In this document: positions 1-64,000 of the stretch, one piece after another | How positions within the stretch are numbered: the stretch's first letter is position 1 | How the letters are laid out: each line of letters opens with the position of its first letter | Source: Bacillota bacterium | Lineage (GTDB): Bacteria; Bacillota; Clostridia; Lutisporales; Lutisporaceae | Reading direction: 5' to 3' | NCBI GenBank assembly: GCA_022706825.1 | Contig: JAKJBU010000002.1 | Location: 932 to 64,931 of the forward strand | Length of the DNA: 64,000 nucleotides | Made by a program: the position numbers and the translations under genes | The notes under the pieces: generated by a model | Seen by the model: the letters and a program-made list of their open reading frames with translations, nothing else | What the model was told of the DNA's origin: nothing | Databases searched by the model: none

Positions 1-400
1 CCATTCCTATAAATACCGAGCTTATATTTCTGCTCAGCTTTTCAAAAGGCACAAGCCTTTTTTCGTAATACAATGTCTTTATTTTAAAAAGCCCTGTAAT
101 GTGTATTCCAAACAGTACTATCAGAGTACCGCCGATTTTCCTGAAAGTATCCATGTTTCCGGCAAAAAGCCTGCCTATGGAGGTTATTGAGGCTCCCATT
201 GCTATGAATACCAGAGAAAAGCCCAGAACAAACCCCAGGGATTTATACAGGGCATAAAGTCTTGCCCTTCCGGTATTAAGATCGGCAATAGCAGACCCGG
301 TAATATAAGTTATATAGGCGGGTACCAGAGGCAGCACGCATGGGGAAAGAAAGGACAGAAGCCCTGCCGAAAAAGCCAGTATAAGTGATATGTTGCTCAA
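1..400 (-). CDS. CcdA/DsbD-family thiol-disulfide transmembrane electron transporter (N-terminal part; the gene runs off the window edge)
   Basis: My own minus-strand translation reads LSNISLILAFSAGLLSFLSPCVLPLVPAYITYITG...GFVLGFSLVFIAMGAS, which contains the SPCxLP motif of the CcdA/DsbD family. The start is TTG at 400 or the in-frame GTG at 409. It is absent from the ORF track because it is open at the window edge. Confidence 0.75.
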   Translation of the reverse strand, partial: MSNISLILAFSAGLLSFLSPCVLPLVPAYITYITGSAIADLNTGRARLYALYKSLGFVLGFSLVFIAMGASITSIGRLFAGNMDTFRKIGGTLIVLFGIHITGLFKIKTLYYEKRLVPFEKLSRNISSVFIGM

Positions 401-429
401 TTTAATCACCTGCGCTCAAATTTAATATG

Positions 430-444
430 TACCCCCCATAGGTA
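430..444. promoter_or_regulatory. CsoR/CstR-type operator-like inverted repeat, site 1 (TACCCCCCATAGGTA)
   Basis: TACC-N7-GGTA inverted repeat. It shares the 17-nt core (A/G)TACCCCCCAT(A/G)GGTATA with the site at 558-574 and lies just upstream of the ccdA-like start. Confidence 0.45.
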
Positions 445-522
445 TACATTAATATTATATCATAAATATGAAGAATTTATGAAGAGGTTATTGGTTTATT
501 GCGCAAAATAATTATAAAAATG

Positions 523-551
523 TTGACAACCGTTAAGTATAAAAATATAAT
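523..551 (+). promoter_or_regulatory. sigma-A type promoter, TTGACA-17 nt-TATAAT
   Basis: Consensus -35 TTGACA (523-528), a 17-nt spacer and consensus -10 TATAAT (546-551), about 80 nt upstream of the CoADR-rhodanese start. Confidence 0.7.
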
Positions 552-557
552 ATATAC

Positions 558-574
558 ATACCCCCCATGGGTAT
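558..574. promoter_or_regulatory. CsoR/CstR-type operator-like inverted repeat, site 2 (ATACCCCCCATGGGTAT)
   Basis: ATACCC-N5-GGGTAT palindrome placed immediately downstream of the -10 element, which is a typical repressor position. It is a second copy of the 430-444 core. Confidence 0.5.
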
Positions 575-632
575 ATAAATTGAAGTATATAATTTTTTGA
601 ATACGTACAGTGAGAAAAAAATACAAGGAGGC

Positions 633-2315
633 ATGGATATGAACAAAAAGGTGCTTATAGTAGGAGGAGTTGCAGGGGGAGCATCCGCAGCCGCAAGGCT
701 TAGGAGAATTGATGAGAAGGCAGAGATAATAATGTTTGAGAAGGGGAGCTATATTTCCTTTGCCAATTGCGGCCTTCCCTATTATATAGGAGGGGCAATA
801 AAAGAGAGGAAGAATCTTCTGGTGCAGACTGCAGAGGCTATGAAAGCCCGATTCAACATAGATGTGAGAGAGCTTTCGGAGGTAATAAAAATAGACAGGC
901 AGCGAAAGGCAGTTGAGGTCAGGAGCATAAAAGACGGAAGCATCTATGAGGAAAGCTATGATGTGCTTGTGCTTTCACCGGGCGCTTTTCCTGTCAAGCC
1001 TCCTATACCGGGCATAGACAGCCCCAATATATATACCTTGAGAGATATTCCCGATACCGATTCAATTAAAACCTTTCTTGATGAGAAAAAACCGCAGAAT
1101 GCGGTTGTGGTAGGAGGCGGTTTCATAGGCCTTGAGATGGCTGAGAATCTTCATAGTGCAGGCTTGAAGGTTGACATTGTTGAGGCTCTTGACCAGGTCA
1201 TGGCACCTCTGGATTATGAAATGGCTGCCATAGTTCATAATCATATAAGGGGCAAAGACTGCGGACTTCACCTGAAGGACGGGGTTAAGGCTTTTGAACC
1301 TGAGGGAAACAGGACAGCTGTGGTTTTGCAAAGCGGTAAGAGAATACCTGCGGATATGGTAATACTTTCTATAGGCGTAAAGCCCAATAACACGCTGGCA
1401 AGGGAGGCGGGCCTTGAAATAGGGGTTACCGGAGGGATTAAGGTAAATGAGTATCTGCAGACCTCCGACCCAAACATATACGCCCTGGGAGATGCCGTTG
1501 AGGTAACAGACTACATAAGCGGCAACCCGGCATTGATACCCCTTGCAGGGCCTGCAAACAAGCAGGGAAGAATAGTGGCAAACAATATTGCGGGACGAAG
1601 GGAAACTTATAAAGGAACACAAGGGACGGCAATTGCAAAGGTGTTTGATATGGCTGCGGCATCAACGGGAGTTAATGAGAAGGCCCTTAAGAAGCTTGGC
1701 AAAGAATCGGGTAAAGACTATATTACTACTATCACACACTCAGCTTCTCACGCAGGCTATTATCCTGGGGGGAGCGCAATGGCGATAAAGCTTGTCTATA
1801 CCCCTCAGGGCAGGGTATTGGGTGCTCAGATAGCAGGATACGACGGCGTGGATAAGAGGATAGATGATATTGCGATAGCAGTAAGGCACGGGATGACGGT
1901 ACATGACCTGCAGGAGTTTGAGCTTGCTTATGCTCCGCCCTTCTCATCCGCAAAGGATCCTGTAAACATGGCCGGTTATGTCGGAAGCAATGTTTTGAAC
2001 GGGGATGTCAAGACGGCTTACTGGTATGAGGCAATGAATGCGGATATAAGCCGGACATTTCTTTTGGATGTGCGGGAACCTTCCGAATATCAGAAGGGGC
2101 ATATCCCAAATGCGGTGAATATTCCCCTGGATCAAATAAGAAGCAGGCTTAAGGAGATACCCAGGGACAAAGAGATTATTGTCAATTGCCAGGTGGGCTT
2201 GCGTTCTTATATAGGGGCAAGGATAATGATGCAAAACGGTTTCGATAATGTAAGAAATCTGAGCGGCGGCTATAAAACATACAGCGCAGTGGAAGCGGAT
2301 ATGAAAAGCATTTGA
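633..2315 (+). CDS. CoA-disulfide/persulfide reductase with fused C-terminal rhodanese domain (CoADR-RHD, CoAPR/Npsr-like)
   Basis: FAD motif VLIVGGVAGGASAA, redox Cys motif SFANCGLPYY, second Rossmann VVVGGGFIGLE, and a C-terminal rhodanese with active-site loop NCQVGLRS. RBS AAGGAGG at 624-630; start ATG at 633 or 639. Confidence 0.85.
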   Translation: MDMNKKVLIVGGVAGGASAAARLRRIDEKAEIIMFEKGSYISFANCGLPYYIGGAIKERKNLLVQTAEAMKARFNIDVRELSEVIKIDRQRKAVEVRSIKDGSIYEESYDVLVLSPGAFPVKPPIPGIDSPNIYTLRDIPDTDSIKTFLDEKKPQNAVVVGGGFIGLEMAENLHSAGLKVDIVEALDQVMAPLDYEMAAIVHNHIRGKDCGLHLKDGVKAFEPEGNRTAVVLQSGKRIPADMVILSIGVKPNNTLAREAGLEIGVTGGIKVNEYLQTSDPNIYALGDAVEVTDYISGNPALIPLAGPANKQGRIVANNIAGRRETYKGTQGTAIAKVFDMAAASTGVNEKALKKLGKESGKDYITTITHSASHAGYYPGGSAMAIKLVYTPQGRVLGAQIAGYDGVDKRIDDIAIAVRHGMTVHDLQEFELAYAPPFSSAKDPVNMAGYVGSNVLNGDVKTAYWYEAMNADISRTFLLDVREPSEYQKGHIPNAVNIPLDQIRSRLKEIPRDKEIIVNCQVGLRSYIGARIMMQNGFDNVRNLSGGYKTYSAVEADMKSI

Positions 2316-2424
2316 CTATATTTGTTTTTATAGTAAAATTAATTTAATACAATAATTTTTGGCAATTTATAATGTTCTTCATGATATACGGATGGATATG
2401 CTGTACGAAATGGAGAGAATACCT

Positions 2425-3024
2425 ATGGGCAAAGACATTAATTTTAAAGACAATATTGTAAGAAGAAATAAAATTCCGACACTCATCTACGTACCGGAGT
2501 GGATACAGCTATTTTCCGGAAACAAGTCCAGAAGCATGCAAAAAATTATAGCCAGATTGGAAGCGCTTATTGCCAGGAATAAGGAATGTGATTCCGAGTT
2601 ATATAATCTGGAAAAAAGAAAAAAAATGGTTATGAATAAAATACTATATCTTTCAAAGGATATAAATGAAAATAACGACAAGACCGCCTTATCCAAAATG
2701 GAGGAAGCGGAGAAAGAAATAAAAGAAATTAACAGGAAGATTCCGGTACTTTTAGAAGAACTGGAATCTATTCCTAAACAAATAAATGATATGAATACGC
2801 AGCTTCTGAAGGAAACTATCAAGAGGGCCTACGAGCTTATAAATGAGAGCCGTTCGGAGTCGGAGAAGTGCCAGGAGCAGGTGAACGATCTCAGACAGAA
2901 GCTGGCGGAATTGATACAGAAAAAGGCGGATATGGAGGAAAGGGTAAACAAGCTGTATTTATTTATTCATGGAATGATTGGAGCGGACGAGATGGAAAGC
3001 CTGGATGAAAGCTTTTTGCCATAG
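2425..3024 (+). CDS. Hypothetical coiled-coil protein
   Basis: ORF rich in Glu/Lys/Leu heptad-like sequence. ATG 2425 is preceded by GGAGAG; the track start at 2359 is an upstream TTG. I recognise no family. Confidence 0.5.
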   Translation: MGKDINFKDNIVRRNKIPTLIYVPEWIQLFSGNKSRSMQKIIARLEALIARNKECDSELYNLEKRKKMVMNKILYLSKDINENNDKTALSKMEEAEKEIKEINRKIPVLLEELESIPKQINDMNTQLLKETIKRAYELINESRSESEKCQEQVNDLRQKLAELIQKKADMEERVNKLYLFIHGMIGADEMESLDESFLP

Positions 3025-3034
3025 GAGCATATAG

Positions 3035-3076
3035 GGTTGATTCTGCTGCAGCGGCGGAATTGACCTTTGTTTTTTT
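3035..3076 (+). terminator. Rho-independent terminator
   Basis: Imperfect GC-containing hairpin (GGTTGATTCTGC...GCGGAATTGACC) followed by TTTGTTTTTTT. Confidence 0.6.
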
Positions 3077-3173
3077 ATTATTATATACGGTTAATGAGAG
3101 GATATAGGATTTTATTGTAGAATATATACAATTAAAGTGCATTATGAATGTGCTGAAATACGGGAGTGATATA

Positions 3174-3620
3174 ATGATATTCGGTATTGGGACTGATATT
3201 GTTGAAATAAAAAGAATTAAGAAGGCAATATCCAGAAGCCCGAGATTTATTGAAAGATTGTTTACCGCACAGGAGCTGGAATTTTACAAGAAAAAAGATA
3301 TGAAAGCACAGCATATTGCGGGAGGTTTTTCTGCAAAGGAAGCTGTGCTTAAGGCGCTGGGAACGGGATTAAGAGGTTTTAGGTGGAAGGATATCGAAAT
3401 CCTGAGAGGCCCGGTCGGAAAGCCCATAGTCCGTTTTGAGGGCAATGTCAAACAGTTTATAGAGGATAACGGAATCGGGATAATACATGTAACCATATCC
3501 CATTCCAGGGAATTTGCTACAGCTACCGCAGTGGCGGAAGTTTCCATGGAAAGGGAAGGCATGGTTATTGAGGATTTATTTTTTCAAAGCCATGAAGAGG
3601 CAAGAAAGAATATTCATTAA
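3174..3620 (+). CDS. acpS: Holo-[acyl-carrier-protein] synthase (4'-phosphopantetheinyl transferase)
   Basis: N-terminus MIFGIGTDIVEIKRI, then ...FSAKEAVLKALGTG...HVTISHSREFATA, typical of AcpS. Bacillus-like synteny acpS-ydcC-alr-mazEF. Confidence 0.85.
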   Translation: MIFGIGTDIVEIKRIKKAISRSPRFIERLFTAQELEFYKKKDMKAQHIAGGFSAKEAVLKALGTGLRGFRWKDIEILRGPVGKPIVRFEGNVKQFIEDNGIGIIHVTISHSREFATATAVAEVSMEREGMVIEDLFFQSHEEARKNIH

Positions 3621-3683
3621 TAAAAAAATTTCACATACAATAATGTATAAATAATACGATATGGAGTAACAGGAGGGTATATT

Positions 3684-4430
3684 GTGTATCGTAGGATTAT
3701 TTGCGTGCTCATTATTGTATGTGCAGGTTTAACCGGCTGCGGAATGATAAAGCAGAAAAAGAACTTCGGGGAAGCCGGCAGGAGGCTCTTGAAGCTGGAG
3801 GCCTATACCTGCGATGTTGTTATGAAGGTCACAAACAACAGAAGTACAATGGAATACAGGCTGAAGCATTCCTATAAAAGTCCGGACAAGTACAGGGTAG
3901 AAGTTTTGGCACCGAGGGAGCTTCAAGGACAAGTGACTATATATAACGGACACAGCTCTTATATATATCATCCCGGAATAAATCAGTATTTTGTAACTGA
4001 AGATTTCTCAGGGTCAGTGGAATATAACAGCTTCATAGGTTCATTTATGGAGCATATCAGAAAAACCGATGAAATAAAAATCAGCTATGAGAAATACGGG
4101 GATAAGGAGTGTATTGTTGCAGAATTTGAGATTCCCGAGCCGAACAGATACATGCAATTTGAGAAGCTTTGGATAGACAGGTCGGAAATTGTGCCCCTGA
4201 GAGCGGAAATATACGGAAATGACGGCGAAACATACGTAGAGATATTTTATGATAATTTTGTCTATAATCCCAGATTGGAAGACAGGGATTTTGAAATTAT
4301 ACGAAAAAATTCTATGAGATTACAGGAGATGAACAAAAATGTACAATCTGAAGGAAATCAGGGCCGCATGGGCGGAAGTGGATCTGGATGCTCTTGCCCA
4401 CAATATGAGGGAAATAAGGAGGCTTGCTGA
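3684..4430 (+). CDS. YdcC-like (LolA-fold) sporulation lipoprotein
   Basis: RBS AGGAGG plus GTG start. Lipoprotein signal with lipobox LTGC (MYRRIICVLIIVCAGLTGCG). It occupies the position between acpS and alr that ydcC holds in Bacillus. The 3' end overlaps alr by 92 nt. Confidence 0.6.
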   Translation: MYRRIICVLIIVCAGLTGCGMIKQKKNFGEAGRRLLKLEAYTCDVVMKVTNNRSTMEYRLKHSYKSPDKYRVEVLAPRELQGQVTIYNGHSSYIYHPGINQYFVTEDFSGSVEYNSFIGSFMEHIRKTDEIKISYEKYGDKECIVAEFEIPEPNRYMQFEKLWIDRSEIVPLRAEIYGNDGETYVEIFYDNFVYNPRLEDRDFEIIRKNSMRLQEMNKNVQSEGNQGRMGGSGSGCSCPQYEGNKEAC

Positions 4431-5514
4431 GAAAGATGCGCTTGTAACCACAGTAATTAAAGCTGACGGATACGGACATGGAGCAAAAAAAATAGCACAA
4501 ACCCTTTTGGACAATGGGGCAGACAGATTTGCAATTGCAGTATTGGATGAGGGTATTGAACTGAGGAATGCAGGCTTTGGAGTGCCTATTCTAATCCTCG
4601 GCTTTACTGACAAGGAAAGGGCGGAGGAAATAGTAAGCTTTAATTTAGAGCAGGCTGTGTATTCCTGGGAACTGGCGGAAGCAATATCAAAGGCGGCCGT
4701 GAAGCAGAATAAAACAGCAAAAATCCATATAAAAGTTGATACCGGAATGGGAAGGATAGGCTTAAAGACTGACAGGGACTCCGTACAGCTTATAAAGAAG
4801 ATTAGTCAGCTGCCTAATATTGTTATTGAAGGTATATTTACACATTTTGCGGTGGCTGATGCCTTGGATAAAGCATATACTGAAGAACAATATGCGAAAT
4901 TCACGTGGATATGCGGGGAGCTTGAAAGGGAGAATGTCAGAATAAATGTAAAACACTGCGGAAACAGTGCTGCAATAATTGACCTGCCTGAAATGCATTT
5001 GAATATGGTCAGGGCGGGAATAATTCTCTATGGCCTGAAGCCTTCAGATGAGGTAATGCTTGATAAAATTGAGCTTAAACAGGTTATGTCATTGAAGGTC
5101 AGAATATCACATGTAAAGGAGATAGAAGCCGGACAGAGCGTAAGCTACGGAAGAAAGTTCATTGCAGAAAAAAAGAGCAAAATCGCGTCGCTGCCTATCG
5201 GCTATGCCGATGGCTATACAAGAATGCTGTCAGGTAAAGCTGAAGCACTGGTAAAGGGCCGAAGAGTACCTGTGGTTGGAAGAATATGCATGGACCAATG
5301 CATGGTTGATGTAACAGGTATCGAGGATGTAAAAGTCGGTGATGAGGCGGTGCTTTTCGGAAAACAGGGAGAAGGCTTTATTCATATTGATGAGCTTGCG
5401 GAAAAACTTGACACCATAAATTATGAAATTGTATGCATGATAAGCAGGAGAGTTCCGAGAGTATATGTCAAGGACGGAAAGATAGTCGATGTGTTGAATT
5501 ATTTAACAGACTAG
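4339..5514 (+). CDS. alr: Alanine racemase
   Basis: WAEVDLDAL N-terminus, PLP-lysine motif VIKADGYGHG, and C-terminal GRICMDQCMVD. Confidence 0.92.
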   Translation: MYNLKEIRAAWAEVDLDALAHNMREIRRLAEKDALVTTVIKADGYGHGAKKIAQTLLDNGADRFAIAVLDEGIELRNAGFGVPILILGFTDKERAEEIVSFNLEQAVYSWELAEAISKAAVKQNKTAKIHIKVDTGMGRIGLKTDRDSVQLIKKISQLPNIVIEGIFTHFAVADALDKAYTEEQYAKFTWICGELERENVRINVKHCGNSAAIIDLPEMHLNMVRAGIILYGLKPSDEVMLDKIELKQVMSLKVRISHVKEIEAGQSVSYGRKFIAEKKSKIASLPIGYADGYTRMLSGKAEALVKGRRVPVVGRICMDQCMVDVTGIEDVKVGDEAVLFGKQGEGFIHIDELAEKLDTINYEIVCMISRRVPRVYVKDGKIVDVLNYLTD

Positions 5515-5707
5515 CTGATGCCATATATTGTACATAGGCATAGTGCAGGAATTGGTATATAATATTGTATATGCGGTTAGTATAATCATATATGGCACAA
5601 TGTGCATTTCCGACACATAATTTTACACTCCTTGCTCATACATATTATTGACGATGCAGAATGTTGTATACTCTGTGTGGTCTTCAAAAAACTTAGGAGG
5701 TGCTAGT

Positions 5708-5983
5708 GTGGCTGATTTAAAAAAGATTGCCGTTTGCATGCCGGACACGCTTTTAAAGGAAATTGATGATATGGTATGTCATAAATGTATTAATAGAAGT
5801 GAATTCATCAGGGACGCCATGCGTTTTTATATAAGTGAGATAAAGAGGTCTAATGCGGTAGAAAAGTTAAGGAACGGATATCTGGAGATGTCAGAAATAA
5901 ATATAACACTAGCAGAAATAGGACTTACGGCAGACTATGAAACAATAATAAGATATGAAACAAGGCTTGCGGAGTGTGAATAA
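5708..5983 (+). CDS. Ribbon-helix-helix (CopG-like) antitoxin, MazE/NdoAI-like
   Basis: GTG 5708 follows RBS AGGAGG. Product [20 protein letters not shown]...[12 protein letters not shown] is RHH-like and sits directly upstream of mazF, as in Bacillus ndoAI-ndoA. Confidence 0.75.
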
Positions 5984-5984
5984 T

Positions 5985-6338
5985 GTGGTTTTAAGAAGAG
6001 GGGACATTTTCTATGGAGATTTAAGCCCGGTGATAGGATCGGAACAGGGCGGTGTAAGACCCGTATTGATAATACAGAATGATATAGGAAACAAATATAG
6101 TCCCACTGTTATTGTTGCTGCAATAACTTCACAGATTAATAAAGCAAAGCTGCCTACCCATGTTGAGCTGGAAGCTTTGAAATACGGCATAACAAAGGAC
6201 TCGGTCATATTATTGGAACAAATACGAACGATAGACAAGAGAAGGCTGAAGGAAAAAATCGGCCATTTGTCGGAGGAGCTTATGAAACAGGTGGATACAG
6301 CAATTCAGATAAGCTTCGGATTAATTGAATATACATAG
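5985..6338 (+). CDS. mazF: MazF/PemK-family endoribonuclease toxin (NdoA/EndoA-like)
   Basis: [48 protein letters not shown] is near-canonical for the MazF/EndoA N-terminus. GTG 5985 lies 2 nt after the antitoxin stop. Confidence 0.9.
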
Positions 6339-6347
6339 TGATTCATA

Positions 6348-6381
6348 AAGACCGTGGTGCATTAAAATGCATCACGGTCTT
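6348..6381 (+). terminator. Terminator-like hairpin after mazF
   Basis: 15-bp stem AAGACCGTGGTGCAT / ATGCATCACGGTCTT (one G-U pair) with a 4-nt loop. The T-tract is weak (TAGTTTG). Confidence 0.55.
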
Positions 6382-6382
6382 A

Positions 6383-6437
6383 GTTTGCAGACAAACACGG
6401 TTTCAGCCAGAAACGGAAATCGTGTTTGTCTGCAAAC
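6383..6437. other. Perfect 17-bp-stem hairpin (GTTTGCAGACAAACACG ... CGTGTTTGTCTGCAAAC)
   Basis: Seen directly. The 21-nt loop contains a second small stem, GTTTC/GAAAC. Function unknown. Confidence 0.5.
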
Positions 6438-6965
6438 TGAGGGTGAAGCATGAAAAATAATATAAAAGATACTGCCGTAACTGCCATGGAAGCCCTGATA
6501 AATACAAATATATGCCGATCCCTTAGTAAAAACACCGACATTGCGCCAATAAAGAAAGCTATATTGCATGTCGAGAATTAGAACAGCAAGGGGCACCAAC
6601 ATAAGGGGAAGGCTTTTCAACCTGATACGGTTAAAGTGAAGGCTTTCATAGGCATTCCATAACTTATGCAGCGATGCTAAAAGAGTTTGTACCAATTCAT
6701 TCAATAATATACCTACATAAAGACATATAAGTTTTCTGAGAAATGTCTGGATATGTTCAGCAAAGAGAAAGTGGATATAACTATTAAATTATGCCATAAC
6801 TTTACATTGTATTCAACAAGAATATATACCAGGCAATAGATAAAAAGCGTCCGGGTTTGTGTTGATTCATAACCATTACCAAATACAGTGCATAAATCAG
6901 ATAATAAGCTGCAGGAGATAATGAAGCAGCTGGCACTATATTTTCTTTCTATTGAATAACTCAAG

Positions 6966-6974
6966 TGGTATAAT
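6966..6974 (+). promoter_or_regulatory. Extended -10 element (TGGTATAAT) upstream of the sigma-54 activator gene
   Basis: TGnTATAAT match about 70 nt upstream of ATG 7045. There is no good -35. Confidence 0.4.
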
Positions 6975-7044
6975 AAATTTAGCACGAATTTACTGACTGT
7001 CTTATATTAGAGGGCATATACATTATCCGAGAGAAGGGAAACGC

Positions 7045-8409
7045 ATGCTAAGACTTTATATAGAGAAGATACTGAAGATTTATAATCTGATAGATGACGT
7101 ATGTATAGTGGATAAAAACGGAATCATTCAGCATGCAGAATCTTTCGTTGCCGGCGCTTATAGTTATGATCCGAAAGAACTGGTTGGCAAGCATCTATTT
7201 GAGGTATATACAACCTCCAATGAAAATACAAGCAATCTATATGAAGTTTTAAAAACAGGCAAGCCGATATTTAATAGAATTGCTGAATGGAAAACCTATA
7301 CGGGAGATACAAGGTGCGGTTCCGTTGATACTCTGCCGATAATGAAAGGCCATGAAATAGTCGGTGCAATTGAAATTGCGAGATTTATCGGAGATGAACT
7401 GGAAAAACAGAAGATAGTCCTTGATGTTCTGGATAATAAAATAAAGTCTAAAGCAACAAGGTATTATACGTTGGATGACATCATAACACAAGATATACAA
7501 ATGATTGACATAAAAAATAAAACCAGGAGAATAGCACGGAATAATTCAACTGTTATGATATATGGAAAGACCGGGACTGGCAAGGAACTGGTCGCCCAAG
7601 CAATACACAGCTGTGGAAATAAAGAGGAAGCCCCTTTTATTTCTCAAAATTGTGCTGCCATACCTGCATCATTATTGGAAGCAATGCTATTTGGAACGGA
7701 AAAAGGGAGCTATACAGGTGCGGAGAAAAGAAAAGGGCTGTTCGAACTTGCAGAGGGCGGGACGCTTTTTCTGGATGAAATAAACTCTATGGAAATAGGC
7801 GTACAGGCCAAAATACTTAAGGCGGTAGAAGAGAAAATGATAATGAGGATCGGCGGGCAGCAGCCAATCAGGATTAATACCAGAATAATAACCGGATTAA
7901 ATGAGGATCCCATTACTGCTGTAAGAGAAAAAAGGCTGCGCGAGGATCTGTTTTATCGATTAAGTACTGTTCAGATTAATCTGCCGGACCTAGTTGACAG
8001 AAAAGGTGATATCAAAGTCCTGGTTGACAGTTTTATAAAAGAATACAATGAATCTATGGGTATGAACATTAAAGGAATAAGCAAGGAAGTTGAAAAAGTA
8101 TTCATGAATTATAAATGGCCGGGAAATGTCAGAGAGCTCAGAAATGTGATAGAAGGCGCATTTAATGTTGCAACAGGAAGCCAAATTGAGATGTGTGACT
8201 TGCCAGGGTATATGGTAATATCCGGCAAATCATTTAATACGAATGGGAAGCCGGAGATAAAAGTACTTAAGGATATGATGGAGGATTATGAAAAATCACT
8301 GGTTGTGGAGGCAATGAGAATTACCGACAATAAAATGAAAGCGGCAGAATTGCTGGGCATGTCAAAACAATCACTAAATTACAGATTGGATAAGTATAAA
8401 AACAGGTGA
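7045..8409 (+). CDS. Sigma-54-dependent transcriptional activator (PAS sensor - AAA+ - Fis-type HTH)
   Basis: Walker A GKTGTGKE, a GAFTGA-loop variant GSYTGA, LFLDEI Walker B, WPGNVRELRNVIE, and a C-terminal HTH (AAELLGMSKQSLNYRL). Confidence 0.88.
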   Translation: MLRLYIEKILKIYNLIDDVCIVDKNGIIQHAESFVAGAYSYDPKELVGKHLFEVYTTSNENTSNLYEVLKTGKPIFNRIAEWKTYTGDTRCGSVDTLPIMKGHEIVGAIEIARFIGDELEKQKIVLDVLDNKIKSKATRYYTLDDIITQDIQMIDIKNKTRRIARNNSTVMIYGKTGTGKELVAQAIHSCGNKEEAPFISQNCAAIPASLLEAMLFGTEKGSYTGAEKRKGLFELAEGGTLFLDEINSMEIGVQAKILKAVEEKMIMRIGGQQPIRINTRIITGLNEDPITAVREKRLREDLFYRLSTVQINLPDLVDRKGDIKVLVDSFIKEYNESMGMNIKGISKEVEKVFMNYKWPGNVRELRNVIEGAFNVATGSQIEMCDLPGYMVISGKSFNTNGKPEIKVLKDMMEDYEKSLVVEAMRITDNKMKAAELLGMSKQSLNYRLDKYKNR

Positions 8410-8451
8410 TATAAGAGATTGAGGGGATTTATAAGGATATTCTATATAATA

Positions 8452-8491
8452 GTAAAAATTCTTTTTACGTACCAGTAAAAAGTTTTTTTAC
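8452..8491. promoter_or_regulatory. Two 17-bp palindromes GTAAAAA-N3-TTTTTAC (putative enhancer/UAS for the adjacent sigma-54 activator)
   Basis: Sites at 8452-8468 and 8475-8491, with centres 23 bp apart, roughly 170 bp upstream of the -24/-12 promoter. Confidence 0.55.
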
Positions 8492-8644
8492 TTTTTTGCT
8501 GCAAACAGAGAAGTACGATAAATGACAAAATATCATTATTCTTCGGTGAACTTTGGAAATAGTTCCCTTAGCATGTGTGCTGCTTTGACATAAGTTTGTT
8601 TGGCAGGTATTCTCAAAACAGAAATTATTGAGTATTAAATGAAA

Positions 8645-8660
8645 TGGCACAGTATTTGCA
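8645..8660 (+). promoter_or_regulatory. Sigma-54 (-24/-12) promoter TGGCAC-N5-TTGCA
   Basis: Exact match TGGCACAGTATTTGCA with correct GG/GC spacing, about 100 nt upstream of ATG 8759 and next to a sigma-54 activator gene. Confidence 0.8.
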
Positions 8661-8758
8661 TTATTTTGCAGTTGTTAAAATGTTCAGACATACGTGTTTA
8701 ATATACATCAAGGTTGTATAATGGATCATTTTGGCAAGAAAATTATAGGAGGAATAAA

Positions 8759-9976
8759 ATGTCAAATATTAGTTCTCTTAAAGAAAAACCTATTGCCGTA
8801 TTGGGTGCCGGTGCGGTTGGGAAATCCATAGCCGCAGATTGTGCATTGGCAGGTGCCAGGGTCAGAATTTGCGACTTGCCACCTTATTCTGAAAAAACAT
8901 TGTTCGGAATAGAAAAAAGCGGTATCAAATTATATGGTGAACAGCTGAATCTATATGGTTTTGAAAGGTCCGGCGCAGCAAAAATGGAAATTGTAACCGA
9001 AAAAGTGGAAGAGGCGGTAAAAGGAGCGGGAATAATAATAGTAGCCTTGCCCTGCATAGGACACAGGGTATTTTTTGAAAGGCTGATTCCTGTGTTGGAA
9101 GACGGGATGGTGATACATATATTTCCCGACAACTATGGCAGCCTGGTTTTAAGAAAAATGATGCGGGAAGCAAATTGTACAAAAAAAGTTATTATAGGCG
9201 GATGGTCCAGTTCACCCTTCGGAACACGAGTAGATATTAAGGGCGGAGTTATAATGCCAGCCGTAAAAGTGGACTACAGGGCAATAACATTGAGAGGTGC
9301 TTCACTGCCGTCAATTGATCAGGAAGAATTTTTTGAAAGTGCAAAATATATCGGAGCTTTGGATTCGGTCACTAAAGGAGACGGCATTGAAAGCGGAGAT
9401 ACAGTAATAGACATAGGCTTCAGCAATATAAATTCCATATTGCACGCTCCCGGGACCATTCTTGGTGTTGGCGTTATGGAGAATATGGGTGTTATATTCG
9501 GTGTCAAAGAAGATTTCTCCATATACTCCCATGCATATTGCCCCTCCATATCAAGGGTCCAGTATGCATTTTATCTTGAAGAGGTAGAACTGGCAAAGGC
9601 ATTGGGCGTAGGAATACAGCATTATGAGAAAAAGCAGTTTTTCTCAAGAGAAAGCATTCTTGGCTGCGAATATATGGGAATGGATTTTGAGATTCCGTTT
9701 GAGGATATCAATCATGTTGCGTGGGGAACGGGGCCCTTTTCAATAGATACGAGATACCTTACCGAGGATATTCCGGTAGGCTGCCATATTTATCATTTGC
9801 TCGGGAAAAAGTGCGGCATAAAAACCCCTGTTATTGATTCAATGATTAATATTGCATCCGTTATGCTTGAAAGGGATTTGTATGCTGAAGGGTATACCCT
9901 TGATGATATTGGGATTGGACATATGTCATTGGAAGAATTACATGAATATCTGGACAAGGGCATATGTAAGGAATAA
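8759..9976 (+). CDS. NAD(P)-dependent opine (octopine/nopaline) dehydrogenase-family oxidoreductase
   Basis: N-terminal Rossmann fold IAVLGAGAVGKSIAADCALAGARVRICDL. Size and layout resemble the opine dehydrogenase / ketopantoate-reductase-like family. ATG 8759 follows RBS AGGAGG. Confidence 0.55.
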   Translation: MSNISSLKEKPIAVLGAGAVGKSIAADCALAGARVRICDLPPYSEKTLFGIEKSGIKLYGEQLNLYGFERSGAAKMEIVTEKVEEAVKGAGIIIVALPCIGHRVFFERLIPVLEDGMVIHIFPDNYGSLVLRKMMREANCTKKVIIGGWSSSPFGTRVDIKGGVIMPAVKVDYRAITLRGASLPSIDQEEFFESAKYIGALDSVTKGDGIESGDTVIDIGFSNINSILHAPGTILGVGVMENMGVIFGVKEDFSIYSHAYCPSISRVQYAFYLEEVELAKALGVGIQHYEKKQFFSRESILGCEYMGMDFEIPFEDINHVAWGTGPFSIDTRYLTEDIPVGCHIYHLLGKKCGIKTPVIDSMINIASVMLERDLYAEGYTLDDIGIGHMSLEELHEYLDKGICKE

Positions 9977-10080
9977 TACTGCGGAAGACATCTGCATCAG
10001 ATTATGCGGATATTGGTGATTTGGCCGGGGATTTGCCAATAGAGTTATTAAAATGTAAAAACAGTAAAAGGAGGAGCATT

Positions 10081-11493
10081 ATGAGTAATGTGCAGTTAAA
10101 AGCCGGACTGGATGAGAAGAATGACCAGAATCCATATACAGAATATAGCCTGAAGCGGATATTAAGGTTTGTTATCCCGTCCTTAATTGGAATATTGTTT
10201 TTTCTTACGCCTATAAAGGATGGTGACAAGTACAGTATCCTGGTTGCGATATTGTCAGGCAGGTTTTCCGATACTTTCATATCAGTAATGCCATATGTCG
10301 TTTACGCAATAATCCTGACCTCCGCAGCAGGGGTTATACTTGCTAAAGCAATAAAGCCGAAATTCATACTGGAAAACGAGTCACTGAATAATTTGTTTAA
10401 TGTGAGCCCTACATGGAGTGTTATAAGGATTGCCGGAGCTGTCATTACAGTAATGTGTATGCATAAGCTAGGCCCTGAAATGATTATTTCAGCCGATACA
10501 GGCATGTTTCTGATAGACGGTCTGCTTGTATACTGGATGGGTACAATTCTTTTCGCAGGTTTTTTCATGACATTCCTCATGGACTACGGATTGCTTGAGT
10601 TCACCGGAGTATTTGCTTCAAAAGTATTTCGCCCGCTGTTTACATTACCGGGGCGTTCAGCAGTGGACTGTATGGCATCATGGGTAGGAGACGCTATCGT
10701 TGGTGTTCTTCTGACAACCAACCAATTTGAACAAGGGTATTATTCCAGGAGAGAAGCTGCGACTATTGCAACTACATTTTCAGCCGTGAGTATAGCTTTT
10801 GCGGTTATTGTAATAACACAAGTAGGTCTGGAGCACATGTTTTTTCAGTTTTTACTTACGACCGCGGCAATTGGAGTAATCTGCGGTATTATCATGCCTA
10901 GGATACCGCCCTTGTCTTTAGTAAAGGATGATTACTATAAAACAAACAAACCGGGTTTATTTGATCAGCTTGAAAACCTACCCCTGTTCAAACGGGCGCT
11001 TTATACGGCAGTTGAAAAGGCCGGCAGGACAGAAATATCTGCTGTAAAATGGATTAAAAACAGCCTTAGAACAGCTTTTGAAAATGCAATTGCCTGCATG
11101 CCGGCAGTAATGTTTATAGGAACCGTATCATTAGTATTATCGACATATACGCCTGTCTTTACATGGCTGGGTTACCCGTTCCTGCCTTTGCTTAAGCTTT
11201 TGCAGATACCTGAAGCTGCTGCGGCTTCTCCATGTGTTGTCGTAGGCTTTGGAGATATGTTTATACCGTCAATTTTGGCATCGGCTACGATTGAAAGTGA
11301 ATTTACCAGATTTGTAATAGCTGTAGTTTCAATCACCCAGCTGATATATATGTCTGAAGTCGGCCCGCTGCTGTTAAGCTCAAAGCTGTCCATCAAATTC
11401 AAGGACTTGGTTTTCATTTTCCTTGAGAGGACTGTAATCAGCCTTGTTTTTGCAACTTTGATTACCAGATTTATTATACAATTGATGCCTTAA
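10081..11493 (+). CDS. YjiH-like polytopic membrane transporter (nucleoside-recognition/Gate domain family)
   Basis: About 12 hydrophobic segments. ATG 10081 follows AAAGGAGGAG. Overall resemblance to YjiH-type proteins that accompany amino-acid fermentation operons. Confidence 0.55.
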   Translation: MSNVQLKAGLDEKNDQNPYTEYSLKRILRFVIPSLIGILFFLTPIKDGDKYSILVAILSGRFSDTFISVMPYVVYAIILTSAAGVILAKAIKPKFILENESLNNLFNVSPTWSVIRIAGAVITVMCMHKLGPEMIISADTGMFLIDGLLVYWMGTILFAGFFMTFLMDYGLLEFTGVFASKVFRPLFTLPGRSAVDCMASWVGDAIVGVLLTTNQFEQGYYSRREAATIATTFSAVSIAFAVIVITQVGLEHMFFQFLLTTAAIGVICGIIMPRIPPLSLVKDDYYKTNKPGLFDQLENLPLFKRALYTAVEKAGRTEISAVKWIKNSLRTAFENAIACMPAVMFIGTVSLVLSTYTPVFTWLGYPFLPLLKLLQIPEAAAASPCVVVGFGDMFIPSILASATIESEFTRFVIAVVSITQLIYMSEVGPLLLSSKLSIKFKDLVFIFLERTVISLVFATLITRFIIQLMP

Positions 11494-11498
11494 AGGGG

Positions 11499-12662
11499 AT
11501 GGTGCTATTGAAACATAAATATATTGCAAAGAGATACTGGAAGGATATTACAACGCCGATGGGGCAGGTTGATGAGCTTTCCAAACAATATGATGATGTT
11601 ATAAATTTGAGTTTGGGGGATCCTGACCTGGTAACACACGAAATAATCATTGATAATGCTATGAAGGATGCCAGGGCAGGACATACCAAATATACTGATT
11701 TCAGGGGAGATCCCGATCTCAGGGCGGAGATAATAAAATACTATCGGGATGAGTACAGTATAGACATTAAGGATGAAAGCATAATGGTGACGGCAAGCGG
11801 CTGCCTGGCTATGTATCTGGCGCTTGAAGCGATACTGGATGACGGGGATGAAGTAATAATACATGCGCCTTATTTTACCCCGTATTCCCAGCAGATAAAG
11901 CTTGCGAGAGGAATACCAATAATACTGGATACTTATGAAGAAGAATACTTTCAGGTGAATGTCGGCAGATTGGAAACGCTTATTACCGAAAGAACGAAGG
12001 CTATAGTAATAAATACGCCAAATAATCCTTCGGGAAGCTGTTTTACAAGAGATACTATGGAAAACATAGCAAATGCTGCAAAAAAACATGACCTGATGAT
12101 TATTGCTGATGATATTTACGGCTCCTACAGCTTTGAACAACCTTTTATACCGATGGTAACTCTTAATGATATGCAAGACAGGACTATAACAATAAACAGC
12201 TTCTCGAAGGACTTTACCATGACCGGTTGGAGAATAGGTCATATTATTGCTCCTGATTATATTGTCAGGACTATACGGCAAATAAATGAAAATGTTGTAT
12301 TTACCGCACCTTCCATATCCCAAAGAGCAGCAATACATGCTTTGAGAAACAGGAAAGAGATACAGCCTCCTATGGTGGAAGAGTATAGAAAAAGAGTCGA
12401 ATATGCAGTAAGCAGAATTAACAATATCCCTAAAATATCAGTGCTTCCCTCAAGAGGGACATTCTATCTGTTTATTAATATTAAAGAGACAGGGCTGACT
12501 TCTGTTGAAGCAAGCGATTTAATACTAAGGGAAGCTCATGTTCTTACCATACCCGGAATATCCTTCGGTGACTGCGGCGAAGGCTATATAAGGATTGCCT
12601 GCACCGTAGGAATAGAAAAGCTGAAGGAAGCATTTGACAGAATATCAATGTGCTGGGTATAG
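11499..12662 (+). CDS. Class I/II PLP-dependent aminotransferase
   Basis: Motifs INTPNNPSG and NSFSKDFTMTGWRIG (PLP lysine), plus C-terminal YIRIACT. The start is ATG 11499 or TTG 11508. Confidence 0.85.
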   Translation: MVLLKHKYIAKRYWKDITTPMGQVDELSKQYDDVINLSLGDPDLVTHEIIIDNAMKDARAGHTKYTDFRGDPDLRAEIIKYYRDEYSIDIKDESIMVTASGCLAMYLALEAILDDGDEVIIHAPYFTPYSQQIKLARGIPIILDTYEEEYFQVNVGRLETLITERTKAIVINTPNNPSGSCFTRDTMENIANAAKKHDLMIIADDIYGSYSFEQPFIPMVTLNDMQDRTITINSFSKDFTMTGWRIGHIIAPDYIVRTIRQINENVVFTAPSISQRAAIHALRNRKEIQPPMVEEYRKRVEYAVSRINNIPKISVLPSRGTFYLFINIKETGLTSVEASDLILREAHVLTIPGISFGDCGEGYIRIACTVGIEKLKEAFDRISMCWV

Positions 12663-12700
12663 AACATAAGAACTCGCTAAGGGAAATATATACATTTAAT

Positions 12701-12740
12701 AAACCTTCTGATAATATTAAATCAGAAGGTTTATTATTTC
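12701..12740 (+). terminator. Rho-independent terminator of the sigma-54 operon
   Basis: Stem AAACCTTCTGAT / ATCAGAAGGTTT with an 8-nt loop, followed by ATTATTTCC. Confidence 0.65.
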
Positions 12741-12755
12741 CAAGGAGGGATACAT

Positions 12756-14339
12756 ATGGCTCGTTTTATCGCAGCTATGCTTGTATTTGCAATGATATCA
12801 GCGGGCGCGACAGGCACTGCCGTTTATGGAGAGGAATACCCTACGGTTGTTTTGCCTGAAGTACCTATAAGGATTGAAGGAGTGGAAGCCTCAGTTTCGG
12901 GGTTCCTGGGAGAAACGGAAAGAGGCCCTGCAGAACCCCGGCTGGTGACAAGCTGGGATGAGTACAGTATGTTGTACGGAGGGAATAAAAATACCTCATC
13001 TTATTTACCTCATTCTGTCAGGGGATTTTTCGAAAACGGAGGAAAGAAGCTTTATGTGGCCAGAGTAATTGATAGCGAAGCCGCTTCAGCCGCAGTTAAG
13101 CTTCTTGCAGGAAAAGCTCCGGCACTAACCTTGAGGGCTATAGGAGAGGGCAGTTGGGGGAACCGGATTCAAATTAGGGTTTCTGAAGCATCGGGGAGCA
13201 GTGAGTACAATCCCATGTTCAGGCTGGAAATCAGTTATTGGGATGCCAAACCTTTTGATATAATGAGGAATCCAAAGCTGAGTAAGCTCAAGACATATCC
13301 TTACGTGACGGAAGTATTTGACAACCTGTCTATGAATCATGAAGACAAAAATTTCTATAAAGACAAAATTAACCGGAATTCCAGGCTCATAACTGCCGAT
13401 AAGGAGGCAGGGGACTTAGGATTAATACCGGACTCTTTTAAGGAACCTGTATTTTTAAATGGGGGCAATGACGGCGGAAATATTGATTTGGAAGATTACC
13501 TGGGATATAACAAGAGCCCTGCTGCAGTCAGAGGGCTGGCTGCCTTGGATGCTATTGATGAGATTTCCCTGCTGTACTGTCCCGATGCCCTAAGTGTTGC
13601 AGGTTTGGCCCAGGAGCTTATACATAGTTGTGAGAAGCTTGAGGATCGTATTGTAATCCTGGATTCAAAAAACGGTGATACAGGCCCAATGGGGGATGAG
13701 GATTTTAACAGTTCCTATGCTGCATTATATTATCCATGGATTATGATTGACGAGGGTTTGGAAACACAGCGTACCGTTCCTCCGGGGGGCCATATTGCAG
13801 GTATTTATGCATTGACGGAAGCTCAATACGGTATCAGCAAGGCTCCTGCAGGAATGGTGATAAAAGGCGCAAAGGGGCTTGAATTCAGTATTGATGAACA
13901 TGATACGGACATCTTGAATTCAAGAGGCGTTAACAGTATACGTGATTTCCCGGGAAGAGGGATAACTGTTTGGGGAGCAAGGACTTTAGCTTTGGAAGCT
14001 GACGAGGAATACAGATATGTTAATTTAAGGAGGATGAAAAATTATATAGAAGAATCCATACGGGAAGGACTTTCTTACACAAGTGATTGTTACAACAATC
14101 AGGAGCTTTGGGCGAGAGTCAAATCCGCCGTTACGGATTTTCTTACTCAGGAATGGAGGAAGGGTTGCTTTGCGGGCACCACTGCCAGGGATGCTTTCTA
14201 TGTAATGGTTGATCGCTCTACCATGAATCAGGCCGATATAGAAGAGGGGCGGCTCATAATAGATATTGGAGCAGCTTTTTTGAGACCTGCGGAATTCTAT
14301 ATTATTAGGATAATGCTGCCGGTCTGGGGGAGCAATTAG
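12756..14339 (+). CDS. Phage/contractile-injection-system tail sheath family protein with a signal-peptide-like N-terminus (orphan)
   Basis: The conserved sheath N-region is present: IEGVEASVSGFLGETERGPAEPRLVTSWDEYSMLYGG...VRGFFENGGKKLYVARV. So is the sheath C-domain: GVNSIRDFPGRGITVWGARTL...YRYVNLRRMKNYIEESI...LWARVKSAVTDFL...RPAEFYIIRI. It is preceded by MARFIAAMLVFAMISAGATGTAVYG. Strong RBS AAGGAGGG. Confidence 0.8.
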   Translation: MARFIAAMLVFAMISAGATGTAVYGEEYPTVVLPEVPIRIEGVEASVSGFLGETERGPAEPRLVTSWDEYSMLYGGNKNTSSYLPHSVRGFFENGGKKLYVARVIDSEAASAAVKLLAGKAPALTLRAIGEGSWGNRIQIRVSEASGSSEYNPMFRLEISYWDAKPFDIMRNPKLSKLKTYPYVTEVFDNLSMNHEDKNFYKDKINRNSRLITADKEAGDLGLIPDSFKEPVFLNGGNDGGNIDLEDYLGYNKSPAAVRGLAALDAIDEISLLYCPDALSVAGLAQELIHSCEKLEDRIVILDSKNGDTGPMGDEDFNSSYAALYYPWIMIDEGLETQRTVPPGGHIAGIYALTEAQYGISKAPAGMVIKGAKGLEFSIDEHDTDILNSRGVNSIRDFPGRGITVWGARTLALEADEEYRYVNLRRMKNYIEESIREGLSYTSDCYNNQELWARVKSAVTDFLTQEWRKGCFAGTTARDAFYVMVDRSTMNQADIEEGRLIIDIGAAFLRPAEFYIIRIMLPVWGSN

Positions 14340-14377
14340 GTGCTCACATAAGTCAGAATGAGAGGGGAGATGCAGGA

Positions 14378-15334
14378 ATGTATCCGGGATATATAACGGA
14401 TGTAAAGGGCATAAAAGCAGGGCACAGTCAATCCGAGAAAGGCATGACCGGTTGTACGGCGGTTATCTGTGAGAAGGGTGCCGTAGGGGGAGTGGACGTG
14501 AGAGGCTCTGCTCCTGGAACCAGGGAAACGGACTTATTGAAGCCGGACAAGATGGTGGACAGGATTCATGCAGTAGTACTGTCCGGAGGCAGCGCTTTCG
14601 GACTTGAAGCGGCCTCCGGGGTGATGAGGTATTTGGAAGAACAGGGAATCGGATTTGATGTCGGGGTTGCTAAAGTGCCTATTGTGGCTTCTGCAGTTAT
14701 TTTTGACCTGAACATTGGTGACCCCAGAATCAGACCGGATTTGAATATGGGTTACGATGCCGCAAGGAGTGCATCTGCGGAAGAAAGCAGACAAGGAAAT
14801 ACCGGCTGCGGATTGGGTGCTACCGTAGGTAAGGCCTTTGGCCCCGAGCATGCCATGAAATCCGGGCTGGGAAGTGCCTCTGTCAAGTCAGGGGAACTGA
14901 TAGTGTCTGCAATAGTATCGGTAAACAGCTTTGGAGATATTTTTGACTATGAAACCGGCAGGCAGCTGGCAGGGGTATATGACTATGAAAAAAGGGAAAT
15001 GCTGAATACATATGAAATAATAAAAAGGGAAGGCAGGGCGTTGGGCTTTCCCATGAGGAATACAACCATAGGAGTGGTTGCCGCAAATGCCGTATTAACT
15101 AAAGCTGAAGCAAATAAAATTGCGGCCATGGCGCAGAACGGTTTTGCCAGATCAATCAATCCGGTGCATACCATGATGGATGGCGATACAATATTTACTA
15201 TGGCTACCAACGAGATAAAAGCGGATATCAACCTTGTGGGCACTATGGCCGCTGAGGCGGTTTCACGGGCAGTAACCAATGCAGTTGTATATGCAAAGTC
15301 ATGCCATGGGCTGATTGCCTGCTGTGATATATAG
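14378..15334 (+). CDS. P1/S58-family peptidase (DmpA-like L-aminopeptidase/D-esterase)
   Basis: ITDVKGIKAGH...GCTAVI...GGVDVRGSAPGTRETDLL...HAVVLSGGSAFGLEAASGV...VPIVASAVIFDL matches the DmpA/S58 pattern. Confidence 0.8.
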   Translation: MYPGYITDVKGIKAGHSQSEKGMTGCTAVICEKGAVGGVDVRGSAPGTRETDLLKPDKMVDRIHAVVLSGGSAFGLEAASGVMRYLEEQGIGFDVGVAKVPIVASAVIFDLNIGDPRIRPDLNMGYDAARSASAEESRQGNTGCGLGATVGKAFGPEHAMKSGLGSASVKSGELIVSAIVSVNSFGDIFDYETGRQLAGVYDYEKREMLNTYEIIKREGRALGFPMRNTTIGVVAANAVLTKAEANKIAAMAQNGFARSINPVHTMMDGDTIFTMATNEIKADINLVGTMAAEAVSRAVTNAVVYAKSCHGLIACCDI

Positions 15335-15508
15335 TATACCGTTTATACCCTCCAAATCGTTTTTAAAATTAACTTATTGTTTTTTTATATTATTTTTATT
15401 ATAATATTCTTGTTGCCAGCATCCGTAAGGAGTTGGACCGGATATAGTTATAAACATTATGTTTTACGACTGGTATCCAAAATATGGAACTAGAGCGGAG
15501 GTATTAAA

Positions 15509-16258
15509 ATGGAAGCAGTAAAGAGATTTGACGTAAGAAAATTAGTTATTGTCGGGGTATTGGGAGGTGTATCCGCAATTCTGGGCATGACGCCCCTGGG
15601 ATTCATACCCGTAGGACCGACAAGGGCAACTATAATGCACATTCCTGTAATAATAGGTGCTATTATGGAAGGCCCGGTAGTTGGCGCACTTGTAGGGCTT
15701 ATATTTGGACTCTTCAGTGTTTTCCAGGCATTAACCAATCCCACACCGGTATCCTTTGTTTTCCTTAATCCATTGGTTTCCATAGTGCCAAGGGTGCTTA
15801 TCGGTATTACATCCTATTATGTATATACTGCTTTGAGCAATCTCGGAAACAGAAAAACCTTAGGTATCCTTAATGTCATCTGGATAGCAATAATCGGCTA
15901 CCTAAGCTATGGTATTTACAAAAATATTGAAAATTCTCAAAGCCCCTGGTTAATAGCTGTGAATATTGCGCTGATAGCTTTTACAGCAGCGATAGCATTT
16001 TTGGCAAACAGGAAGTTTAGGGGCAAAGCACTGGATCTTGTAATATCGGCTATTGTAGGAACAATGACCAATACAGTGCTGGTTTTGAGCATGATTTATT
16101 TGATTTATGCGGAAAGCTTTGTAAAGAGTATAGGACAAGACCCTGCATTGGCAAGGAAAATAATTATGGGCATAGGCATTGCGAACGGAATACCGGAGAC
16201 AATTATTGCAATATTGATTGTAACCAGTGTGGTAGGCGCTTTAAAAAGAGCCGAATAG
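15509..16258 (+). CDS. ECF-transporter substrate-capture (S) component, PanT-like
   Basis: Six-TM small protein with LGFIPVGPTRATIMHIPVIIGAIMEGPVVGALVG. RBS GGAGG. The substrate assignment (pantothenate-like) is tentative. Confidence 0.6.
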   Translation: MEAVKRFDVRKLVIVGVLGGVSAILGMTPLGFIPVGPTRATIMHIPVIIGAIMEGPVVGALVGLIFGLFSVFQALTNPTPVSFVFLNPLVSIVPRVLIGITSYYVYTALSNLGNRKTLGILNVIWIAIIGYLSYGIYKNIENSQSPWLIAVNIALIAFTAAIAFLANRKFRGKALDLVISAIVGTMTNTVLVLSMIYLIYAESFVKSIGQDPALARKIIMGIGIANGIPETIIAILIVTSVVGALKRAE

Positions 16259-16294
16259 ATTAGCTGCCAAGAGCCTATATATTTACAACCGAGG

Positions 16295-16331
16295 CACCTT
16301 CTGTTAGTATATTGACAGAAGGTGTTTTTTT
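16295..16331 (+). terminator. Rho-independent terminator
   Basis: Stem CACCTTCTGT / ACAGAAGGTG followed by TTTTTTT. Confidence 0.8.
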
Positions 16332-16332
16332 A

Positions 16333-16362
16333 TTGTATAGGAAAGTATACTTTCCTATACAA
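16333..16362. promoter_or_regulatory. Perfect 30-bp palindrome TTGTATAGGAAAGTA|TACTTTCCTATACAA (candidate operator)
   Basis: Seen directly. It lies between the terminator and the GC-rich hairpin series that precedes the HerA-like gene. Confidence 0.35.
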
Positions 16363-16510
16363 TGGGGGATGCAAGGGGGTGAAGCCCCCTGCCGATAAAG
16401 GAGGGTGCTCAGGATGCTTGCATCCGTCGAAGGGAACCATAGGGTTCCCTAGCGAAAAAAAGCGTCGCGAGACGCATTTTTTTGAAAATACAGTGAAAGG
16501 AGCGGCATTT

Positions 16511-18046
16511 ATGTACTTTGATAATAAAGTATGGATAGCCAAAGGGGATAATCCCGTTTACCTCCTGCCCAATATGGCAAATCGACACGGCCTGATAGCG
16601 GGAGCAACCGGTACAGGAAAAACCATTACTCTCAAAGTAATGGCAGAGTCTTTCAGCGATATGGGAGTTCCTGTCTTTCTTACCGATATCAAGGGAGACC
16701 TGGCCGGACTGGCGGATCAGGGCAGCGATAATCCCAATATGGCAGAAAGAATAGCTAAGCTGGGGTTAGAGGGCTTCAGCTATAAATCGTTCCCCGTATG
16801 TTATTGGGATGTATTCGGCAAGGGCGGCCATCCTGTGCGTACTACCATTTCTGAGATGGGGGCTTTGCTGTTGTCCCGGCTGCTGGGTTTGAATGATACA
16901 CAAGCAGGGGTGCTGAACATAGTATTCCGCGTAGCGGATGATAACGGCATGCTTCTGTTGGATATGAAGGATCTTAGGGCTATGCTCAATTATGTGGGTG
17001 AAAACGCAAAGGAGTACACCTTGAAATATGGAACTGTCTCATCTCAAAGCATAGGGGCAATTCAGCGCAGCCTGCTTTTCCTGGAAGATCAGGGGGGAGC
17101 ACAGTTCTTTGGAGAGCCTGCGCTGGATATTTATGACTGGATGAGGACCGATTCCGAAGGACGAGGACATATAAATATATTGCATTGCGTGGAGCTTTTC
17201 CACAGCCCTGCATTATATTCCACATTTTTGCTGTGGATGCTGTCGGAGCTTTTTGAAACTTTACCTGAAACAGGAGATGTGAGTAAGCCCAAGCTGGTAT
17301 TTTTCTTTGATGAAGCCCATTTATTGTTTGATGATACACCAAAGGCACTGCTTCAAAAAATTGAGCAGGTGGTAAGGTTGATAAGATCCAAGGGGGTCGG
17401 AGTATATTTTATAACACAGAATCCGATGGATTTACCGCAGGAAGTGCTGGGACAGCTGGGAAATCGTGTGCAGCATGCGCTTCGTGCTTATACGCCGGCG
17501 GAGCAGAAGACGGTAAAAGCAGCGGCGGAGACCTTCAGGACGAATCCGGCCTTCGATACGGAAACTGCCATAACAGAGCTGGGCACTGGAGAAGCATTGG
17601 TGTCATGCCTGGATTCCAAAGGTATCCCGGGTATGGTGGAGCGTGCATTCATTCTTCCTCCCCAGAGTAAATTCGGAACGATTGATGATTTTACCCGCCT
17701 TCGGATAATTAATTCTTCATCCATGAGCGGCAAGTACGATACCGAAGTGGACAGGGAATCTGCCTACGAGATGTTGCAGGCAAAGGCAATGCGGGAGCAG
17801 ATGGCTGAAAAAGAGGAGAAGGAATATATAGAGCGGCAGAAACAGTTGGAAAAGGAAGAAAAAGAGAGGCAGAAGCAGCTGGAGGCAGAGCAAAAGGAGA
17901 GGGAAAGAATTAGAAGAAAAGAAGAAACCCGTAAATACAGCAGAAAGACTTTAGCTGAACGAGCCGCCGATAATATAGTCGGAACTGTTGGCAGAGAGGT
18001 TGGCAGATCACTTATACGCGGAATACTCGGTTCCTTAAAGAAATAA
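16511..18046 (+). CDS. HerA-like (DUF853/YjgR family) P-loop NTPase with a Lys/Glu-rich C-terminal tail
   Basis: [38 protein letters not shown] (Walker A), [11 protein letters not shown] (Walker B), and [15 protein letters not shown] 16511 follows GAAAGGAG. The track ORF start at 16322 is an in-frame read-through of the leader. Confidence 0.8.
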
Positions 18047-18049
18047 AAG

Positions 18050-18092
18050 GAGATGTCGCAAAACTACTTAAGTAGTTAGCGACATCTCTTTT
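18050..18092 (+). terminator. Rho-independent terminator
   Basis: Stem GAGATGTCGC / GCGACATCTC enclosing the inner palindrome AACTACTTAAGTAGTT, followed by TTTT. Confidence 0.7.
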
Positions 18093-18402
18093 CACAATAG
18101 AAGAATGCGACATATCTGAAGTTTGTGGTCATCCTACATAGCACTGGCCTTATATAACAGCGAGCACTTATTGGCTTTGGGTAACAGAATCGAGTGAAGA
18201 TGCGCAGTAAAATCCGTGGGATTTACGTGAGGTAAATCCAGCACATACTTACACGAGGTAAGGTTTATGTGCGTCAGGATTTTACAAGTATCAAGCTCTG
18301 ATTCTGTCCAAAGCTAATACCGTGCGAGTCGGGATACAAGGCTATTGCTCTGGGAGTATGACTGCAAACTTATAGTTATGTCGCATTATTCTTCTATTGT
18401 GA
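18093..18402. repeat. Rod-like hyper-palindromic repeat element, copy A (about 310 nt)
   Basis: The left arm CACAATAGAAGAATGCGACAT... is the imperfect reverse complement of the right arm ...ATGTCGCATTATTCTTCTATTGTG. The hairpin centre is near 18255. The core 18151-18395 is about 90% identical to 49457-49695. Confidence 0.8.
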
Positions 18403-18450
18403 GACAGGGGAAACATCCCTATGTCCCCAGGAGAAACGTCCCCGTGTCTC
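18401..18450. repeat. GC-rich REP-like palindrome (GGAGAAACGTCCCCGTGTC family); probable terminator for argJ
   Basis: GAGACAGGGG...CCCCGTGTCTC hairpin. It shares the GAAACGTCCCCGTGTC core with copies at 46.9 kb and 50.5 kb and lies directly after the argJ stop on the minus strand. Confidence 0.65.
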
Positions 18451-19668
18451 TTATGACCTATAGCTTCCGTTTATCTTTACATAATCATAGGTAAGGTCGC
18501 ATCCCCAGGCAGTAGCCGAATATTCCCCTTCCTTTAAATCCACTTTTATTATTACATATTCTTTGTCCATTATTGCGGAAGCAGTTTTTTCACAAAACTG
18601 AAGAGGCTCCCCATCGGCCACAAGCTGGATGCAGCCTGCCTCGCTTTCATAATAAATATCCGCCTTGTCCGGGGAAAAATTCCCTTCGGAGTAGCCAAGA
18701 GCGCACAGGATTCTTCCCCAGTTGGCATCATTACCGAAAAATGCGGCTTTGGTCAGATTTGAGCCGATAACTGATTTTGAAAGTATGCATGCATCGGCAT
18801 AGGAAACTGCGTTTGAAACGGTGCACTCAATCAGCTTTGTGGCGCCTTCGCCGTCACGGACAATCTTTTTTGCAAGCTCGGTATTCAGGAGGTCAAGGGC
18901 TTTTATGAAAGCATCGAAGTTTTTATCCCTGGCCCCAATCAGTTTATTATCCGCGGCTCCATTGGCAAGCATTATTACCATGTCATTGGTACTTGTGTCC
19001 CCGTCCACCGATATCATATTATAAGTTTTCTTTACGCTTTCGCTCAAGGCCTCCTGGAGCAGTTCTTTTGATATATTTGCATCAGTGGTGATAAACCCAA
19101 GCATTGTAGCCATGTTGGGATGTATCATGCCTGACCCCTTTGCAATACCGCTGAGCAGCACTTTTTTACCTTCAAGCTCAACTTCTACGGTTACTGACTT
19201 TTCACATGTGTCGGTGGTCATAATTGCCCGGATGGCATCCTTACCGCCGCCATAGGACAGATTCTCACATGCATTTCTGATTCCCGTCTCAACATTTTGC
19301 ATCGGGAGAGGAACACCGATAACTCCGGTTGACGCCACCAAAACTGAGTCAGAGGGAATATTCAGGAGTGAGGAAGTCAGCTCCGCCATTGCATTTGCAT
19401 CATTATGTCCCTGTTTTCCTGTGCAGGCATTTGCATTGCCGCTGTTTGCAACAATTGCCCGAATGCTTTTTGACTGAATATGCTTCATATTAAGAATCAC
19501 CGGTGCCGCCTTTACCTTATTCGTTGTAAAAACAGCAGCAGCAACTGATTCCTTCTCACTGTATATTACGCATAAATCCTTATTGCCGTTTTTCTTTATT
19601 CCGCAGCTTACACCGCTTGCCTTGAAATACGGTACATCTGTTATGGTCATATCTTTAATAATCTTCAT
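18451..19668 (-). CDS. argJ: Bifunctional ornithine acetyltransferase / N-acetylglutamate synthase
   Basis: Autoprocessing site motif PNMATMLGFITTDA, then GDTSTNDM and NWGRILCALG. Confidence 0.92.
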   Translation of the reverse strand: MKIIKDMTITDVPYFKASGVSCGIKKNGNKDLCVIYSEKESVAAAVFTTNKVKAAPVILNMKHIQSKSIRAIVANSGNANACTGKQGHNDANAMAELTSSLLNIPSDSVLVASTGVIGVPLPMQNVETGIRNACENLSYGGGKDAIRAIMTTDTCEKSVTVEVELEGKKVLLSGIAKGSGMIHPNMATMLGFITTDANISKELLQEALSESVKKTYNMISVDGDTSTNDMVIMLANGAADNKLIGARDKNFDAFIKALDLLNTELAKKIVRDGEGATKLIECTVSNAVSYADACILSKSVIGSNLTKAAFFGNDANWGRILCALGYSEGNFSPDKADIYYESEAGCIQLVADGEPLQFCEKTASAIMDKEYVIIKVDLKEGEYSATAWGCDLTYDYVKINGSYRS

Positions 19669-19682
19669 TTATACATTCTCCT

Positions 19683-20729
19683 TTACAGCATATTGGGCAG
19701 CATATCCAAGCCTGTATGCTCATATAGCCCGAAAAGGATATTCATGTTCTGTACCGCCTGCCCTGCGGCACCTTTTATAAGATTGTCTATTGCGCTGATT
19801 GCTATAACCCTGTTTGTCCTCTCATCCACCCTTACAGCAATGTCACAGATATTTGACCCTTTTACAAATCTTGTTTCCGGCAGGGAGTCGGTAATTCTTA
19901 TAAAATTCTCATTTTTATAATAGCTTCTGTATAAGTCGTAGAGTTCACTCTGCGAAATATCCTTCTTGAGGCTGCCGTAACAAGTTGCGAGTATTCCCCT
20001 GCTCATCGGCACAAGATGTGGTGTGAAGCTGAGGGTAATTCTTGCACCTGCAGCATCGGAAAGCTGCTGTTCAATTTCCGGAGTATGCCTGTGGGTCGCG
20101 ATATTGTATGCCTTGACAGATTCACCGCATTCGCAGAAAAGTGATGAGACGTTTGCACTTCTGCCCGCCCCTGAGACTCCGGACTTTGCATCGATAATGA
20201 TTGAGGTGTTATCAATAATACCGGTGTGTACTAAAGGCGCAAGAGCCAGAATACTTGCGGTCGGATAGCAGCCGGGGTTTGCCACAAGGCTTGAGTTTGA
20301 AATACTGTCACGGTAAAGCTCGGGAAGGCCATATACGGCATCTTTCAAGCGGTCGGGAAGCTTATGGGTTACACCGTACCACGTCTCATATATCTTTTGA
20401 TCCCGAAGCCTATAATCGGCTCCAATATCAATGACCTTCACTCCGAGGCCAAGGGCTTTTTCCACCAGGTCAAAGGATTGGCCGTGGGGGAGTGCAAGAA
20501 ATAATACATCGATTTTTGAAAGCTTGCTTTCTATATCTTGCATATCTATGCACACGTTGTCCAATAAATACTTCAGATTTCCATAGACATCACTGAACCT
20601 CATATTAGAATAATTATGAGAAGATAAAAAAACTATAGATACATTTTTATGCTGGGACAATATCATCGAAAGCTGATAGCCCGCATAACCTGTTGAACCA
20701 ACGATACCTGCGTTTATCATATTAATCAC
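19683..20729 (-). CDS. argC: N-acetyl-gamma-glutamyl-phosphate reductase
   Basis: GIVGSTGYAGYQL N-terminus, active-site region LVANPGCYPTA, and DAKSGVSGAGR. Confidence 0.92.
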   Translation of the reverse strand: MINMINAGIVGSTGYAGYQLSMILSQHKNVSIVFLSSHNYSNMRFSDVYGNLKYLLDNVCIDMQDIESKLSKIDVLFLALPHGQSFDLVEKALGLGVKVIDIGADYRLRDQKIYETWYGVTHKLPDRLKDAVYGLPELYRDSISNSSLVANPGCYPTASILALAPLVHTGIIDNTSIIIDAKSGVSGAGRSANVSSLFCECGESVKAYNIATHRHTPEIEQQLSDAAGARITLSFTPHLVPMSRGILATCYGSLKKDISQSELYDLYRSYYKNENFIRITDSLPETRFVKGSNICDIAVRVDERTNRVIAISAIDNLIKGAAGQAVQNMNILFGLYEHTGLDMLPNML

Positions 20730-20808
20730 CTCAATATTGCGCTTTTTAAATATTATACATGGGGACGGTTATTTATGCAATAGGAATAATAAAAATACAT
20801 AAATAATA

Positions 20809-20837
20809 TTGCATAAAAATCCAATACGATGTATAAT
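20809..20837 (+). promoter_or_regulatory. sigma-A type promoter for argBD (TTGCAT-17-TATAAT), with AT-rich TGCAT/ATGCA repeats upstream (possible ArgR boxes)
   Basis: -35 TTGCAT (20809-20814), 17-nt spacer, -10 TATAAT (20832-20837). ATGCAATA...TATTGCAT inverted elements at about 20775-20816 overlap the -35. Confidence 0.5.
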
Positions 20838-20869
20838 AAGTACCATTAAGAATTAGGGGTGAAGGCCGA

Positions 20870-21697
20870 ATGAATTTAGGCGGGACAGTTGTTATTAAAT
20901 ATGGGGGAAGCATTACTAAGGACAATGAGGCGACGGACGCATTTATGGAAGATGCAGCAATCTTGAGAAATGCCGGTGTAAAAGTTGTGATTGTTCACGG
21001 CGGCGGGTCTGATATAAACAGGATGCTTGGCAGGCTGAATATTGCGGGGGAATTTGTAAAAGGGCTGAGAAAAACAGATGAGGCTGCCATGGAAGTGGTT
21101 GAAATGGTGTTGTCCGGCAGGGTCAATAAAGAGCTGACCTCAAAATTGATTGAAAAGGGAGCAGGTGCCGTAGGTATAAGCGGCAGGGACGGAAAGCTGC
21201 TTGAGGCGGAAAGGATGTACCTTAATGACAACGGCAGTAAAATTGATATAGGCTATGTAGGCGAAGTAACCAAGGTTAACGGCAAAATATTGACGGATCT
21301 ATTGAGCCTGGGGTATGTTCCGGTTATATCACCGGTGGCGGAAGACAAAGAAGGTAAAGCTTATAATATCAATGCGGATTATGCGGCAGCTGCTATCGGC
21401 GCTTCTATCGGTGCGGACAGCCTTGTATATTTGTCCGATGTTGACGGGCTGTTCGGGGATATTGGAAATCCCGACAGCCTGATTAGCAGCATTACCGCGG
21501 CGGAAATTGAAAAGCTTGTACAGGCCGGTGCCATATCAGGAGGAATGATACCCAAGATGAAATGCTGTATTGAAGCTATTGAAAAGGGAGTAAAGTCGGT
21601 ATGCCTTATAGGCGGAAAGAAGCCCCATATTCTGCTGGAGCTTTTCCATGGCAAAGAGGCAGGGACAATTATTATAGGAGGAGAGGAAAATGTCTAA
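20870..21697 (+). CDS. argB: Acetylglutamate kinase
   Basis: VIKYGGS...VVIVHGGG...INADYAAAAIG...LSDVDG are amino-acid kinase family motifs, in an arg-cluster context. Confidence 0.9.
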   Translation: MNLGGTVVIKYGGSITKDNEATDAFMEDAAILRNAGVKVVIVHGGGSDINRMLGRLNIAGEFVKGLRKTDEAAMEVVEMVLSGRVNKELTSKLIEKGAGAVGISGRDGKLLEAERMYLNDNGSKIDIGYVGEVTKVNGKILTDLLSLGYVPVISPVAEDKEGKAYNINADYAAAAIGASIGADSLVYLSDVDGLFGDIGNPDSLISSITAAEIEKLVQAGAISGGMIPKMKCCIEAIEKGVKSVCLIGGKKPHILLELFHGKEAGTIIIGGEENV

Positions 21698-22853
21698 GGA
21701 AAAGATACTGAAAACTTATGCACGGTTTGATGTTACCGCAGTCAGCGGTAAAGGATGCCTGATTTATGATATTAATGGGAAAGAGTACTTGGATTTTGTG
21801 TCGGGAGTAGCGGTAAACTGCTTGGGCCATTGCCACCCTGCCATTATAAACGCCATCCGGGAACAAAGCTGCAAGCTGATGCACGTGTCTAACCTGTATT
21901 GGAATGAGCTTCAGATGGAGCTGGCTGACAGGCTGTGTGAATTAAGCGGGCTTGAGGGGGCATTTTTCTGCAACAGCGGAACGGAAGCAATAGAGGCTGC
22001 CATAAAGTTTGCGAGGAAGTACGGCAAGCTTAAAGGGGGTGCCTTAAAGCATGAAATAATTTATCTGAATAACTCTTTCCACGGCAGGACCCTGGGAGCA
22101 CTTTCCGTGACCGGACAGGAGAAATATCAGAAGGATTACATGCCGCTGATACCGGGAGTTAAGAGCATTGACCTTAATGATGCCGACAAGCTGAGGACGG
22201 AAATGAATTCCAATGTGTGCGCAATTATTGCAGAGCCGGTCCAGGGAGAAGGGGGAATATTGGCAGCTGACAAATCATTTTTGGAGGAAGCAAAAAAACT
22301 CTGTGAAAAATACGATTCCCTGCTTATATTCGACGAGGTGCAGTGCGGAATAGGAAGGCTGGGGAGTTTATTTGCCTTTGAAAAGTTCGGCGTCAAGCCC
22401 GATCTGGTATGTATTGCAAAAGGGCTGGGGGGAGGCTTCCCGATAGGTGCGGTTGTTGCATCAGGGAAGGCAGCGGAATGTATAGCTTATGGAGATCACG
22501 GTTCAACCTTCGGGGGCAATCCCCTTGCCTGCAAAGTAGCATTGACAATACTTGAAGAGCTTCTGCAAAACGGAGTGCTGGAGAATGTTGAGCATATGAG
22601 CAAGTATTTTGTCGGCAAGCTGCAGGCTTTGAAGGAAAAACACTGCACGATAAAGAGCATCCGCGGCATCGGGCTGCTTTTGGGGCTCCAGCTTTCAATC
22701 GATACCAAAAAATTTATCGATGAATGCATTGATTCGGGACTGCTCCTTGTGGGAGCCGGTGCGGATGTAGCAAGGCTTCTTCCGCCGTTGAACATTCAAG
22801 AGGAATATATTGACAGGGCAATTGATATAATTGATTCGGTATTGAGCTATTAA
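21690..22853 (+). CDS. argD: Acetylornithine aminotransferase
   Basis: Class III aminotransferase motifs: FCNSGTEAIEAAIK, LIFDEVQCGIGRLG, and PLP lysine in CIAKGLGGGFPIG. Overlaps the argB stop by 8 nt. Confidence 0.88.
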   Translation: MSKEKILKTYARFDVTAVSGKGCLIYDINGKEYLDFVSGVAVNCLGHCHPAIINAIREQSCKLMHVSNLYWNELQMELADRLCELSGLEGAFFCNSGTEAIEAAIKFARKYGKLKGGALKHEIIYLNNSFHGRTLGALSVTGQEKYQKDYMPLIPGVKSIDLNDADKLRTEMNSNVCAIIAEPVQGEGGILAADKSFLEEAKKLCEKYDSLLIFDEVQCGIGRLGSLFAFEKFGVKPDLVCIAKGLGGGFPIGAVVASGKAAECIAYGDHGSTFGGNPLACKVALTILEELLQNGVLENVEHMSKYFVGKLQALKEKHCTIKSIRGIGLLLGLQLSIDTKKFIDECIDSGLLLVGAGADVARLLPPLNIQEEYIDRAIDIIDSVLSY

Positions 22854-22916
22854 AGGTGCCTTCAAGAATTTTTTGACACAGGTAAATTAATAATATATAA
22901 TATGTTTTATAATTAT

Positions 22917-23158
22917 TCAAGGCTATGATGAGGATTAGTAGAGGGGAAGATTCTGAAAGAGAGGGAAACTCAGCGGCTGAAAGGTTTTCCAAGATTATTT
23001 CCTTTGAACCCGACCTTTGAGCTGCAGGTGAAAAGTCTGCCGCATGCCGGCGTTACAGGCGTCAAGTGGTCACATATTTAATGTATATGCGTTCAATTTG
23101 GGTGGTACCGCGAATAACCTTCGTCCCTTAACAGGGGGGAGGTTTTTTATTTTTTTAA
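22917..23158 (+). promoter_or_regulatory. T-box leader (tRNA-sensing riboswitch), probable proline specifier
   Basis: Stem I elements (TGATGAGGATTAGTAG, AGAGAG...GAAA). T-box sequence AATTTGGGTGGTACCGCG at 23095-23112. Terminator hairpin plus T-run at 23118-23157. Candidate specifier GAA-CCC-G at 23006-23012. proBA lie downstream. Confidence 0.85.
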
Positions 23159-23170
23159 GGAGGGAAAGAC

Positions 23171-23269
23171 ATGAAAGTATGCAGGGGCCATGTTATTGAA
23201 GCAATTCAACGCTGTACGGAAAAGGCAGAAAAATTGGGCATTGAAATAAATGGCAAAGCTGAAGAATAG
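23171..23269 (+). CDS. 32-codon small ORF between the T-box terminator and proB (MKVCRGHVIEAIQRCTEKAEKLGIEINGKAEE)
   Basis: Strong RBS AAGGAGGG 7 nt upstream of the ATG. There is no recognisable homology, so coding status is unproven. Confidence 0.3.
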   Translation: MKVCRGHVIEAIQRCTEKAEKLGIEINGKAEE

Positions 23270-23300
23270 CATGTTAAATTAAGAGCTTGGGAGTGATAGT

Positions 23301-24098
23301 ATGGCTGATTATAATCGTATTGTCGTTAAGGTTGGTACATCTACTTTGACTTACGGGAACGGGAAGCTTAACCTGTCGGGTATAGAGCGCCTGTCTATGG
23401 TATTGTCGGACATTGCAAATCAAAATAAAGACGTTGTACTTGTGACGTCAGGTGCAATCGGGGTCGGCATGAGCAGGCTGGGATTCGAGGAAAGGCCTTC
23501 GAATATTGGATTAAAGCAGGCTTTGGCTGCAGTAGGCCAGGGTTTGCTTATGCAAACATATGAAAAGATGTTTGCAGAATACGGGCGGATTGTGGCACAG
23601 ATACTTATAACCAGAGAAGATATTTTTTTGGAAGACAGGAGTACAAATGCAATAAATACATTTAATGCCCTTTTTAAACACAATGTCATACCGATAGTCA
23701 ATGAAAATGATACCATTGCAACCGATGAAATCAAAATCGGGGATAATGATGTATTGTCCGCATATGTGGCAAAGCTGATAAAAGCCGATTTGCTGATATT
23801 ATTGTCGGATATAGACGGCCTGTATGACAAAAATCCGGCTTTGGAAGGTGCAAAACTGATAAAAAGGGTATACAGCATCGATGACAGCATAACCGGTATT
23901 GCCGAAGATACCTCTTCCATCCTTGGCACCGGAGGCATGAGGACCAAAATAAACGCAGCAAGGATTGCTATGGAAAATGGAATACCAATGGCTATTGTAA
24001 ACGGCAACAGGCCTGATAATATTTATGACATAATATCCGGACGGGAAGCAGGCACATTGTTTTTAACTGATGGAAGATGTTTTTTAAGAAAGGGATGA
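23301..24098 (+). CDS. proB: Glutamate 5-kinase (short form without PUA domain)
   Basis: IVVKVGTSTLT...VLVTSGAIGVG...NENDT...DNDVLSA...LSDIDGLY...GTGGMRTK. Confidence 0.9.
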   Translation: MADYNRIVVKVGTSTLTYGNGKLNLSGIERLSMVLSDIANQNKDVVLVTSGAIGVGMSRLGFEERPSNIGLKQALAAVGQGLLMQTYEKMFAEYGRIVAQILITREDIFLEDRSTNAINTFNALFKHNVIPIVNENDTIATDEIKIGDNDVLSAYVAKLIKADLLILLSDIDGLYDKNPALEGAKLIKRVYSIDDSITGIAEDTSSILGTGGMRTKINAARIAMENGIPMAIVNGNRPDNIYDIISGREAGTLFLTDGRCFLRKG

Positions 24099-24103
24099 TA
24101 TTT

Positions 24104-25348
24104 ATGGAAGATATTATTAAAAAGGCTTGCCTTGCGAAAAAAGCGGGAATTGTTTTGTCAAAAGCAGATACCGTGCAAAAGAATAAATGCCTTAGCCATA
24201 TGATGGACGCAATTTCCGAAGACACCGAATATATACTGAATGAGAATCAAAAGGATATGGCGGCAGGGAGATTAAAGGGTATGAGCGAAGCCATGCTTGA
24301 CAGGCTTCTCCTGGACAAAAAAAGGCTTGGTGGAATAATAGAAGGGCTTGGACAATTGATTACCCTTAAGGATCCGGTGGGGGAAGTAATAAATATGAAT
24401 AAAATGCCTAACGGCCTTTTAATCGGGCAGGCCCGAGTTCCTCTGGGAGTGATAGGAATAATATATGAAGCAAGGCCGAATGTCACGGTAGATGCCGCAT
24501 CCTTATGCATTAAGTCGGGAAATGCAGTTATATTGAGAGGCGGAAGCGAAGCTGTCAACTCTAACACAGCCCTTGTAAAATCATTAAGGAAAGCGCTCGC
24601 CGCATCAGGTTTGCCGGAGGATTCAATTTCGATTATTGAAGATACCTCAAGGGAAACCGCAATCAGGTTTATGAAGATGAACGAATATATAGATGTTCTG
24701 ATACCCAGGGGAGGAGCCGGGCTTATAAAGTCTGCTGTAGAGAATTCGACCATACCTGTTATTCAAACGGGTACCGGCAACTGCCATGTTTACGTCGACA
24801 GTTACGGTGACTTGGACATGGCCGAAAAAATCGTCATAAATGCGAAAGTCAGCAGGCCGGGGGTATGTAATGCGGAGGAAAAGCTCCTGGTTCACAAGGA
24901 TGTTGCGGATGAATTCATACCGAGGATAGTAAAGAGCCTGAGAGAAAACGGAGTAGAGGTACGGGGCTGCGAAAAAGCATTAAAATTATCAGGGGATATA
25001 AAACTCGCAGATGATATTGATTGGCACACCGAGTACCTTGATTATATAATTGCTGTTAAGGTTGTGGACAGTATAGCCGAGGCAATAGAGCATATCAATA
25101 AATACGGCACAAAGCATTCCGAAGCAATTGTAACGGAAAACTACTCCAATTCAAGGAAGTTCCTGGCCGAAGTTGATGCCGCCGCCGTATATATTAATGC
25201 ATCTACCAGGTTTACCGACGGGTTTGAATTCGGGCTGGGGGCTGAAATCGGGATAAGCACCCAGAAGCTTCACGCAAGGGGGCCTATGGGTTTAAAAGAG
25301 CTTACATCCACAAAATACGTCATATACGGTAACGGGCAGGTAAGATAA
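24104..25348 (+). CDS. proA: Gamma-glutamyl phosphate reductase
   Basis: Aldehyde dehydrogenase fold with VIGIIYEARPNVTVDA, ILRGGSEA, catalytic-Cys region PGVCNAEE, and HSEAIVT...NASTRFTDG. ATG 24104 lies 6 nt after the proB stop. Confidence 0.9.
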   Translation: MEDIIKKACLAKKAGIVLSKADTVQKNKCLSHMMDAISEDTEYILNENQKDMAAGRLKGMSEAMLDRLLLDKKRLGGIIEGLGQLITLKDPVGEVINMNKMPNGLLIGQARVPLGVIGIIYEARPNVTVDAASLCIKSGNAVILRGGSEAVNSNTALVKSLRKALAASGLPEDSISIIEDTSRETAIRFMKMNEYIDVLIPRGGAGLIKSAVENSTIPVIQTGTGNCHVYVDSYGDLDMAEKIVINAKVSRPGVCNAEEKLLVHKDVADEFIPRIVKSLRENGVEVRGCEKALKLSGDIKLADDIDWHTEYLDYIIAVKVVDSIAEAIEHINKYGTKHSEAIVTENYSNSRKFLAEVDAAAVYINASTRFTDGFEFGLGAEIGISTQKLHARGPMGLKELTSTKYVIYGNGQVR

Positions 25349-25499
25349 ATAATTACAAATTTGTAACATATACAGGAGTTTTGCGATATTTGACGAAATA
25401 TATACTGAGTTTGAAGATATTATATCTTATTGCATTTTATAGGCAGCTGTGAAAAAAGCACCTGTTTTTTCGCAACTGCCTCTGAAAAGGAGAATTGGG

Positions 25500-26048
25500 A
25501 TGTTAAACAGTAAGAGTCGCAAAACGGGTATTATAGTATTGATTGCAATTATCCTGGTGCTCTCTGCCGTTGTTATTAGCGCTGCAGACGGGGCAGCCCC
25601 GGGTTCGGAACAAGATCCCATCGTTACGCAGAGTTATGTAGAACAGAAATCAGAGCAGATAAAGTATTATATTGACAGCCTGCTTGCACAGGAAACAGCC
25701 AAGCTTAAGACTGAATTGGAGCAAAAGGAGCAGGAGATAGCTAAGCTGAGGGAAGAAATTAAAAATGCCGCAAATTTGGCAGGGAAGTTTCAAGTAGTGG
25801 AAATGCAAAAGGGCCAGATGCTTATTGCAGGGGAAGGTGCGGAAATAATACCCAGATCAGGGAAGTTTTCTGCCATAGAAGATGCTTTTGGAGGCCTTTC
25901 GGATATTACTGCGGCAAAGGATATTAAGAACGGAGAGGCCGTTGTCAATAACCATATGCTGATAGCAGCCAGAGGCGAAGGCAGAGGGTTAAAGGCACTT
26001 GCAGACAAGTCTTTTCTTATAATCAAAGGTACTTATACGCTTCAATAG
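25500..26048 (+). CDS. Hypothetical membrane-anchored protein (N-terminal TM, coiled coil, C-terminal globular part)
   Basis: ATG 25500 follows AAAAGGAG. It has a TM segment IIVLIAIILVLSAVVISA and is the first gene of the envelope-glycan block. Confidence 0.5.
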   Translation: MLNSKSRKTGIIVLIAIILVLSAVVISAADGAAPGSEQDPIVTQSYVEQKSEQIKYYIDSLLAQETAKLKTELEQKEQEIAKLREEIKNAANLAGKFQVVEMQKGQMLIAGEGAEIIPRSGKFSAIEDAFGGLSDITAAKDIKNGEAVVNNHMLIAARGEGRGLKALADKSFLIIKGTYTLQ

Positions 26049-26170
26049 GCACGAGACGGGTAACACCGGATGCACGGATAAACCACGGAACACAGGTTGG
26101 GTTTAGTGGCTTAAGTGTTATCCGTTTTTGTATTTACTTTACATTTAGGCGGCAATAATAATATAATAAG

Positions 26171-28120
26171 GTGACATATGAATCAGGAAAATGCAAAATG
26201 TTTGGTGTAAAGCATATAGGAAGTGAAAAAATGAAAGAAAGCTTGATATTTGGAATGATATTGAAAGTATATGACAGGCTTGTATTCTACTATGAAAACA
26301 GCATGTTTTTCATTGTTATGCAGCGTTTAGGGCATGGCTTCGGGAAGCTTGCATCCTCAAGCAGCATATTGAGTTTTTTTGACATGGAATGGAACATCGC
26401 GGATGCGTGGAAGCAAAGCCTTGTATTCAGAATCCTCACATCCCCCTTAAGGTGGTTCGGATATGCTTCACAAAGATTCTCGGAGGGTGTAAATGCAGCT
26501 ATTGAAGGGAGCAGGGTACTGAAGGCTGTAAGGGTTTTTCTGGAGAACCTGCTTGATATGAGCACGAGGGTTTATGGGCTGCTTTTTACTACCTTTTCCG
26601 CAGCACAGGGTCTATTGGATTTTGCCTCGGGAAGCATTATAGAATTGGCATTATTTCTGGGGGGGGCAGCGCTGATACTGATAAACAGGCCGGTGAAGGC
26701 CCTGGCGGAGGGCAGTATAATCACCGGGGTGATATATGGTTTTTTTAACGCATCTCACGGTGCATTTTATGATAGAAGAACGGAAAATGCAGTTTTAAAC
26801 AAAAGCTTTGAAATTACTGCAATCGTTACAGGAATAGCATTGGGAGCAATATGGCATTTTCTGCAGCCGGTGACCTTTGTTCTGGCAGTTGGAGGAATCG
26901 CCGCCCTTGTATTGGTGCTCTGGAGGTATGAGATAGGAGTTTTTGCCGTTGCGGGATTCATCCCTTTGGCTCCGACCATGGCTCTGCTGGGGCTGATCCT
27001 GCTTACCGCGGTATCATTTTTTATCAGGCTTTTCAGGGATAAGAGCATGAAGCTCAGGAGCACAATTCTGGATTATTTCGTAGTATTGTTTGGAATAGTG
27101 CTTCTCTACAGCTTCATTACATCATATACCCCCGGCAGCAGCATGCTTGCATTATTGATACATATAGCATTCATAGTGTTTTATTTCATATTGGTAAATA
27201 CAATTAAGACCAGGCAGCAGCTTTATGTTTTGGCAGCACTGCTGGTGCTTTCAACAACCGTAACAGCCCTATATGGACTATATCAGCTGAAAACTGTGGG
27301 AGCTACTTCCGAAGCGTGGGTGGATACAACGCTGTTTGAGGACATAAAGGCCCGGGTGGGCTCCACCTTCGAAAACCCCAACGTGCTGGGAGAATACCTG
27401 GTACTCATCATACCTGTTGCAATTGCCATGCTGTGGGGACAGAAGAATTGGATATCAAAGCTAATAATCCTGGGGCTGTCGGCTATTATGCTCGGATGCC
27501 TCGTCTATACTTACTCAAGAGGTGCATATGTCGGATTGATGCTGGCTTTTGCCTTGTTTGCAGTGCTTAGGGATAGGAGGTTCATAATTCTTGGGGTAAT
27601 CGGTCTGCTGATGCTTCCCTTTATGTTGCCGGCTTCTGTAATCAACAGGTTTGCGAGTATCGGAAACCTGAACGATACATCTTCCTTCTACAGGATTTCC
27701 GTATGGCTGGGGTCTTTGAGGCTGGCGCAGGATTATTGGCTTTCGGGTATAGGACTGGGCTTGGAGCCCTTTAATCTGGTTTATCCCAAGTATTCACTTA
27801 ACGCCGCATATGCTCTTCATTCCCATAATATATACATACAGCTTATGATAGAGACCGGCATAGCGGGTCTATTGATGTTCTTTGCAATAATAGCGGTTTA
27901 TTACAAGACTATGCTGGCAGGCTTCTATAAAACCAGGGACAGATTTACCTCCACCTTCATGATAGCCATTGCATCCGGCATGGCAGGATATCTTGCCCAG
28001 GGAATGGTTGAGAATATATGGTACAACAACAGGGTGCTCCTGACCTTCTGGGTCATGCTGGCCTTCGGAATGATAGCCAAGGCTCTTATCACAGAGGATA
28101 AAGAGGTGTCGGGCATATGA
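26171..28120 (+). CDS. O-antigen ligase/polymerase-family (Wzy_C-type) polytopic membrane protein
   Basis: More than 10 TM segments, with YSRGAYVGL and HSHNIYIQLMIETGI motifs typical of O-antigen ligase-like proteins. The start codon is uncertain (26171 GTG or 26231 ATG). Confidence 0.7.
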   Translation: MTYESGKCKMFGVKHIGSEKMKESLIFGMILKVYDRLVFYYENSMFFIVMQRLGHGFGKLASSSSILSFFDMEWNIADAWKQSLVFRILTSPLRWFGYASQRFSEGVNAAIEGSRVLKAVRVFLENLLDMSTRVYGLLFTTFSAAQGLLDFASGSIIELALFLGGAALILINRPVKALAEGSIITGVIYGFFNASHGAFYDRRTENAVLNKSFEITAIVTGIALGAIWHFLQPVTFVLAVGGIAALVLVLWRYEIGVFAVAGFIPLAPTMALLGLILLTAVSFFIRLFRDKSMKLRSTILDYFVVLFGIVLLYSFITSYTPGSSMLALLIHIAFIVFYFILVNTIKTRQQLYVLAALLVLSTTVTALYGLYQLKTVGATSEAWVDTTLFEDIKARVGSTFENPNVLGEYLVLIIPVAIAMLWGQKNWISKLIILGLSAIMLGCLVYTYSRGAYVGLMLAFALFAVLRDRRFIILGVIGLLMLPFMLPASVINRFASIGNLNDTSSFYRISVWLGSLRLAQDYWLSGIGLGLEPFNLVYPKYSLNAAYALHSHNIYIQLMIETGIAGLLMFFAIIAVYYKTMLAGFYKTRDRFTSTFMIAIASGMAGYLAQGMVENIWYNNRVLLTFWVMLAFGMIAKALITEDKEVSGI

Positions 28121-29226
28121 TTAAGGTAATACACGTATTAAGTGATATGAAAATAGGCGGAGCAGGCAGCTGGCTGCTTAATCTGCTTGGGGCCATTGAT
28201 AAGGAGAAGTTTGAAATAAAGGTTGTGCTTCCGCAGGGGAGCATGCTTGCAGATAAGATAAAAAATTTAGGCTTTGAAGTAATATCTGTTGACGGCATTA
28301 AAGACAAATCGTACGATGCCAGGGCTGTAAATCTTTTGTATTATATATTCAGGGCAGAAAAGCCGGATATTGTACATACCCATGCATCACTGTCCGCAAG
28401 GTTTGCTGCAAAGAGGGCGGGAGCAAAAATCATTAATACCAAGCATTGCATTGACAGCCGTATAACCGGAATAAGGAGATTTGCGGGAGCTTTAATAAAC
28501 GACAGATATTGTGACAGCATAATTGCCGTATCGGAGGCTGTAAAACGGAATATTGCTGAAAACGGGGTGCCCGATGATAAGATATCAGTGATATATGGAG
28601 GCATAAACCCGGTTAAGGTACTTGATGATAAAGAAAAAAGCCTTGTCAGGGAGAAATGGGGAATTGCTGAAGAAGAAGTAGTTGTAGGAATCGTAGCCCG
28701 CCTTGCCGAGGTTAAAGGCCACAAATATTTTATAGATGCAGCTGAAATTATTTCCCGGGACAATGACAATGTCAGGTTTTTTATTGCCGGCATCGGGCCA
28801 AAGGAAGAAGAGTTAAAGGAGCTTATTAAACAGAAGGGGCTTACCGATAAGGTAGTTTTTACAGGCTTCGTGGATGAGATATATGAGGTATTTAATATCA
28901 TAGACATTAATGTGATTTCTTCCTTATCTGAAGCCCTATGCCTGTCGCTGATCGAAGGGATGAGTGTCGGAAAGCCGTCTGTAGCTGCAGATACAGGGGG
29001 AATACCTGAGGTGGTTAAGGACGGGTATAACGGATTCCTAGTTCCTCCGGGGGATGCCGAAGGGCTGGTTGATGCGATACTTAAACTGATCCATGATCCT
29101 GAGCTGCGAAAGACAATGGGTGACAGGGGAAGGGAAATCATGGAGAAAAGCTTTACTGCCGATATAATGGCTGAAAAAATAGAAGGGCTGTATGAGTCTG
29201 TGACAAGGAAAAACAGAAGGGAGTAA
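28117..29226 (+). CDS. Family 4 (GT-B) glycosyltransferase
   Basis: MKIGGAGSW N-terminus and EX7E region SLSEALCLSLIEGMSVGKPSVAADTGGIPEVV. The ATGA start overlaps the upstream gene. Confidence 0.85.
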   Translation: MIKVIHVLSDMKIGGAGSWLLNLLGAIDKEKFEIKVVLPQGSMLADKIKNLGFEVISVDGIKDKSYDARAVNLLYYIFRAEKPDIVHTHASLSARFAAKRAGAKIINTKHCIDSRITGIRRFAGALINDRYCDSIIAVSEAVKRNIAENGVPDDKISVIYGGINPVKVLDDKEKSLVREKWGIAEEEVVVGIVARLAEVKGHKYFIDAAEIISRDNDNVRFFIAGIGPKEEELKELIKQKGLTDKVVFTGFVDEIYEVFNIIDINVISSLSEALCLSLIEGMSVGKPSVAADTGGIPEVVKDGYNGFLVPPGDAEGLVDAILKLIHDPELRKTMGDRGREIMEKSFTADIMAEKIEGLYESVTRKNRRE

Positions 29227-29236
29227 GATAAAGATT

Positions 29237-29734
29237 ATGGCTTTAGCGGATAATAGGGGTAAGCTGTTTGGGAGAATAAATATTGTAGACCTGATTATAA
29301 TTCTGCTGATAATATTGACTGCAGTTGGCGGCTATATGTTTTTTTTCGGAAGAGATAGCAAACAGACATTAAATACCGGTAAGGTAGTATATGATTTTGA
29401 AATAACCAATGTCAACAAGGATTTTATTGATGCGATAAATCCGGGAGATCCCATAAGGGACAATGTCAGGGGGAATGAGCTTGGCACGGTTGTAAGCAAA
29501 TCCTCAAGGGGTGCCACAATGCTTAATGAAGACCTGATTAACGGCAGATATATCATAGCTGAAGTGCCTGATGCCTATGATGTGGTCATAACTATAGAGG
29601 GGAATGCCAATATTACCCCCGCCAACATAATAGTAGGCGGTGCCGAAATCAAGGTAGGCAAGAAGTTCTCTATAAAGGGCAAGGGATATGCAAATCAGGG
29701 CTTCGTAACTAAAATGACCTTGGTTGAACAGTAA
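29237..29734 (+). CDS. DUF4330-like membrane-anchored protein (paralog 1)
   Basis: N-terminus GKLFGRINIVDLIIILLIIL plus a beta-rich domain. It is paralogous to the next gene. Confidence 0.6.
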   Translation: MALADNRGKLFGRINIVDLIIILLIILTAVGGYMFFFGRDSKQTLNTGKVVYDFEITNVNKDFIDAINPGDPIRDNVRGNELGTVVSKSSRGATMLNEDLINGRYIIAEVPDAYDVVITIEGNANITPANIIVGGAEIKVGKKFSIKGKGYANQGFVTKMTLVEQ

Positions 29735-29746
29735 GGAGGGGTTGAT

Positions 29747-30250
29747 ATGCTTATGGATGAAAAAGGAAGATTGTTCGGGAAAATCAGTATTGTTGATATA
29801 GGTGTATTGCTGCTTATTGCTGTACTTATTGGCGGAGTATATTACAAGTTCTTCATGGTTGACAAGGATCAGAATGCTGCAAAATTTGATACCATTGAGT
29901 ATAAGGTACTGGTGGAGGAAGTCAGGCAGCAGTCGGTGGATGCTATGGAAATAGGAGCCGATATCTATCATGTCAAGACTAACAGTCCTATGGGCAGGAT
30001 AACGGACATTGAAGTATTGCCTGCAACAGATCAGCTTACCAAGGCCGACGGTACCATGGTGATAGCGGAAAAGCCTGAAAGGTTTAATGTGCTTGTGACA
30101 ATACAGGTTCCCGGAGTTGAGTCGGAGCGCGGCTTCCGGGCAAACGGCAGGCTGGATATCAACAGAGAATCCCAAGAGGTATTGGATACCAGAATGATAG
30201 AAATGGTGGCAAAAATAGTAGACGTGAAGAATTTGAGCAAAGCGCAATAA
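29747..30250 (+). CDS. DUF4330-like membrane-anchored protein (paralog 2)
   Basis: N-terminus GRLFGKISIVDIGVLLLIAVLI, with the same architecture as 29237-29734. Confidence 0.6.
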   Translation: MLMDEKGRLFGKISIVDIGVLLLIAVLIGGVYYKFFMVDKDQNAAKFDTIEYKVLVEEVRQQSVDAMEIGADIYHVKTNSPMGRITDIEVLPATDQLTKADGTMVIAEKPERFNVLVTIQVPGVESERGFRANGRLDINRESQEVLDTRMIEMVAKIVDVKNLSKAQ

Positions 30251-30271
30251 TAATATAATACAATGTAATGA

Positions 30272-30330
30272 GTTTGTGAAGTACTTCGACAGTAGGGAAG
30301 TAAACGTCGTGTCTGACACTTATTACATAG
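30272..30330. repeat. Fragment related to the left arm / inner-hairpin base of repeat copy B
   Basis: GTTTGTGAAGTACTTCGACAGTAGGGAAGTA (30272-30302) versus GTTTGTAAAGTACTCCGACTGTAGGGGAAGTA (49221-49252), with about 28 of 32 positions identical. CGAC...GTCG forms a short hairpin. Confidence 0.55.
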
Positions 30331-30558
30331 ACTAGTAAAGGAATGTAATTAATTGGTTACAAATTGTAACCAACTGAAAATGAGACCACATAAAGACGGA
30401 AAAATATTGATGACATAACAGTTTTTTCGGAAATTGTCTTATAATAGAGGTTAAGTTCAGCTAATATAATAGTGTATGAACTTGATCTTTTTTTATTATA
30501 TATGGAAATATTTTGCTGAAACATGTATAATTAAGGAAAACAAGTGCGAGGTGTGCTG

Positions 30559-31560
30559 ATGAGTTCGGAAATAATAATGTATCAAACTGAAGATGGTTTG
30601 ACAAAAATAGAAACTACTTTTGACAATGATACCGTGTGGCTCTCTATTGATCAAATGGCAGAGTTGTTTCAGCGTGATAGGAGTGTTATTGGTAAACATA
30701 TAAGAAATATTTTTAAAGAAGGTGAACTTGAAAAGAATTCAGTATGGGCAAAATTTGCCTACACTGCTTCTGACGGAAAAGACTATAAAGTTGACTACTA
30801 TAATTTAGATGTCATTATTTCTGTAGGGTATCGTGTAAAATCCTTACGAGGCACACAGTTTAGAATTTGGGCAAGCAATATATTAAAAGAATATATGAGA
30901 AAAGGTTTTGCCATAAATGATGATCTTTTAAAAAATAATGGCAGAGGAATTTATTTTGATGAATTGCTGAAGCGGATCCGTGATATTCGTTCATCAGAAA
31001 AGGTATTCTGGAGAAAAGTACTTGATATCTATGCAACAAGTGTTGACTATGATCCGAGAGCAGAAGCCTCAATACTGTTTTTCAAGACAGTGCAGAATAA
31101 AATGCATTGGGCGGCGCATGGACAGACTGCAGCTGAAAAGATATATTATTCGGCTGATGCGGGCAAGCCTTCTATGGGGATGTTGAGTTTTAAAGGGGGA
31201 AGGCCATCGCAATCAGATGCTTTAGTGGCAAAAAATTATTGTACGGAAGAAGAACTATCTGCGTTAAACAGTGTTGTTTCTGCTTATCTTGAATTTGCAG
31301 AAATGCAGGCTGGTAGAAGAATCCCCATGTATATGTCTGAGTGGATTGAGACGTTGGATGGATTTCTGAAATTATCTAAGCATGAAATTCTCACTCATGC
31401 TGGTAAAATCAGCGCTAAAACTGCTGAGTTAAAGGCGAAAGATGAATATAAGAAATTTAAAACGTTGCATTTAGAGGATATTTCTAATGCAGAGAAGGAT
31501 TATATAAAAGCATTGGAAGACATGAAAATGAAGTTGCTGGGGGAAGGAAAAGAAAAATAA
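30559..31560 (+). CDS. RhuM-family protein
   Basis: IIMYQTEDGLTKIETTFDNDTVWLSIDQMAELFQRDRSVIGKHIRNIF...YYNLDVIISVGYRVKSLRGTQFRIWA is a close match to the conserved RhuM N-terminal region. Confidence 0.75.
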   Translation: MSSEIIMYQTEDGLTKIETTFDNDTVWLSIDQMAELFQRDRSVIGKHIRNIFKEGELEKNSVWAKFAYTASDGKDYKVDYYNLDVIISVGYRVKSLRGTQFRIWASNILKEYMRKGFAINDDLLKNNGRGIYFDELLKRIRDIRSSEKVFWRKVLDIYATSVDYDPRAEASILFFKTVQNKMHWAAHGQTAAEKIYYSADAGKPSMGMLSFKGGRPSQSDALVAKNYCTEEELSALNSVVSAYLEFAEMQAGRRIPMYMSEWIETLDGFLKLSKHEILTHAGKISAKTAELKAKDEYKKFKTLHLEDISNAEKDYIKALEDMKMKLLGEGKEK

Positions 31561-31706
31561 GGCATGTTATAGAAATAATGAGAAACCGTTTTATAGCATA
31601 TTAGCACGACGACGAAAGACTACATCGTCAACTATCAAGACAGAATGGATTAGATGTCAGTTCTTGCTGACAGAGCAGGTTAGATTTTGGTAGGGGGAGT
31701 AAAAAC

Positions 31707-32432
31707 ATGGAATGGATACAAATAGTCATAAATGCAGTGTTTATTTTTCTGTTGGGCTTATTTATAAAAAATTATTTTCCATCTTATATGGACGAAAAAG
31801 GGAAAAATCTTGCAACAAAAGAGGATATTCAAGAAATCACAAGAAAAACCGAAGAAGTGCAGAAAGAATTTAAAGAAGGATTTGAACGTTTTTCATCTGA
31901 TCTGCAGTTCAAATACAATTTTTATTTTAAGCAGTATTCTGAATTATATAGTAAGCTTTATTCAATTATTATTCAGTCTGAATATGTAAGGCGCTTTATT
32001 TTCATTACAAATGCTCAGGAACACTCTTTTGATGAAGTTCCATTTTTTGAAATCACACCAACGCATAGAATGAAACAACAGTTTAAATTTAAAGCAGGAA
32101 AACCAGTGACATTTAATCAAAGTTCTGAAGAAATAGAGACACCTATTCCGCAATTTAACAAAAAGCAGTTGTGCGATTATATAATTGAAAACGGTGAATA
32201 TTCAACACAAGAATTATTAAAAACAGCTGTTTCATATCGATTTGCATACAGTCATTATGAAGGCAATCCTGAGGTAAAGAATTCATCTTGTGCAGATGCT
32301 GCCAACGATGAAGAATTTAGATTGATACGTGAAATGGTATGCTGTATCGTTAAAGAGTATAATTTTTTCAGAAAAGAATTAAAAATGAATTATAATCAGT
32401 CAGAGCTTGAAACGGGAATTCCACAGTTGTAA
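31707..32432 (+). CDS. Hypothetical single-pass membrane protein
   Basis: RBS GGGGGAG, N-terminal TM IQIVINAVFIFLLGLFI, AT-rich. I recognise no family. Confidence 0.5.
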   Translation: MEWIQIVINAVFIFLLGLFIKNYFPSYMDEKGKNLATKEDIQEITRKTEEVQKEFKEGFERFSSDLQFKYNFYFKQYSELYSKLYSIIIQSEYVRRFIFITNAQEHSFDEVPFFEITPTHRMKQQFKFKAGKPVTFNQSSEEIETPIPQFNKKQLCDYIIENGEYSTQELLKTAVSYRFAYSHYEGNPEVKNSSCADAANDEEFRLIREMVCCIVKEYNFFRKELKMNYNQSELETGIPQL

Positions 32433-32439
32433 ATTTAAA

Positions 32440-32483
32440 GGCACCCTACGTTGTGATTTCGTAGAGTGCCTTGCTCTGTTTTT
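32440..32483 (+). terminator. Rho-independent terminator
   Basis: Stem GGCACCCTACG / CGTAGAGTGCC (one mismatch) followed by TTGCTCTGTTTTT. Confidence 0.6.
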
Positions 32484-32669
32484 CCCTTATTCATTTACAT
32501 CCACCGTATCTAACTCGGCAACTTAAGCAGGTTGAGTGGACGAAAATGATGTCGGGCAGGTTGAGTGCCCGGATTAGATGCCGATATAATATATATTGCT
32601 CTAAATAAGGTGAATAGCAATTGATTTATGATATTATAATAATTGTTAAATGTAATACGGGGTGAGAAG

Positions 32670-33467
32670 ATGATTAAAATTACTACACAGCCGATTTATG
32701 ATGAATTTCTTCAGATGTGCGCAGATGCCCGTCAAAATATAATGTTATGTGCGCCCTTTGTGAAGCGGGAAATTGTTGATGATATTTTTTCCGCAACAGA
32801 TAGACGATTATCAATGCAGTTAATCACAAATATAAATTTGCAAAGCTTTCACCGAAGGGCATCAGATCTTGGCGCAATAGAAAAATTTATAAGCAACGGC
32901 TTAGTTTACAATTGTACAACGCTACATGCAAAACTATATATTTTTGATAATAAAAAATGTCTTATAACTTCCGCAAACCTAACGACATCAGGTCTTCGAA
33001 AAAATCTCGAATGCAGTATGTTAACAGATAATTTGGACTTGGTCGATTCATCGGTATACGAATATAACTCAATAATCAAAGATAACAGAGTAGGCAGAAT
33101 TACGCTGCAATCCATTTCTGACATAGGAAAGATACTTGAAAAAATCCCTCCTGTTCAGAAAATAGCATATCCGCAGTTTGATTTATCGGCAACCTATGAA
33201 TCTGATATAAATTCTATTGCCAAGTCTCTTGCTGGATGGAGGAAAAGCGTTTTTATCATATTGAATTCCATGCAGGAGGATACCTTTTCATCACAGGAAG
33301 TAAAATTTATAGCAGAGCAATTAAAAGAGGCTTATCCTGAAAATCATAATCGGGAAGCTAAGGTGCGTCAGATATTGCAGCAATTACGCGATACCGGTTT
33401 AATTGAATTCACTTCTCCCGGAATTTATAGAAGACTTTGGGTAAAAGGAGCTATCAATGAAGTATAG
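32670..33467 (+). CDS. Single-HKD phospholipase-D-superfamily (Nuc-like) nuclease with a C-terminal winged-helix-like domain
   Basis: HKD motif HAKLYIFDNKKCLITSANLT (HxKxxxxD-x6-TSxN). The C-terminus REAKVRQILQQLRDTGLIEFTSPGIYRRLW resembles the wHTH of Mrr-type and other restriction enzymes. Confidence 0.7.
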   Translation: MIKITTQPIYDEFLQMCADARQNIMLCAPFVKREIVDDIFSATDRRLSMQLITNINLQSFHRRASDLGAIEKFISNGLVYNCTTLHAKLYIFDNKKCLITSANLTTSGLRKNLECSMLTDNLDLVDSSVYEYNSIIKDNRVGRITLQSISDIGKILEKIPPVQKIAYPQFDLSATYESDINSIAKSLAGWRKSVFIILNSMQEDTFSSQEVKFIAEQLKEAYPENHNREAKVRQILQQLRDTGLIEFTSPGIYRRLWVKGAINEV

Positions 33468-33645
33468 AGTTGAAGTTACGGAGACTTTGCAAAGAATTAT
33501 CGAGATTGACGCTGAAAGTAATGAGGAAGCCGAGTCAAAAGCACGCAGACAATATCGTAACGAAGATATCGTATTGGATAGTGCGGATTTTATTGATGTT
33601 GAATTTGAAGTTTTGTCTGAACAGGAGAGTGTGTTTAAGAAATAA
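33457..33645 (+). CDS. DpnD/PcfM-like small acidic protein
   Basis: MKYRVEVTETLQRIIEIDAESNEEAESKARRQYRNEDIVLDSADFIDVEFEV fits the DpnD/PcfM pattern. The start overlaps the PLD gene by 11 nt. Confidence 0.65.
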   Translation: MKYRVEVTETLQRIIEIDAESNEEAESKARRQYRNEDIVLDSADFIDVEFEVLSEQESVFKK

Positions 33646-33811
33646 GTTATATGGGTGAGGATACCCTGACATCCAATACAGTAATTACGGTGGACTTATT
33701 TCCGAGTACAGAAATTTTAGGTTGACTTATTTCCTTGAACGGATAAATATAAAATATACCAAGACATCAAAACGAACGGCTTGTTCCACGTTGAGTGCGT
33801 AATAATGATGA

Positions 33812-34903
33812 CTAACTTTCCAGGAGCCTTATTGTTATCTCCGCATTTTCATAGGCTTTTTGCTTCAGCAGCCTGTTGCCCTTTTCCAGCTGCTGTGATA
33901 TTTCTTTTCTATTGCTCCATACTTCGTCAATAAGCTTTTTAAGGCTATCCAAATTCAAGTCCGCCACATTGCCTGCCCATGGCTGGTTCACATATTCCAG
34001 GAAGCCCTGTACCTTGGGGTCATATATCAATCCAATAACAGGAACTGAAAGGCTGACCGAATATATAAGGGCATGAAGCCTCATTCCCAGCACTAGATCC
34101 ATCCTTTTCATTATTCCGAGAATTTTATCTGTTTCATATATATTTCTTAGTATAAAGGGAGCATGCTTCATTTTTGATGCAATATCCTCCGCTGCTGCCA
34201 AGTCTGAAGGAAAGTGCAAAGGTATGAAAACTGATTTTACATTGTAGGTTTCATCTATATAATCAGCAGCTTGGGCAATAATGCGGCTATATGCCTCGTA
34301 GCCGCTCCACTTTCTGATGGAGAAACCAACCAAAGGGGTATCTGCAGGTATTCCTTCTTTTTGCAGCAGCTTTTCTATTTCTTCAGGGCCTGCCGGTTCA
34401 AGGCCCAAGGCAGGGTCGGCAGTGACATGGATTTCGGGTTTTTTGACGCCCAATGACTTCAATTCCAGGCCTGAGGCTTCCTCCCTTAGAGTTATAATAT
34501 CCACTTTATCAATTATTTTTGAAGTAAAATAACGGTTGGTGCTTTTGCCCACCGGGCCGATTCCGTTTGCATACAGCATGACCTTAAGCCCCATAAGCTT
34601 GGCAAGATAAATGGTAGTCAGGTAATACACCAATGAACGTGTACTTGTAACATCCTGTATAAGGTTGCCGCCGCCGTTCAGAAAAAGCCTGGTTTTTTTC
34701 ATTGTACCAATTACTTTAAAAAGGTTAAAACGATCTATGGAGTCCACACCGTAGATTGATGCAGTATCCTTAGGATTTTTTGAAAGCACTACAATTCGTA
34801 TATCTTTTTTAATTTTTCTCAGGTTCTCAATAATAGCCAGCAGTATGGCATCGTCGCCGCTGTTTCCAAAACCGTAATAACCTGATATCATAACGTCATA
34901 CAT
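33812..34903 (-). CDS. csaB: Polysaccharide pyruvyl transferase CsaB
   Basis: MYDVMISGYYGFGNSGDDAILLAI...LFLNGGGNLIQDVTS...MRLHALIY are CsaB hallmarks. ATG 34903 follows AAAGGGGA. Confidence 0.85.
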   Translation of the reverse strand: MYDVMISGYYGFGNSGDDAILLAIIENLRKIKKDIRIVVLSKNPKDTASIYGVDSIDRFNLFKVIGTMKKTRLFLNGGGNLIQDVTSTRSLVYYLTTIYLAKLMGLKVMLYANGIGPVGKSTNRYFTSKIIDKVDIITLREEASGLELKSLGVKKPEIHVTADPALGLEPAGPEEIEKLLQKEGIPADTPLVGFSIRKWSGYEAYSRIIAQAADYIDETYNVKSVFIPLHFPSDLAAAEDIASKMKHAPFILRNIYETDKILGIMKRMDLVLGMRLHALIYSVSLSVPVIGLIYDPKVQGFLEYVNQPWAGNVADLNLDSLKKLIDEVWSNRKEISQQLEKGNRLLKQKAYENAEITIRLLES

Positions 34904-34916
34904 AGGTATGTCCCCT

Positions 34917-36044
34917 TTATTTATGTTCAAGCAGCTGAGCATATACTTCCATATTGTCCTGCACCATTTTTTTTACGGAATAACTGTTTTCAATCACACT
35001 TCTGCCAAAGTCCCCCAGGGCTTTTCTTTCTTCGCTGCTTAGACTGAGCACTCTTAAAATATCATCCTTGAAGGATTTACTGTCTGCCTTGCTCTTCCCC
35101 CGGCCGGAAAAATTGGATTTGACTGCATCATCCAGGCTGTTTTCATTCAATATTCCTATATAGCCTTCATTGCCGGCAAGAATAAGGGGCCTTCCGGCAG
35201 ACAGTGCTTCCAGTGAGGAACGGCCAAAGCCGATGAATAAATCCGCCAGGGCGGTGAATTTGTTTATATCGGTGCGGGAGCCTGTAACAATTATTGTATC
35301 TTGCCCTGTAATGCTATTTATCTCCCGGGCTTTTTCCTTTATTGAGTCCAGAATATTTCCGCTGCCTACCATAATAACTTTAAGCCTTGGAATGCTTGCT
35401 GAAAGCTCGGGAACTATTTCCAGAAGCTTGTTTATTATATAGCCTCTGTCACTGTCAAACCGACTTATATACACTATTTTCATATCTTCCGGTTTGAGGT
35501 TCAGCTCATACATTATATCGGAGCAATCGATTCCGGAGGAGAATTTATCGGTATCAATTCCGTTTATTGTGACCTTAATATCCTTATCCTCAATCTTATA
35601 GTTGTCAAGAAGGTATTGCCTTATATCCTCGCTTACCGCCACGGTTTTCTGACCCCAATTGGTTATGTAGCGCAATCCGTAACCGGTTTTCCAGGTTCCG
35701 TGGGCAGTAGTCACAAAAGGAAATCCCATTCTTTTATGCAGCAGGCCGCATATAAATCCGGGAATACGGGCATGGGCATGTACCAGGTCTATTCTATCTT
35801 CTTTTATTATATTCTTCAGCCGGCAGTAAGCCTTTATCACATTGTGAGGCTTCTTGTTGTCCAGGGGCACGTGATATACCTTGATGCCGAATTCGGCCAG
35901 CTCCTTTTCATACACGCCCCCGGCAGATGCCGCAATTACATTGAAGCCTTCCCGGGAAAGCCCCTTGGCAAGCTCTACTATGTGAGTTTCCGCGCCGCCT
36001 ATGTCAAGGCGCATGGTTGTAATCAGAATGTTGTAATTGCGCAT
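34917..36044 (-). CDS. Family 4 (GT-B) glycosyltransferase
   Basis: ITTMRLDIGGAETHIVELAKGL N-terminus and C-terminal SSLEALSAGRPLI. Confidence 0.8.
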   Translation of the reverse strand: MRNYNILITTMRLDIGGAETHIVELAKGLSREGFNVIAASAGGVYEKELAEFGIKVYHVPLDNKKPHNVIKAYCRLKNIIKEDRIDLVHAHARIPGFICGLLHKRMGFPFVTTAHGTWKTGYGLRYITNWGQKTVAVSEDIRQYLLDNYKIEDKDIKVTINGIDTDKFSSGIDCSDIMYELNLKPEDMKIVYISRFDSDRGYIINKLLEIVPELSASIPRLKVIMVGSGNILDSIKEKAREINSITGQDTIIVTGSRTDINKFTALADLFIGFGRSSLEALSAGRPLILAGNEGYIGILNENSLDDAVKSNFSGRGKSKADSKSFKDDILRVLSLSSEERKALGDFGRSVIENSYSVKKMVQDNMEVYAQLLEHK

Positions 36045-36070
36045 ATAATGCCTCCGGATAATAAATATTT

Positions 36071-37753
36071 TCAGTTTCCTTTCAGGTTTACATTGTTATC
36101 GCTTATTATAAGCATGTATTCTCTTGAGCCCATTTTATTGTTTCCGTCGTATATTTCCACAGTCAGCTTGTGCCCGCCTTTAGGAACAGCAGATAAGTCA
36201 AGTTCTATGCTGTAAGGTATTACAGTCCTTACGGCATGGACATTTCCGTCAAGCTTGTATTGCACCGTGGGGTTTAGAACCTTTGGGACGACAGTGTAGG
36301 TTGAAAGCTCAAGCTTGAGGCCGGAGATACTGTAGTCAGTAACCTTTTCATATCTGAAGCCCGGATTGCCATTGATAGACGATATAAAATTGCCGCTGTT
36401 TACCAATTCATTATAAAGTTCGTTAAATGCTGAATTCCCATATAATGAATAGTCATCGTATTTGGTGATTATATCATTATTGGCATTGAAATAGTATATG
36501 CCCTTTAGCTCTGGATATATCATGGGGCCATACGTGTACAGCCGTCTCAGCTGCACTTTTGCCCAGGGAGACAAATCTTCCCCAGCAAGCTTTGCGTAAT
36601 GGCCTACCCCTGTTTCGGAAATCATTATGGGTTTTTTTGTGCCGTAAGCATCCATAATCGGCTTTATCTTGGCCAGGGGATTTGCATAATTTCCGGTCAT
36701 ATATACACTGTCATTAGTGTCCTGAAGGCTTCCCCAATCCTTTTTGCCCTGAAAGTAACGCTGTGTATATGTGCTTATCCCTATCCAGTCCACGTACTCA
36801 TCACCGGGATAGTATTGGTCATAGGTGCGGCCCTTGGCGGAAACATCATTGGGGGACCATACCATAGCCACGTTGGGAGCCTTGGACCTCATAATTTCGG
36901 AAACATACCTGAAGGCCGCTATAAATGAATTAGAATCCTTGCAGTTGTCTTTTATATTCATTTCACCGGCAAATCTGAGGAATACGGGTATCTTAAGCTT
37001 TCCCAGGTAATCTGCCGTGGCTCTTATATATGAATCATAGCTTTTTATGCTTTTAAGTACATTGTCAATTTCTGAATCTTCAATATTCCAGGCCAGTTGA
37101 AGGGCTATATTGTTTGCTGTTGCATCCATAAAATAACGGTCAAAGGACTTGATGTCCTCGTTCCAATGCAGGTATGTAAGGTAAGCGGTATTCTTCCTGG
37201 GAAAATAGTTTTTGATATCATCCCAGCGATAAGCCCCTATCCGCGGGTCTGTATCATAATTGCTGCCAAAATATACCCCTGACCTGGGTTCATATTTTGA
37301 ACCGAAGTAAACGCTCTTTTCCAGGTTTGTGGTTTTTGCATAAAGCTCAATATCAAATCCCAGTGTATTGATTTTTGATTTTGCATAAGTTACTCCATCC
37401 TTCCAGCCCAGCTTTTCAGCCTTGGGGATGTACCTGCTGAAATATTCAACGGCTAAGTCGAATTTTCCAAGGGCTTCGTAAGCTTTTGCAACTTGTTCCA
37501 GGCGTGGAGTTATGATTTCCAGCACTTGTTGGGTTTCTTCCATTCCATTGAACAGCTCTATTATTTTATTGCCATAAACAATAATATTATTCAGGTCGTT
37601 GGTATTCAAAGCATTTTGGTAAGGCGTAACCAAGCTCCAGAAAGCACTGGGTATTTTGGTGTCCGGTGCTGCCGCCGCTGCGGTACCGGGCATTAAAATA
37701 GCAATGAAAAAACAGAAAATAAGCAGTATTGATAAACTTCGTTTTAGCTTCAA
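36071..37753 (-). CDS. Secreted clan GH-A glycoside hydrolase, GH26-like
   Basis: Signal peptide MKLKRSLSILLIFCFFIAILMPGTAAAAA. Candidate catalytic motifs LRFAGEMN and MISETGV. The family assignment is tentative. Confidence 0.55.
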   Translation of the reverse strand: MKLKRSLSILLIFCFFIAILMPGTAAAAAPDTKIPSAFWSLVTPYQNALNTNDLNNIIVYGNKIIELFNGMEETQQVLEIITPRLEQVAKAYEALGKFDLAVEYFSRYIPKAEKLGWKDGVTYAKSKINTLGFDIELYAKTTNLEKSVYFGSKYEPRSGVYFGSNYDTDPRIGAYRWDDIKNYFPRKNTAYLTYLHWNEDIKSFDRYFMDATANNIALQLAWNIEDSEIDNVLKSIKSYDSYIRATADYLGKLKIPVFLRFAGEMNIKDNCKDSNSFIAAFRYVSEIMRSKAPNVAMVWSPNDVSAKGRTYDQYYPGDEYVDWIGISTYTQRYFQGKKDWGSLQDTNDSVYMTGNYANPLAKIKPIMDAYGTKKPIMISETGVGHYAKLAGEDLSPWAKVQLRRLYTYGPMIYPELKGIYYFNANNDIITKYDDYSLYGNSAFNELYNELVNSGNFISSINGNPGFRYEKVTDYSISGLKLELSTYTVVPKVLNPTVQYKLDGNVHAVRTVIPYSIELDLSAVPKGGHKLTVEIYDGNNKMGSREYMLIISDNNVNLKGN

Positions 37754-37764
37754 ATATATACCTC

Positions 37765-39024
37765 CTACTTTTCCTCGATGCGCCTAATTTTTGCACCAAG
37801 GTTTATAAGCTTTTCCTCCAATCTTTCATAACCTCTGTCAATATAGCTGATATTGCTTATGGTAGTCTTTCCTTCAGCAGTAAGGCCTGCAACAACCATT
37901 GCCGCCCCTGCTCTCAGATCGGTGGCATAAACGGGAGCACCAGTTAGCTTTGAGACTCCTTCTATTACGGCTACCCTGCCTTCGATTTTTATTTTTGCCC
38001 CCATTCTTTTCAGCTCATCAAAGTACTTGAACCGGGACTCAAATATGCTTTCTGTCACGATCCCGGTGCCCTCGGAAACAGAAAGCAGTACGCTCATAGG
38101 CTGCTGCATGTCCGTAGGGAAACCCGGATAGGGCATTGTTTTAATATTAACCGCTTTTGTTCTTGCGGGGGCTTTAACTCTTATGGAATCTTCGTATTCC
38201 GTAATTTCCACACCCATTTCCCTGAGCTTTGCAGAAACTGCATCAAGGTGAGTGGGGATAATATTTTTGATAAGAACATCGCCTCTGGTAGCGGCAGTGG
38301 CTATCATATAGGTTCCTGCTTCCATCTGATCGGGTATCACGCTGTACTCGCAGCCTCCCAGGGATTCAACACCTTTGATTTTAATGATATCGGTGCCCGC
38401 GCCCTTGATATTGGCTCCCAAGGCATTGAGGAAGTTGGCAGTATCTACTATATACGGCTCCTTTGCTGCGTTCTCTATAGTAGTAGTGCCTTTTGCCATA
38501 CAGGCGGCAAGCATTATGTTGATAGTGGCTCCTACGCTTACCACATCAAGATATATTCTTGCACCCTTCAGCTCATCGGTTTTTGCTTTTATAAGGCCGT
38601 GGGAAATTTTGATTTTGGCCCCGAGAGCCTCAAGGCCCTTAATATGAAGATCCACAGGCCTTACTCCTATATCACAGCCTCCCGGGAAGGGAACCTCGGC
38701 TCTTTTGAACCTGCCAAGAAGGGCACCCAGGAAATAATACGAAGCCCTCATTTTTTTTGCCAGCTCCAGGTCTATTTTATGGGTGACGATTCCCGAAGTG
38801 TCTATTTTTATTTTATCATTGTCAAGTATATGTATTTTCCCGCCCATTTGTATAAGCATGTCCCTCAGATAAGTAACATCCTTTACCATGGGAAGGTTTT
38901 TTATAGTGCAGGCTGAGCCTGCAAGAATTGTAGCAGGCAGTATTGCCACTGCTGCGTTTTTGGCTCCGCTGATGCTGACCTCACCGGTAAGCTTCTGGGA
39001 GCCCTCTATTAATATTTTTTCCAA
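37765..39024 (-). CDS. murA: UDP-N-acetylglucosamine 1-carboxyvinyltransferase
   Basis: LEKILIEGSQKLTGEVSISGAKNAAVAILPA, GGCDIGVRPVDLH (active-site Cys) and DLRAGAAMVVAGL. The probable TTG start at 39024 follows AAGGGG; the track ORF extends to 39069. Confidence 0.9.
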   Translation of the reverse strand: MEKILIEGSQKLTGEVSISGAKNAAVAILPATILAGSACTIKNLPMVKDVTYLRDMLIQMGGKIHILDNDKIKIDTSGIVTHKIDLELAKKMRASYYFLGALLGRFKRAEVPFPGGCDIGVRPVDLHIKGLEALGAKIKISHGLIKAKTDELKGARIYLDVVSVGATINIMLAACMAKGTTTIENAAKEPYIVDTANFLNALGANIKGAGTDIIKIKGVESLGGCEYSVIPDQMEAGTYMIATAATRGDVLIKNIIPTHLDAVSAKLREMGVEITEYEDSIRVKAPARTKAVNIKTMPYPGFPTDMQQPMSVLLSVSEGTGIVTESIFESRFKYFDELKRMGAKIKIEGRVAVIEGVSKLTGAPVYATDLRAGAAMVVAGLTAEGKTTISNISYIDRGYERLEEKLINLGAKIRRIEEK

Positions 39025-39203
39025 TACATTCGACCCCTTATAACAAGATTTTAATGAGGGTTTTTGCACACCTGCAAAAACCTATCCGGGCAAAAATTTG
39101 ACATATAGCTTATTGCATCTACATTATATCACTGTTTTTATGATTTGATAATATGATATAATATTTACCAGATATGAATATTGGGTTTAAGGATGGGTGG
39201 CTT

Positions 39204-39935
39204 ATGAACGGCGGGGTAGAAGTAGTAGGAATAAAAATTGATAATGTAAATATGGATGAAGCGGCGGCTTTAATGGAAGAATTTCTTGAAACCGACAGAT
39301 GCAGCATGGTTTTTACCCCCAACAGCGAGATTTTGCTTACGGCAGTCAGGGATAGGGAGTTCGAGAGTATTTTAAACAGCGGCCATCTTGTAGTTCCGGA
39401 TGGAATAGGAGTAGTAATTGCTTCAAGGTTTTATGGCACTCCTGTAAAAGAGAGGGTCGCAGGCTTTGACCTGATGATGAGGCTTATGGATATGGCCGAT
39501 TCCCGGGGCAATAGCGTTTATCTTCTGGGAGGCAGGGAAGGTGTGGCTGAAGAGGCTGCCATAAAGCTTACCGAGAGTTATGGGAACCTGAGGATAGCGG
39601 GAACACGAAACGGTTATTTCGAAGAAGATTCAGAAAATAATATTGTAAATGAGATAAACAACAGCAAGGCAGACATTCTTTTAGCGGCATTAGGTGCCCC
39701 GAAGCAGGAGAAATTCATATATAAGCACAGCGATAAGCTGAAAGTAAAGATTGCCATGGGGGTGGGAGGAAGTCTGGATGTGCTTGCGGGCAAAGTGAAA
39801 AGGGCTCCCGAGTTTTATCAGAAAGCCGGGTTGGAGTGGTTTTACAGGCTTGTGAAGGAGCCCAGGAGAATTATAAGAGTCCTGAGGATCCCCAAATTCA
39901 TAGCCCTTGCATTCTATGATGCAAAGTTAAAATAG
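39204..39935 (+). CDS. tagA: WecB/TagA/CpsF-family glycosyltransferase (N-acetylmannosaminyltransferase-like)
   Basis: VVGIKIDNVNMDEA...FTPNSEIL...VPDGIGVV...LGAPKQEKFI...EWFYRLVKEPRR. Confidence 0.8.
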   Translation: MNGGVEVVGIKIDNVNMDEAAALMEEFLETDRCSMVFTPNSEILLTAVRDREFESILNSGHLVVPDGIGVVIASRFYGTPVKERVAGFDLMMRLMDMADSRGNSVYLLGGREGVAEEAAIKLTESYGNLRIAGTRNGYFEEDSENNIVNEINNSKADILLAALGAPKQEKFIYKHSDKLKVKIAMGVGGSLDVLAGKVKRAPEFYQKAGLEWFYRLVKEPRRIIRVLRIPKFIALAFYDAKLK

Positions 39936-40084
39936 CTATCTATATAGGTTGCAATAAAGAAGCTGCAAGGAAGAATTATGTAACCTATGAAATCAAGGAA
40001 AATGTTTTGCAATATTTGAATTTCAATGTAAAATGTTTATTGCAAAACATATAGAATGTATTAAAGTTGAGAGGAGAGTGCTGA

Positions 40085-42496
40085 ATGAGCAAATTTAGAG
40101 AATTGGCCCCGGAGGAACTGAGCAACAAAATTGACTGCGGCTTATTTGAGTTTGAAACCACAGCGGACCTGGATCCGTTAAATGGTATTATCGGACAGAG
40201 CAGGGCTGCTGCAGCAATGGAGTTCGGGCTTGCAATCAAAAGGCCCGGCTATAATATATATGTCTCCGGAATAACAGGCACCGGAAGGAGCAGCTATACC
40301 AGGTCCATAGTAAGCAGGATAGCCGCAAATGAAAGCATACCTGATGATTGGTGCTATGTATATAATTTCAAGAATCCTGACAAACCTAAGTGTATAAACC
40401 TGCCGGCCGGAATGGGGTACAAGCTTCAAAGAGATATGAAAAGGCTCTTAAAGGATCTTAAGATAAAGGTTCCCCAGGCTTTTGAAGGGGAAGAATATGA
40501 AAAGCAGAAGGGTCAGATTATACAGGAGTATCAGGCGAAAAGCTCCGAATATATGGAGGCCTTCAATACTTTTGCAAGAGAGCAGGGCTTCGTTATAAGA
40601 AAGAGCGAGCACGGGCTTATGACCATCCCCCTCCGGGACGGAAAGCCAATGGACGACAAAGACTATATAGAGATATCTCCTGAGGAAAGAAAGAAGATAG
40701 AGGATAATTCCTTCATGGTTCAGGGAAAACTAATGGAGACGCTGAAGCGGATGAAGGAAATAGAGAAAGCCGCCAGAGACAAGATTGACCAGTTGGAAAC
40801 AAAAATAGCGCTTCTTGCAGTGGAACAGCCGATAATGGAGCTGAAGGAAAAGTACGAAAAGCACAAGAATATAATTGAATACCTTCAGGCTGTTCAGCGG
40901 GACATAATACATAATGTGGAGGATTTCAGATATTTGGAGGCCGGCAAGGCTGAACCCCTTGACCTGGTGGAAAGAATCAGGGAAAAGGATTTCACAATAA
41001 AGTATCAGGTCAACCTGGTAGTAGACAACAGGGATACAAAGGGCGCTCCCGTCATTTTGGAATCAAACCCCAAATATGATAACCTGTTGGGTAAAATTGA
41101 ATATGAAAGCAATATGGGGGTAGTCACAACAGATTTTACCAAGATAAAGTCAGGGTCACTTCATCAGGCCAATGGGGGCTATATAATAATCAATATGTCC
41201 GACTTGATGAGAAATCCTGAGAGCTGGGAAGGAATAAAAAGATCCATAAAAACAGGAAACATAACTATTGAAAATATATTTTCCATGTCAGGTATTGTAT
41301 CCGGAGGTATAAAACCGGAGCCCATACCATTGAACGTAAAGATTATTCTTATAGGAAGCTCCTATGTATATCAAATACTTTACACCCATGATGAGGACTT
41401 CAGAAAGCTTTTTAAAATCAAGGCGGATTTTGACACAGACATGAGCAGTGACAAGGAAAACTGCTTAAAATATGCAAGCTTTATTAGATCTCACTGTGAG
41501 GAAAACGGGCTTATGCACTTTGACAGAACCGCCGTGGCAGCCGTGATAGAATACAGCAGGAGGTTGGCAGAGCATAAATACAAGCTTTCTACAAGATTCA
41601 ACGATATAATTGAAGTATTATATGAGGCTGATGCCTGGGCAAGAATAGCAGGAGAACAGAAAGTAACGGGCAGCAGTGTAAAAAAGGCAATTGAGCAGAA
41701 GTGGTACCGTTCAAGCAGGATAGAAGAAAAGATGCAGGAGCTGATTGATACGGGGGTAGTGCTTATTTCTACGGAAGAGAAGGTTGTAGGGCAGGTCAAC
41801 GGACTCTCGGTAATGAACTTCGGCGATTACACCTTTGGGAAGCCAAGCAGGATAACGGCAGCCGCCTATGCCGGAGAGAAAGGTATAGTAAATATTGAAC
41901 GGGAAGTTGAAATGAGCGGAAGCATCCATGATAAAGGGGTGCTGATACTTACCGGATACCTGGGAGACAAGTTTGCGCAGGATTTTCCCCTTACAATTTC
42001 GGCAAGCATATGCTTTGAGCAGCTTTATGAAGGCGTTGAGGGGGACAGCGCATCCAGCACCGAATTGTATGCCCTGCTGTCGAGCCTGTCGGAGCTGCCT
42101 GTAAAGCAATATATAGCTGTTACAGGATCGGTTAACCAGAAAGGTGAGATACAGCCCATAGGCGGTGTTAATGAAAAGATAGAAGGCTTTTTCCAGACCT
42201 GCAAAACCAGAGGCCTTAAAGGGAATGAAGGAGTAATGATACCTTGGCAGAATGTTGATAATCTTATGTTGAAGGATGAGGTTATAGAAGCCGTCAGGGA
42301 AGGTATGTTTCACATATATCCTGTGAAGAGCATAGAGGAGGGAATAGAAATTCTTACCGATGTACCTGCAGGAACCAGGGATGAGAACGGAAACTATCCT
42401 GAAAATACGATATTCCATTTGGTACAGAAGAAGATAGAAAAGTTTGCAAAAATTGCCGAGGAGTTCGACGATTGCGATCAGGAACGCAGAGTATAG
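40085..42496 (+). CDS. Lon-like (S16) protease with an AAA-like domain and inserted coiled coil, LonC-type
   Basis: N-terminus IIGQSRAAAAMEFGL...YVSGITGTGRSS. Long helical insert. C-terminal Lon protease domain with EGDSASS (Ser) and GGVNEKIEGF (Lys). Confidence 0.8.
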   Translation: MSKFRELAPEELSNKIDCGLFEFETTADLDPLNGIIGQSRAAAAMEFGLAIKRPGYNIYVSGITGTGRSSYTRSIVSRIAANESIPDDWCYVYNFKNPDKPKCINLPAGMGYKLQRDMKRLLKDLKIKVPQAFEGEEYEKQKGQIIQEYQAKSSEYMEAFNTFAREQGFVIRKSEHGLMTIPLRDGKPMDDKDYIEISPEERKKIEDNSFMVQGKLMETLKRMKEIEKAARDKIDQLETKIALLAVEQPIMELKEKYEKHKNIIEYLQAVQRDIIHNVEDFRYLEAGKAEPLDLVERIREKDFTIKYQVNLVVDNRDTKGAPVILESNPKYDNLLGKIEYESNMGVVTTDFTKIKSGSLHQANGGYIIINMSDLMRNPESWEGIKRSIKTGNITIENIFSMSGIVSGGIKPEPIPLNVKIILIGSSYVYQILYTHDEDFRKLFKIKADFDTDMSSDKENCLKYASFIRSHCEENGLMHFDRTAVAAVIEYSRRLAEHKYKLSTRFNDIIEVLYEADAWARIAGEQKVTGSSVKKAIEQKWYRSSRIEEKMQELIDTGVVLISTEEKVVGQVNGLSVMNFGDYTFGKPSRITAAAYAGEKGIVNIEREVEMSGSIHDKGVLILTGYLGDKFAQDFPLTISASICFEQLYEGVEGDSASSTELYALLSSLSELPVKQYIAVTGSVNQKGEIQPIGGVNEKIEGFFQTCKTRGLKGNEGVMIPWQNVDNLMLKDEVIEAVREGMFHIYPVKSIEEGIEILTDVPAGTRDENGNYPENTIFHLVQKKIEKFAKIAEEFDDCDQERRV

Positions 42497-42504
42497 ATAC
42501 GGGC

Positions 42505-42525
42505 ACGGGGTACGGGGTACGGGGT
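42505..42525. repeat. Tandem heptamer (ACGGGGT)x3
   Basis: Seen directly between the Lon-like stop and the ahcY RBS. Confidence 0.6.
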
Positions 42526-42546
42526 GCGAGATAGGGAGGTTTAAGA

Positions 42547-43797
42547 ATGAGAGAGAGTATAATCAGAGATATTAGCTCGGCTGAGTCAGGCCATAGGAAA
42601 ATAGAATGGGTAAAAGGCCATATGCCTGTACTGTCTGCTATAGAGAAGGAATTTATAGAAGAGCAGCCCTTTGCAGGTAAGAAAATAGCTATGTCAATAC
42701 ACCTTGAAGCAAAGACTGCATATCTTTCCAAGGTATTGAAAGCGGGCGGCGCAGAAGTTTTCGTAACAGGAAGCAACCCCCTCTCCACCCAGGATGATGT
42801 TGCGGCAGCGCTGGTAGAGGATGGGCTTAATGTATATGCCTGGTATAATGCCACTCCTGAGGAGTATAACCATCATCTGAACGCGGCTTTGGATATAGGA
42901 CCCAATATAGTCATAGATGACGGGGGCGACCTGGTGCATCTTCTGCATGGCGAAAGGCAGGAACTGCTGCCTGATATATTGGGAGGCAGCGAGGAAACAA
43001 CTACGGGAGTATTGAGGCTTAAGGCCAGGGAAAGAGAGGGCCTTCTCAGATTTCCCATGATTTCTGTCAATGATGCTTACTGCAAATACTTGTTTGACAA
43101 CAGGTACGGTACAGGCCAGTCGGTATGGGACGGAATAATGAGGACCACCAATCTTATAGTTGCCGGAAAGAACGCGGTGGTAATAGGCTATGGATGGTGC
43201 GGCAAGGGTGTGGCTATGAAAGCCAAGGGCCTTGGCGCCAATGTAACGGTATGTGAAATTGACCCTATAAAGGCTATAGAGGCGTATATGGACGGTTTTC
43301 AGGTGATGTCCGTAGATGAAGCGGCATCCATAGGGGATTTCTTTATAACTGTCACAGGCTGCGCAAAGGTCATCACAGAAAAGCACTACAAGGCCATGAA
43401 GAACGGAGTTGTACTGGCCAACGCCGGCCATTTCGACGTTGAGATCTGGAAGCCCGATTTGGAAACCCTCAGCTGCGGGAAAAAACCAATGAGAAACAAT
43501 ATAATGGGATATGTCATGGAGGACGGAAGGATAATAAACCTGCTGGCGGAGGGAAGGCTTGTGAACCTTGCCGCCGGAGACGGACATCCTGCCGAGATAA
43601 TGGATATGAGCTTTGCACTTCAGGCTCTTACTGCAAGATATATCAGCCTTAACAAGGAAAAGCTTGAGAACAGGGTATATAAAGTACCGGAGGAAATAGA
43701 CAGAAAAGTTGCCGATATGAAGCTTAATGCTCTGGGAATAATGATAGATAAGCTTACAAAGGAGCAGGAAGAATATCTTAGAGGCTGGGGAGAGTAG
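42547..43797 (+). CDS. ahcY: Adenosylhomocysteinase-family hydrolase (SAH or S-inosylhomocysteine hydrolase)
   Basis: HLEAKTA, ETTTGV, NAD site [31 protein letters not shown]. Confidence 0.9.
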
Positions 43798-43800
43798 CAC

Positions 43801-45114
43801 ATGGATATATTGTTAAAAAACGCACAGATTGTAACCCTTAATGATAATGATGACGTAATACCGGAAGGCAGTATCGGAATACGGGATAATCGGATTGACT
43901 TCATAGGGGAAGGCAATGGGTGTATTGAAGCAGAATATTCAAAGGTTATTGATTGCAAGGGCAGGACGGTTATGCCCGGTTTTGTAAATGCCCATAACCA
44001 TCTGGCAATGACAATGTTCAGGAATTATGCCGATGATATGAAGCTTATGGATTGGCTTTTTACAAAAATATTTCCCCTGGAAGACAAGCAGACCGATGAA
44101 TCGGTGTATTGGGGAAGCCTTCTTGCCATGGTTGAGATGATAAAAAGCGGGACAACAACCTTTGCCGATATGTACTTCTTTATGGAAAGCACCGCCCGTG
44201 CGGCTGCCGAATCCGGGATGAGGGCTGTGCTCTCCAGGGGGCTTCAGGGGGAATCAGGGGAAGAAGAGCCGGATTACAGGCTTAAGGAAAGTGATGAGCT
44301 GTTCCGGAAGTTTCATAACAGCTATAATGGCCGGATAAAGGTGATGCTGGCCCCCCATTCTGTATATACCTGTTCGGAGGCATATTTGAGGAAGGTGGCG
44401 GCAAAGTCTCTGGAACAAGAGATACCTGTGCAGATACATCTTTCGGAGACAAAGGAAGAGGTGAGTACCTGCATTGAAAAATTCGGACGGTCACCGGTGA
44501 AGTACCTTGAGGATCTGGGGCTTCTGAATGACAGGACGGTAGCGGCACACTGCGTGGCAGTTGATGACGACGACATTGGAATTTTAGCTTCCCGCAGGGT
44601 AAATGTGGTACATAATCCGGGAAGCAATATGAAGCTGGCAAGCGGAATAGCGCCGGTTGCAAAGATGCTGGAGAAAGGCATAAATGTATGCCTGGGAACT
44701 GACGGAGCTTCCAGCAACAATAACCTGGACATGTTGGAAGAAATGAGGCTGGCAGCGTATTTGCAGAAAATATATACTAATGATCCTACGGTTCTGCCGG
44801 CGGAGGCCGTTATTAGAATGGCAACTTTGAAGGGTGCAAAGGCCCTGGGATTTGAAAACCTTGGCAGCATCGAGGCGGGAAAGGCTGCAGACCTGATAGT
44901 TCTTAATACCGAGAGAGCCCACTATTATCCGAAGCATAATATAAAATCCGCAATCGTTTATTCCGGGAACTCCGCTGACGTGGAGACGGTTATAATTGAC
45001 GGAAATTTGGTAATGGAAAGCGGACACCTTGTCACTCTTGATGAGGAAAGGATACTTTATAAGGCTCAGAAATGGGCCTCAAAGCTGACAGGGCAAGAAT
45101 GCCCGCAGCCTTAG
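43801..45114 (+). CDS. mtaD: 5'-methylthioadenosine / S-adenosylhomocysteine deaminase (amidohydrolase)
   Basis: PGFVNAHNHLAMT metal-binding motif, HLSET, AAHCV, LGTDGASSNNNLDM. Confidence 0.85.
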   Translation: MDILLKNAQIVTLNDNDDVIPEGSIGIRDNRIDFIGEGNGCIEAEYSKVIDCKGRTVMPGFVNAHNHLAMTMFRNYADDMKLMDWLFTKIFPLEDKQTDESVYWGSLLAMVEMIKSGTTTFADMYFFMESTARAAAESGMRAVLSRGLQGESGEEEPDYRLKESDELFRKFHNSYNGRIKVMLAPHSVYTCSEAYLRKVAAKSLEQEIPVQIHLSETKEEVSTCIEKFGRSPVKYLEDLGLLNDRTVAAHCVAVDDDDIGILASRRVNVVHNPGSNMKLASGIAPVAKMLEKGINVCLGTDGASSNNNLDMLEEMRLAAYLQKIYTNDPTVLPAEAVIRMATLKGAKALGFENLGSIEAGKAADLIVLNTERAHYYPKHNIKSAIVYSGNSADVETVIIDGNLVMESGHLVTLDEERILYKAQKWASKLTGQECPQP

Positions 45115-45147
45115 GGAAACACTACTAACGAAAGGCGGTTTGTTATA

Positions 45148-46818
45148 ATGCATAATTTGACACAAAACAGGGAATTGGCGGATTTGTTATTTCCTGATAT
45201 CCAAAAGACACCGGAATACTACGAGGTGTTATATCCAAAAAGGCAGCTGCCTGAAGGAGCAAAGGTAACCAGGTTTGCCCCCAGCCCTACAGGCTACGTG
45301 CACATGGGAAGCTTATATGCATCTCTTGTATCGGAGAGGCTTGCCCATCAGAGCAACGGAGTATTTTTCCTGAGAGTTGAGGATACGGATAAAAAGCGTG
45401 AGGTGGAAGGCGGAGTTTCCAATATTATAAGAGCCCTCTCCAGGTTCGGCATCAGCTTTGATGAAGGAGTAACAGACGTAGACGATGAGAAGGGCAGCTA
45501 CGGCCCATATAAGCAAAGTGAAAGAATGGAAATATACAAGACTTTTGCAAAACGTTTGGTGGAAAAAGGGCTCGCATATCCCTGCTTCTGCTCTGAGGAA
45601 GACTTGGATAAGATAAGAGCCCAACAGGAAGAGAAGAAGGAAACCCCCGGTTATTACGGAGAATACGCCGTGCATAGGAATTCCACACTGGAGCAGGTAA
45701 GGGAAGAGCTTTCCCGGGGCAAGCCCTTCGTACTGCGTGTAAAAGCACCCGACAATCCTGACAGCAGGTTTGTTTTCAAGGATCTCATAAAGGGCGATGT
45801 GGAAATGCCGGAAAATTTCCAGGATATTGTACTTCTGAAGTCCGACGGGCTTCCCACTTATCATTTCGCCCATGTGGTTGACGACCACCTGATGAGGACC
45901 ACTCATGTAACAAGGGGCGATGAATGGCTGCCTTCGGCTCCTTTGCATGTGCAGCTTTTTGAAATGCTTGAATGGGAAAAGCCGTATTTTGCGCATATCT
46001 CCCCGATAATGAAGATGGAAGGTTCCTCTAAAAGAAAGCTCAGTAAGAGAAAGGACCCGGAGGCGGATGTAAGCTTTTATCATGAGCAGGGCTTCCCAGG
46101 CATTTCCGTAATTGAATACCTTGTGAACCTGATAAATTCTAATTTTGAGGATTGGAGAAGGGAAAACCCCGAGTCCCCCAATACCAGCTTCAAAATTGAG
46201 CTGGAAAGAATGAGTGTAAGCGGTGCTATGTTTGATATAGTCAAGCTTACGGATATGAGCAAGGATATTGTTGCCGGGATGACTGCAGAAGAGGTCTATA
46301 ATATGTCCCTGGAATGGGCTGAGGAATATGACTCTGAGCTTTGGGCCCTTCTGTCAAGAGATGAGAAGTATGCAAAAAGAATTTTCAGTATAGACAGAGG
46401 CGGCGAAAAGCCCAGAAAAGACATCGCAAAATGGCTGGATGTGAAACCGAATATATTCTATTTCTTTGATGAGCTGTTTACCCGGGATGCGGCAGAGGGA
46501 TATAATTTTCCCGACACAATACCTGCCGATGAGGTTAACAGGCTTATAAGGGAATATGCAAAGGTTTATAACCATTCCGACAGCAAGGATATGTGGTTTG
46601 ACAGAGTAAAGGAATTCTGCGAGGTAATGGGGTACTCCAAGGATGTGAAGACCTTCAAGAAAAATCCGGGGGCCTATAAAGGCCATGTGGGTGATGTTAC
46701 GGGAATTATCAGAGTAGCTGTTACCAACAGGAGGAATACTCCCGACCTTTATGAGATTATGCAGGTTATGGGTGAGAATATGGTAATGGAGAGATTCGAC
46801 AAGGCCATTAACAGATAA
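45148..46818 (+). CDS. gltX: Glutamate--tRNA ligase (long form)
   Basis: RFAPSPTGYVHMGS (HIGH region) and KLSKRK (KMSKS region). Confidence 0.88.
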   Translation: MHNLTQNRELADLLFPDIQKTPEYYEVLYPKRQLPEGAKVTRFAPSPTGYVHMGSLYASLVSERLAHQSNGVFFLRVEDTDKKREVEGGVSNIIRALSRFGISFDEGVTDVDDEKGSYGPYKQSERMEIYKTFAKRLVEKGLAYPCFCSEEDLDKIRAQQEEKKETPGYYGEYAVHRNSTLEQVREELSRGKPFVLRVKAPDNPDSRFVFKDLIKGDVEMPENFQDIVLLKSDGLPTYHFAHVVDDHLMRTTHVTRGDEWLPSAPLHVQLFEMLEWEKPYFAHISPIMKMEGSSKRKLSKRKDPEADVSFYHEQGFPGISVIEYLVNLINSNFEDWRRENPESPNTSFKIELERMSVSGAMFDIVKLTDMSKDIVAGMTAEEVYNMSLEWAEEYDSELWALLSRDEKYAKRIFSIDRGGEKPRKDIAKWLDVKPNIFYFFDELFTRDAAEGYNFPDTIPADEVNRLIREYAKVYNHSDSKDMWFDRVKEFCEVMGYSKDVKTFKKNPGAYKGHVGDVTGIIRVAVTNRRNTPDLYEIMQVMGENMVMERFDKAINR

Positions 46819-46827
46819 ATATATGTG

Positions 46828-46929
46828 AGGACACGGGGACGCGAGGACATGGGGACGTTTCTCCTGTCCCGCTTTCAGCGGGACAGGAGAAACGTCCCCA
46901 TGTCCTCGGAGAAACGTCCCCGTGTCCCC
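46828..46929. repeat. GC-rich REP-like compound palindrome; terminator for gltX
   Basis: Perfect 30-bp stem at 46843-46907 (GAGGACATGGGGACGTTTCTCCTGTCCCGC / 5-nt loop / reverse complement). It is flanked by a further GGACACGGGGACG / CGTCCCCGTGTCC pairing. Confidence 0.8.
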
Positions 46930-46980
46930 TTGGATATGTTATTGACATATTATAAAATAAACCTGAGGGGGGAACGGCTT

Positions 46981-47493
46981 ATGAAAAATATGATTATGGA
47001 AATGGGCGGGCTTGTGTTTTGCCTTACCGGTTCGGAATATCTCGACCTGATACTTGATATTGAGAAGGCTAACAGCGATTTTGTGTTTATATGGCCGAAG
47101 GAAAGGCACATGAAAGCCATGAACAGTGAGGATGAAATGCATATATCCGTATTTAGCTCCGCCGGACGGAAGCTGGTGGGTTACATATTGCTTTCAGGGA
47201 TCGGGGGAGAGGACAGTGCCGTAGAGTTCAGGCGCATGGTTATAAGCGACAAGGGAAAGGGATATGGGCGGACAAGCGTAAGGTTTATAAAAAAATACTG
47301 CTTTGAGGTGTTGAAATGCCATAGGCTGTGGCTGGATGCGTTTACCGACAACGAAAAAGCGATAGGCCTTTACAGAAGTGAAGGTTTTGTACAGGAAGGA
47401 TTGCTTAGGGATTGCAAGAAACATGGGGACAGCTACCGCTCCATGGTGATAATGTCTATGCTGGAGCAGGAATACATTCCCTGTTCCTTCTGA
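46981..47493 (+). CDS. GNAT-family N-acetyltransferase
   Basis: RRMVISDKGKGYGRTSV (acetyl-CoA loop Q/RxxGxG/A), NEKAIGLYRSEGF. ATG 46981 follows GAGGGGGG. The track ORF start at 46825 reads through the REP. Confidence 0.75.
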   Translation: MKNMIMEMGGLVFCLTGSEYLDLILDIEKANSDFVFIWPKERHMKAMNSEDEMHISVFSSAGRKLVGYILLSGIGGEDSAVEFRRMVISDKGKGYGRTSVRFIKKYCFEVLKCHRLWLDAFTDNEKAIGLYRSEGFVQEGLLRDCKKHGDSYRSMVIMSMLEQEYIPCSF

Positions 47494-47573
47494 ACTTGTT
47501 TCCATTAAACTTTTTAAATAGGACCGGACTCAGAAATACTTCCCTTCCATGTCAAAAGATGCTATAATTAAAT

Positions 47574-47593
47574 CGAACATACGTTCGTATAAT
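47574..47593 (+). promoter_or_regulatory. LexA (Cheo) box CGAACATACGTTCG abutting a -10 TATAAT
   Basis: Perfect CGAAC-N4-GTTCG palindrome at 47574-47587, immediately followed by TATAAT (47588-47593), 38 nt upstream of the Y-family polymerase start. Confidence 0.8.
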
Positions 47594-47631
47594 ATATGGG
47601 GATTTTTGATTGCAGGGAAGGCGGAGTCGGT

Positions 47632-48879
47632 ATGAGAACCATAATGCATATTGATGTGAATTCGGCTTTTTTATCCTGGCAGGCTGTATACAATTTGCAG
47701 AAGGGGGATACCCTTGACCTTAGGGAAATACCTTCGGTAGTGGGAGGCTCCCAGGCTGACCGGAGAGGTATAGTGCTGGCGAAAAGCATATCTGCCAAAA
47801 AGTTCGGAATAACAACCGGGGAGGTGCTGTGGCAGGCCAGGCAGAAGTGCCCCGGGCTTGTAGTGGTACCTCCTGACTATAACCTTTACATGAAATGCAG
47901 CAATATACTGTATGAAACCCTGAAAGAGTATTCTCCCAGATTGCAGAGATTCTCCATAGATGAATTGTTTTTGGATTATACGGGAATGGAACCTCACTTC
48001 GGAGATGCAGTTGCCGCTGCACATTTGATAAAGGAGAGAATCAAAAAGGAATTGGGCTTCACCGTCAATATAGGGATAGGAGCAAATAAGCTTACTGCAA
48101 AGGTTGCAGGAGATTTAAAAAAGCCCGATATGATCCATACTTTGTTTCCTGACGAGATAGAGAGCAAAATGTGGCCGCTGCCCGTAGGCGATTTATTTAT
48201 GGTAGGCAGGCAGACCAGGAAGAAGCTTATGGAAATGAATATAACCACAATAGGAGACTTGGCCAGGGCAGACAAAAAATTCCTGTACGGCAGGCTGAAA
48301 TCCTTCGGCAATCTGATATGGTGCTATGCGAATGGCATTGATGAATCACCGGTACACCAGGGGTATTACCTGCAGATGAAGGGAATCGGCAACAGCACCA
48401 CTATAAAGTTTGACGTAACTGAAAGGCAGATTGCCCACAAGGTATTATTATCCCTGACGGAATCTGTTTCATTAAGGCTCAGGGCTGCCAGATCCTGCTG
48501 CCGGGTAGTATCGGTGGAGATAAGGACAGCGGAGCTTAATTTTTATTCCCATCAAAGAAAGCTTATGGCTCACACCAATATAACGATGGATATATTCGAA
48601 ACCGTAAGGGAACTGTTCGACGAATGCTGGGGAAATGAAAAAATAAGGCATCTGGGGGTAAGAGTGACGGATTTGTGCAGCGACGAGTTTATGCAGGCCT
48701 CAATATTTGACCGGCAGTGCAAATACAAGAAGCAGGCGCTGGACAGTGCCATGGATATTATAAGAGGCAGGTATGGGAATGATTCCGTAATGAGGGCCAT
48801 ATTTGCCGACGGGGAGTTTGCCCCCATGTCCGGAGGGTCAGGGGGAGAAGACTATCCCGTAATGAGCAGCATACTGTGA
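47632..48879 (+). CDS. Y-family (DinB/UmuC-like) translesion DNA polymerase
   Basis: IMHIDVNSAFLSWQA, SIDELFLDYTG, GIGANKLTAKVA, and the little-finger region. It is SOS-box controlled. Confidence 0.85.
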   Translation: MRTIMHIDVNSAFLSWQAVYNLQKGDTLDLREIPSVVGGSQADRRGIVLAKSISAKKFGITTGEVLWQARQKCPGLVVVPPDYNLYMKCSNILYETLKEYSPRLQRFSIDELFLDYTGMEPHFGDAVAAAHLIKERIKKELGFTVNIGIGANKLTAKVAGDLKKPDMIHTLFPDEIESKMWPLPVGDLFMVGRQTRKKLMEMNITTIGDLARADKKFLYGRLKSFGNLIWCYANGIDESPVHQGYYLQMKGIGNSTTIKFDVTERQIAHKVLLSLTESVSLRLRAARSCCRVVSVEIRTAELNFYSHQRKLMAHTNITMDIFETVRELFDECWGNEKIRHLGVRVTDLCSDEFMQASIFDRQCKYKKQALDSAMDIIRGRYGNDSVMRAIFADGEFAPMSGGSGGEDYPVMSSIL

Positions 48880-48886
48880 AAGACAG

Positions 48887-49150
48887 TTAAATCTTATATA
48901 TATACCATCTTGAAGTATCTATTTCAAATCTGAGTTCAAAGGGTTTGATCTGATTGCCGATGCGTGTCTGGCAGGTAAACTTGAGCATCCTGTTGCCGGC
49001 AAACTTGTCAAGCTCTCTTTTTATTACCCGGTCTACTTTTACCGTGATCAACTCCGATCTGTCATCAAGATACCTGAACCTTACAGGTACAGGATTGCCT
49101 TCCAGATCAAAAAGTACTATTGCCTCAACAGGCTTTCTGAGCATCTTCAT
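48887..49150 (-). CDS. Hypothetical 87-aa protein, convergent with the polymerase gene
   Basis: Good RBS GGGGGTG. I recognise no family. Confidence 0.55.
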   Translation of the reverse strand: MKMLRKPVEAIVLFDLEGNPVPVRFRYLDDRSELITVKVDRVIKRELDKFAGNRMLKFTCQTRIGNQIKPFELRFEIDTSRWYIYKI

Positions 49151-49183
49151 TTAGTTCACCCCCTATATGAAATAATTTTCTTA

Positions 49184-49704
49184 TTGTGCAGAATAGAAGA
49201 AAATTGCGCAATATATACAGGTTTGTAAAGTACTCCGACTGTAGGGGAAGTATGTTCTCCTCACCTTCCAAAGCCAGCAAAATCACTGGCGAAGGTCCCA
49301 TCTCTGCGGGCCCGTCTGGTTATTTTGCCTGGAGGTATTCCCGTTCCGGGGTCAGGTGGAAGGTTTCGTCGAAGATATCTTCCCCACGTCGGTATTTGCA
49401 ATTCTTTTATATACAAGCTTTTTCTTACTATGCATCCTGCAGAGCACTATCCTTGTATAACAGCGAGCACTTATTGGCTTTGGGCAACAGAATCGAGAGA
49501 AGATGCGCAGTAAAATCCGTGGGATTTACGTGAGGTAAATCCAGCACATACCAACAGGAGGTTGGGTTTATGTGCGTCAGGATTTTACAAGTATCAAGCT
49601 CTGATTCTGCCCAAAGCTAATACCGTGCGAGTCGGGATACAAGGTTATGCTCTGGAAGTATGACCGCAAACTGATAGCTATGTCGCATTCTTCTTTTTAT
49701 GTGC
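49184..49704. repeat. Rod-like hyper-palindromic repeat element, copy B, with a nested hairpin insertion of about 160-200 nt in its left arm
   Basis: The core 49457-49695 is about 90% identical to 18151-18395. The outer arms GCAGAATAGAAGAAAATTGCGCAAT... / ...ATGTCGCATTCTTCTTTTTATGTGC correspond to those of copy A. The extra segment at about 49227-49432 contains the CCGAC-GGGGAAG...CTTCCCC-GTCGG hairpin (49235-49392). Confidence 0.8.
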
Positions 49705-49815
49705 TTTAATATTAGCATGTTTTTGCCTGTTCAGAAACTTCGCTGTAGCATTGTATAAGTAAATTCTGCCGATTTATCTGGTTAATTCATAAGAATAAAG
49801 GATATTTCTTAGAAT

Positions 49816-49835
49816 ATTATACGAACATATGTTCG
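49816..49835 (-). promoter_or_regulatory. Second LexA box CGAACATATGTTCG abutting a -10 TATAAT on the minus strand
   Basis: The minus strand reads CGAACATATGTTCGTATAATAT, which is 21/22 identical to the polymerase-gene promoter. It points toward repeat copy B and the 87-aa ORF. Confidence 0.7.
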
Positions 49836-49878
49836 AATTAATACATATATTTTAGAAAGCCAACGGTAAAAAAATGTA

Positions 49879-49905
49879 ACCAAACATTCATGTGTACATA
49901 GTATA
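49879..49905 (+). promoter_or_regulatory. sigma-K-type promoter module, copy 1 (AC-16 nt-CATAGTATA)
   Basis: ACCAAACATTCATGTGTACATAGTATA fits the Bacillus sigma-K consensus AC-N16/17-CATAnnnTA. It is one of four related copies. Confidence 0.55.
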
Positions 49906-49954
49906 TAAGTGGAAAGGTGAACAACCTATAATTATCCGGGAGGGGGTTTGAACT

Positions 49955-50224
49955 GTGGCAAGCGGATTTGGAGTGGCCAATCCGGTCACAGCCGCAGGGT
50001 GTGGGGCATCGCCGGCGCCTGTCGGAGGTTTTTTTGGATTCAGCAATGCATGGATTTGGATAATATTGCTTTTGATATTTGTACTTCCACGGCTTGGATT
50101 CAAGGGGTGTACCGGTGCCGGAGGCTTGTTCGGAGGATTTAGCTGGATTTGGATTATTATATTGATAATCTTCCTGGTCCCGGGTATCTTGCCTGGCTTT
50201 CGCCTTGGCGGGTTTGCCATATAA
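49955..50224 (+). CDS. Small Gly-rich hydrophobic protein with an internal duplication (YjcZ-like tiny-TM sporulation protein resemblance)
   Basis: GTG start after RBS GGGAGGGGG. Two repeats of [Gly/Cys-rich - GG(F/L)FG(F/G)FS - WIWIIxLLIFxxP]. Confidence 0.6.
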   Translation: MASGFGVANPVTAAGCGASPAPVGGFFGFSNAWIWIILLLIFVLPRLGFKGCTGAGGLFGGFSWIWIIILIIFLVPGILPGFRLGGFAI

Positions 50225-50257
50225 GATACAAAAATTATAATGAGGGGAGGTGAAAAT

Positions 50258-50491
50258 ATGGCAAACGGATTAGGCTCAACCGGATGTGGATGCGGCGCTC
50301 CCACAGCAGTAAGTCCGATTATGGACTTATGCAAAAACAATGGATTCCTCTTACTGCTTCTGTTGTTTGTGCTCTTAGCATCATGCACAACTTTGGGCAG
50401 AGAGAAAAACTTTATCTTTATCATAGTACTTGCTATAATCGCTTTTGGCGGTTTTGGAAGAACCTTCGGATTCGGTGGTAATGATTATTAA
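50258..50491 (+). CDS. Small Cys/Gly-rich protein with two hydrophobic segments (paralog a)
   Basis: ATG follows GGGGAGGTG. MANGLGSTGCGCGAP...GFLLLLLLFVLLASC...FIFIIVLAIIAFGGFGRTFGF. About 85% identical to the product of 50764-51000. Confidence 0.65.
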   Translation: MANGLGSTGCGCGAPTAVSPIMDLCKNNGFLLLLLLFVLLASCTTLGREKNFIFIIVLAIIAFGGFGRTFGFGGNDY

Positions 50492-50502
50492 ACTGTAACG
50501 AC

Positions 50503-50570
50503 AGGGGGACATGGGGACGGGGACACGCGAAACGTCCCCGTGTCCCCGTCCCCGTGTCCCGGATTTTTTG
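50503..50570 (+). terminator. REP-like GC-rich hairpin plus T-run (terminator), same family as 18.4 kb and 46.9 kb
   Basis: GGGACATGGGGACGGGGACACGCGAAACGTCCCCGTGTCCCCGTCCCCGTGTCCC followed by GGATTTTTTG. Confidence 0.75.
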
Positions 50571-50575
50571 TTGTC

Positions 50576-50602
50576 ACCAAATTAATGCATGTACATATTA
50601 TG
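50576..50602 (+). promoter_or_regulatory. sigma-K-type promoter module, copy 2 (orphan; no ORF follows)
   Basis: ACCAAATTAATGCATGTACATATTATG, nearly identical to copy 4. It is followed by about 100 nt of hairpin-forming non-coding sequence and then copy 3. Confidence 0.45.
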
Positions 50603-50714
50603 GAATTGGGAAAGGGTGTCAACCATACAGTCCTGACCCAGATGCCATAACTCACCTCAAGCATGGAAGGGGGCTTTAATGCCCGCTTTCATGCTTTAAG
50701 CGGGAAACTTGTCA

Positions 50715-50741
50715 CCAAATATACGCATGTACATAAAATAG
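50715..50741 (+). promoter_or_regulatory. sigma-K-type promoter module, copy 3 (AC-16 nt-CATAAAATA)
   Basis: ACCAAATATACGCATGTACATAAAATA, 23 nt upstream of ATG 50764 with RBS AAAGGGGGTG. Confidence 0.55.
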
Positions 50742-50763
50742 AATTGAGAAAGGGGGTGACATC

Positions 50764-51000
50764 ATGGCAAACGGATTAGGCTCAACCGGATGCGGATGCG
50801 GTGCTCCTGCGTCAGTAAGTCCGATCTTAGATAAGTGCAAGGGTAACGGATTCCTCTTGCTGCTTCTGTTGTTTGTGCTCTTAGCATCATGTACAACCTT
50901 GGGCAGGGAGAAAAACTTCTTCTTCATAATAATACTTGCAATAATCGCTTTCGGCGGTTTTGGAAGAACTTTCGGTTTTAACAATGGCACAGCTATATAA
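50764..51000 (+). CDS. Small Cys/Gly-rich protein with two hydrophobic segments (paralog b)
   Basis: MANGLGSTGCGCGAPASVSPILDKCKGNGFLLLLLLFVLLASC...; paralog of the product of 50258-50491. Confidence 0.65.
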   Translation: MANGLGSTGCGCGAPASVSPILDKCKGNGFLLLLLLFVLLASCTTLGREKNFFFIIILAIIAFGGFGRTFGFNNGTAI

Positions 51001-51030
51001 CGAGATTTGTTCTTGAAAGGAGGTGTAAAT

Positions 51031-51348
51031 ATGGTTGACGGAGTAGCAGGCAATGCTTTTGGAGGCGGAAACTTTGATCTTCTTCAGGATAGCATTGGAG
51101 AGACTGTTACAATATTTACTACAAGCGGAGGCCTGTCAGGATGCGGCTTTACGGGAGTAGTACTGGCTGTAAATCCATGTTTTGTCAGGCTTATTACCCA
51201 TATAGGAGCGGCTCCGAGCTGTGCATTGGGCAGCTGCTGCGGAGTACCCGACGGAGGTTACGGCAGCTATGGCAATGTGAGAACGGTAGGATCGGTAACG
51301 GATATTCCCCTTGACAGGATTGCCGCAGTTGTACGTAATGCCATTTAG
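51031..51348 (+). CDS. 105-aa protein with a conserved beta-rich core and a Cys/Gly-rich central insert (paralog a)
   Basis: ATG follows AAAGGAGGTG. IGETVTIFTTSGGLSGCGFTGVVLAVNPCFVRLITHIG...VGSVTDIPLDRIAAVV; paralog of the product of 51496-51828. Confidence 0.65.
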   Translation: MVDGVAGNAFGGGNFDLLQDSIGETVTIFTTSGGLSGCGFTGVVLAVNPCFVRLITHIGAAPSCALGSCCGVPDGGYGSYGNVRTVGSVTDIPLDRIAAVVRNAI

Positions 51349-51359
51349 CAAGCTGTATC

Positions 51360-51387
51360 GAAGGGCAGGGTAAGTAACCTGTCCTTC
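51360..51387 (+). terminator. Hairpin GAAGGGCAGG / CCTGTCCTTC
   Basis: 10-bp stem with one mismatch. A T-rich stretch lies 20 nt downstream. It is related to the hairpin at 51851. Confidence 0.45.
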
Positions 51388-51422
51388 CTATTACTCTGAA
51401 CTTTTTGTTTATACAGGCTGTC

Positions 51423-51449
51423 ACCAAATAAATGCATGTACATATTATG
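51423..51449 (+). promoter_or_regulatory. sigma-K-type promoter module, copy 4
   Basis: ACCAAATAAATGCATGTACATATTATG. The leader then forms AATTGGG...CCCAATT before RBS AAGGGGGTG. Confidence 0.5.
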
Positions 51450-51495
51450 GAATTGGGAAAGTCAGAAACCCAATTATGTGAAAGGGGGTGTAACA

Positions 51496-51828
51496 ATGGC
51501 AAATGGAATTGGTTATGGCGGAAATTTTAACGGCAATTTCTTTGACTTACTCTCAGACCTTATAGGAGAGACTGTAACAATATTCACTACAAGCGGAGGC
51601 CAGTCAGGCTGCGGTTTTACAGGTGTAATACTTGCTGTAAACCAATGCTTCGTCAGGCTTGTAACCCACATAGGGCCGGCTCCGGGATGTGCTCTTGGCA
51701 ATGCATGTCATAGTCCATGCTGTCCTACAATCGGCTGCAGCGGAGGCTTTAGCAATGTGCGTTCGGTAGGCTCTGTAACGGATATACCTCTTGACAGGAT
51801 TGTTGCGGTAGTAAGCAATGCTGTATAA
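51496..51828 (+). CDS. 110-aa protein with a conserved beta-rich core and a Cys-rich central insert (paralog b)
   Basis: IGETVTIFTTSGGQSGCGFTGVILAVNQCFVRLVTHIG...CHSPCCPTIGCSGG...VGSVTDIPLDRIVAVV. Confidence 0.65.
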   Translation: MANGIGYGGNFNGNFFDLLSDLIGETVTIFTTSGGQSGCGFTGVILAVNQCFVRLVTHIGPAPGCALGNACHSPCCPTIGCSGGFSNVRSVGSVTDIPLDRIVAVVSNAV

Positions 51829-51850
51829 ATTTCTTATGCAGTGAATAAAT

Positions 51851-51878
51851 GAAGGACAGGGGGGCGCCCTGTCCTTCC
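51851..51878. terminator. Bidirectional GC-rich hairpin between convergent genes
   Basis: GAAGGACAGGG / CCCTGTCCTTC stem between the small-protein cluster (+) and the bactofilin gene (-). Confidence 0.55.
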
Positions 51879-51885
51879 GCTGTTC

Positions 51886-52245
51886 CTATGTGTTATCGGT
51901 TATTATCTTGCAGTTGCCTATGAATATGGCACCTTCATCGATAATGACGTTTTTTACTGTGATATCGCCTACAAGCTTTGCAGTATGGGTAATATGAAGT
52001 TGAGAGGTTGCAATTACGTTGCCTTCTATGACTCCGGCAACAAATGCATTTTCGGTCTTTACGTTGCCTTTGACAGCACCTTCTTCTCCGACAATCAGGT
52101 TGCCGGATATATTAAGGCCTCCAAGCACTTTGCCGTCCAGCCTTACAGTACCGTCTGCGTTTACAGTACCTTCAAATATTGTTCCGCGGCCTATAATTGT
52201 ATCTACTCTTTCACTGTTTATTGATTTTTTGCCTGAGCCAAACAT
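51886..52245 (-). CDS. Bactofilin (CcmA-like polymer-forming cytoskeletal protein)
   Basis: MFGSGKK...DTIIGRGTIFEGTVNADGTVRLDGKVLGGLNISGNLIVGEEGAVKGNV is a bactofilin beta-helix repeat pattern. ATG 52245 follows GGAGG. Confidence 0.85.
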   Translation of the reverse strand: MFGSGKKSINSERVDTIIGRGTIFEGTVNADGTVRLDGKVLGGLNISGNLIVGEEGAVKGNVKTENAFVAGVIEGNVIATSQLHITHTAKLVGDITVKNVIIDEGAIFIGNCKIITDNT

Positions 52246-52282
52246 TTTACTACCTCCAATCTCCATAATCCAATGCTTCTGA

Positions 52283-53239
52283 TCAGTTAAAATAGTTTGC
52301 GGGATTGACGTTTTTTCCATTCAGCTTTACTTCATAGTGAAGATGGGTTCCGGTGCTTCTGCCTGTATTGCCTACCTTTGCAATGGCTTGTCCCTTCTTG
52401 ACCTTGTCTCCCTGCTTGACCAACAGCTTTGAATTGTGGGCATACAGGGTAGTGAGGCCATATCCGTGGGATATTATCACCATTCTTCCATAGCCGGCAT
52501 TCCAGCCTGCGAAGGATACTATACCATCACCGGTTGCTGAAACAGTCTGTCCGTAGGAGGCCGCAAAGTCAATTCCCTTGTGGAATTCGCTGCCCCTGCT
52601 GGTAAAGGGGTTTTTCCTATAGCCAAAGCTTGCAGTTATTGAGGCGGTCACAGGTTTGACGGAGGGCTTGGCCATTAAATATGCAAGCTGTTTTTTTATC
52701 GGATCTATGGAATCAGCTATTGTCTTTTTTTGAATTGCAATTTTATCGGTTAAAGATGCAAAGTCAGCCTCAATGCTTGCTAGCTTCAAGGACATATCTT
52801 GGTCTGATTTTTCTGTTAACAAGCTTACGGGAGAACTGATTTCCGGAGAAACGAGTTTGATCTCGATGCCTTCCTCAGGGGAGGGATTAATACCCACCGC
52901 TTTTTTGACCTCATCCAGCATTCTGAAATTTTCGGCCAATTGCTTTTGTACTTCTTCGGAACTTCTCTGCAGATTCTCAATTTCAATCTTCTGGGAAGCG
53001 TTGATGGTTGTAAGCTTTGATATTTCTTTTCTACTGGCATCATATTGAAGCTTGAGTGCGGATAATGCATAAAAACTTATTCCGGACGTTATAATAAGCA
53101 GTGCAATGGATATGGAAACAAATCCGGGGAACCATGCCGGAGTCCTGAAGGATTTTACGTTGGATTGACTCTCGGGAATAAACATGAAGGTAGTATAGTT
53201 TATTTTGTTTTTCACCAGTGCTTTTTTCAAATGAATCAT
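52283..53239 (-). CDS. M23-family peptidoglycan DD-metalloendopeptidase with N-terminal TM and coiled coil
   Basis: HKGIDFAA...DGIVSFAGW...GYGRMVIISHG...TLYAHNS...GNTGRSTGTHLHYEV. Confidence 0.88.
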   Translation of the reverse strand: MIHLKKALVKNKINYTTFMFIPESQSNVKSFRTPAWFPGFVSISIALLIITSGISFYALSALKLQYDASRKEISKLTTINASQKIEIENLQRSSEEVQKQLAENFRMLDEVKKAVGINPSPEEGIEIKLVSPEISSPVSLLTEKSDQDMSLKLASIEADFASLTDKIAIQKKTIADSIDPIKKQLAYLMAKPSVKPVTASITASFGYRKNPFTSRGSEFHKGIDFAASYGQTVSATGDGIVSFAGWNAGYGRMVIISHGYGLTTLYAHNSKLLVKQGDKVKKGQAIAKVGNTGRSTGTHLHYEVKLNGKNVNPANYFN

Positions 53240-53520
53240 CCTTTGACATTATAATGCTTTAAAATTCTTATAGAAACAAAAATTTCAAGCTGCATCATTA
53301 AATATACAGGTTGAAATCAGCAATGGAGTCAAAATTATCTATTTTTTAATATGCTCAAAATCCATTTTAGACTAAATTTGCCCGAATGTACAGTCCCAAA
53401 ATTATCAAAGTTTTGGGACTATTGCATTAAATGATGTATTTCAGGGCACTAGAAGATATCGAATAAAAAGTAAATATTTAGCGGAGAATATATTATGAAG
53501 AAATATATGGAGGTATTGAT

Positions 53521-53790
53521 ATGAACAAGGTAGGAATAGAAAAGCCCTTGAGCAACGTCAGGAGATATCTGGAAAGCAGGGATTGCACTGTGGAAGTGCT
53601 GGAGGACAATACCAAGGAATCCCCCGGGAACCTGAACAAATTCGATGCCATTGTCGTAACAGGTGCGGATTCCAATTTCATGGGCATGGAAGATGTGATG
53701 ACAACTACAAAGGTAATTAATGCCGAGGGCAAAACCGAGGACGAAATCTACAGCGAGGTATTGAGAGCAGCGGATTTGAAAAAAAGATAA
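53521..53790 (+). CDS. YkuS-family (UPF0180) protein
   Basis: LSNVRRYLESRDCTVEVL...FDAIVVTGADSNFMGMEDV resembles YkuS. Confidence 0.65.
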   Translation: MNKVGIEKPLSNVRRYLESRDCTVEVLEDNTKESPGNLNKFDAIVVTGADSNFMGMEDVMTTTKVINAEGKTEDEIYSEVLRAADLKKR

Positions 53791-53831
53791 AAACGATGTA
53801 GCCTATTTATTACAGCAATAGTACAATAAAG

Positions 53832-53876
53832 GTATGCACCAATATACGATTTACATGGTTGGCTGCATACTTTTTT
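53832..53876 (+). terminator. Rho-independent terminator
   Basis: Stem GTATGCACCAA / TTGGCTGCATAC followed by TTTTTT. Confidence 0.7.
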
Positions 53877-53910
53877 CATTGCTGAAACAATTCATGGGGG
53901 CAGGGGTATT

Positions 53911-54687
53911 ATGATACATGTGGGAACTTCGGGATACAGCTACAAGGATTGGATAGGGACATTTTATCCGGCCGGGGCCAAGGCCGGGGATTTATTGGGT
54001 ATTTATTCGCGCTTTTTTGATTTTACGGAGATTAATTCCACTTATTACAAGATACCCAATTCCTTTATGTTCTATAATATGCAGAAGAAGACGGGAGACA
54101 ACTTTATTTTCACCGTTAAGCTCCATCAGTCCATGACCCACGGAAGAGATGCGGGAGACAAGGATTACGAGGACTTTGCCGGGACAGTGGATGTGCTGAA
54201 GCAGGCCGGGAAGCTGGGATGCCTTGTGGCGCAGTTCCCTTATTCTTTTCATTTTAACAGGGAGAATATGGACTATATACAAGGACTGAGAGAAAGATTT
54301 GCTGATTTTGATTTAATGGTGGAATTCAGGAATAACAGGTGGGTTAACGACGAAACCATGGAGTTTCTGCGGGCAAACCAGCTGGGATATATCTGCGTGG
54401 ATGAGCCGGCTGTGTCGGGGCTTTTGGATACCAGGGCAATGAGGACTTCCGAAATCTCATATATACGGTTTCACGGAAGGAACGATGCGAAATGGTGGGA
54501 TCATAAAGAAGCATATGAAAGGTATGATTATTTGTATAAGGAAAGGGAGCTTGAGCAGTGGAAGGATAAGATATTGGAGCTTGACAAACAATCTCAGAAT
54601 TGTTTTGTCAGCTTCAACAATCATTTCAGAGCACAGGCTGTAATAAACGGAATTATGCTTAAAAAGCTTTTGGGAATGATGGAATGA
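53911..54687 (+). CDS. DUF72 (YecE-like) family protein
   Basis: IHVGTSGYSYKDWIGTFYP N-terminus and FEINSTYY, typical of DUF72. Confidence 0.8.
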   Translation: MIHVGTSGYSYKDWIGTFYPAGAKAGDLLGIYSRFFDFTEINSTYYKIPNSFMFYNMQKKTGDNFIFTVKLHQSMTHGRDAGDKDYEDFAGTVDVLKQAGKLGCLVAQFPYSFHFNRENMDYIQGLRERFADFDLMVEFRNNRWVNDETMEFLRANQLGYICVDEPAVSGLLDTRAMRTSEISYIRFHGRNDAKWWDHKEAYERYDYLYKERELEQWKDKILELDKQSQNCFVSFNNHFRAQAVINGIMLKKLLGMME

Positions 54688-54713
54688 TATTTTGACTATA
54701 GGAGGGCTTGATT

Positions 54714-55265
54714 ATGAGGACATTTATAGGGGCGGACTTCAGCAGGGATATAAAGGACAGCATTGCGGGAGTACAGCATATAGTACGGGAAAATTCGGAA
54801 AGAGGAAGATTCAAGTATGTGGGCAACTTTCACCTGACACTTAAGTTCCTTGGCGAAATTGAGCAGGCCAAAGCACCGGACATAGGGAGAACGCTTAAGG
54901 AAATAGCCTTAAAGCACAGGAGAATCCGTCTGAACATAGATAAAATCGGGTACTTTAACGGAAAAGGAAGCATCCATGCTCTTTGGCTGGGTTTTTCAGG
55001 AGAACTGGATAAGCTCTCCTCATTGTATTCGGACATTGATGAGGGGATGTACAAGCTGGGCATAAAAAAGGAGATAAAAGCCTATACCCCGCATATAACA
55101 ATAGCCCAGGATCTGGTACTCAAAATACCTTTTGAAAAGCTGGAGGAAAAGTTGAATTTTCAAAACTTCAGAACTGTTGAAATCAGGGAGATATCCTTGA
55201 TAAAAAGTGAGGAAGCGGGAGGAAAGAGGATTTATACACCGATTTCGACATTTCAGTTAAAATAG
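54714..55265 (+). CDS. thpR: RNA 2',3'-cyclic phosphodiesterase (2H family, ThpR/LigT)
   Basis: Two HxT/S motifs: HLTLKFLGE and HITIAQ. Confidence 0.85.
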   Translation: MRTFIGADFSRDIKDSIAGVQHIVRENSERGRFKYVGNFHLTLKFLGEIEQAKAPDIGRTLKEIALKHRRIRLNIDKIGYFNGKGSIHALWLGFSGELDKLSSLYSDIDEGMYKLGIKKEIKAYTPHITIAQDLVLKIPFEKLEEKLNFQNFRTVEIREISLIKSEEAGGKRIYTPISTFQLK

Positions 55266-55430
55266 ATTATGAGGAGCAGGTAACACGGAATTCACGGAAA
55301 TCCGCAGAAGACACGGCGGGATAAATATTCTGTTACATAAATAATACTCGATAACATTGTAAGTATCGATATTTACGAATGCAGCTATAAAAATATATGA
55401 AAGTTAACCGTACAATCGCGCAGCGATTCC

Positions 55431-57338
55431 ATGAAACATCCGTGTGTTCAGTGTTATCCGTATCCAAATGTACAAGGGCGTGATTTCTTGATTAGCAGGG
55501 ATGATTTTCTTCCTATTTCCAAGGAAGATATGCAGAGGAAAAAAATAGAGCAGTTGGATTTCATATTCGTAAGCGGGGATGCTTATGTGGACCATCCCAG
55601 CTTCGGCAGTGCCGTAATAACCAGGCTTCTGGAAAGCAGAGGCTACAAGGTGGGCATAATCCCGCAGCCTGATTGGCGGAATACAGATGCCTTCAAGGCT
55701 CTGGGAAGACCGAGGCTTGCATTTCTTGTGTCCTCGGGAAATATGGACTCAATGGTCAATCACTATACTGCCGGTAAAAAACCCAGAAGAGAAGACTTGT
55801 ATTCTCCCGGGGGAGTACGGGGTAAAAGGCCGGACAGGGCAGTTACCGTATATTGCAACAGGATTAGGGAGGCCTTTAAGGATGTGCCCGTAATAATCGG
55901 GGGTATTGAAGCCAGCCTTAGAAGATTTGCCCATTATGACTTCTGGGATGATCGGGTAAGAAGGTCGATATTGTTCGACAGCAGGGCGGATCTTCTGATA
56001 TACGGAATGGGTGAGAAGCCCGTGATACAAGTGGCGGAAGCACTTGAATCAGGTATGGAAATAAAATATATAACCTATATAAACGGTACTGCATATATAG
56101 CCCCGGAGCTTGGGAATATTCCGGATGCGACTGTGATACCAAGCTTCGATGAGGTTAGGGACAGCAAAAGGAAATATGCCCGGGCCTTTATGCTTCAATA
56201 CAGGGAACAGGACTATCATACGGGCCGCGTACTTATACAGCCTCATGGGGAAAGGTTCCTGGTTCAGAATCCTCCCGCCGCACCCCTGACGGAAACAGAG
56301 CTTGACGATGTGTACAGTCTGCCTTTTACCAGGCAGTATCATCCGGTTTATAAGAATCAGGGAGGTATACCTGCCCTTAAGGAAGTTAAATTCAGCCTGA
56401 CTTCCCAGCGGGGATGCTTCGGAGGCTGTTCCTTCTGCGCATTGAACTTCCATCAGGGCAGGGTTGTGCAAAGCAGAAGCCATGAATCAATAATCGAAGA
56501 GGCGGAGCTGCTCCTTAAAGATCCTGAATTCAAGGGTTACATCCATGATGTGGGAGGGCCCACGGCCAATTTCAGGCACGCAGCCTGCGATAAGCAGCTT
56601 AATGCCGGAGTCTGCAAGAACAGACAGTGCCTTTATCCGACTCCCTGCAAAAACCTCAAGGTGGATCACAAGGATTATGTCGCACTGCTTAAAAAGCTCA
56701 GATCCCTTCCCGGGGTAAAAAAGGTATTCGTCCGCTCCGGACTGAGATATGACTATATTATTGCCGACAAGAAGGATGAATTTCTGAGGGAGCTTTGTGA
56801 AAACCATATAAGCGGGCAGCTCAAGGTGGCACCCGAGCACGTGTCGGACAAGGTTTTAAGGTATATGGGCAAGCCGTCCAAAGAAGTATACGGCAGGTTC
56901 GTAAAAAAATACTTTGATATGAACAAAAGGCTGAAGAAGGAGCAATACCTGGTGCCTTACCTTATGTCGGGACATCCGGGTTCGGACCTTTCCGCTGCCG
57001 TGGAGCTTGCCGAGTATGTAAGGGATATGGGTTATAACCCGGAGCAGATACAGGAATTCTATCCGACTCCGGGGACACTGTCCGCCTGCATGTATTATAC
57101 CGGACTTGATCCCAGGACTATGAAGCCTGTATATGTACCCAGGGACCCCGAGGAAAAGGCGATGCAGAGGGCATTGATACAATACAGGAATCCCGAAAAC
57201 TACGGGCTGGTGTATAAGGCGCTGAAATCAGCCGGCAGAGAAGATCTGATAGGTTTTGGGGAGAAGTGCCTTATAAAGCCTCCCCGGAATCCGGAGAAAA
57301 GAAGGAATCCAAGAAGCGAAAATCGAAAAAGACGCTGA
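55431..57338 (+). CDS. YgiQ-family (UPF0313) radical SAM protein
   Basis: [19 protein letters not shown]-region, radical-SAM cluster CFGGCSFC, and a basic C-terminal tail. The true start is probably downstream of 55431 (for example TTG 55488). Confidence 0.85.
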
Positions 57339-57362
57339 GAAAAGTTAAAAGGGAGTGATTAT

Positions 57363-57866
57363 ATGAAAGCAATATTGGAAAGAAGAAGCATAAGAAAGTA
57401 TACCGGCGAGCCGGTATCGGATGCCGATCTGAAAGACCTCCTGAAGGCGGCAATGGCGGCACCCTCTGCGGGGAACGGGCAGCCATGGGAATTTATCATT
57501 GTCAATGACAGGCAGCTGCTTACGGAGATTACCAAGGTTCATCCCTATTCGGCAATGCTGCTGCAAGCACCCTTGGCCATAATCGTATGCGGTAAACTGG
57601 ATAACGAAAGATATAAGGGCTATTGGGCGCAGGATTGTTCCGCGGCAACCGAGAACATACTGATTGCGGCGCAGAGCAAAGGCCTTGGGACGGTATGGCT
57701 GGGAGTATACCCGGTGGAGGAAAGGGTTAACGGCATAAGAAAAATCTTCAAGATTCCCGAGAATATGATACCGCTGAATGTAATTGCAGTAGGGCACCCT
57801 GCGGAAAAAAAGAAGCCTTCTGATCGTTATGACGAAAATAGGATTCATTTCAACAAATGGGAATAA
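57363..57866 (+). CDS. Nitroreductase-family flavoprotein
   Basis: ILERRSIRKYTGEPV...APSAGNGQPWEFI...GLGTVWLG. Confidence 0.8.
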   Translation: MKAILERRSIRKYTGEPVSDADLKDLLKAAMAAPSAGNGQPWEFIIVNDRQLLTEITKVHPYSAMLLQAPLAIIVCGKLDNERYKGYWAQDCSAATENILIAAQSKGLGTVWLGVYPVEERVNGIRKIFKIPENMIPLNVIAVGHPAEKKKPSDRYDENRIHFNKWE

Positions 57867-57947
57867 TTATCTTTTATTTTACTTTGACGATATAATTCTG
57901 ATAAAATGTATTTGACAGATAATAATGATAAAGGAGTGTATTCTGAG

Positions 57948-59474
57948 ATGGGGCATTTGTCAATTGACGGTGAGCATTTGACTATAAAGGATGTTGTAGA
58001 TGTTGCGAGAAACAGCCGGAGGGTCGGGTTGTCGGAACAGGCAGTGGAACGAATCCGGAAATCAAGAGATTATGTGGACAGCCTGGTGGATAAGGAAGCG
58101 GTGGTATACGGAATTACCACAGGCTTTGGGAAATTCAGCGATGTATTCATATCAAAGGAAGATACCAGAGCACTTCAGAGGAATCTTATCGTAAGCCATG
58201 CCTGTTCCCTGGGGGACCCGCTTACCGAAGAGACTGTAAGGGCAATAATGCTCTTAAGGGCTAACGCACTGGCAAAGGGTTTTTCCGGTATAAGGCTGGA
58301 GACGGTAAATACACTGGTTGAGATGCTTAACAAGGGAGTGCATCCGGTGATCCCCGAAAAAGGTTCCCTGGGAGCCAGCGGTGATCTTGCACCTCTTGCC
58401 AATATGGTTCTTGTAATGCTGGGAGAGGGAGAGGCATACTATAAGGGAGTAAGGATGACAGGTAAGGAAGCTATGGAAAAGGCAGGAATTAAAACGGTTG
58501 AGCTTACTTCCAAGGAAGGCCTTGCACTTATAAACGGCACTCCGGTAATGACAGGCATAGGGGCCCTTGCCGTATATGATGCCGAAAACCTTTTGAAAAA
58601 CGCTGATATAATAGCGGCTATGACTCTTGAAGCACTTAAGGGAATAACAACAGCTTTTGACAGGAAGGTACATGAAGTAAGAGGCCAGAAGGGTCAGATG
58701 GCAGCTGCAAGAAATATGCTGAGGATAGTATCCGGAAGCGAGCTTACAACAACCCAGGGACAGATAAGGGTGCAGGATGCGTATACATTAAGGTGCATAC
58801 CCCAGATACACGGCGCCAGCAGAGACGCTGTGCAATATGTAAAGGAAAAGGTATCCATAGAGCTTAATGCGGCAACGGACAACCCCCTTGTATTTGCCGA
58901 TGATGACCAGGTAATATCCGGCGGGAACTTCCATGGACAGCCTATAGCTCTTGCCATGGATTTCCTTGGTATAGCAGTATCCGAACTGGCAAATGTTTCG
59001 GAGAGACGGCTTGAAAGGCTGGTAAATCCTCAGCTTAATGATCTCCCTGCTTTTCTGACAAGAAAGGGAGGGCTGAATTCAGGATTTATGATAACCCAGT
59101 ATGCGGCTGCTTCCATTGTGTCGGAAAATAAGATTCTGGCCCATCCTGCCAGTGTGGATTCAATACCTTCTTCCGCAAACCAGGAAGATCATGTGAGTAT
59201 GGGAACTACCGCCGCAAGAAAGGCCAGGGTTATATTGGACAACGTTCAGAAGGTGCTGGGAATTGAAGCATTTGCAGCTTCCCAGGCCATAAGCTTCAGG
59301 GGGGATGTAAGGCTCGGAAAAGGTACCTCGGAAGCTTACAAGCTTATAAGAAAAGAGATTGCGCCTGTTGAAGAGGACAGGATAATGTATACCGACATGA
59401 ATAAGCTGGATGAGATGGTTAAGTCCGAAGCTTTGATAAGAGCAGTGGAAAGCGCAGTTGGAGAATTGGAGTGA
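57948..59474 (+). CDS. hutH: Histidine ammonia-lyase
   Basis: MIO-forming GSLGASGDLAPLA, plus YGITTGFG and NQEDHVSMG. Confidence 0.92.
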   Translation: MGHLSIDGEHLTIKDVVDVARNSRRVGLSEQAVERIRKSRDYVDSLVDKEAVVYGITTGFGKFSDVFISKEDTRALQRNLIVSHACSLGDPLTEETVRAIMLLRANALAKGFSGIRLETVNTLVEMLNKGVHPVIPEKGSLGASGDLAPLANMVLVMLGEGEAYYKGVRMTGKEAMEKAGIKTVELTSKEGLALINGTPVMTGIGALAVYDAENLLKNADIIAAMTLEALKGITTAFDRKVHEVRGQKGQMAAARNMLRIVSGSELTTTQGQIRVQDAYTLRCIPQIHGASRDAVQYVKEKVSIELNAATDNPLVFADDDQVISGGNFHGQPIALAMDFLGIAVSELANVSERRLERLVNPQLNDLPAFLTRKGGLNSGFMITQYAAASIVSENKILAHPASVDSIPSSANQEDHVSMGTTAARKARVILDNVQKVLGIEAFAASQAISFRGDVRLGKGTSEAYKLIRKEIAPVEEDRIMYTDMNKLDEMVKSEALIRAVESAVGELE

Positions 59475-59479
59475 TATGA

Positions 59480-60718
59480 ATGAAAGCTGACTTGATAATA
59501 AATGCTTCAACAATAGTCTGCTGTACCGAAGGAGAAGGCGCGGGAGTAATTGAGAACGGATATGTGGCTGTAAAAGACGGAAAAATAATATCTCTGGGAG
59601 AGGGAAATGCCCCCGGGGATATCAAGGGCTCAGGAACAAGGATTATTGATGCATCCGGTAAGACAGTGACTCCGGGGCTTATAGACGCGCATACCCATCT
59701 TGTTCACGGAGGCTCAAGGGAAAAGGAACTTCCTCTGAAGCTTAAAGGAGTGCCGTATCTGGAAATCCTGAAAATGGGCGGAGGGATACTTAGCACGGTT
59801 AGAAACACACGGAAAGCTTCAAAGGAAGAACTCATGGCAAAATCCGGAAAGAGCCTGGACCAGATGCTGCTTCACGGTACTACTACCGTAGAAGCCAAGA
59901 GCGGTTACGGCCTTGATTTTGATACCGAGATTAAGTGCCTTGAGGTGGCTGCCGAGCTTAATGACTCCCATCCCGTAGACATAGTGTCAACATATATGGG
60001 AGCCCATGCCGTACCGGAGGAATTCAAGGGAAACACTCAAGGCTATATAGATTTCATGGCCGATAAGGTCATGCCTTATGTCAGGGAAAACAATCTTGCC
60101 GAATTTATGGATGTATTCTGTGAGGAGGGGGTTTTTTCTCCCGGGGAGTCCAGGGCCATAATGCAGAAGGGCAAAGAACAAGGCTTCAAGCTTAAAATCC
60201 ATGCAGATGAGATAGTCCCTCTGCAGGGGGCGGAGCTTGCAGGGGAATTGGGCGCCGTTTCTGCAGAGCATCTGCTGGCTGCAACGGAGGCCGGAATAGC
60301 CGCAATGGCGGAAGCGGGAGTTACGGCGGTGCTGCTTCCGGGAACTTCCTTCTATTTAATGCTTGGCAAGTATGCCCAGGCGCGAAAGATGATGGACAGG
60401 GGTGTCAGGGTGGCACTGGCAACCGATTACAATCCGGGGACATGCCCTACCGAGAATCTTCAGTCCATAATGACCTTTGCATGCTTTGGAATGAAAATGA
60501 CTCCCGAGGAGATAATAAAAGGAATGACTCTGAATGCAGCTTATGCCTTAGACAGAGCAGGAGAAACCGGAAGCCTCGAAGTGGGCAAAAAAGCTGATAT
60601 TGTAGTATTTGATGCTCCAAATCTTGAATATATAGTATACCATTTCGGCATAAACCATGTGGATACCGTTATCAAGGACGGAAAAACAGTCGTAGAGAAC
60701 GGAAGAATTTTGAAGTAG
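59480..60718 (+). CDS. hutI: Imidazolonepropionase
   Basis: PGLIDAHTHLVHGG, KSGYGL, KIHADE, SAEHL, ATDYNPG. Confidence 0.9.
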   Translation: MKADLIINASTIVCCTEGEGAGVIENGYVAVKDGKIISLGEGNAPGDIKGSGTRIIDASGKTVTPGLIDAHTHLVHGGSREKELPLKLKGVPYLEILKMGGGILSTVRNTRKASKEELMAKSGKSLDQMLLHGTTTVEAKSGYGLDFDTEIKCLEVAAELNDSHPVDIVSTYMGAHAVPEEFKGNTQGYIDFMADKVMPYVRENNLAEFMDVFCEEGVFSPGESRAIMQKGKEQGFKLKIHADEIVPLQGAELAGELGAVSAEHLLAATEAGIAAMAEAGVTAVLLPGTSFYLMLGKYAQARKMMDRGVRVALATDYNPGTCPTENLQSIMTFACFGMKMTPEEIIKGMTLNAAYALDRAGETGSLEVGKKADIVVFDAPNLEYIVYHFGINHVDTVIKDGKTVVENGRILK

Positions 60719-60734
60719 ATATGGGGAGGAATAT

Positions 60735-61379
60735 ATGAGTCTTTTAATGGATATGACTTTAAGGGATTACAGTGATGTGCTGGCAAGCAGCGAACCTGCC
60801 CCGGGAGGAGGAAGCACGGCTGCGCTGTCAGGGGTGCTGGGGGCTGCCCTCACTATGATGGTAGTGAATCTTTCAGTGGGCAAAAAAAATTATGAAAGCC
60901 TGAATGAAAAAATAAAAGCGAAGTTCATGGAGGAAGCCGAAAATGTAAAGGCGCTTCAAAAGGAGCTTTCCGGTTTGGTTGACGAGGATACAAAAGCCTT
61001 CAACAAATTCATGGAGGCGGTAAAGCTTCCAAAGGATACCGAAGAACAAAATCAGCTGCGGGCGGAAAAAATGCAGGAGGCAAGCCTTTATGCACTTCAA
61101 GTTCCCATGAAGACGGCAGAATGCTGTTTCCGACTGCTTGAAAATCAAGGGAATATTGCCAGGTACGGCAACAGGAACGCCGTGTCCGATGTGGGAGTAG
61201 GCGCTTTATTGGCACTTTCAGGGCTGGAAGGGGCAATATTGAATGTGAATATCAATCTTTCCGGAATTTCGGATGAAGCAGTCAGGTCAGAGGCCCATGA
61301 TAAATGCAGGAGGTTTTCTGTCGAAGGGCGCAAGCTCCACAGTGAGATACTTGATATTGTAAATTTAAGGATAGGATAG
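60735..61379 (+). CDS. Cyclodeaminase/cyclohydrolase-family protein (formimidoyl-THF cyclodeaminase, FtcD C-domain-like)
   Basis: LASSEPAPGGGSTAALSGVLGAALTMMV is the hallmark N-terminal motif. It follows hutHI. Confidence 0.8.
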   Translation: MSLLMDMTLRDYSDVLASSEPAPGGGSTAALSGVLGAALTMMVVNLSVGKKNYESLNEKIKAKFMEEAENVKALQKELSGLVDEDTKAFNKFMEAVKLPKDTEEQNQLRAEKMQEASLYALQVPMKTAECCFRLLENQGNIARYGNRNAVSDVGVGALLALSGLEGAILNVNINLSGISDEAVRSEAHDKCRRFSVEGRKLHSEILDIVNLRIG

Positions 61380-61386
61380 ATATAAT

Positions 61387-61617
61387 ATGATAACCAGAGA
61401 AATGATAGACAGGATAAATCAGCTGTCAAAAAAGTCCAGGGAGTCCGGGCTTACTGAAGAAGAGAAGCTGGAGCAGCAGGAACTCAGAAGGAAGTATATT
61501 GAATATATAAAAGGGCAGGTAAGGCACCAGCTTGATTCAATCAAATTTGCCGGGGACGGGCATGACTGCGGACATGAACATCATGACCATTGCGGATGTA
61601 AATGTAAAAAACAGTAG
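61387..61617 (+). CDS. DUF896 (UPF0291/YnzC-like) protein with a His/Cys-rich C-terminal tail
   Basis: IDRINQLSKKSRESGLTEEEKLEQQELRRKYIEYIKGQV is a DUF896 pattern. The tail is GDGHDCGHEHHDHCGCKCKKQ. Confidence 0.7.
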   Translation: MITREMIDRINQLSKKSRESGLTEEEKLEQQELRRKYIEYIKGQVRHQLDSIKFAGDGHDCGHEHHDHCGCKCKKQ

Positions 61618-61668
61618 AATTGTGCAATAATGGCTTTAGTGATATAATTAGCTATGGGAGGGATTTTT

Positions 61669-62139
61669 ATGGCTGAACTGCAATTTGTTGTTTTTAAGCT
61701 GGGCAAGGAAGAGTATGGCGTGAACATAATGCAAGTACAGGAAATTGGCCATTATGCAGAACCGGCCAGGGTGCCGAATACTCCTGAATTCGTTGAAGGA
61801 ATAATGAATCTGAGGGATAATGTTATTCCGGTAATAAGCCTCAGAAAAAGATTCAATATCCCGGAAGAGAATTTGAACGGACCAGAGCGGGATTCAAATG
61901 AAAACAGAAGGACTATTATTATCAATTTAGGGGACAGGCAGATAGCCTTTATTGTCGATGATGCATCGGAAGTGCTGACATTAGACGAGGCCAGCATACA
62001 GGAAACTCCGGATATAATCGCCGGGGTTGACAGAAAATACATATCCGGTATAGGGAAAAAGGGGAATAGGCTGATTATAATGCTCGATTTGAATTTTTTG
62101 TTTGATGAACAGGAACAGGCACAGCTTGAAGCCATATAA
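61669..62139 (+). CDS. cheW: Chemotaxis coupling protein CheW
   Basis: LQFVVFKLGKEEYGVNIMQVQEI...VEGIMNLRDNVIPVISLRKRF...IAFIVDDASEVL. Confidence 0.88.
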   Translation: MAELQFVVFKLGKEEYGVNIMQVQEIGHYAEPARVPNTPEFVEGIMNLRDNVIPVISLRKRFNIPEENLNGPERDSNENRRTIIINLGDRQIAFIVDDASEVLTLDEASIQETPDIIAGVDRKYISGIGKKGNRLIIMLDLNFLFDEQEQAQLEAI

Positions 62140-62149
62140 TACTATTTTA

Positions 62150-62174
62150 GTGCGGCCTTTTACCGCACTTTTCT
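62150..62174 (+). terminator. Rho-independent terminator
   Basis: Stem GTGCGG / CCGCAC followed by TTTTCT. Confidence 0.6.
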
Positions 62175-62282
62175 AAAATTCACGGAAAAATAAATTTTTT
62201 TATAAATTATTCCTGATTATTCAACGATAATATTGATATGAGGTATGTTTTGCAGTATTGATTATTTGGAAGAAAGCAGAGG

Positions 62283-63434
62283 GTGCTTATTGTGGACAGG
62301 TTAAACGAAATCATAAAAAATACGGTAGATATTATTGAAAAGAGCAGAAGTGAATTATTCAGCATAGCTGAAAGTTCCCGAACCGAATGTCAATTGGTGG
62401 AGGAAGAACTGGAAAAAATCAGGATACTTACAACAGACCTTATCAATCAGGTGGACATACTGGTAAAGCTTGACAAGGAATGCAGATATCAGCTTATGAT
62501 AGTGAGTAAGAATATTAAGGAGTACAAGGAAGAGGATGTAAAAAGAGCCTACGATAAAGCAAAGGATCTTCAGGTACAACTTATGACGAAAAAAGCGGAG
62601 GAACAGCTGCTTATTCAACGGAGAAGCGAACTGGAAAGAAGGCTTAAGATAGCAAGAGACACTGCAAACAAAGCTGAATCTCTTGTCAATAAGGTTGGAG
62701 TGGCGATGGGTTATTTGACCGGAGAGCTGCAGGACCTTTCGATACAGATGGAGGATATAAAGCAGAAGCAATATCTGGGTATAAAGATAATCAAAGCACA
62801 GGAAGAAGAAAGAAAGAGAGTTGCGAGGGAGATACATGACGGCCCTGCGCAGCTCATGGCCAATCTGGTTATCAAAACCGAATTATGTGAAAAGCTTATA
62901 GATATGGATAAGGAGAAAGCAAAGGAGGAGCTTGGCAGTCTCAGAGGTTTCCTTCGTTCCAGCCTGAGTGACGTGAGAAAGATCATATACGATCTGCGGC
63001 CTATGTCTCTGGACGATTTGGGACTGGTTCCTACCCTTCAAAGATATATTTCAAACTACATCGAGCAAAACAACATATCGGTGAATTTTTCGGTTTTGGG
63101 GGATCCGAAGACATTAAAGCCGGTTGTTGAGCTTGCTGCGTTCAGAATCGTGCAGGAAGCATTGACCAATATAAAAAGGCATTCCGGAGCTGACAGTGCG
63201 GTAGTCAGAGTTGAGTTCACCAATGAGCAGGTTAATCTTCTCATCAGTGATGACGGGAAGGGCTTTGACAAGAATAAGCTGTGGAAGGCAAAAGAAGAAG
63301 ATGCAGGTTATGGCTTGCTCAATATGAAGGAAAGGGTCGAACTGTTGAACGGGAAGTTTGACATAAAGACAGCCCATAATAAAGGCACTAAAGTATTCGC
63401 CAGCCTATCTTTGAATATAGCAGAGGAGGGATAA
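62283..63434 (+). CDS. degS: Cytoplasmic sensor histidine kinase, DegS-like (HisKA_3 / HATPase)
   Basis: Coiled-coil N-domain without TM, H-box EEERKRVAREIHDGPAQ, N-box EALTNIKRHS, and G-boxes DDGKGF and GYGLLNM. Confidence 0.85.
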   Translation: MLIVDRLNEIIKNTVDIIEKSRSELFSIAESSRTECQLVEEELEKIRILTTDLINQVDILVKLDKECRYQLMIVSKNIKEYKEEDVKRAYDKAKDLQVQLMTKKAEEQLLIQRRSELERRLKIARDTANKAESLVNKVGVAMGYLTGELQDLSIQMEDIKQKQYLGIKIIKAQEEERKRVAREIHDGPAQLMANLVIKTELCEKLIDMDKEKAKEELGSLRGFLRSSLSDVRKIIYDLRPMSLDDLGLVPTLQRYISNYIEQNNISVNFSVLGDPKTLKPVVELAAFRIVQEALTNIKRHSGADSAVVRVEFTNEQVNLLISDDGKGFDKNKLWKAKEEDAGYGLLNMKERVELLNGKFDIKTAHNKGTKVFASLSLNIAEEG

Positions 63435-63435
63435 T

Positions 63436-64000
63436 GTGAGCAAGATACGGATATTAATTGCAGATGATCATTCCATCGTCAGGGAAGGGCTCAAACAGCT
63501 CCTGGAGTTGGAGGAAGATTTTGAAGTTGTTGGACAGGCTTCTAATGGAGTTGAAACCATAGAGAAAGTCGAAGAGCTTAAACCGGATGTGCTTCTTCTG
63601 GATATAAACATGCCTATAATGAACGGTATAAAAGCCCTTAAGAAGCTTAAGGAGGACGGTATTGACACAAGAGTTGTGATACTCACGATACATGAGGACA
63701 GGGAATACCTTTTAGAGACAATGCAAATCGGCGCTTCGGGCTATATACTCAAGGATTCCGATTCGGCCAGTTTCTTCAAGGCCATCAGGGATGCATATAT
63801 AGGGGAGGCATATATACAGCCGAAGCTGGCCGCTGATTTGATAAAAGAATTCAACAAGCCAAGAGGAGCCAGGGTTAAGAATGAGAATGAGCTTACCCAG
63901 AGGGAATATGAGGTAATTGTGCTTATTGCAGACGGTTTGAACAATAAGGATATCGCAGACAGGCTTTTTATCAGTGAAAAGACAGTAAAAAATCATGTTT
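63436..64000 (+). CDS. degU: NarL/LuxR-family response regulator, DegU-like (3' end beyond the window)
   Basis: My own translation from GTG 63436 (RBS GAGGAGGG) reads SKIRILIADDHSIVREGLKQLL...VLLLDINMP...LTQREYEVIVLIADGLNNKDIADRLFISEKTVKNH. It is open at the window edge, so it is not in the ORF track. Confidence 0.85.
   Translation, partial: MSKIRILIADDHSIVREGLKQLLELEEDFEVVGQASNGVETIEKVEELKPDVLLLDINMPIMNGIKALKKLKEDGIDTRVVILTIHEDREYLLETMQIGASGYILKDSDSASFFKAIRDAYIGEAYIQPKLAADLIKEFNKPRGARVKNENELTQREYEVIVLIADGLNNKDIADRLFISEKTVKNHV

What the first reader, a model, noticed from the sequence alone, without database searches (positions are those of the whole stretch)
12756..14339. Orphan contractile-sheath homologue carrying a signal-peptide-like N-terminus
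The 527-aa product has both hallmark ends of phage / contractile-injection-system tail sheaths. The N-region is ...IEGVEASVSGFLGETERGP.EPRLVTSWDEY..LYGG...VRGFFENGG.KLYVARV. The C-domain is GVNSIRDFPGRGITVWGARTL...YRYVNLRRM...IE.SI...LWARVKSAV.DFL...RPAEF.IIRI.
Two things are odd. First, no tube, baseplate, spike, tape-measure or AAA+ recycling gene is anywhere in the 64 kb. The neighbours are a sigma-54 amino-acid operon and a DmpA-like peptidase. Second, the conserved sheath N-terminus is preceded by MARFIAAMLVFAMISAGATGTAVYG, which looks like a Sec signal or membrane anchor, behind a strong RBS and with no in-frame alternative start. Sheaths assemble in the cytoplasm, so an exported or membrane-tethered stand-alone sheath-fold protein would be an exaptation.
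Basis: partly seen in the sequence, partly recalled or inferred. Interest (0 to 1): 0.65.

Follow-up and report, generated by a model that had tools for sequence, protein, structure and literature searches.

The report
Exported stand-alone phage-sheath homologue in Clostridia
This gene encodes a full-length relative of the contractile sheath of phage tails and bacterial injection systems; it sits alone among ordinary chromosomal genes, carries an export or membrane-anchor leader, and belongs to a small, previously undescribed Clostridia-only family that seems to have been repurposed for a job outside the cytoplasm.

Summary
ORF 12756-14339 (+) encodes a 527-aa protein. It passes both Pfam sheath domains and folds (pLDDT 86) like solved CIS sheaths; the best match is Halogeometricum Cis2 (TM 0.80/0.86). 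No other tail or CIS gene lies in the 64 kb.

The hydrophobic N-terminus is a conserved feature. Thirteen homologues (34-89% identical) all have a basic tip, a 17-27-residue uncharged hydrophobic run and, in 11 of 13, an acidic flank. They form an exclusive clade (200/200 bootstraps among 125 sheaths). All named members come from Clostridia metagenome-assembled genomes. None of 10 distinct genomic contexts contains CIS genes. The nearest canonical relative, checked the same way, sits in a complete eCIS cluster.

Neighbours are often cell-envelope genes: a lipoprotein, LysM/YkuD transpeptidases and an MBOAT-DHHW pair. dN/dS is 0.15-0.25. The canonical N-terminal handshake arm is replaced or vestigial, the C-terminal tail is shortened, and a near-invariant VFEP motif has decayed.

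Best reading: a Sec-exported or N-terminally anchored sheath-fold protein that works independently of any CIS, probably a structural and possibly self-assembling envelope component. Export, assembly and the absence of a CIS elsewhere in the genome remain untested.

The parts
12699..12739 (+). Terminator-like hairpin (14-bp stem, 8-nt loop, T-rich tail) that closes the upstream sigma-54 operon. It ends just before the sheath gene's RBS.
   Evidence: RNA fold gives -28.4 kcal/mol and z = -6.08 against shuffles. The simple terminator scan did not call it.
12742..12749 (+). Ribosome-binding site AAGGAGGG, 6 nt before the ATG
   Evidence: Read directly from the sequence. The same AAGGAGGGAT motif precedes the orthologue in L002/L006.
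12756..14339 (+). CDS of the leader-bearing stand-alone sheath homologue (527 aa)
   Evidence: AF2 model pLDDT 86.1, pTM 0.83. Foldseek best hit 9ezm_A, TM 0.80/0.86. dN/dS 0.15-0.25.
12756..12830 (+). Leader (aa 1-25): n-region MAR, uncharged hydrophobic run F4-G25, candidate signal-peptidase sites GTA|VY (22/23) and VYG|EE (25/26)
   Evidence: Leader table. Disordered in the AF2 model (residues 1-30 below pLDDT 50). Conserved in kind in all 13 clade members.
12819..12836 (+). Vestige of the canonical N-terminal handshake arm core: AVYGEE, against canonical GVYVEE
   Evidence: MAFFT and HMMER against the Streptomyces CIS sheath 8bl4 both align AVYGEE with GVYVEE.
12870..13085 (+). Conserved N-terminal part of the sheath core domain (aa 39-110: IEGVEASVSGFLGETERGP ... 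GFFENGGKKLYVARV)
   Evidence: Alignments A1/A2. pLDDT above 90.
13536..13988 (+). Pfam Phage_sheath_1 (subtilisin-like) domain, aa 261-411
13995..14312 (+). Pfam Phage_sheath_1C C-terminal domain, aa 414-519. It includes the retained last beta-strand PAEFYIIRI. Only about 5 residues of tail follow, against about 10 in canonical sheaths.
14082..14093 (+). Decayed patch (aa 443-446, SDCY) where canonical sheaths have the near-invariant V-F-E-P
   Evidence: Rate-shift analysis. The secondary structure is the same in the window model and the canonical model.
14378..15334 (+). S58/DmpA-type peptidase, 38 nt downstream on the same strand, probably co-transcribed. It is linked only in the closest relatives (window, P0002) and is not a conserved partner across the clade.
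   Evidence: Absent next to P0004, P0005, P0006, P0014, P0157, P0269, P0132.

Best explanation
The gene encodes a contractile-sheath homologue that has left the contractile injection system. An N-terminal Sec-type leader replaced the first seven or so residues of the ancestral handshake arm. That leader is either cleaved or retained as an N-in/C-out anchor, so the sheath-fold body is placed outside the cytoplasmic membrane of a monoderm Clostridia cell. There it acts on its own, without tube, baseplate or recycling ATPase.

Its most likely role is as a structural component of the cell envelope. It may still self-associate through the retained sheath core, in the way that isolated sheath proteins form polysheaths.

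Shown here: sheath homology and fold; lone position in 10 distinct contexts; monophyly of the leader-bearing proteins; leader anatomy; purifying selection; erosion of CIS-specific features.

Inferred: actual export, envelope role, self-assembly.
For: Sheath identity:
- Both Pfam domains score above their gathering thresholds, and PHROG sheath families match.
- The AF2 model (pLDDT 86) matches the Halogeometricum borinquense Cis2 sheath (TM 0.80/0.86, 37% identity), followed by Streptomyces CIS, PVC, AFP, AlgoCIS and Anabaena sheaths.
- The secondary-structure topology equals that of a canonical control model.

Leader:
- All 13 clade members have a net-positive tip (+1 to +3) and an uncharged hydrophobic run of 17-27 residues. 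In 11 of 13 the next 15 residues are acidic (-1 to -5). This fits N-in/C-out by the positive-inside rule.
- Several have classical sites: VNA|AD, AAA|DD, VFA|EE.
- None of about 110 canonical sheaths, and none of the sheath ORFs recovered from 67 viral-contig loci, has such a leader.
- The leader codons are under purifying selection (dN/dS 0.27).

Single origin: the 13 proteins form an exclusive clade with 200/200 NJ bootstraps among 125 sheaths.

Independence from CIS:
- No CIS or phage gene was found within the DNA available (up to 10 kb on each side; the shortest contigs are 3-4 kb) in 10 distinct contexts.
- The closest canonical relative, P0008, examined the same way, lies in a full eCIS cluster: AAA+, Pvc16, two sheaths, two gp19 tubes, eCIS_core, CIS_tube, gpD, base_V, PAAR and gp25.
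- No clade member was found in IMG/VR (best match 41% identity).

Envelope neighbourhood: a lipoprotein sits directly upstream. LysM-YkuD L,D-transpeptidases, a LysM/Cu_amine_oxidN1 protein, an MBOAT-DHHW acyltransferase pair and a Big_5 protein also occur nearby.

Functional gene: the ORFs are intact, with dN/dS of 0.15-0.25.

Relaxed CIS constraints: the N-arm is lost or vestigial in most members, the C-tail is shortened, and canonical VFEP (90-99% conserved) has decayed. In total 16 of 132 canonical-conserved positions have shifted.

Self-assembly precedent: sheath proteins form polysheaths without tube or baseplate, and this tolerates terminal truncations (PMC6357053, PMC6088184).
Against: - No dedicated signal-peptide or topology predictor was available, and no experimental localisation exists.
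- In the P0157/P0268-P0270 subgroup no good signal-peptidase site is visible, so those members may be anchored rather than secreted.
- Only the window and flanks of up to 10 kb were inspected, so a tube or baseplate cluster elsewhere in the genomes is not excluded.
- The neighbourhoods are not conserved across the clade, so the envelope link is only a statistical impression from a few loci.
- No wall-binding domain (SLH, LysM, CWB) is present in the protein itself.
- In the window, a strong terminator sits directly before the RBS, and only a weak promoter-like site (9/12 matches) overlaps it. Expression in this particular genome is therefore not evident from the sequence.
Confidence: 0.6

Rival explanations
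1. It is the working sheath of a contractile injection system whose other genes lie elsewhere in the genome (a split locus). The hydrophobic N-terminus tethers the cytoplasmic sheath or particle to the membrane, giving a T6SS-like or thylakoid-anchored-CIS-like mode.
For: The sheath fold is full-length and well conserved, with 73 of 132 canonical-conserved positions kept. The last beta-strand is retained, and in P0132/P0191 an intact N-arm motif is retained too. Membrane-attached CIS exist in archaea and cyanobacteria (PMC11566945; 7b5h). The rest of the genome could not be searched.
Against: All 10 distinct contexts lack CIS genes, whereas canonical relatives sit in full clusters. The charge distribution predicts that the body lies outside the membrane, not in the cytoplasm. 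The N-arm is lost in most members and the near-invariant VFEP motif has decayed. In known anchored CIS, other components do the anchoring and the sheath has no leader (my own knowledge, not tested here).
Confidence: 0.07
2. It is a decaying remnant of a prophage, tailocin or eCIS cluster, and the leader is a chance hydrophobic N-terminus or a mis-called start.
For: Lone phage-like genes in bacterial chromosomes are often relics. In-frame TTG (codon 33) and GTG (codon 43) starts exist. In the window, a terminator abuts the RBS.
Against: The ORFs are intact and of constant length in at least 13 lineages down to 34% identity. dN/dS is 0.15-0.25, and 0.27 for the leader codons. The leader is conserved in kind despite complete sequence turnover. 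The clade has 200/200 bootstrap support. No phage genes flank any copy, and there are no copies in IMG/VR. The strong RBS is correctly spaced for the ATG at 12756.
Confidence: 0.04
3. It is an anti-phage or anti-CIS decoy: a sheath mimic displayed at the cell surface or membrane. It would bind the tail tubes or sheaths of incoming contractile phages or tailocins, or poison sheath polymerisation, and so block injection.
For: The sheath core, which mediates subunit-subunit and tube contacts, is retained while the N-terminal donor arm is lost. That is the anatomy expected of a chain terminator. It would be exposed where tails act. The window also carries defence-type genes: HerA/mad8-like, RhuM and a PLD-DpnI_C nuclease.
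Against: PADLOC gave no hit. The gene is not in a recognisable defence island in most contexts. Its chromosomal position is stable within the window lineage (alr-mazEF synteny), unlike the usual turnover of defence genes. No precedent was found.
Confidence: 0.07
4. It is a sporulation-specific protein exported into the forespore intermembrane space or the spore envelope, where it acts as a structural element of the cortex, coat or exosporium.
For: The carriers are Clostridia. Neighbours in several loci belong to families that are spore-associated in Firmicutes (my own knowledge of those families): YkuD, LysM proteins, SleB-type Hydrolase_2, CotH.
Against: No sporulation promoter was identified. 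The neighbours are equally typical of vegetative wall metabolism. Sporulation ability of the carrier MAGs was not assessed.
Confidence: 0.12

Closest known systems
Cis2 sheath of the Halogeometricum borinquense archaeal T6SS-like CIS (PDB 9ezm) and the ~510-aa sheaths of Bacillota, Nitrospirota and archaeal eCIS clusters (e.g. P0008 of Phosphitispora fastidiosa)
   Same: 37-47% sequence identity over almost the full length. Same three-domain fold (TM 0.80/0.86) and the same core motifs: GFLGETERGP, YYPW, PPGGH, KAPA, GRGI.VWGART, PAEF.
   Different: Those proteins start with MPEYLSPGVYVEE (the handshake arm), have no leader and end in a ~10-residue tail. They keep VFEP and always sit next to tube, baseplate, spike, cap and AAA+ genes. 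They assemble in the cytoplasm (PMC11566945).
Afp2-4 / Pvc2-4 / AlgoCIS Alg2 / Streptomyces CIS sheaths (extracellular and cytoplasmic CIS)
   Same: Same family and fold (Foldseek E 1e-19 to 1e-30). Same domain I/II core that forms the sheath wall (PMC8894135).
   Different: Those are parts of multi-gene particles. They are held together by N/C beta-strand handshakes and bind a tube through an attachment helix (PMC12546770, PMC8894135). Here there is no tube gene, the N-arm is eroded, and a leader is present.
Polysheaths: tube-free self-assemblies of isolated sheath proteins (T4 gp18, phiKZ, FV3 gp053)
   Same: They show that a sheath protein alone can build stable tubules, even after the loss of 25 N-terminal or 100 C-terminal residues (PMC6357053, PMC6088184). 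This is the most plausible template for what a lone sheath homologue could do.
   Different: Polysheaths are by-products or in-vitro products formed in the cytoplasm, not a natural exported structure. Assembly of the window protein was not tested.
Membrane-anchored CIS (Anabaena thylakoid-anchored tCIS, PDB 7b5h; archaeal T6SS-like CIS)
   Same: A sheath-containing apparatus attached to a membrane. The sheaths are structural homologues.
   Different: Those are complete CIS clusters, and anchoring is by other components (my own knowledge, not tested here). Here the sheath homologue itself carries the hydrophobic segment, and its predicted topology puts the body outside the membrane.
Other exaptations of phage structural folds (encapsulins from HK97 capsid; T6SS, tailocins, eCIS from tails; orphan hcp/vgrG islands)
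   Same: In concept, a virus-derived structural protein recruited for a cellular role.
   Different: None of these involves a stand-alone sheath with a Sec leader. Orphan T6SS islands carry hcp, vgrG or PAAR, not sheaths (PMC13098142 abstract).

Membership tests
Contractile tail / CIS sheath protein family (Pfam PF04984 + PF17482) | Phage_sheath_1 domain above the gathering threshold | tested here: met
   45.6 bits against GA 31.4, aa 261-411
Contractile tail / CIS sheath protein family (Pfam PF04984 + PF17482) | Phage_sheath_1C C-terminal domain above the gathering threshold | tested here: met
   40.4 bits against GA 26.9, aa 414-519
Contractile tail / CIS sheath protein family (Pfam PF04984 + PF17482) | Sheath fold: core domain built from N- and C-terminal parts, plus inserted domains | tested here: met
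   AF2 pLDDT 86.1 and pTM 0.83. Foldseek 9ezm_A E 1.4e-51, TM 0.80/0.86. Same secondary-structure order as the canonical control.
Contractile tail / CIS sheath protein family (Pfam PF04984 + PF17482) | N-terminal handshake arm (MPEYLSPGVYVEE in the nearest canonical sheaths) | tested here: not met
   In the window only a vestige (AVYGEE) remains, directly after the hydrophobic leader. The arm is absent in P0005, P0006, P0014, P0157 and P0268-70, and retained only in P0132 and P0191.
Contractile tail / CIS sheath protein family (Pfam PF04984 + PF17482) | C-terminal handshake strand and tail | tested here: inconclusive
   The last beta-strand PAEFYIIRI is retained. The tail after it is about 5 residues, against about 10 in canonical sheaths and 0-1 in P0132, P0157 and P0268-70. 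Which segment is exchanged between subunits in this subfamily could not be determined without coordinates.
Functional contractile injection system (phage tail, tailocin, eCIS, T6SS-like CIS) | Tube gene (gp19 / CIS_tube / Hcp) adjacent to the sheath | tested here: not met
   None in the 64-kb window, and none in the flanks of nine other distinct clade loci. Present in control L169. The ~165-aa gene upstream of P0005 and P0006 is a lipoprotein, not a tube.
Functional contractile injection system (phage tail, tailocin, eCIS, T6SS-like CIS) | Baseplate (gp25, gp6/eCIS_core), spike (gpD/base_V/PAAR), cap and AAA+ genes in the same cluster | tested here: not met
   Same scans as above. The DUF815 ATPase next to P0269 shows no specific similarity to the eCIS AAA+ (E 0.08).
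Functional contractile injection system (phage tail, tailocin, eCIS, T6SS-like CIS) | A CIS cluster elsewhere in the same genome that lacks its own sheath | not testable with these tools
   Only the window and flanks of up to 10 kb are accessible. The window's genome was not found among the GTDB species representatives.
Functional contractile injection system (phage tail, tailocin, eCIS, T6SS-like CIS) | Cytoplasmic subunit without an export signal | tested here: not met
   All 13 clade members have a leader. None of about 110 canonical sheaths, and none of the viral-contig sheath ORFs recovered, has one.
Functional contractile injection system (phage tail, tailocin, eCIS, T6SS-like CIS) | Near-invariant core motifs of the nearest canonical subfamily (e.g. 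W-V-V-F-E-P, W419, R98) | tested here: not met
   VFEP (90-99% conserved) is unconstrained in the clade, W419 has become Y/F, and R98 has become K. In all, 16 of 132 conserved positions have shifted and 73 are kept.
Sec-type signal peptide / N-terminal signal anchor | Positively charged n-region followed by a hydrophobic h-region | tested here: met
   Net +1 to +3, then an uncharged run of 17-27 residues with mean Kyte-Doolittle 1.4-2.8, in all members
Sec-type signal peptide / N-terminal signal anchor | c-region with small residues at -3/-1 (signal peptidase I site) | tested here: inconclusive
   Plausible in the window (GTA|VY, VYG|EE), P0005 (VNA|AD), P0006 (AAA|DD) and P0014 (VFA|EE). Not evident in P0157 or P0268-70, which may be uncleaved anchors. 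This was rule-based only.
Sec-type signal peptide / N-terminal signal anchor | Call by a trained predictor (SignalP, DeepTMHMM) or experimental export | not testable with these tools
Prophage / tailocin remnant | Flanking phage genes, presence in viral collections, signs of decay | tested here: not met
   No phage genes flank any copy. The best IMG/VR match is 41% identical and lacks a leader. dN/dS is 0.15-0.25 and the ORFs are intact.
Known anti-phage defence systems (PADLOC-DB) | Match to a defence-system protein model | tested here: not met
   No hit for the window protein or P0269

The most novel reading that the evidence does not exclude
Exported sheath subunits polymerise outside the cytoplasmic membrane into a tube-free, polysheath-like nanotube or lattice. 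That would be a previously unknown kind of bacterial surface or envelope structure, derived from a phage-tail sheath and built through the Sec pathway rather than by cytoplasmic CIS assembly.
Probability: 0.2. Interest if true: 0.85.

Novelty: new variant of a known kind. Interest (0 to 1): 0.68.

Why it matters
Contractile sheaths are known only as parts of multi-protein injection machines that assemble in the cytoplasm: phage tails, tailocins, eCIS and T6SS. A conserved, selected family of sheath homologues that carry an export or anchor leader, and have no tube, baseplate or ATPase next to them, would be the first case of the sheath fold being recruited for a CIS-independent, extracytoplasmic role.

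It offers a clean system for two questions. Which parts of the sheath are needed for what, given that the arms and the VFEP patch are eroded while the core is kept? And can sheath self-assembly be used as a building principle for envelope structures?

It also matters for annotation. These genes are currently labelled 'phage tail sheath protein' and could be miscounted as prophage or CIS markers in Clostridia MAGs from digesters and sludge.

Tried and rejected
- The ~165-aa gene upstream of P0005 and P0006 as a tube: rejected. It is a lipoprotein with a lipobox and no Pfam hit.
- The DUF815 AAA+ gene overlapping P0269 as a relic of the eCIS ATPase: rejected (BLASTP E 0.08).
- Alternative downstream start codons (TTG codon 33, GTG codon 43): considered and judged unlikely, because the leader is conserved and selected and the RBS is placed for the ATG.
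- A structural change at the decayed VFEP patch: none. Both the window model and the canonical control show a short helix plus loop there.
- Residue-level mapping of the tube-attachment helix: not possible. The papers' main text gives no residue numbers and no coordinates were available.
- Scans of metagenome and viral contigs with the clade alignment: the tool chose generic sheath motifs, so almost all loci were canonical sheaths. They were useful only as negative controls, and they yielded L022 (99% identical) and L058 (P0269-like).
- Genome-contig scan: it found only one MAG (Clostridiaceae bacterium STE_150), with the gene split over two contigs.
- NCBIfam and PADLOC: no hits.
- Literature searches for signal-peptide-bearing, secreted or orphan sheaths: nothing relevant.
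- P0227 (TM-anchored sheath): not part of the clade, so an independent event.
- Promoter scan: only a weak sigma-70-like site (9/12) overlapping the terminator. No conclusion about regulation.
Full report
**1. The observation**

The ORF 12756-14339 (+) exists as described. It is 527 aa long and starts with ATG, 6 nt after the strong RBS AAGGAGGG. It matches Pfam Phage_sheath_1 (aa 261-411, 45.6 bits, GA 31.4) and Phage_sheath_1C (aa 414-519, 40.4 bits, GA 26.9). It also matches PHROG tail-sheath families with E of about 1e-46.

An AlphaFold2 model built on 85 sequences is confident (pLDDT 86.1, pTM 0.83), except for residues 1-30. Its best structural match in the PDB is the contracted sheath Cis2 of Halogeometricum borinquense (9ezm_A, E 1.4e-51, TM 0.80/0.86, 37% identity). 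The next matches are the Streptomyces CIS, PVC, AFP, AlgoCIS and Anabaena sheaths, then phage sheaths.

I scanned 40 further ORFs of 150 aa or more across the 64 kb against Pfam. They encode housekeeping functions:
- alr, argJCBD, proBA, gltX, hut genes and Lon;
- a wall-polysaccharide cluster;
- a few defence-like genes.

There is no tube, baseplate, spike, tape-measure, cap or CIS ATPase.

One detail in the finding needs correcting. In-frame TTG (codon 33) and GTG (codon 43) codons do exist, so the claim of no alternative start is true only for ATG.

**2. The hydrophobic N-terminus is a conserved, clade-defining trait**

A search of 5.8 billion proteins gave a tight group (P0002-P0006, 57-89% identical), followed by a drop to about 45% identity with ordinary ~510-aa sheaths.

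In alignment, every ordinary sheath begins MPEYLSPGVYVEE. All members of the tight group begin instead with a basic tip and a hydrophobic run. The sequence of that run has turned over completely between subgroups, but its character is kept.

An exhaustive HMMER search of 1.84 billion representatives and a profile search added P0014, P0132, P0157, P0191 and P0268-P0270. That gives 13 proteins in total, 34-89% identical to the window protein.

All 13 share this anatomy:
- a net-positive n-region (+1 to +3);
- an uncharged run of 17-27 residues;
- in 11 of 13, an acidic stretch after the run (-1 to -5).

By the positive-inside rule this is the anatomy of a Sec signal peptide or an N-in/C-out signal anchor. 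Several members have classical cleavage motifs: VNA|AD, AAA|DD, VFA|EE, and in the window GTA|VY or VYG|EE. The P0157/P0268-70 subgroup has none and may stay anchored.

No canonical sheath in my sets has such a leader. That covers about 110 proteins and the sheath ORFs recovered from 67 IMG/VR loci.

In a neighbour-joining analysis of 125 sheaths over 465 columns, the 13 leader-bearing proteins form an exclusive clade in 200 of 200 bootstraps. A separately TM-anchored sheath (P0227) falls elsewhere. The leader was therefore acquired once and has been kept since.

**3. Always outside CIS clusters**

I examined the flanks of clade members in 10 distinct contexts, up to 10 kb on each side where the contigs allowed:

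| Member | Locus | Neighbours |
|---|---|---|
| Window lineage | L007-L010, L022, L170 | aminotransferase upstream, S58 peptidase downstream |
| P0004 | L002 | alr-mazEF upstream, two-component system downstream |
| P0005, P0006 | L011, L001 | lipoprotein directly upstream; LysM-YkuD L,D-transpeptidases downstream on the other strand |
| P0014 | L012 | DUF6143 genes; a Big_5 protein |
| P0157 | L013 | MBOAT-DHHW pair |
| P0269 | L016-19 (including a 1.8-Mb contig); L058 is a P0269-like copy | DUF815 ATPase, LysM/Cu_amine_oxidN1 protein, MBOAT-DHHW |
| P0132 | L020 | GGDEF protein |
| P0191 | L021 | DEAD-box helicase |

 None of these contexts contains a CIS or phage gene.

As a positive control for the method, I examined the nearest canonical relative, P0008 (Phosphitispora fastidiosa), the same way. 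It lies in a complete eCIS cluster with AAA+, Pvc16 cap, two sheaths, two gp19 tubes, eCIS_core, CIS_tube, gpD, base_V, PAAR and gp25.

Two leads that could have pointed to a hidden CIS were checked and rejected:
- The ~165-aa gene upstream of P0005 and P0006 is a lipoprotein, not a tube.
- The DUF815 ATPase is unrelated to the eCIS ATPase.

No clade member occurs in IMG/VR. PADLOC and NCBIfam give no hit.

Within the window lineage the gene is chromosomally stable. In L002/L006 it follows alr-mazEF directly. In the window, a sigma-54-controlled four-gene operon lies between mazEF and the sheath gene. That operon ends in a strong terminator hairpin (z = -6.1) just before the conserved RBS.

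**4. A functional gene with relaxed CIS-specific constraints**

Pairwise dN/dS is 0.15-0.25 over the gene. For the leader codons it is 0.27 in the window versus P0004 comparison.

Of 132 positions that are at least 85% conserved in canonical sheaths, 73 are kept in the clade and 16 are replaced. The most striking change is the contiguous V-F-E-P patch (aa 443-446; 90-99% conserved in canonical sheaths), which is unconstrained in the clade. A control model of canonical P0008 (pLDDT 90.2) has the same secondary structure there and the same overall topology. So the fold is unchanged and only the constraint is lost.

Published structures show how sheath subunits interlock. The N-terminal strand of one subunit and the C-terminal strand of another extend the beta-sheet in the C-terminal part of domain I of a third subunit. 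This is the 'handshake' mesh. An attachment helix in domain I binds the tube (PMC6088184, PMC12546770, PMC8894135).

In the clade:
- The N-arm is intact only in P0132 and P0191.
- It is a vestige in the window subgroup. AVYGEE is aligned with GVYVEE by both MAFFT and HMMER.
- It is gone in the other members.
- The last strand, PAEFYIIRI, is retained throughout.
- The ~10-residue tail after that strand is shortened to about 5 residues in the window, and to 0-1 residues in P0132, P0157 and P0268-70.

**5. What it most likely is and does**

The evidence fits a sheath homologue that was captured by the Sec pathway and now works outside the cytoplasmic membrane of monoderm Clostridia, independently of any CIS. 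The neighbours recur in kind but are not conserved: a lipoprotein, LysM proteins, L,D-transpeptidases, an MBOAT-DHHW surface-polymer acyltransferase pair, and an Ig-like protein. They suggest a cell-envelope role.

The sheath core is under purifying selection, and isolated sheath proteins can form stable polysheaths without tube or baseplate, even after terminal truncation (PMC6357053, PMC6088184). Self-assembly into an oligomer, tubule or lattice is therefore a reasonable possibility, but it is untested.

Shown here: homology, fold, lone position, monophyly, leader anatomy and selection. Inferred: export, envelope role and assembly.

Rival explanations, with my estimates:
- a split-locus CIS sheath with a membrane tether (about 0.07);
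- a decaying relic (about 0.04);
- a surface decoy against contractile phages or tailocins (about 0.07);
- a sporulation-specific envelope protein (about 0.12; this is a special case of the main reading).

**6. Distribution and novelty**

Where the sources give names, carriers are Clostridiaceae bacterium MAGs, an Acetivibrionales bacterium, Thermoclostridium sp. and Bacillota bacterium. Where the record names give a source, the samples are a biogas fermenter and activated sludge. All are annotated only as 'phage tail sheath protein' or 'hypothetical protein'.

Full-text searches found no description of signal-bearing, secreted or stand-alone sheaths. A 2022 survey of sheath evolution mentions neither signals nor membranes.

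I rate this as a new variant of a known kind: a known protein family in a new architecture, location and genomic setting. If extracellular assembly were shown, it would be a categorically new structure.

**7. Limits**

- No trained signal or topology predictor was available.
- Whole genomes could not be searched.
- There are no expression data.
- The phylogeny is distance-based.
- Contexts come from about ten loci, several of them on short contigs.

Noticed in passing
P0253 (656 aa) and P0227 (578 aa), hits: P0253 begins with a segment that looks like a TIR domain by eye (MVPDLFISYSTKD...; not scanned against any family library), fused to a sheath body. Its nearest neighbour, P0227, has an independent N-terminal TM segment. 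Neither belongs to the Clostridia leader clade.
   Followed up: partly
L012:7547-8704: The gene just downstream of the leader-bearing sheath P0014 encodes a 385-aa protein that combines a Big_5 Ig-like domain with two copies of the ribosomal L7/L12 C-terminal domain (E 1.8e-40). This is an odd architecture.
   Followed up: no
window 12605-15590 vs L170: The window and the 89%-identical orthologue locus L170 are 100% identical for the 151 nt upstream plus about the first 170 nt of the gene. They then diverge by roughly 5-15% at the nucleotide level through the rest of the sheath gene and the S58 gene. This is either a recombination breakpoint inside the gene or a chimeric metagenome contig.
   Followed up: partly
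window 7045-12662: A sigma-54 activator, an octopine-DH-like dehydrogenase, a Gate-family transporter and an aminotransferase form a block. It lies between mazEF (about 5708-6338) and the sheath gene. The block is absent from the orthologous locus L002/L006, where mazF is directly upstream, so there has been an insertion or deletion between close lineages.
   Followed up: partly
window 16322-18046: A HerA-like ATPase (HerA_C, 742 bits) also matches the PADLOC models mad8 and HerA. It may be a defence-system component. No partner gene was examined.
   Followed up: no
window 26171-39935: A cell-wall polysaccharide cluster: Wzy-like ligase, GT4 glycosyltransferases, polysaccharide pyruvyl transferase, GH26-like protein, an EPSP_synthase-family protein (PF00275) and a WecG/TagA transferase. 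It contains a tandem pair of DUF4330 genes (29237-30250). It is interrupted by a RhuM-family gene (30544-31560) and a PLD-nuclease/DpnI_C gene (32643-33467).
   Followed up: no
P0007 (812 aa), P0018 (796 aa), hits: These are canonical eCIS-type sheaths in which the middle insertion domain is repeated three or four times in tandem (repeats of the ...LKLKKG...FDNLSVD... unit). This is an unusual way of enlarging the sheath surface.
   Followed up: no
L016:8653-10017 / L016:10001-11641: In the P0269 lineage a DUF815 AAA+ ATPase gene overlaps the start of the leader-bearing sheath gene by 17 nt, which suggests translational coupling. It is unrelated to the eCIS ATPase (E 0.08), and its role is unknown.
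   Followed up: partly

Follow-up and report, generated by a model that had tools for sequence, protein, structure and literature searches.

A candidate family of non-coding REPIN/MITE-like hairpin elements in Clostridia, probably moving as folded single strands

The window, that is, the whole stretch of DNA that was analysed, comprises 64,000 nt from a Bacillota bacterium (GCA_022706825.1, JAKJBU010000002.1:932-64931). It contains two copies, A and B, of a common imperfect palindrome of ~300 nt, which display 94% identity over 216 ungapped nt (Table 1). Copy A is directly preceded by a terminator-like hairpin and, in an exact-protein look-up, was present in 10 of the 10 contigs that encode an identical ArgJ protein. 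The limits of copy B were set by comparison with strains without the element and are essentially those of the initial annotation (49184-49704). Among species-representative genomes, no relative of the window ArgJ exceeds 61% identity (best 80 of at least 599 candidates); the search for an empty copy A site through ArgJ relatives was useless, the best relative being only 61% identical. Three other segments of the window were matched by Rfam at the gathering score: a Clostridiales-2 RNA (16357-16437), which overlaps the start of the HerA-like ORF as called mechanically, a T-box leader (22916-23131) and a pan motif (15413-15501).

Copy B lies beside an ORF of 87 amino acids. The LexA box CGAACATATGTTCG and the TATAAT motif that follows it, both read directly from the sequence, constitute a canonical Gram-positive LexA-box promoter, that of this ORF. 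In the alleles without copy B (empty alleles), the promoter is ~160 nt from the ATG of the ORF, which indicates that copy B has inserted into the leader of the 87-aa gene; it may alter the expression of this gene in the strains that carry it. The initial annotation had assigned a minus-strand SOS promoter to a transcript of the element. The LexA box and the TATAAT motif are real, but they belong to the 87-aa gene and cannot explain the ~100 other copies described below, and for the family at large the SOS context is incidental. The same LexA box is common to two divergent promoter-like sites (49786-49836), TTCATA-18-TAGAAT on the + strand, facing an array of small genes, and TATAAT on the - strand, directed towards the 87-aa ORF. 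This array (49875-51830) consists of small paralogous genes of 78-130 aa, Gly/Cys-rich, with a hydrophobic stretch and no Pfam family. A 43-nt promoter-like block (TGTCACCAAAT...CATGTACATA...) is repeated before each gene, and tandem duplication has occurred several times in the array (repeat families D1-D5).

Table 1. Coordinates of the elements, their parts and associated features. Positions are those of the window unless a recovered sequence (L number) is given.
Feature	Position	Strand	Basis or remark
Copy A, simple full-length F1 element	18093-18401	+	between convergent HerA-like ATPase and argJ genes
Copy A apical stem-loop CTTAC-ACGAG-GTAAG	18248-18262	+	1/56 distinct copies
Copy B, composite: F3 module, short F2-like fragment, F1 module; one pair of inverted termini	49186-49704	+	
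Copy B left terminus (GTGCAGAATAGAAGAAAATTGCGC...GGTTTGTAAAGTACTCC), pairs with right terminus	49186-49236	+	MFE structure; alignment with L009, L012, L182-L184
F3 inner rod CCGAC...GTCGG, the 'nested hairpin' of the initial annotation	49234-49392	+	z -3.9
F2 right-arm-like fragment (TATACAAGCT...TATG) at the F3/F1 joint	49411-49432	+	
F1 module of copy B, consensus positions 42-313, own left terminus missing	49433-49703	+	94% identity to consensus
Copy B apical stem-loop CCAAC-AGGAG-GTTGG, family majority form	49551-49565	+	49/56 distinct copies
Copy B right tip CTTTTTATGTGC	49693-49704	+	empty allele has CTATTATAGTGC at this position
87-aa ORF, no Pfam family, downstream of copy B, convergent with Pol IV (47596-48879)	48887-49150	-	
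LexA (Cheo) box CGAACATATGTTCG (49822-49835), then TATAAT (49816-49821)	49816-49835	-	read directly from sequence
Short palindromic repeat GGACAYGGGGACGTTTCTCCTGTCCC	18401-18449, 46842-46927, 50520-50545		
Head-to-tail joints of element pairs	L006:209-281, L017:665-737, L037:6480-6552, L067:3525-3575		
IS30-like (HTH_38 + rve)	L037:1539-2739		~15-bp direct repeats
ISLre2-like (UPF0236)	L053:3081-4618		9-bp duplication

The predicted folding of copies A and B is far beyond chance. For copy A, the + strand has a computed energy of -153.1 kcal/mol (z -13.2, 0/100 shuffles) and the complementary strand of -125.5 kcal/mol. The tip forks: two small hairpins are borne on a stem of 9 bp (GTAAAATCC/GGATTTTAC), and the second of them ends in the apex stem CTTAC/GTAAG. 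Copy B, folded over 531 nt, reaches -203.9 kcal/mol (z -8.8), and the outermost 25 nt of both sides pair together. The extra segment of copy B (~230 nt; 49208-49445) folds alone at -80.2 kcal/mol (z -3.9) and is itself a rod, with the pairs CCGAC/GTCGG, GGGGAAG/CTTCCCC, CCTTCC/GGAAGG and GCAAAAT/ATTTTGC, as first described.

The apex stems of the two copies (CTTAC/GTAAG in A, CCAAC/GTTGG in B) differ by two compensated base pairs while the surrounding GCACATA/TATGTGC stem is unchanged, exactly as had been noted. The T/C differences reported in opposite arms (GGGTAAC versus GGGCAAC, CTGTCC versus CTGCCC) also exist, but these positions are not partners of each other, and columns 100 and 226 of the family alignment rule out a compensating pair. 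In this alignment, the T of copy A sits in a conserved bulge of 3 nt; the C of copy B either disrupts an A-U pair of the family register or moves the bulge by one register.

Approximately 100 copies of the element were recovered at ~44 distinct intergenic loci (defined by flank clustering) from three related Clostridia MAGs and from digester and sludge metagenomes, which places the family in a small clade of uncultured digester Clostridia; the recovered sequences are designated by L numbers. A 23-mer taken from the apex detected 40 loci, restricted to three MAGs (Bacillota AMR_MDS_4744, Clostridia Go_SlDig_bin_83 and Lutisporaceae SBF912LR0HQ0046), and many of the copies found in this way sit at contig ends. 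A 20-mer from the apex detected 60 metagenome loci (anaerobic digesters, activated sludge), of which 58 are real; the other two (L087 and L093) are chance matches inside a high-GC gene and were left out of the count. Since the copies were fished with these oligomers, the invariance of the corresponding 20-23 columns is an ascertainment artefact. The elements measure ~300-520 nt (~300-315 nt for the simple form F1), and every copy is located between ORFs, often a few nt from a stop or a start. No match was obtained in phage and plasmid collections (blastn, distant mode), and viral contigs gave 0 hits with the apex pattern and 0 hits with the F2 pattern. The terminus pattern gave 3 hits in viral contigs, all in one phage coding region and hence due to chance. 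A 16-aa ORF after the AGGAGG loop (MCVRILQVSSSDSVQS) was considered and rejected, the SD-like loop being lost in several sub-families. None of the window flanks recurs in the three MAGs that carry the repeat, whereas the F1 copies of the window show 93-94% identity to those of the MAGs. This leaves incomplete MAGs as one explanation and, as the other, an element that is much more conserved, or was exchanged more recently, than genes of the host.

It had been proposed from copies A and B that the hairpin, and not the primary sequence, is kept, and this was borne out when covariation was tested on many copies. In the 56 distinct F1 copies, 99.2% of the stem cells pair, and 9 pairs display double-sided changes against 3.0 expected from column shuffles (exceeded in 0/500); the F1 copies are related, so that the stem cells are not independent events. 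The apex stem reads CCAAC/GTTGG in 49 copies, CCTAC/GTAGG in 7 and CTTAC/GTAAG in copy A only. The form CCTAC/GTAGG is intermediate between the majority form and that of copy A, which therefore represents the end of a two-step compensated series. Three to four further compensated pairs were observed in the forked tip of L202, a sequence fished by its terminus and 87% identical.

Within the 215 inner nt, 22 G-U, 10 A-C and 13 other mismatches make up the distinct variant types; the excess of G-U over A-C is thus modest by event count (22 versus 10). All the variants of this region present in at least 7 copies keep the pairing of the + strand, and the pair-breaking variants are found in at most 3 copies. 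The cores fold better on the + strand in 56 cases out of 56, by 14.5 kcal/mol on average. Neither the G-U bias nor the strand bias was detected in the outer arms of F1 or in F2, and the strand bias was therefore rejected as a family-wide rule: it is true for the F1 core only. Between the orthologous copies L010 and L005 the divergence is 8%, a value equal to that of their flanks, with a compensated apex pair among the differences. The copies thus diverge like their flanks, with no sign of a host-level constraint in place. Conversion between copies probably contributes to the variation. The maintenance of pairing is as expected if copying is limited to elements whose stem is intact on one strand.

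The family is modular. At least three unrelated rod-shaped cores with forked tips, named F1, F2 and F3, have in common inverted termini of ~40 nt that read TGCACAATAGAAGAAT-AATGCGAC-RYATCTGAAGTTTG... F2 was found by scanning for the end sequence, and an example is the rod of ~300 nt with a forked tip at L085:4385-4692. Over 106 distinct ends, the information content is highest at GAAGAAT-AATGCGAC and declines progressively towards the outside, without a sharp limit; terminal inverted repeats are thus present and their outer limit is blurred. The termini are AT-rich, the tips of many copies read TG...CA, and an 11-nt palindrome ATGCGACGCAT is found in some ends only.

The extra DNA of copy B had been interpreted as an insert, possibly an element nested within an element. 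It corresponds instead to the F3 module of this family, whose other copies display 92-94% identity (L009, L012, L082, L092, L181-L184) or 85% identity (L205). F3 was not seen as a stand-alone repeat in any of its 11 occurrences, in each of which it is joined to F1, to F2 or to another rod. The F3-F1 composite of copy B also occurs, with different flanks, in L047 (97.6% identity over 501 nt). The long form suggested in the initial annotation is thus real and recurs as a unit, but nothing indicates that the long and short forms belong to a dedicated RNA gene. The F3/F1 joint with its F2-like fragment is also found in L032, L036 and L013, and other fusions with an exact joint are common to several loci, for example F2 position ~273 to F1 position ~41. 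F3 is combined with F2 in L181-L184, and one orthologous locus contains F1 alone in L030 (MAG) and F1+F2 in L068 (metagenome contig). From these alignments, copy B is best described as a composite of family modules within one pair of termini, and not as a foreign element inside an RNA.

In one sub-family (L044, L056, L075, L074, L051, L062, L212, L098 and L022), the asymmetric core is flipped with respect to the arms, and this 'flip/flop' organization is the pattern expected from recombination between inverted arms. An extra hairpin of 50 nt was observed exactly in the apical loop of F1 (CCAACA|...|GGAGGTTGG) at L019:3560-3615, and also in L042 and L096; a similar extra hairpin is located inside an F2 copy (L094:880-1010). 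BOX and BIME are mosaics of short modules (~40-60 nt) in varied combinations and orientations. Set beside them by description, the elements studied here likewise use a small set of modules in varied combinations and orientations, but the BOX and BIME modules are not, unlike F1-F3, rods of 200-300 nt with shared inverted termini.

Comparison of filled and empty sites gives access to the mobile unit. An identical 87-aa protein to that beside copy B is encoded on many contigs, including two without copy B (L186 and L187). At this site the intergenic gap measures 298 nt in L186 and L187 against 805 nt in the filled allele, and the sequences are otherwise co-linear. Both alleles of the site occur in digester metagenomes (ERZ2648042 and ERZ1756056 against 3300010357). 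On the + strand, the empty site reads ...TTTCCTTATT-CTATTATAGTGC-TTTAATATT and the filled site ...TTTTCTTATT-G[TGCAGAATAGAAG...CTTCTTTTTATGTGC]-TTTAATATT. A second pair is composed of L002, which is empty (...CTGCTTATCAGAAGAAT^TATGCGAATTCC), and L067, which is filled by 540 nt (...CTGCTTAATAGAAGAAT[GATACGTCG...CTTCTTCTCCT]TATGCGAATTCC). No fixed target duplication was detected at these two filled/empty pairs, both of which involve composites and which together constitute the junction evidence (microhomology of 0-3 nt), and no flanking direct repeats were seen at the 106 ends. Both empty alleles hold a sequence resembling the terminus, with matches at 15/21 and 20/24 positions. The two empty sites therefore point to a duplication-free insertion beside a terminus-like half-site, although the 'empty' alleles could be excision products instead of naive targets.

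Sibling copies, defined as copies at different loci with cores at least 97% identical, provided 11 independent pairs. In these pairs, the shared sequence runs ~6 nt beyond ATGCGAC and ~12 nt beyond GTCGCAT, an asymmetry of ~6 nt, which suggests that the copied unit is the hairpin with a short tail added on one side, the corresponding outer piece on the opposite side being supplied by the target site. When copy B is compared with its sibling L047, the right tips diverge abruptly over the last ~25 nt, and the right tip of copy B is probably target-derived. The end that bears the extra tip differs between the simple F1 siblings and the composite B.

We consider, with a probability of about 0.6, that these repeats represent a new family of non-coding, non-autonomous REPIN/MITE-like hairpin elements, probably moving as folded single strands. 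The repeat behaves like a small parasitic mobile DNA and not like a dedicated RNA gene. The mobile unit would be a folded single strand, namely a hairpin with a short tail, and an enzyme encoded elsewhere in the genome would cut and paste this hairpin, as in REPIN/RAYT and IS200/IS605-type (HUH tyrosine) transposition. Only the copies whose stem still pairs would be picked up and copied. Changes that keep the stem would consequently spread, whether as G-U/G-T wobbles or as double changes of the series CCAAC/GTTGG, CCTAC/GTAGG, CTTAC/GTAAG, and pair-breaking changes would remain as singletons in dead copies. Exchange between copies, by ectopic conversion or by inversion between arms, would add to the spread of stem-keeping changes. 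The family is new, and the kind of element (REPIN/MITE-like) is already known.

The closest documented parallel is the REPIN/RAYT system. The replicative unit of REPINs is a hairpin of two inverted conserved ends in which compensatory changes are common, and their excision products are a hairpin with a single-strand tail and ~6 bp of conserved sequence left behind (PMC3116915). Like F1, REPINs are non-coding, extragenic and multicopy in a narrow host clade, and form a long hairpin from two inverted conserved ends around a variable spacer, with compensated changes. No target duplication is made, and the unit is asymmetric and leaves conserved bases, as deduced here from two junction pairs and 11 sibling pairs. 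However, REPINs measure ~70-110 nt, whereas the element described here is three times longer (~300 nt). REPIN ends are G+C-rich REP palindromes with a GTAG-type 5' tetranucleotide; the element has neither, and its termini are AT-rich. It also differs by its forked tip, by its several unrelated cores and fused composites, and by the fact that no RAYT gene was found in the ~1.1 Mb of fetched DNA.

Two other single-strand systems share some of these features. The PATEs of IS200/IS605 resemble the element in that no duplication is made, the target contributes a conserved motif to one flank only, DNA hairpins are required and one strand is used specifically. Their hairpins are nevertheless small, subterminal, in direct orientation and on the same strand, with a left-flank target of 4-5 nt, whereas the element is one palindrome with inverted ends, its conserved flank piece measures 8-24 nt, and the target-like piece, of 12-24 nt, resembles the terminus itself. 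The integron attC sites and the CTX-phi attP hairpin are, by analogy only, comparable as imperfect palindromes folded as single strands, with a hybrid boundary, a self-like target and no duplication. The attC sites measure 57-141 nt, lie beside cassette ORFs with an IntI integrase in the vicinity and bear R''/L''-L'/R' boxes, in contrast with the ~300 nt of the element, its housekeeping flanks and its lack of cassette ORFs; no integrase was detected among the 6 window ORFs scanned against Pfam, and no Xer-type site was recognised.

A more detailed proposal, possible although rather doubtful as it stands, is that of giant REPIN-like single-strand transposons. A 300-nt rod with a short tail would be excised and re-inserted beside a half-copy of its own terminus, by a probably single-copy HUH/RAYT-like or tyrosine recombinase of a Lutisporaceae-related clade, with modules freely swapped and concatenated. 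In ~1.1 Mb of fetched DNA, no HUH/Y1-like ORF was found, tblastn with two approximate Y1 queries gave nothing below E = 0.4, and no pairs of termini spaced by more than 600 nt were detected. The IS30-like and ISLre2-like sequences (Table 1) were examined as parent IS candidates and rejected, their ends being unrelated and their direct repeats clear. Both are polymorphic between related contigs, where they are seen as indels.

The main rival is the classical MITE, that is, an internally deleted IS moved as double-stranded DNA through cut-and-paste by a DDE transposase that binds the TIRs, the rod being a by-product; we judge it unlikely. Bacterial MITEs that fold end to end measure less than 500 bp, occupy AT-rich intergenic DNA, possess TIRs and predicted stem-loops of high stability, and insert in promoters or after terminators; the element, with ~300 bp, an AT-rich intergenic setting, TIRs and many copies, fits this textbook description (PMC10969869). 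The TG...CA tips of many copies agree with such an origin, and one pair of termini with different cores is typical of families served by one transposase. Correia/NEMIS, RUP, ERIC and QMITE2 of Coxiella are similar to F1 in size, sites, TIRs, stem-loops and insertion places, but these elements have target duplications (TA or 7-9 bp) and a DDE-type IS origin. A DDE-dependent MITE fails the duplication test here, both at the two filled/empty pairs and among the 106 ends, and ~1.1 Mb of fetched DNA yielded no parent IS with such ends. Moreover, the conservation of the termini fades gradually without a sharp end, the unit shared by siblings is asymmetric, and the whole length is kept paired, not the ends alone, with a wobble bias on one strand.

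A multicopy structured ncRNA gene or cis-regulatory RNA (an sRNA, a processing/stability element or an SOS leader structure), as envisaged in the initial annotation, is improbable. Such an RNA would agree with the significance of the compensated changes, with the preference of wobble variants and folding energy for one strand of the F1 core in 56/56 copies, with the apex loop, which resembles an SD on the + strand (AGGAGG) and an anti-SD on the - strand, and with the position of copy B in the leader of an SOS-type gene. However, the orientation relative to the flanking genes is random, with no bias in 31 placements (9 convergent, 9 divergent and 13 tandem), and promoter- or terminator-like sites inside the element do not exceed the shuffle expectation. 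The Rfam search over the whole window gave no match at the gathering score for either copy, and only noise up to E = 10 over 49100-49900. Only the termini are common to the three unrelated cores, F2 has no matching strand bias, and copies are fused, flipped or interrupted by other repeats. In addition, copy B is present or absent among strains and hence dispensable in sister strains, and orthologous copies drift as fast as the sequences that flank them.

Finally, a neutral palindrome, whose arms would be kept complementary by DNA processes alone (template switching, arm-to-arm or copy-to-copy conversion) with no selection on the fold, would account for the inverted-core sub-family through arm recombination, for the compensated apex difference between L010 and L005 through conversion from another copy, and for cores up to 99.5% identical at different loci with arms that differ more, but it is very improbable, since arm-to-arm conversion would erase the conserved bulges, the asymmetric forked apex and the G-T wobbles fixed in all copies, strand-symmetric DNA repair does not predict high-frequency variants that are wobble-type on one strand only, and the dispersal to ~44 loci and the asymmetric unit are left unexplained.

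For annotation, a puzzling "structured RNA" candidate becomes a repeat family, and one that breaks the assemblies of digester Clostridia, as indicated by the many copies at contig ends. Its members insert in promoters and leaders, in the present case the leader of a gene under SOS control that neighbours Pol IV. With three cores on one set of termini, and with frequent composites and flipped forms, the family is an informative case of hairpin-dependent propagation, in which long rods offer many pairs for reading selection, and a good natural system for hairpin-dependent transposition. If the mobilising enzyme is RAYT-like or another single-strand recombinase, REPIN-type biology would be extended to Gram-positive anaerobes with a much larger cargo. 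If the reading as giant REPIN-like elements is true, these would represent a distinct and experimentally tractable class of hairpin-guided DNA insertion.

Two further types of repeated sequence were observed around the elements. Some elements are arranged in head-to-tail pairs separated by a conserved quasi-palindromic spacer of 21 nt (GGGCACTTGGCGCGTGGCTTG and variants), and this recurring tandem joint may be a copied end-to-end junction. A second, short palindromic repeat, GGACAYGGGGACGTTTCTCCTGTCCC, is REP-like and often organized in 2-3 tandem or inverted units. It is also present in the flanks of L008, L031 and L040 and inside F1 in L011 and L032, and it often adjoins F1 copies or has inserted into F1. 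Immediately after gltX, at 46842-46908, this short repeat makes up a perfect inverted repeat of 32 nt.

Follow-up and report, generated by a model that had tools for sequence, protein, structure and literature searches.

The stretch of Bacillota DNA analysed here, 64,000 nucleotides long and referred to as the window, comes from an uncultured Clostridia lineage and contains a compact locus of 2 kb with five small genes (A, B1, B2, C1 and C2), four copies of a promoter module and one candidate small RNA (Table 1). All five short ORFs of the initial annotation were recovered with the boundaries it had assigned, and a reading of the window sequence and translations places every one of them on the + strand. 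While a mechanical ORF list gives B1, C1 and C2 in longer versions, the start codons of the initial annotation are supported by alignments of homologs and by the positions of Shine-Dalgarno sequences.

Table 1. Genes, promoter modules, candidate small RNA and hairpins of the locus, in window coordinates
Feature	Position	Strand	Description
Promoter module 1	49875-49917	+	sigma-K type; -35 AC at 49879, -10 CATAGTAT at 49897-49904; precedes A-B1
Gene A	49955-50224	+	89 aa, GTG start; Gly/Cys-rich head and two repeated hydrophobic helices (WIWII...), predicted
Gene B1	50258-50491	+	77 aa; head MANGLGSTGCGCGAP, then two predicted hydrophobic helices
Terminator-like hairpin	50506-50567	+	22-nt arms, 95% complementary, then T-run
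Promoter module 2	50572-50614	+	98% identical to module 4; upstream of small RNA
Candidate small RNA	50602-50702	+	~95 nt; putative start near 50607; conservation, covariation, covariance model
Promoter module 3	50710-50752	+	sigma-K type; precedes B2-C1
Gene B2	50764-51000	+	78 aa; paralog of B1
Gene C1	51031-51348	+	105 aa; soluble, acidic; modelled Sm-like barrel, conserved Cys, short Gly/Tyr/Cys loop
Weak hairpin 3' of C1	51361-51386	+	AAGGGCAGG-loop-CCTGTCCTT; no T-run directly after; read from sequence
Promoter module 4	51419-51461	+	sigma-K type; precedes C2
Gene C2	51496-51828	+	110 aa; paralog of C1, loop Cys-rich
GC-rich hairpin	51851-51877	.	between C2 and convergent bactofilin gene

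The terminator-like hairpin behind B1 would end the A-B1 transcription unit; its single Rfam match is a chance hairpin match. The weak hairpin downstream of C1, which was missed by the terminator/hairpin scanner, is possibly a leaky terminator, and the GC-rich hairpin at the end of the locus is likely a two-way terminator. Within the leader of module 4, a 5' hairpin is possible between AATTGGG (51451-51457) and CCCAATT (51469-51475).

The B genes are 85% identical in DNA over 227 nt and 86% identical in protein, in agreement with the approximately 85% first reported, and C1 and C2, likewise described as paralogs, share 70% of their residues, with DNA identities of 83% over 139 nt and 79% over 81 nt. 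When the ORFs were tested for conservation as coding sequence, dN/dS was 0.16 for B1/B2 and 0.22 for C1/C2, with a third-position bias, and on this sequence evidence they are real genes under purifying selection. More than 20 related contigs preserve the gene order orf87 - A B (RNA) B C C - bactofilin, M23 peptidase, and they also have the positional orthologs of C1 and C2 and the flanking genes in common; besides the cluster, the conserved synteny block contains only orf87, bactofilin, the M23 peptidase, UPF0180 and DUF72. Because order, flanks and positional orthologs are common to these contigs, and because the paralogs have diverged to a dS of 0.65-1.14, the duplications are old and stable, and the initial picture of an amplified, duplicating cluster is not upheld.

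Homologs number 22 for family A, 212 for family B and 788 for family C. Named hosts are Clostridia (Ruminiclostridium, Clostridium, Acetivibrio, Defluviitalea, Epulonipiscium and Oscillospiraceae) and one Negativicutes metagenome-assembled genome (MAG), the exception being two contigs of one MAG labelled Caulobacteraceae. Our search found no viral copies of the families, and their neighbourhoods in distant genomes consist of unrelated housekeeping genes that give no functional hint.

Predicted membrane hairpins and an embedded candidate small RNA

With two hydrophobic segments each, A, B1 and B2 are predicted to be membrane hairpins of two helices whose cytoplasmic head is rich in Gly and Cys. 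The conserved head NP..AAGC..P is found in both A and B, as is a tail of the form GGFGRTFGF or PGILPGFRLGGF, and gene A carries an internal repeat, GGfFGfS.WIWII.L.IF..P, present twice in the translation and detected also as a DNA repeat (D9). Family A homologs are 66-94% identical. Since A and B have a homologous N-terminal head and first helix, although distantly related (hhalign probability 87%, E 4e-6), the three families distinguished at first amount in effect to two protein superfamilies. A and B match no model in Pfam or NCBIfam. A resemblance of the first family to YjcZ had been proposed, but when the five window proteins, 42 members of family B and 23 of family A (65 A/B members together) were scanned, none matched TIGR01732 at E<=1. 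The statement that the remaining families fit no named family stands, with no Pfam or NCBIfam match for any of the three.

The module copy at 50572 had been regarded as lacking an ORF. There is indeed no plausible ORF behind it, but it is no orphan: this promoter appears to drive a conserved structured RNA, a candidate sRNA, immediately downstream. A predicted 5' stem (50607-50640) is followed by the seed GAUGCCAUAACUCACCUC (50641-50658) and a 16-bp hairpin (50659-50696), then UUUAA; because only three U follow the hairpin, termination efficiency is uncertain and read-through into B2 is possible. The RNA is conserved in every cluster-bearing locus, and its 18-nt seed, predicted to be single-stranded, is exact in all of them. 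The terminal hairpin is 98% paired, with four pairs changed on both sides, a degree of covariation reached by none of 500 shuffles; the covariance-model score of the RNA is 115.7 bits, and no Rfam family matches it. Its distribution is restricted to one Clostridia lineage; distant genomes with family B or C lack it, so the proteins of these families can do without it.

In the cluster's own mRNAs, the ribosome-binding site plus AUGGCA forms the complement of the seed. For A, B1, B2 and C2, duplexes of the seed with the initiation region reach -20.4 to -23.2 kcal/mol, whereas those with 48 control genes are all weaker (best -19.6), part of the pairing energy coming from a generic anti-Shine-Dalgarno core (UCACCUC) that meets unusually strong ribosome-binding sites. 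The same pairing pattern of seed and initiation region recurs in 10 other genomes. The N-terminus MA(N/G)G is common to the protein families of the cluster, as is a 36-nt block that surrounds the start codon. From this complementarity we infer a regulatory effect of the small RNA on the cluster mRNAs.

Small hydrophobic proteins beside such an RNA could also form a developmental toxin/antitoxin-like or mother-cell-lysis module. In such a module A and B, made late in the mother cell, would damage membranes, while the RNA, in the manner of a type I antitoxin, would restrain their translation until lysis is due; the C proteins would be coat proteins carried along with no relation to it. The small size and strong hydrophobicity of the two-helix A and B proteins, the complementarity of the seed to their ribosome-binding sites and start codons, and the late mother-cell-type promoter common to all units (see below) are in keeping with this proposal. 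Type I toxins, however, are typically shorter than 60 aa and have one helix, whereas A and B have 77-89 aa, two helices and a conserved 25-aa Gly/Cys head. In addition, the mRNA of C2, a soluble protein, pairs equally well with the RNA, distant family B arrays have no such RNA, and the RNA lies on the same strand as the cluster genes, neither overlapping nor antisense to any of them. We consider a toxin or lysis module unlikely, and prefer to view the locus as a source of spore-envelope components.

Promoter modules and the sigma-K reading

The 43-nt module begins at 49875, 50572, 50710 and 51419, with 65-98% identity to the reference copy, and all four copies have the arrangement AC-16 nt-CATAnnnT. 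When the 64 kb were searched for ACCAAA-N8-TGTACATANNAT with up to two mismatches, only these four sites were found, against 0.06 expected, and none of 100 shuffles reached four; the initial description of four copies of one module is thereby confirmed.

The proposal that the module is a sigma-K-like promoter gains from comparison, as the AC/CATAnnnT architecture recurs upstream of distant family C and family B genes. We surveyed 97 regions upstream of family C genes, from 79 genome loci. AC-N16/17-CATAnnnT is present in 73 of them, in very diverse Clostridia and with differing flanking bases, where 0.087 is expected by chance per 330 nt, that is, per region (the enrichment is given as about 800-fold); the regions without the motif mostly belong to downstream genes of tandem pairs. 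Unique CATAnnnT sites in these regions number 116, and 83 of them have AC at the sigma-K spacing, compared with a chance share of roughly 12% by our own estimate, which assumes equal base frequencies. The pattern that recurs in these sites is GTaACA ... CATAAnATgTAATA, with unrelated spacer sequence. Family B arrays in distant genomes (L080, L081) are preceded by the same promoter type, again with different surrounding bases. We conclude that the four promoters are probably of the sigma-K type, a short consensus pointing to sigma-K dependence in vivo.

It might be argued that the promoters depend on sigma-E or another sigma factor, or that the genes are expressed outside sporulation, and that the products are ordinary envelope or stress proteins. 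The consensus has only two specified bases at -35 and five at -10, and no recognisable sporulation genes adjoin the cluster in the 64-kb window. Furthermore, sigma-E and sigma-K promoters have a common -10 element and differ at -35, where ATA stands in the former and AC in the latter (PMC3789822). It is this -35 element, however, that is AC (as GTaACA or GTCACC) and not ATA in the 83 sites from distant genomes, and the frequency of the motif upstream of family C genes likewise speaks against the proposal. A sigma-70 scan gave no excess over shuffled sequence (8 sites versus 5.5 +/- 2.4), and, the Caulobacteraceae-labelled contigs aside, the families occur in Clostridia and Negativicutes assemblies. 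A promoter class other than sigma-K is thus improbable in our judgement.

Family C and its modelled fold

The word-indexed homologs of family C reduce to 354 representatives at 50% identity, and the family occupies at least 383 loci in species-representative genomes. C1 and C2 have no signal peptide, no hydrophobic segment and no Lys, with 3-4 Arg and a net negative charge. Gly, Thr, Cys and Pro are the invariant residues of the family, among them three or four Cys, and a variable Gly/Tyr/Cys loop lies between strands 3 and 4. Two independent AlphaFold models have the order H-E-E-E-E-E (core pLDDT 70-83, overall 57-62), in which an N-terminal helix precedes five antiparallel, strongly bent strands, as in the Sm/LSm fold. 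Foldseek searches with these models gave weak matches to Hfq/LSm, to MnxE of the Bacillus Mnx complex, to the GerQ spore-coat filament and to RimP, the top matches, Hfq and LSm, having target-normalised TM-scores of 0.6-0.79 at E 0.03 or worse. The RimP C-terminal barrel (PF17384) is also matched weakly by 7 of 30 distant family C members (best E 4.8e-4) and by none of the window proteins, and is taken as a fold-level similarity only.

With moderate confidence, family C can be described as an Sm-like barrel. Of the relatives suggested at the outset, the Sm-like fold is thus found in the models, while DUF2642 is matched neither by the window proteins (E<=1) nor by the 30 distant members (E<=0.1). 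No Pfam family matches the window proteins of family C; LSM, Hfq and Spore_GerQ are absent among the 30 distant members, and the Sm1/Sm2 sequence motifs are not present in the family. Sequence and profile searches of the PDB returned nothing below E 0.1, the GerQ chain (8zra) being absent at E<=10, and across Pfam, the PDB and the 30 distant members no sequence link to known coat proteins was found.

As Hfq and LSm rings are the best structural matches and a conserved sRNA is encoded between the genes, C1 and C2 might be Hfq/LSm-like RNA-binding proteins working with that RNA as an RNA-chaperone plus sRNA system. This is very unlikely, given proteins that lack Lys and carry a net negative charge, invariant residues that are not those of Sm1/Sm2-type RNA binding, no sequence match to Hfq or LSm families, and a family widespread in genomes without the RNA. 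The conserved Cys point to cross-linking or metal binding rather than to RNA binding.

It is least credible that these small, tandem, Cys/Gly-rich ORFs encode precursors of ribosomally made, modified (bacteriocin-like) peptides amplified as tandem paralogs: a radical-SAM gene does lie 3.6 kb downstream of the cluster, but its product (matching Radical_SAM_N, Radical_SAM and DUF3362), presumably of the housekeeping YgiQ/UPF0313 type, is not adjacent, the conserved synteny block has no maturase, protease or exporter, conservation extends over the whole protein length with no leader/core pattern, and in other genomes family C genes are solitary, with unrelated neighbours.

Proposed role and comparison with known systems

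The explanation that we favour, and consider reasonably likely, is that of a vertically inherited late-sporulation locus, in which four sigma-K-type transcription units provide coat/envelope proteins and a regulatory small RNA. All promoters would be used by RNA polymerase bearing sigma-K, the sigma factor active late in the mother cell, with P1 producing A-B1 up to the terminator, P2 the small RNA, P3 B2-C1 and P4 C2; on this sigma-K reading, the products would therefore appear together in the mother cell while the outer layers are being built. For C1 and C2, the most likely role is that of subunits that self-assemble and can be cross-linked, in the coat or in some other outer layer of the spore. 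A, B1 and B2, serving the same envelope programme, would most likely be inserted either in the membrane that encloses the forespore or in that of the mother cell. By pairing of its seed with the Shine-Dalgarno sequence plus AUGGCA, the small RNA would most likely tune or delay translation. The proteins are predicted to be located in the spore and to serve as coat or envelope proteins. Conserved, unnamed small proteins and an RNA stand behind four near-identical promoters of a late-sporulation type, and we therefore regard the locus as a probable set of spore-envelope components, previously undescribed, that has an RNA regulator of its own.

A more specific proposal is put forward tentatively, as a possibility short of an even chance: that the locus has its own developmental riboregulator, a sigma-K-driven sRNA whose 'anti-initiation-region' seed sets the timing or stoichiometry with which the hairpin proteins and the Sm-fold, Cys-rich coat subunits are translated late in sporulation. 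Such pairing would explain why otherwise unrelated families have the same N-terminus and start-codon block.

Little is known of the proteins that form the spore coat and outer layers in Clostridia, and most of them have no relation to their Bacillus counterparts. Family C, though unnamed in Pfam and NCBIfam, has one of the cleanest conserved sigma-K promoter footprints and is widespread, which recommends it as a candidate component of the spore surface common among Clostridia; it occurs in cultured Ruminiclostridium, Clostridium, Acetivibrio and Defluviitalea, and can be tested in cultured species. Carriers of family C in culture include Ruminiclostridium cellobioparum, R. hungatei and Clostridium bovifaecis. 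Very few post-transcriptional regulators of the late mother-cell programme are known, and the embedded sRNA offers a simple, testable case. If the riboregulator proposal is true, this would be, to our knowledge, the first sRNA with a demonstrated control of spore outer-layer assembly in Clostridia, and family C would be a widespread, previously unrecognised family of Sm-fold coat proteins. Should A and B be spore-membrane or lysis factors, they would join the few small proteins known to shape the envelope of the spore.

Several known systems resemble parts of the locus. YjcZ proteins combine a Gly-rich head with a very hydrophobic Leu/Ile/Phe helix, and spore formers encode them in multiple tandem copies. 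Families A and B are alike in all three respects, but differ from TIGR01732 proteins in having two helices and in their head and tail motifs. Type I toxin-antitoxin loci also place small hydrophobic proteins beside an RNA complementary to a ribosome-binding site; here, in contrast, the RNA does not overlap the genes in antisense and has a soluble protein's mRNA among its matches, the promoters are developmental, and the hydrophobic proteins, which have two helices, are longer. The overall fold of the Hfq/LSm rings is that of the family C models, in which the variable insert takes the position of the Sm variable linker between the Sm1 and Sm2 motifs, whereas the acidic, Lys-free composition, the missing Sm1/Sm2 motifs and the lack of an Hfq or LSm Pfam match set family C apart.

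In B. subtilis, GerQ is sigma-E-dependent. The GerQ filament (PDB 8zra) and MnxE (PDB 9bxa_E) are, like family C, small beta-barrels with an N-terminal helix and five strands, with TM-scores of 0.50-0.53 (query-normalised) and 0.59-0.71 (target-normalised), at Foldseek E-values of only 0.06-0.45 (GerQ 0.45) and with no sequence similarity; family C differs from them in its invariant Cys and its variable Gly/Tyr/Cys loop. GerQ is a self-assembling spore-coat protein (PMC11405398). Among small RNAs, SurC of Bacillus is a non-coding RNA made from a sigma-K promoter in the mother cell, as summarised in PMC9147052. The candidate RNA resembles SurC and other sporulation-controlled Bacillus small RNAs in having its own sigma-K-type promoter, and differs from them in lying inside a protein-gene cluster of one Clostridia lineage, in having no Rfam match and in a seed complementary to the translation-initiation regions of neighbouring genes.

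A further parallel is with the coat and exosporium genes of the sigma-K regulon, such as cotA, cotE and the bclA genes of C. difficile and the cot genes of B. subtilis. The cluster proteins, whose spore location is a prediction, have no sequence similarity to named coat families, and three of the five are predicted integral membrane hairpins, which is unusual for the coat. Like these genes, however, those of the cluster have the AC-16/17-CATAnnnT(A) promoter of the C. difficile consensus, encode small products that are rich in Cys, Gly and Tyr and lack signal peptides, are scattered singly or in short tandems, each with its own promoter, and belong to families found almost only in Clostridia and Negativicutes assemblies.

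Gene content, age and distribution of the cluster

The region 49875-51880 holds five small genes of three families (A, B and C) and four near-identical copies of a 43-nt promoter module (P1 to P4), an arrangement that the initial annotation had described and that we confirmed in the sequence. Longer versions of B1, C1 and C2 stand in a mechanical ORF list; the start codons first chosen for these genes are borne out by homolog alignments and by Shine-Dalgarno sequences 6-9 nt upstream. At the DNA level, B1 and B2 are 85% identical over 227 nt, and C1 and C2 share two blocks that are 83% and 79% identical. Differences within both pairs fall mostly at third codon positions, with dN 0.10 and dS 0.65 for B1/B2 (ratio 0.16) and dN 0.25 and dS 1.14 for C1/C2 (ratio 0.22), a synonymous-site bias that upholds the ORFs as real coding genes. 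A 36-nt block comprising the ribosome-binding site and first five codons is present at all five genes, with 61-78% identity to the reference copy, and because it is repeated at every start, unrelated families begin with MA(N/S/G)G or MVDG.

Features of the cluster and its flanks (window coordinates)
Feature	Position	Strand	Remarks
Gene A	49955-50224	+	89 aa, GTG start
Gene B1	50258-50491	+	77 aa
Gene B2	50764-51000	+	78 aa
Gene C1	51031-51348	+	105 aa
Gene C2	51496-51828	+	110 aa
Modules P1, P2, P3, P4	49875, 50572, 50710, 51419		43 nt each
36-nt start blocks	49936-49971, 50239-50274, 50745-50780, 51012-51047, 51477-51512		
Hairpin after B1	50506-50567		22-bp arms, T-run
sRNA seed	50641-50658		18 nt
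C2 leader hairpin	51451-51475		7 bp
orf87	48887-49150	-	divergent
272-nt repeat	49433-49703, 18130-18401		91.5% identical
Conserved stretch	49701-49846		145 nt
LexA/DinR-type box	49822-49835		within conserved stretch
Bactofilin and M23 peptidase genes	51886-53239	-	38-nt overlap

A word-indexed search recovered 788 homologs of family C (354 representatives at 50% identity in an exhaustive search), and its genome hits number at least 383; families B and A have 212 and 22 homologs, and all source names are "hypothetical protein" or obvious mis-transfers. Pfam and NCBIfam returned only noise or sub-threshold matches for the five window proteins and 95 homologs, including, for 7 of 30 distant family C members, weak Pfam matches below threshold to the RimP C-terminal barrel. 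A PDB profile search with family C gave chance-level matches only (AlgW, Cu/Zn superoxide dismutase; E>0.1), and literature searches on YjcZ, Sm-like spore coat proteins and GerQ filaments turned up no description of families A, B or C. The earlier proposal that the locus is undescribed holds, its protein families having no name in the databases searched.

HMM searches of fetched loci found the order A-B-B-C-C again in related MAG and metagenome contigs. The block orf87(-), A B B C C, bactofilin(-), M23 peptidase(-), UPF0180 and DUF72 is kept in more than 20 contigs, across which the neighbouring genes are 66% to 100% identical; variants have a single B copy (L005), B-C only (L006) or one additional B (L009). 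The closest genome is a "Clostridia bacterium" MAG (100%), and a Lutisporaceae MAG (91%) is among those that come next. C1 is 81-97% identical to the first C of other genomes and 70-77% to any C2, and the converse is true for C2; the duplication is therefore older than the genomes compared. The corresponding signal for B1/B2 is weaker. The cluster had been portrayed as amplified or duplicating; recent amplification is rejected, and positional orthology together with dS indicates a locus that is old and stable. In a Lutisporaceae MAG (L003, 2250-2716), B-B-C-C and the candidate small RNA discussed below are present, and the expected ~470-nt space yields no family A match, which may reflect a frameshift or loss. 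A MAG labelled Caulobacteraceae (ACM3TR_09315-09330 and ACM3TR_18600-18605, in L009 and L059) carries the complete cluster with Clostridia-like flanks; mis-binning or mislabelling of these contigs is probable.

Beyond this lineage, family C is present as one copy or as two to three in tandem, surrounded by unrelated housekeeping genes; its carriers include Ruminiclostridium, Clostridium thermopalmarium, C. bovifaecis, Acetivibrio straminisolvens, Defluviitalea, Epulonipiscium and Oscillospiraceae. Both in cultured genomes and in the window, the neighbouring genes are unrelated housekeeping genes and yielded no functional inference. Carriage as phage cargo was rejected, no family C relative being found in viral contigs. 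Family B also forms tandem arrays elsewhere, with four copies in L080, for example; in two more distant genomes (L080 3399-4785 and L081 3450-4252), arrays of two to four family B copies in tandem are joined by a shorter, 52-aa relative. These arrays lack both family C and the small RNA, and they stand behind the same promoter as the cluster, GTAACCAAA...TGTACATAGTAT.

The flanks show features of their own. One copy of a 272-nt repeat, which partially matches itself in inverted orientation, separates orf87 from the cluster and lies ~170 nt upstream of promoter 1. A near-identical contig (L114) has 87 nt where the window has ~473 nt; the repeat has the appearance of a small non-coding, MITE-like mobile element that inserted recently. 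A stretch that is 77-97% conserved across all relatives contains a perfect LexA/DinR-type box (CGAACATATGTTCG) ~45 nt ahead of the promoter 1 -35 region. This box most likely serves the divergent orf87. In several relatives a Y-family DNA polymerase gene follows orf87 immediately on the same strand, as in a YolD/UmuC-like arrangement; in the window, insertion of the repeat has left the box and orf87 ~670 nt apart. On the other side, a bactofilin gene and an M23 peptidase gene, the latter encoding an N-terminal coiled-coil or DivIC-like segment, are convergent with C2 and adjoin the cluster in all related contigs.

The sigma-K-type promoter footprint

The strongest result of this analysis is the footprint of a sigma-K-type promoter. 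All four modules contain AC-16 nt-CATAnnnT, and the pattern ACCAAA-N8-TGTACATANNAT matches these four sites only in the 64 kb, where 0.06 matches are expected. We examined the 330 nt upstream of the conserved GETVTI motif in 97 family C genes from 79 genome loci, and AC-N16/17-CATAnnnT was present in 73 of the 97 regions, against a same-loci background of 0.087 per 330 nt; the sigma-K-type reading of the modules, first made from the window, is thereby sustained. Regions without the motif belong mostly to downstream genes of tandem pairs. When sites are anchored on CATAnnnT, AC stands at sigma-K spacing in 83 of 116 unique sites (~12% expected by chance). The aligned sites have a recurring -35 region (GTaACA/GTCACC) and -10 region (CATAAnATgTAATA) with spacers unrelated between genera, and in these alignments the conserved entity is the promoter motif rather than the surrounding sequence. 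Family B arrays in distant genomes have the identical promoter type upstream. Sigma-E and sigma-K promoters have a common -10 element and are told apart at -35, where the former have ATA and the latter AC (PMC3789822); the promoters described here have AC.

We also considered that a different sigma factor reads these promoters; a sigma-70 scan revealed no excess of sites. Given the footprint, we infer dependence on sigma-K in vivo, and the earlier reading of the locus as a late-sporulation one holds: such expression is likely.

Behind B1 lies a hairpin followed by a T-run, identified by sequence reading and inverted-repeat analysis, as its loop is beyond the limit of the terminator scanner. 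From the module positions and this hairpin, the transcription units would therefore be P1 to A-B1, P3 to B2-C1 and P4 to C2, with P2 leading into no ORF.

A candidate small RNA behind the second module

The initial annotation had seen no ORF behind one of the four modules. That much stands for P2, but the space is not empty: when the B1-B2 spacers of seven genomes are aligned, ~95 nt behind the module are more conserved than the flanking genes. This candidate small RNA (sRNA), which P2 would drive, contains an invariant 18-nt seed, GATGCCATAACTCACCTC, and then a hairpin with compensatory stem substitutions. All nine cluster-bearing genome loci have an exact copy of the 18-mer, as do 16 of 38 matching metagenome stretches; in all 16, promoter and hairpin are present, and cluster genes too wherever the flank is long enough. 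The remaining metagenome matches, in which promoter and hairpin are missing, were taken as chance.

For 14 distinct sequences, RNAalifold predicts a 5' stem, a single-stranded seed and a 16-bp terminal hairpin followed by UUUAA. In this structure 94.6% of cells are paired and six pairs are changed on both sides, values reached by none of 500 shuffles; with sliding partners pairing falls to 36-55%. Taken by itself, the terminal hairpin has 98% pairing and four covarying pairs. A permissive Rfam scan of 49000-52500 found no family for the sRNA; its sole match, a miRNA model on the B1 terminator hairpin, was taken as chance. Matches to an sRNA covariance model are confined to the lineage with the full cluster, and a search of 73 distant loci returned nothing. 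In L005 and L006 the element lies between B and C, and it is always just upstream of another promoter module. The sRNA is likely a real transcript. The C2 leader has a perfect hairpin, AATTGGG-N11-CCCAATT, directly after the predicted transcription start, and the sRNA 5' stem (GGG...CCC) is analogous; a 5' hairpin could be a stabiliser common to transcripts from these promoters.

Pairing of the seed with the starts of cluster mRNAs falls into two blocks and involves the Shine-Dalgarno sequence (GGAGGUGA or GGGGGUGA) and AUGGCA. The duplexes have predicted energies of -23.2 kcal/mol (B1), -22.8 (C2), -20.9 (B2), -20.4 (A) and -19.3 (C1), values that in part represent a generic anti-Shine-Dalgarno core meeting strong ribosome-binding sites. 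Among 42,644 windows of the 64-kb sequence, all five rank in the top 0.1-0.5%, and four surpass the best of 48 control genes (-19.6), each control being given its best candidate start. Family gene starts in ten other genomes reach -17 to -29, compared with control medians of -10 to -15. Such pairing would account for the 36-nt block at all five genes and for the MA(N/S/G)G starts of unrelated families. We propose only tentatively that the sRNA acts on initiation regions; with its three-U tail, transcription may also read through into B2, and the element would then act as a leader.

One origin tested for the sRNA core was an inverted copy of a gene 5' end; the reverse complement of the core reads GAGGTGAGTT-ATG-GCA-TCT-GGG. 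Its local alignments to the five gene starts score 7-11 (null 7.0 +/- 1.5, maximum 16), which is suggestive for B1 only, and such an origin is not claimed.

Protein families and a proposed role

Proteins of families A and B each have a Gly/Cys-rich head (MA-G-G-NP-AAGC-P), two strongly hydrophobic segments with a short polar turn between them, and a Gly/Phe-rich tail. Profile-profile comparison links their heads and first helices (probability 87%, E 4e-6), and on this similarity we treat them as one divergent superfamily. The kinship with YjcZ suggested for the first family fails, as neither A nor B matches the YjcZ model.

Family C proteins have a net negative charge, zero Lys and no hydrophobic segment. 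Their ~25 invariant positions include three Cys (NxCF, PGCALG, NxC), and after the third comes a Gly/Tyr/Cys-rich loop of a few to >40 residues with GYGG-type repeats. Two AlphaFold models (overall pLDDT 57 and 62; core blocks 70-83) both place a helix at the N-terminus ahead of five strands, the third and fourth of which are connected by the variable loop. Nearly all Foldseek matches in the PDB are Sm-fold proteins, namely Hfq, LSm, the RimP C-terminal domain, MnxE of the Bacillus Mnx complex and the GerQ spore-coat filament, with target-normalised TM-scores of 0.6-0.8 and E-values of only 0.03-0.45. The models and matches make an Sm-like barrel likely, in line with the fold first suggested, and leave homology to any of these proteins unproven. 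An Hfq-like partnership of family C with the sRNA was considered; the proteins are acidic and rich in Cys, a composition that speaks against RNA binding and fits a cross-linkable structural subunit.

The most likely reading is a late mother-cell locus, presumably sigma-K-dependent, that would supply spore-envelope components. C1 and C2 would be self-assembling coat or outer-layer subunits, cross-linkable through Cys and Tyr, a role to which we give an even chance; A, B1 and B2 would form small membrane hairpins in the forespore-surrounding or mother-cell membrane, and the sRNA would adjust translation of the cluster proteins. A toxin- or lysis-type module and a modified-peptide precursor cluster were also considered as alternatives to this spore-envelope role.

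What is new is that the families are unnamed in the databases searched and that the embedded, seed-bearing sRNA is absent from Rfam. Small spore-envelope proteins under sigma-K control are a well-known kind of system, and SurC in Bacillus is a precedent for a sigma-K-dependent sRNA (PMC9147052).
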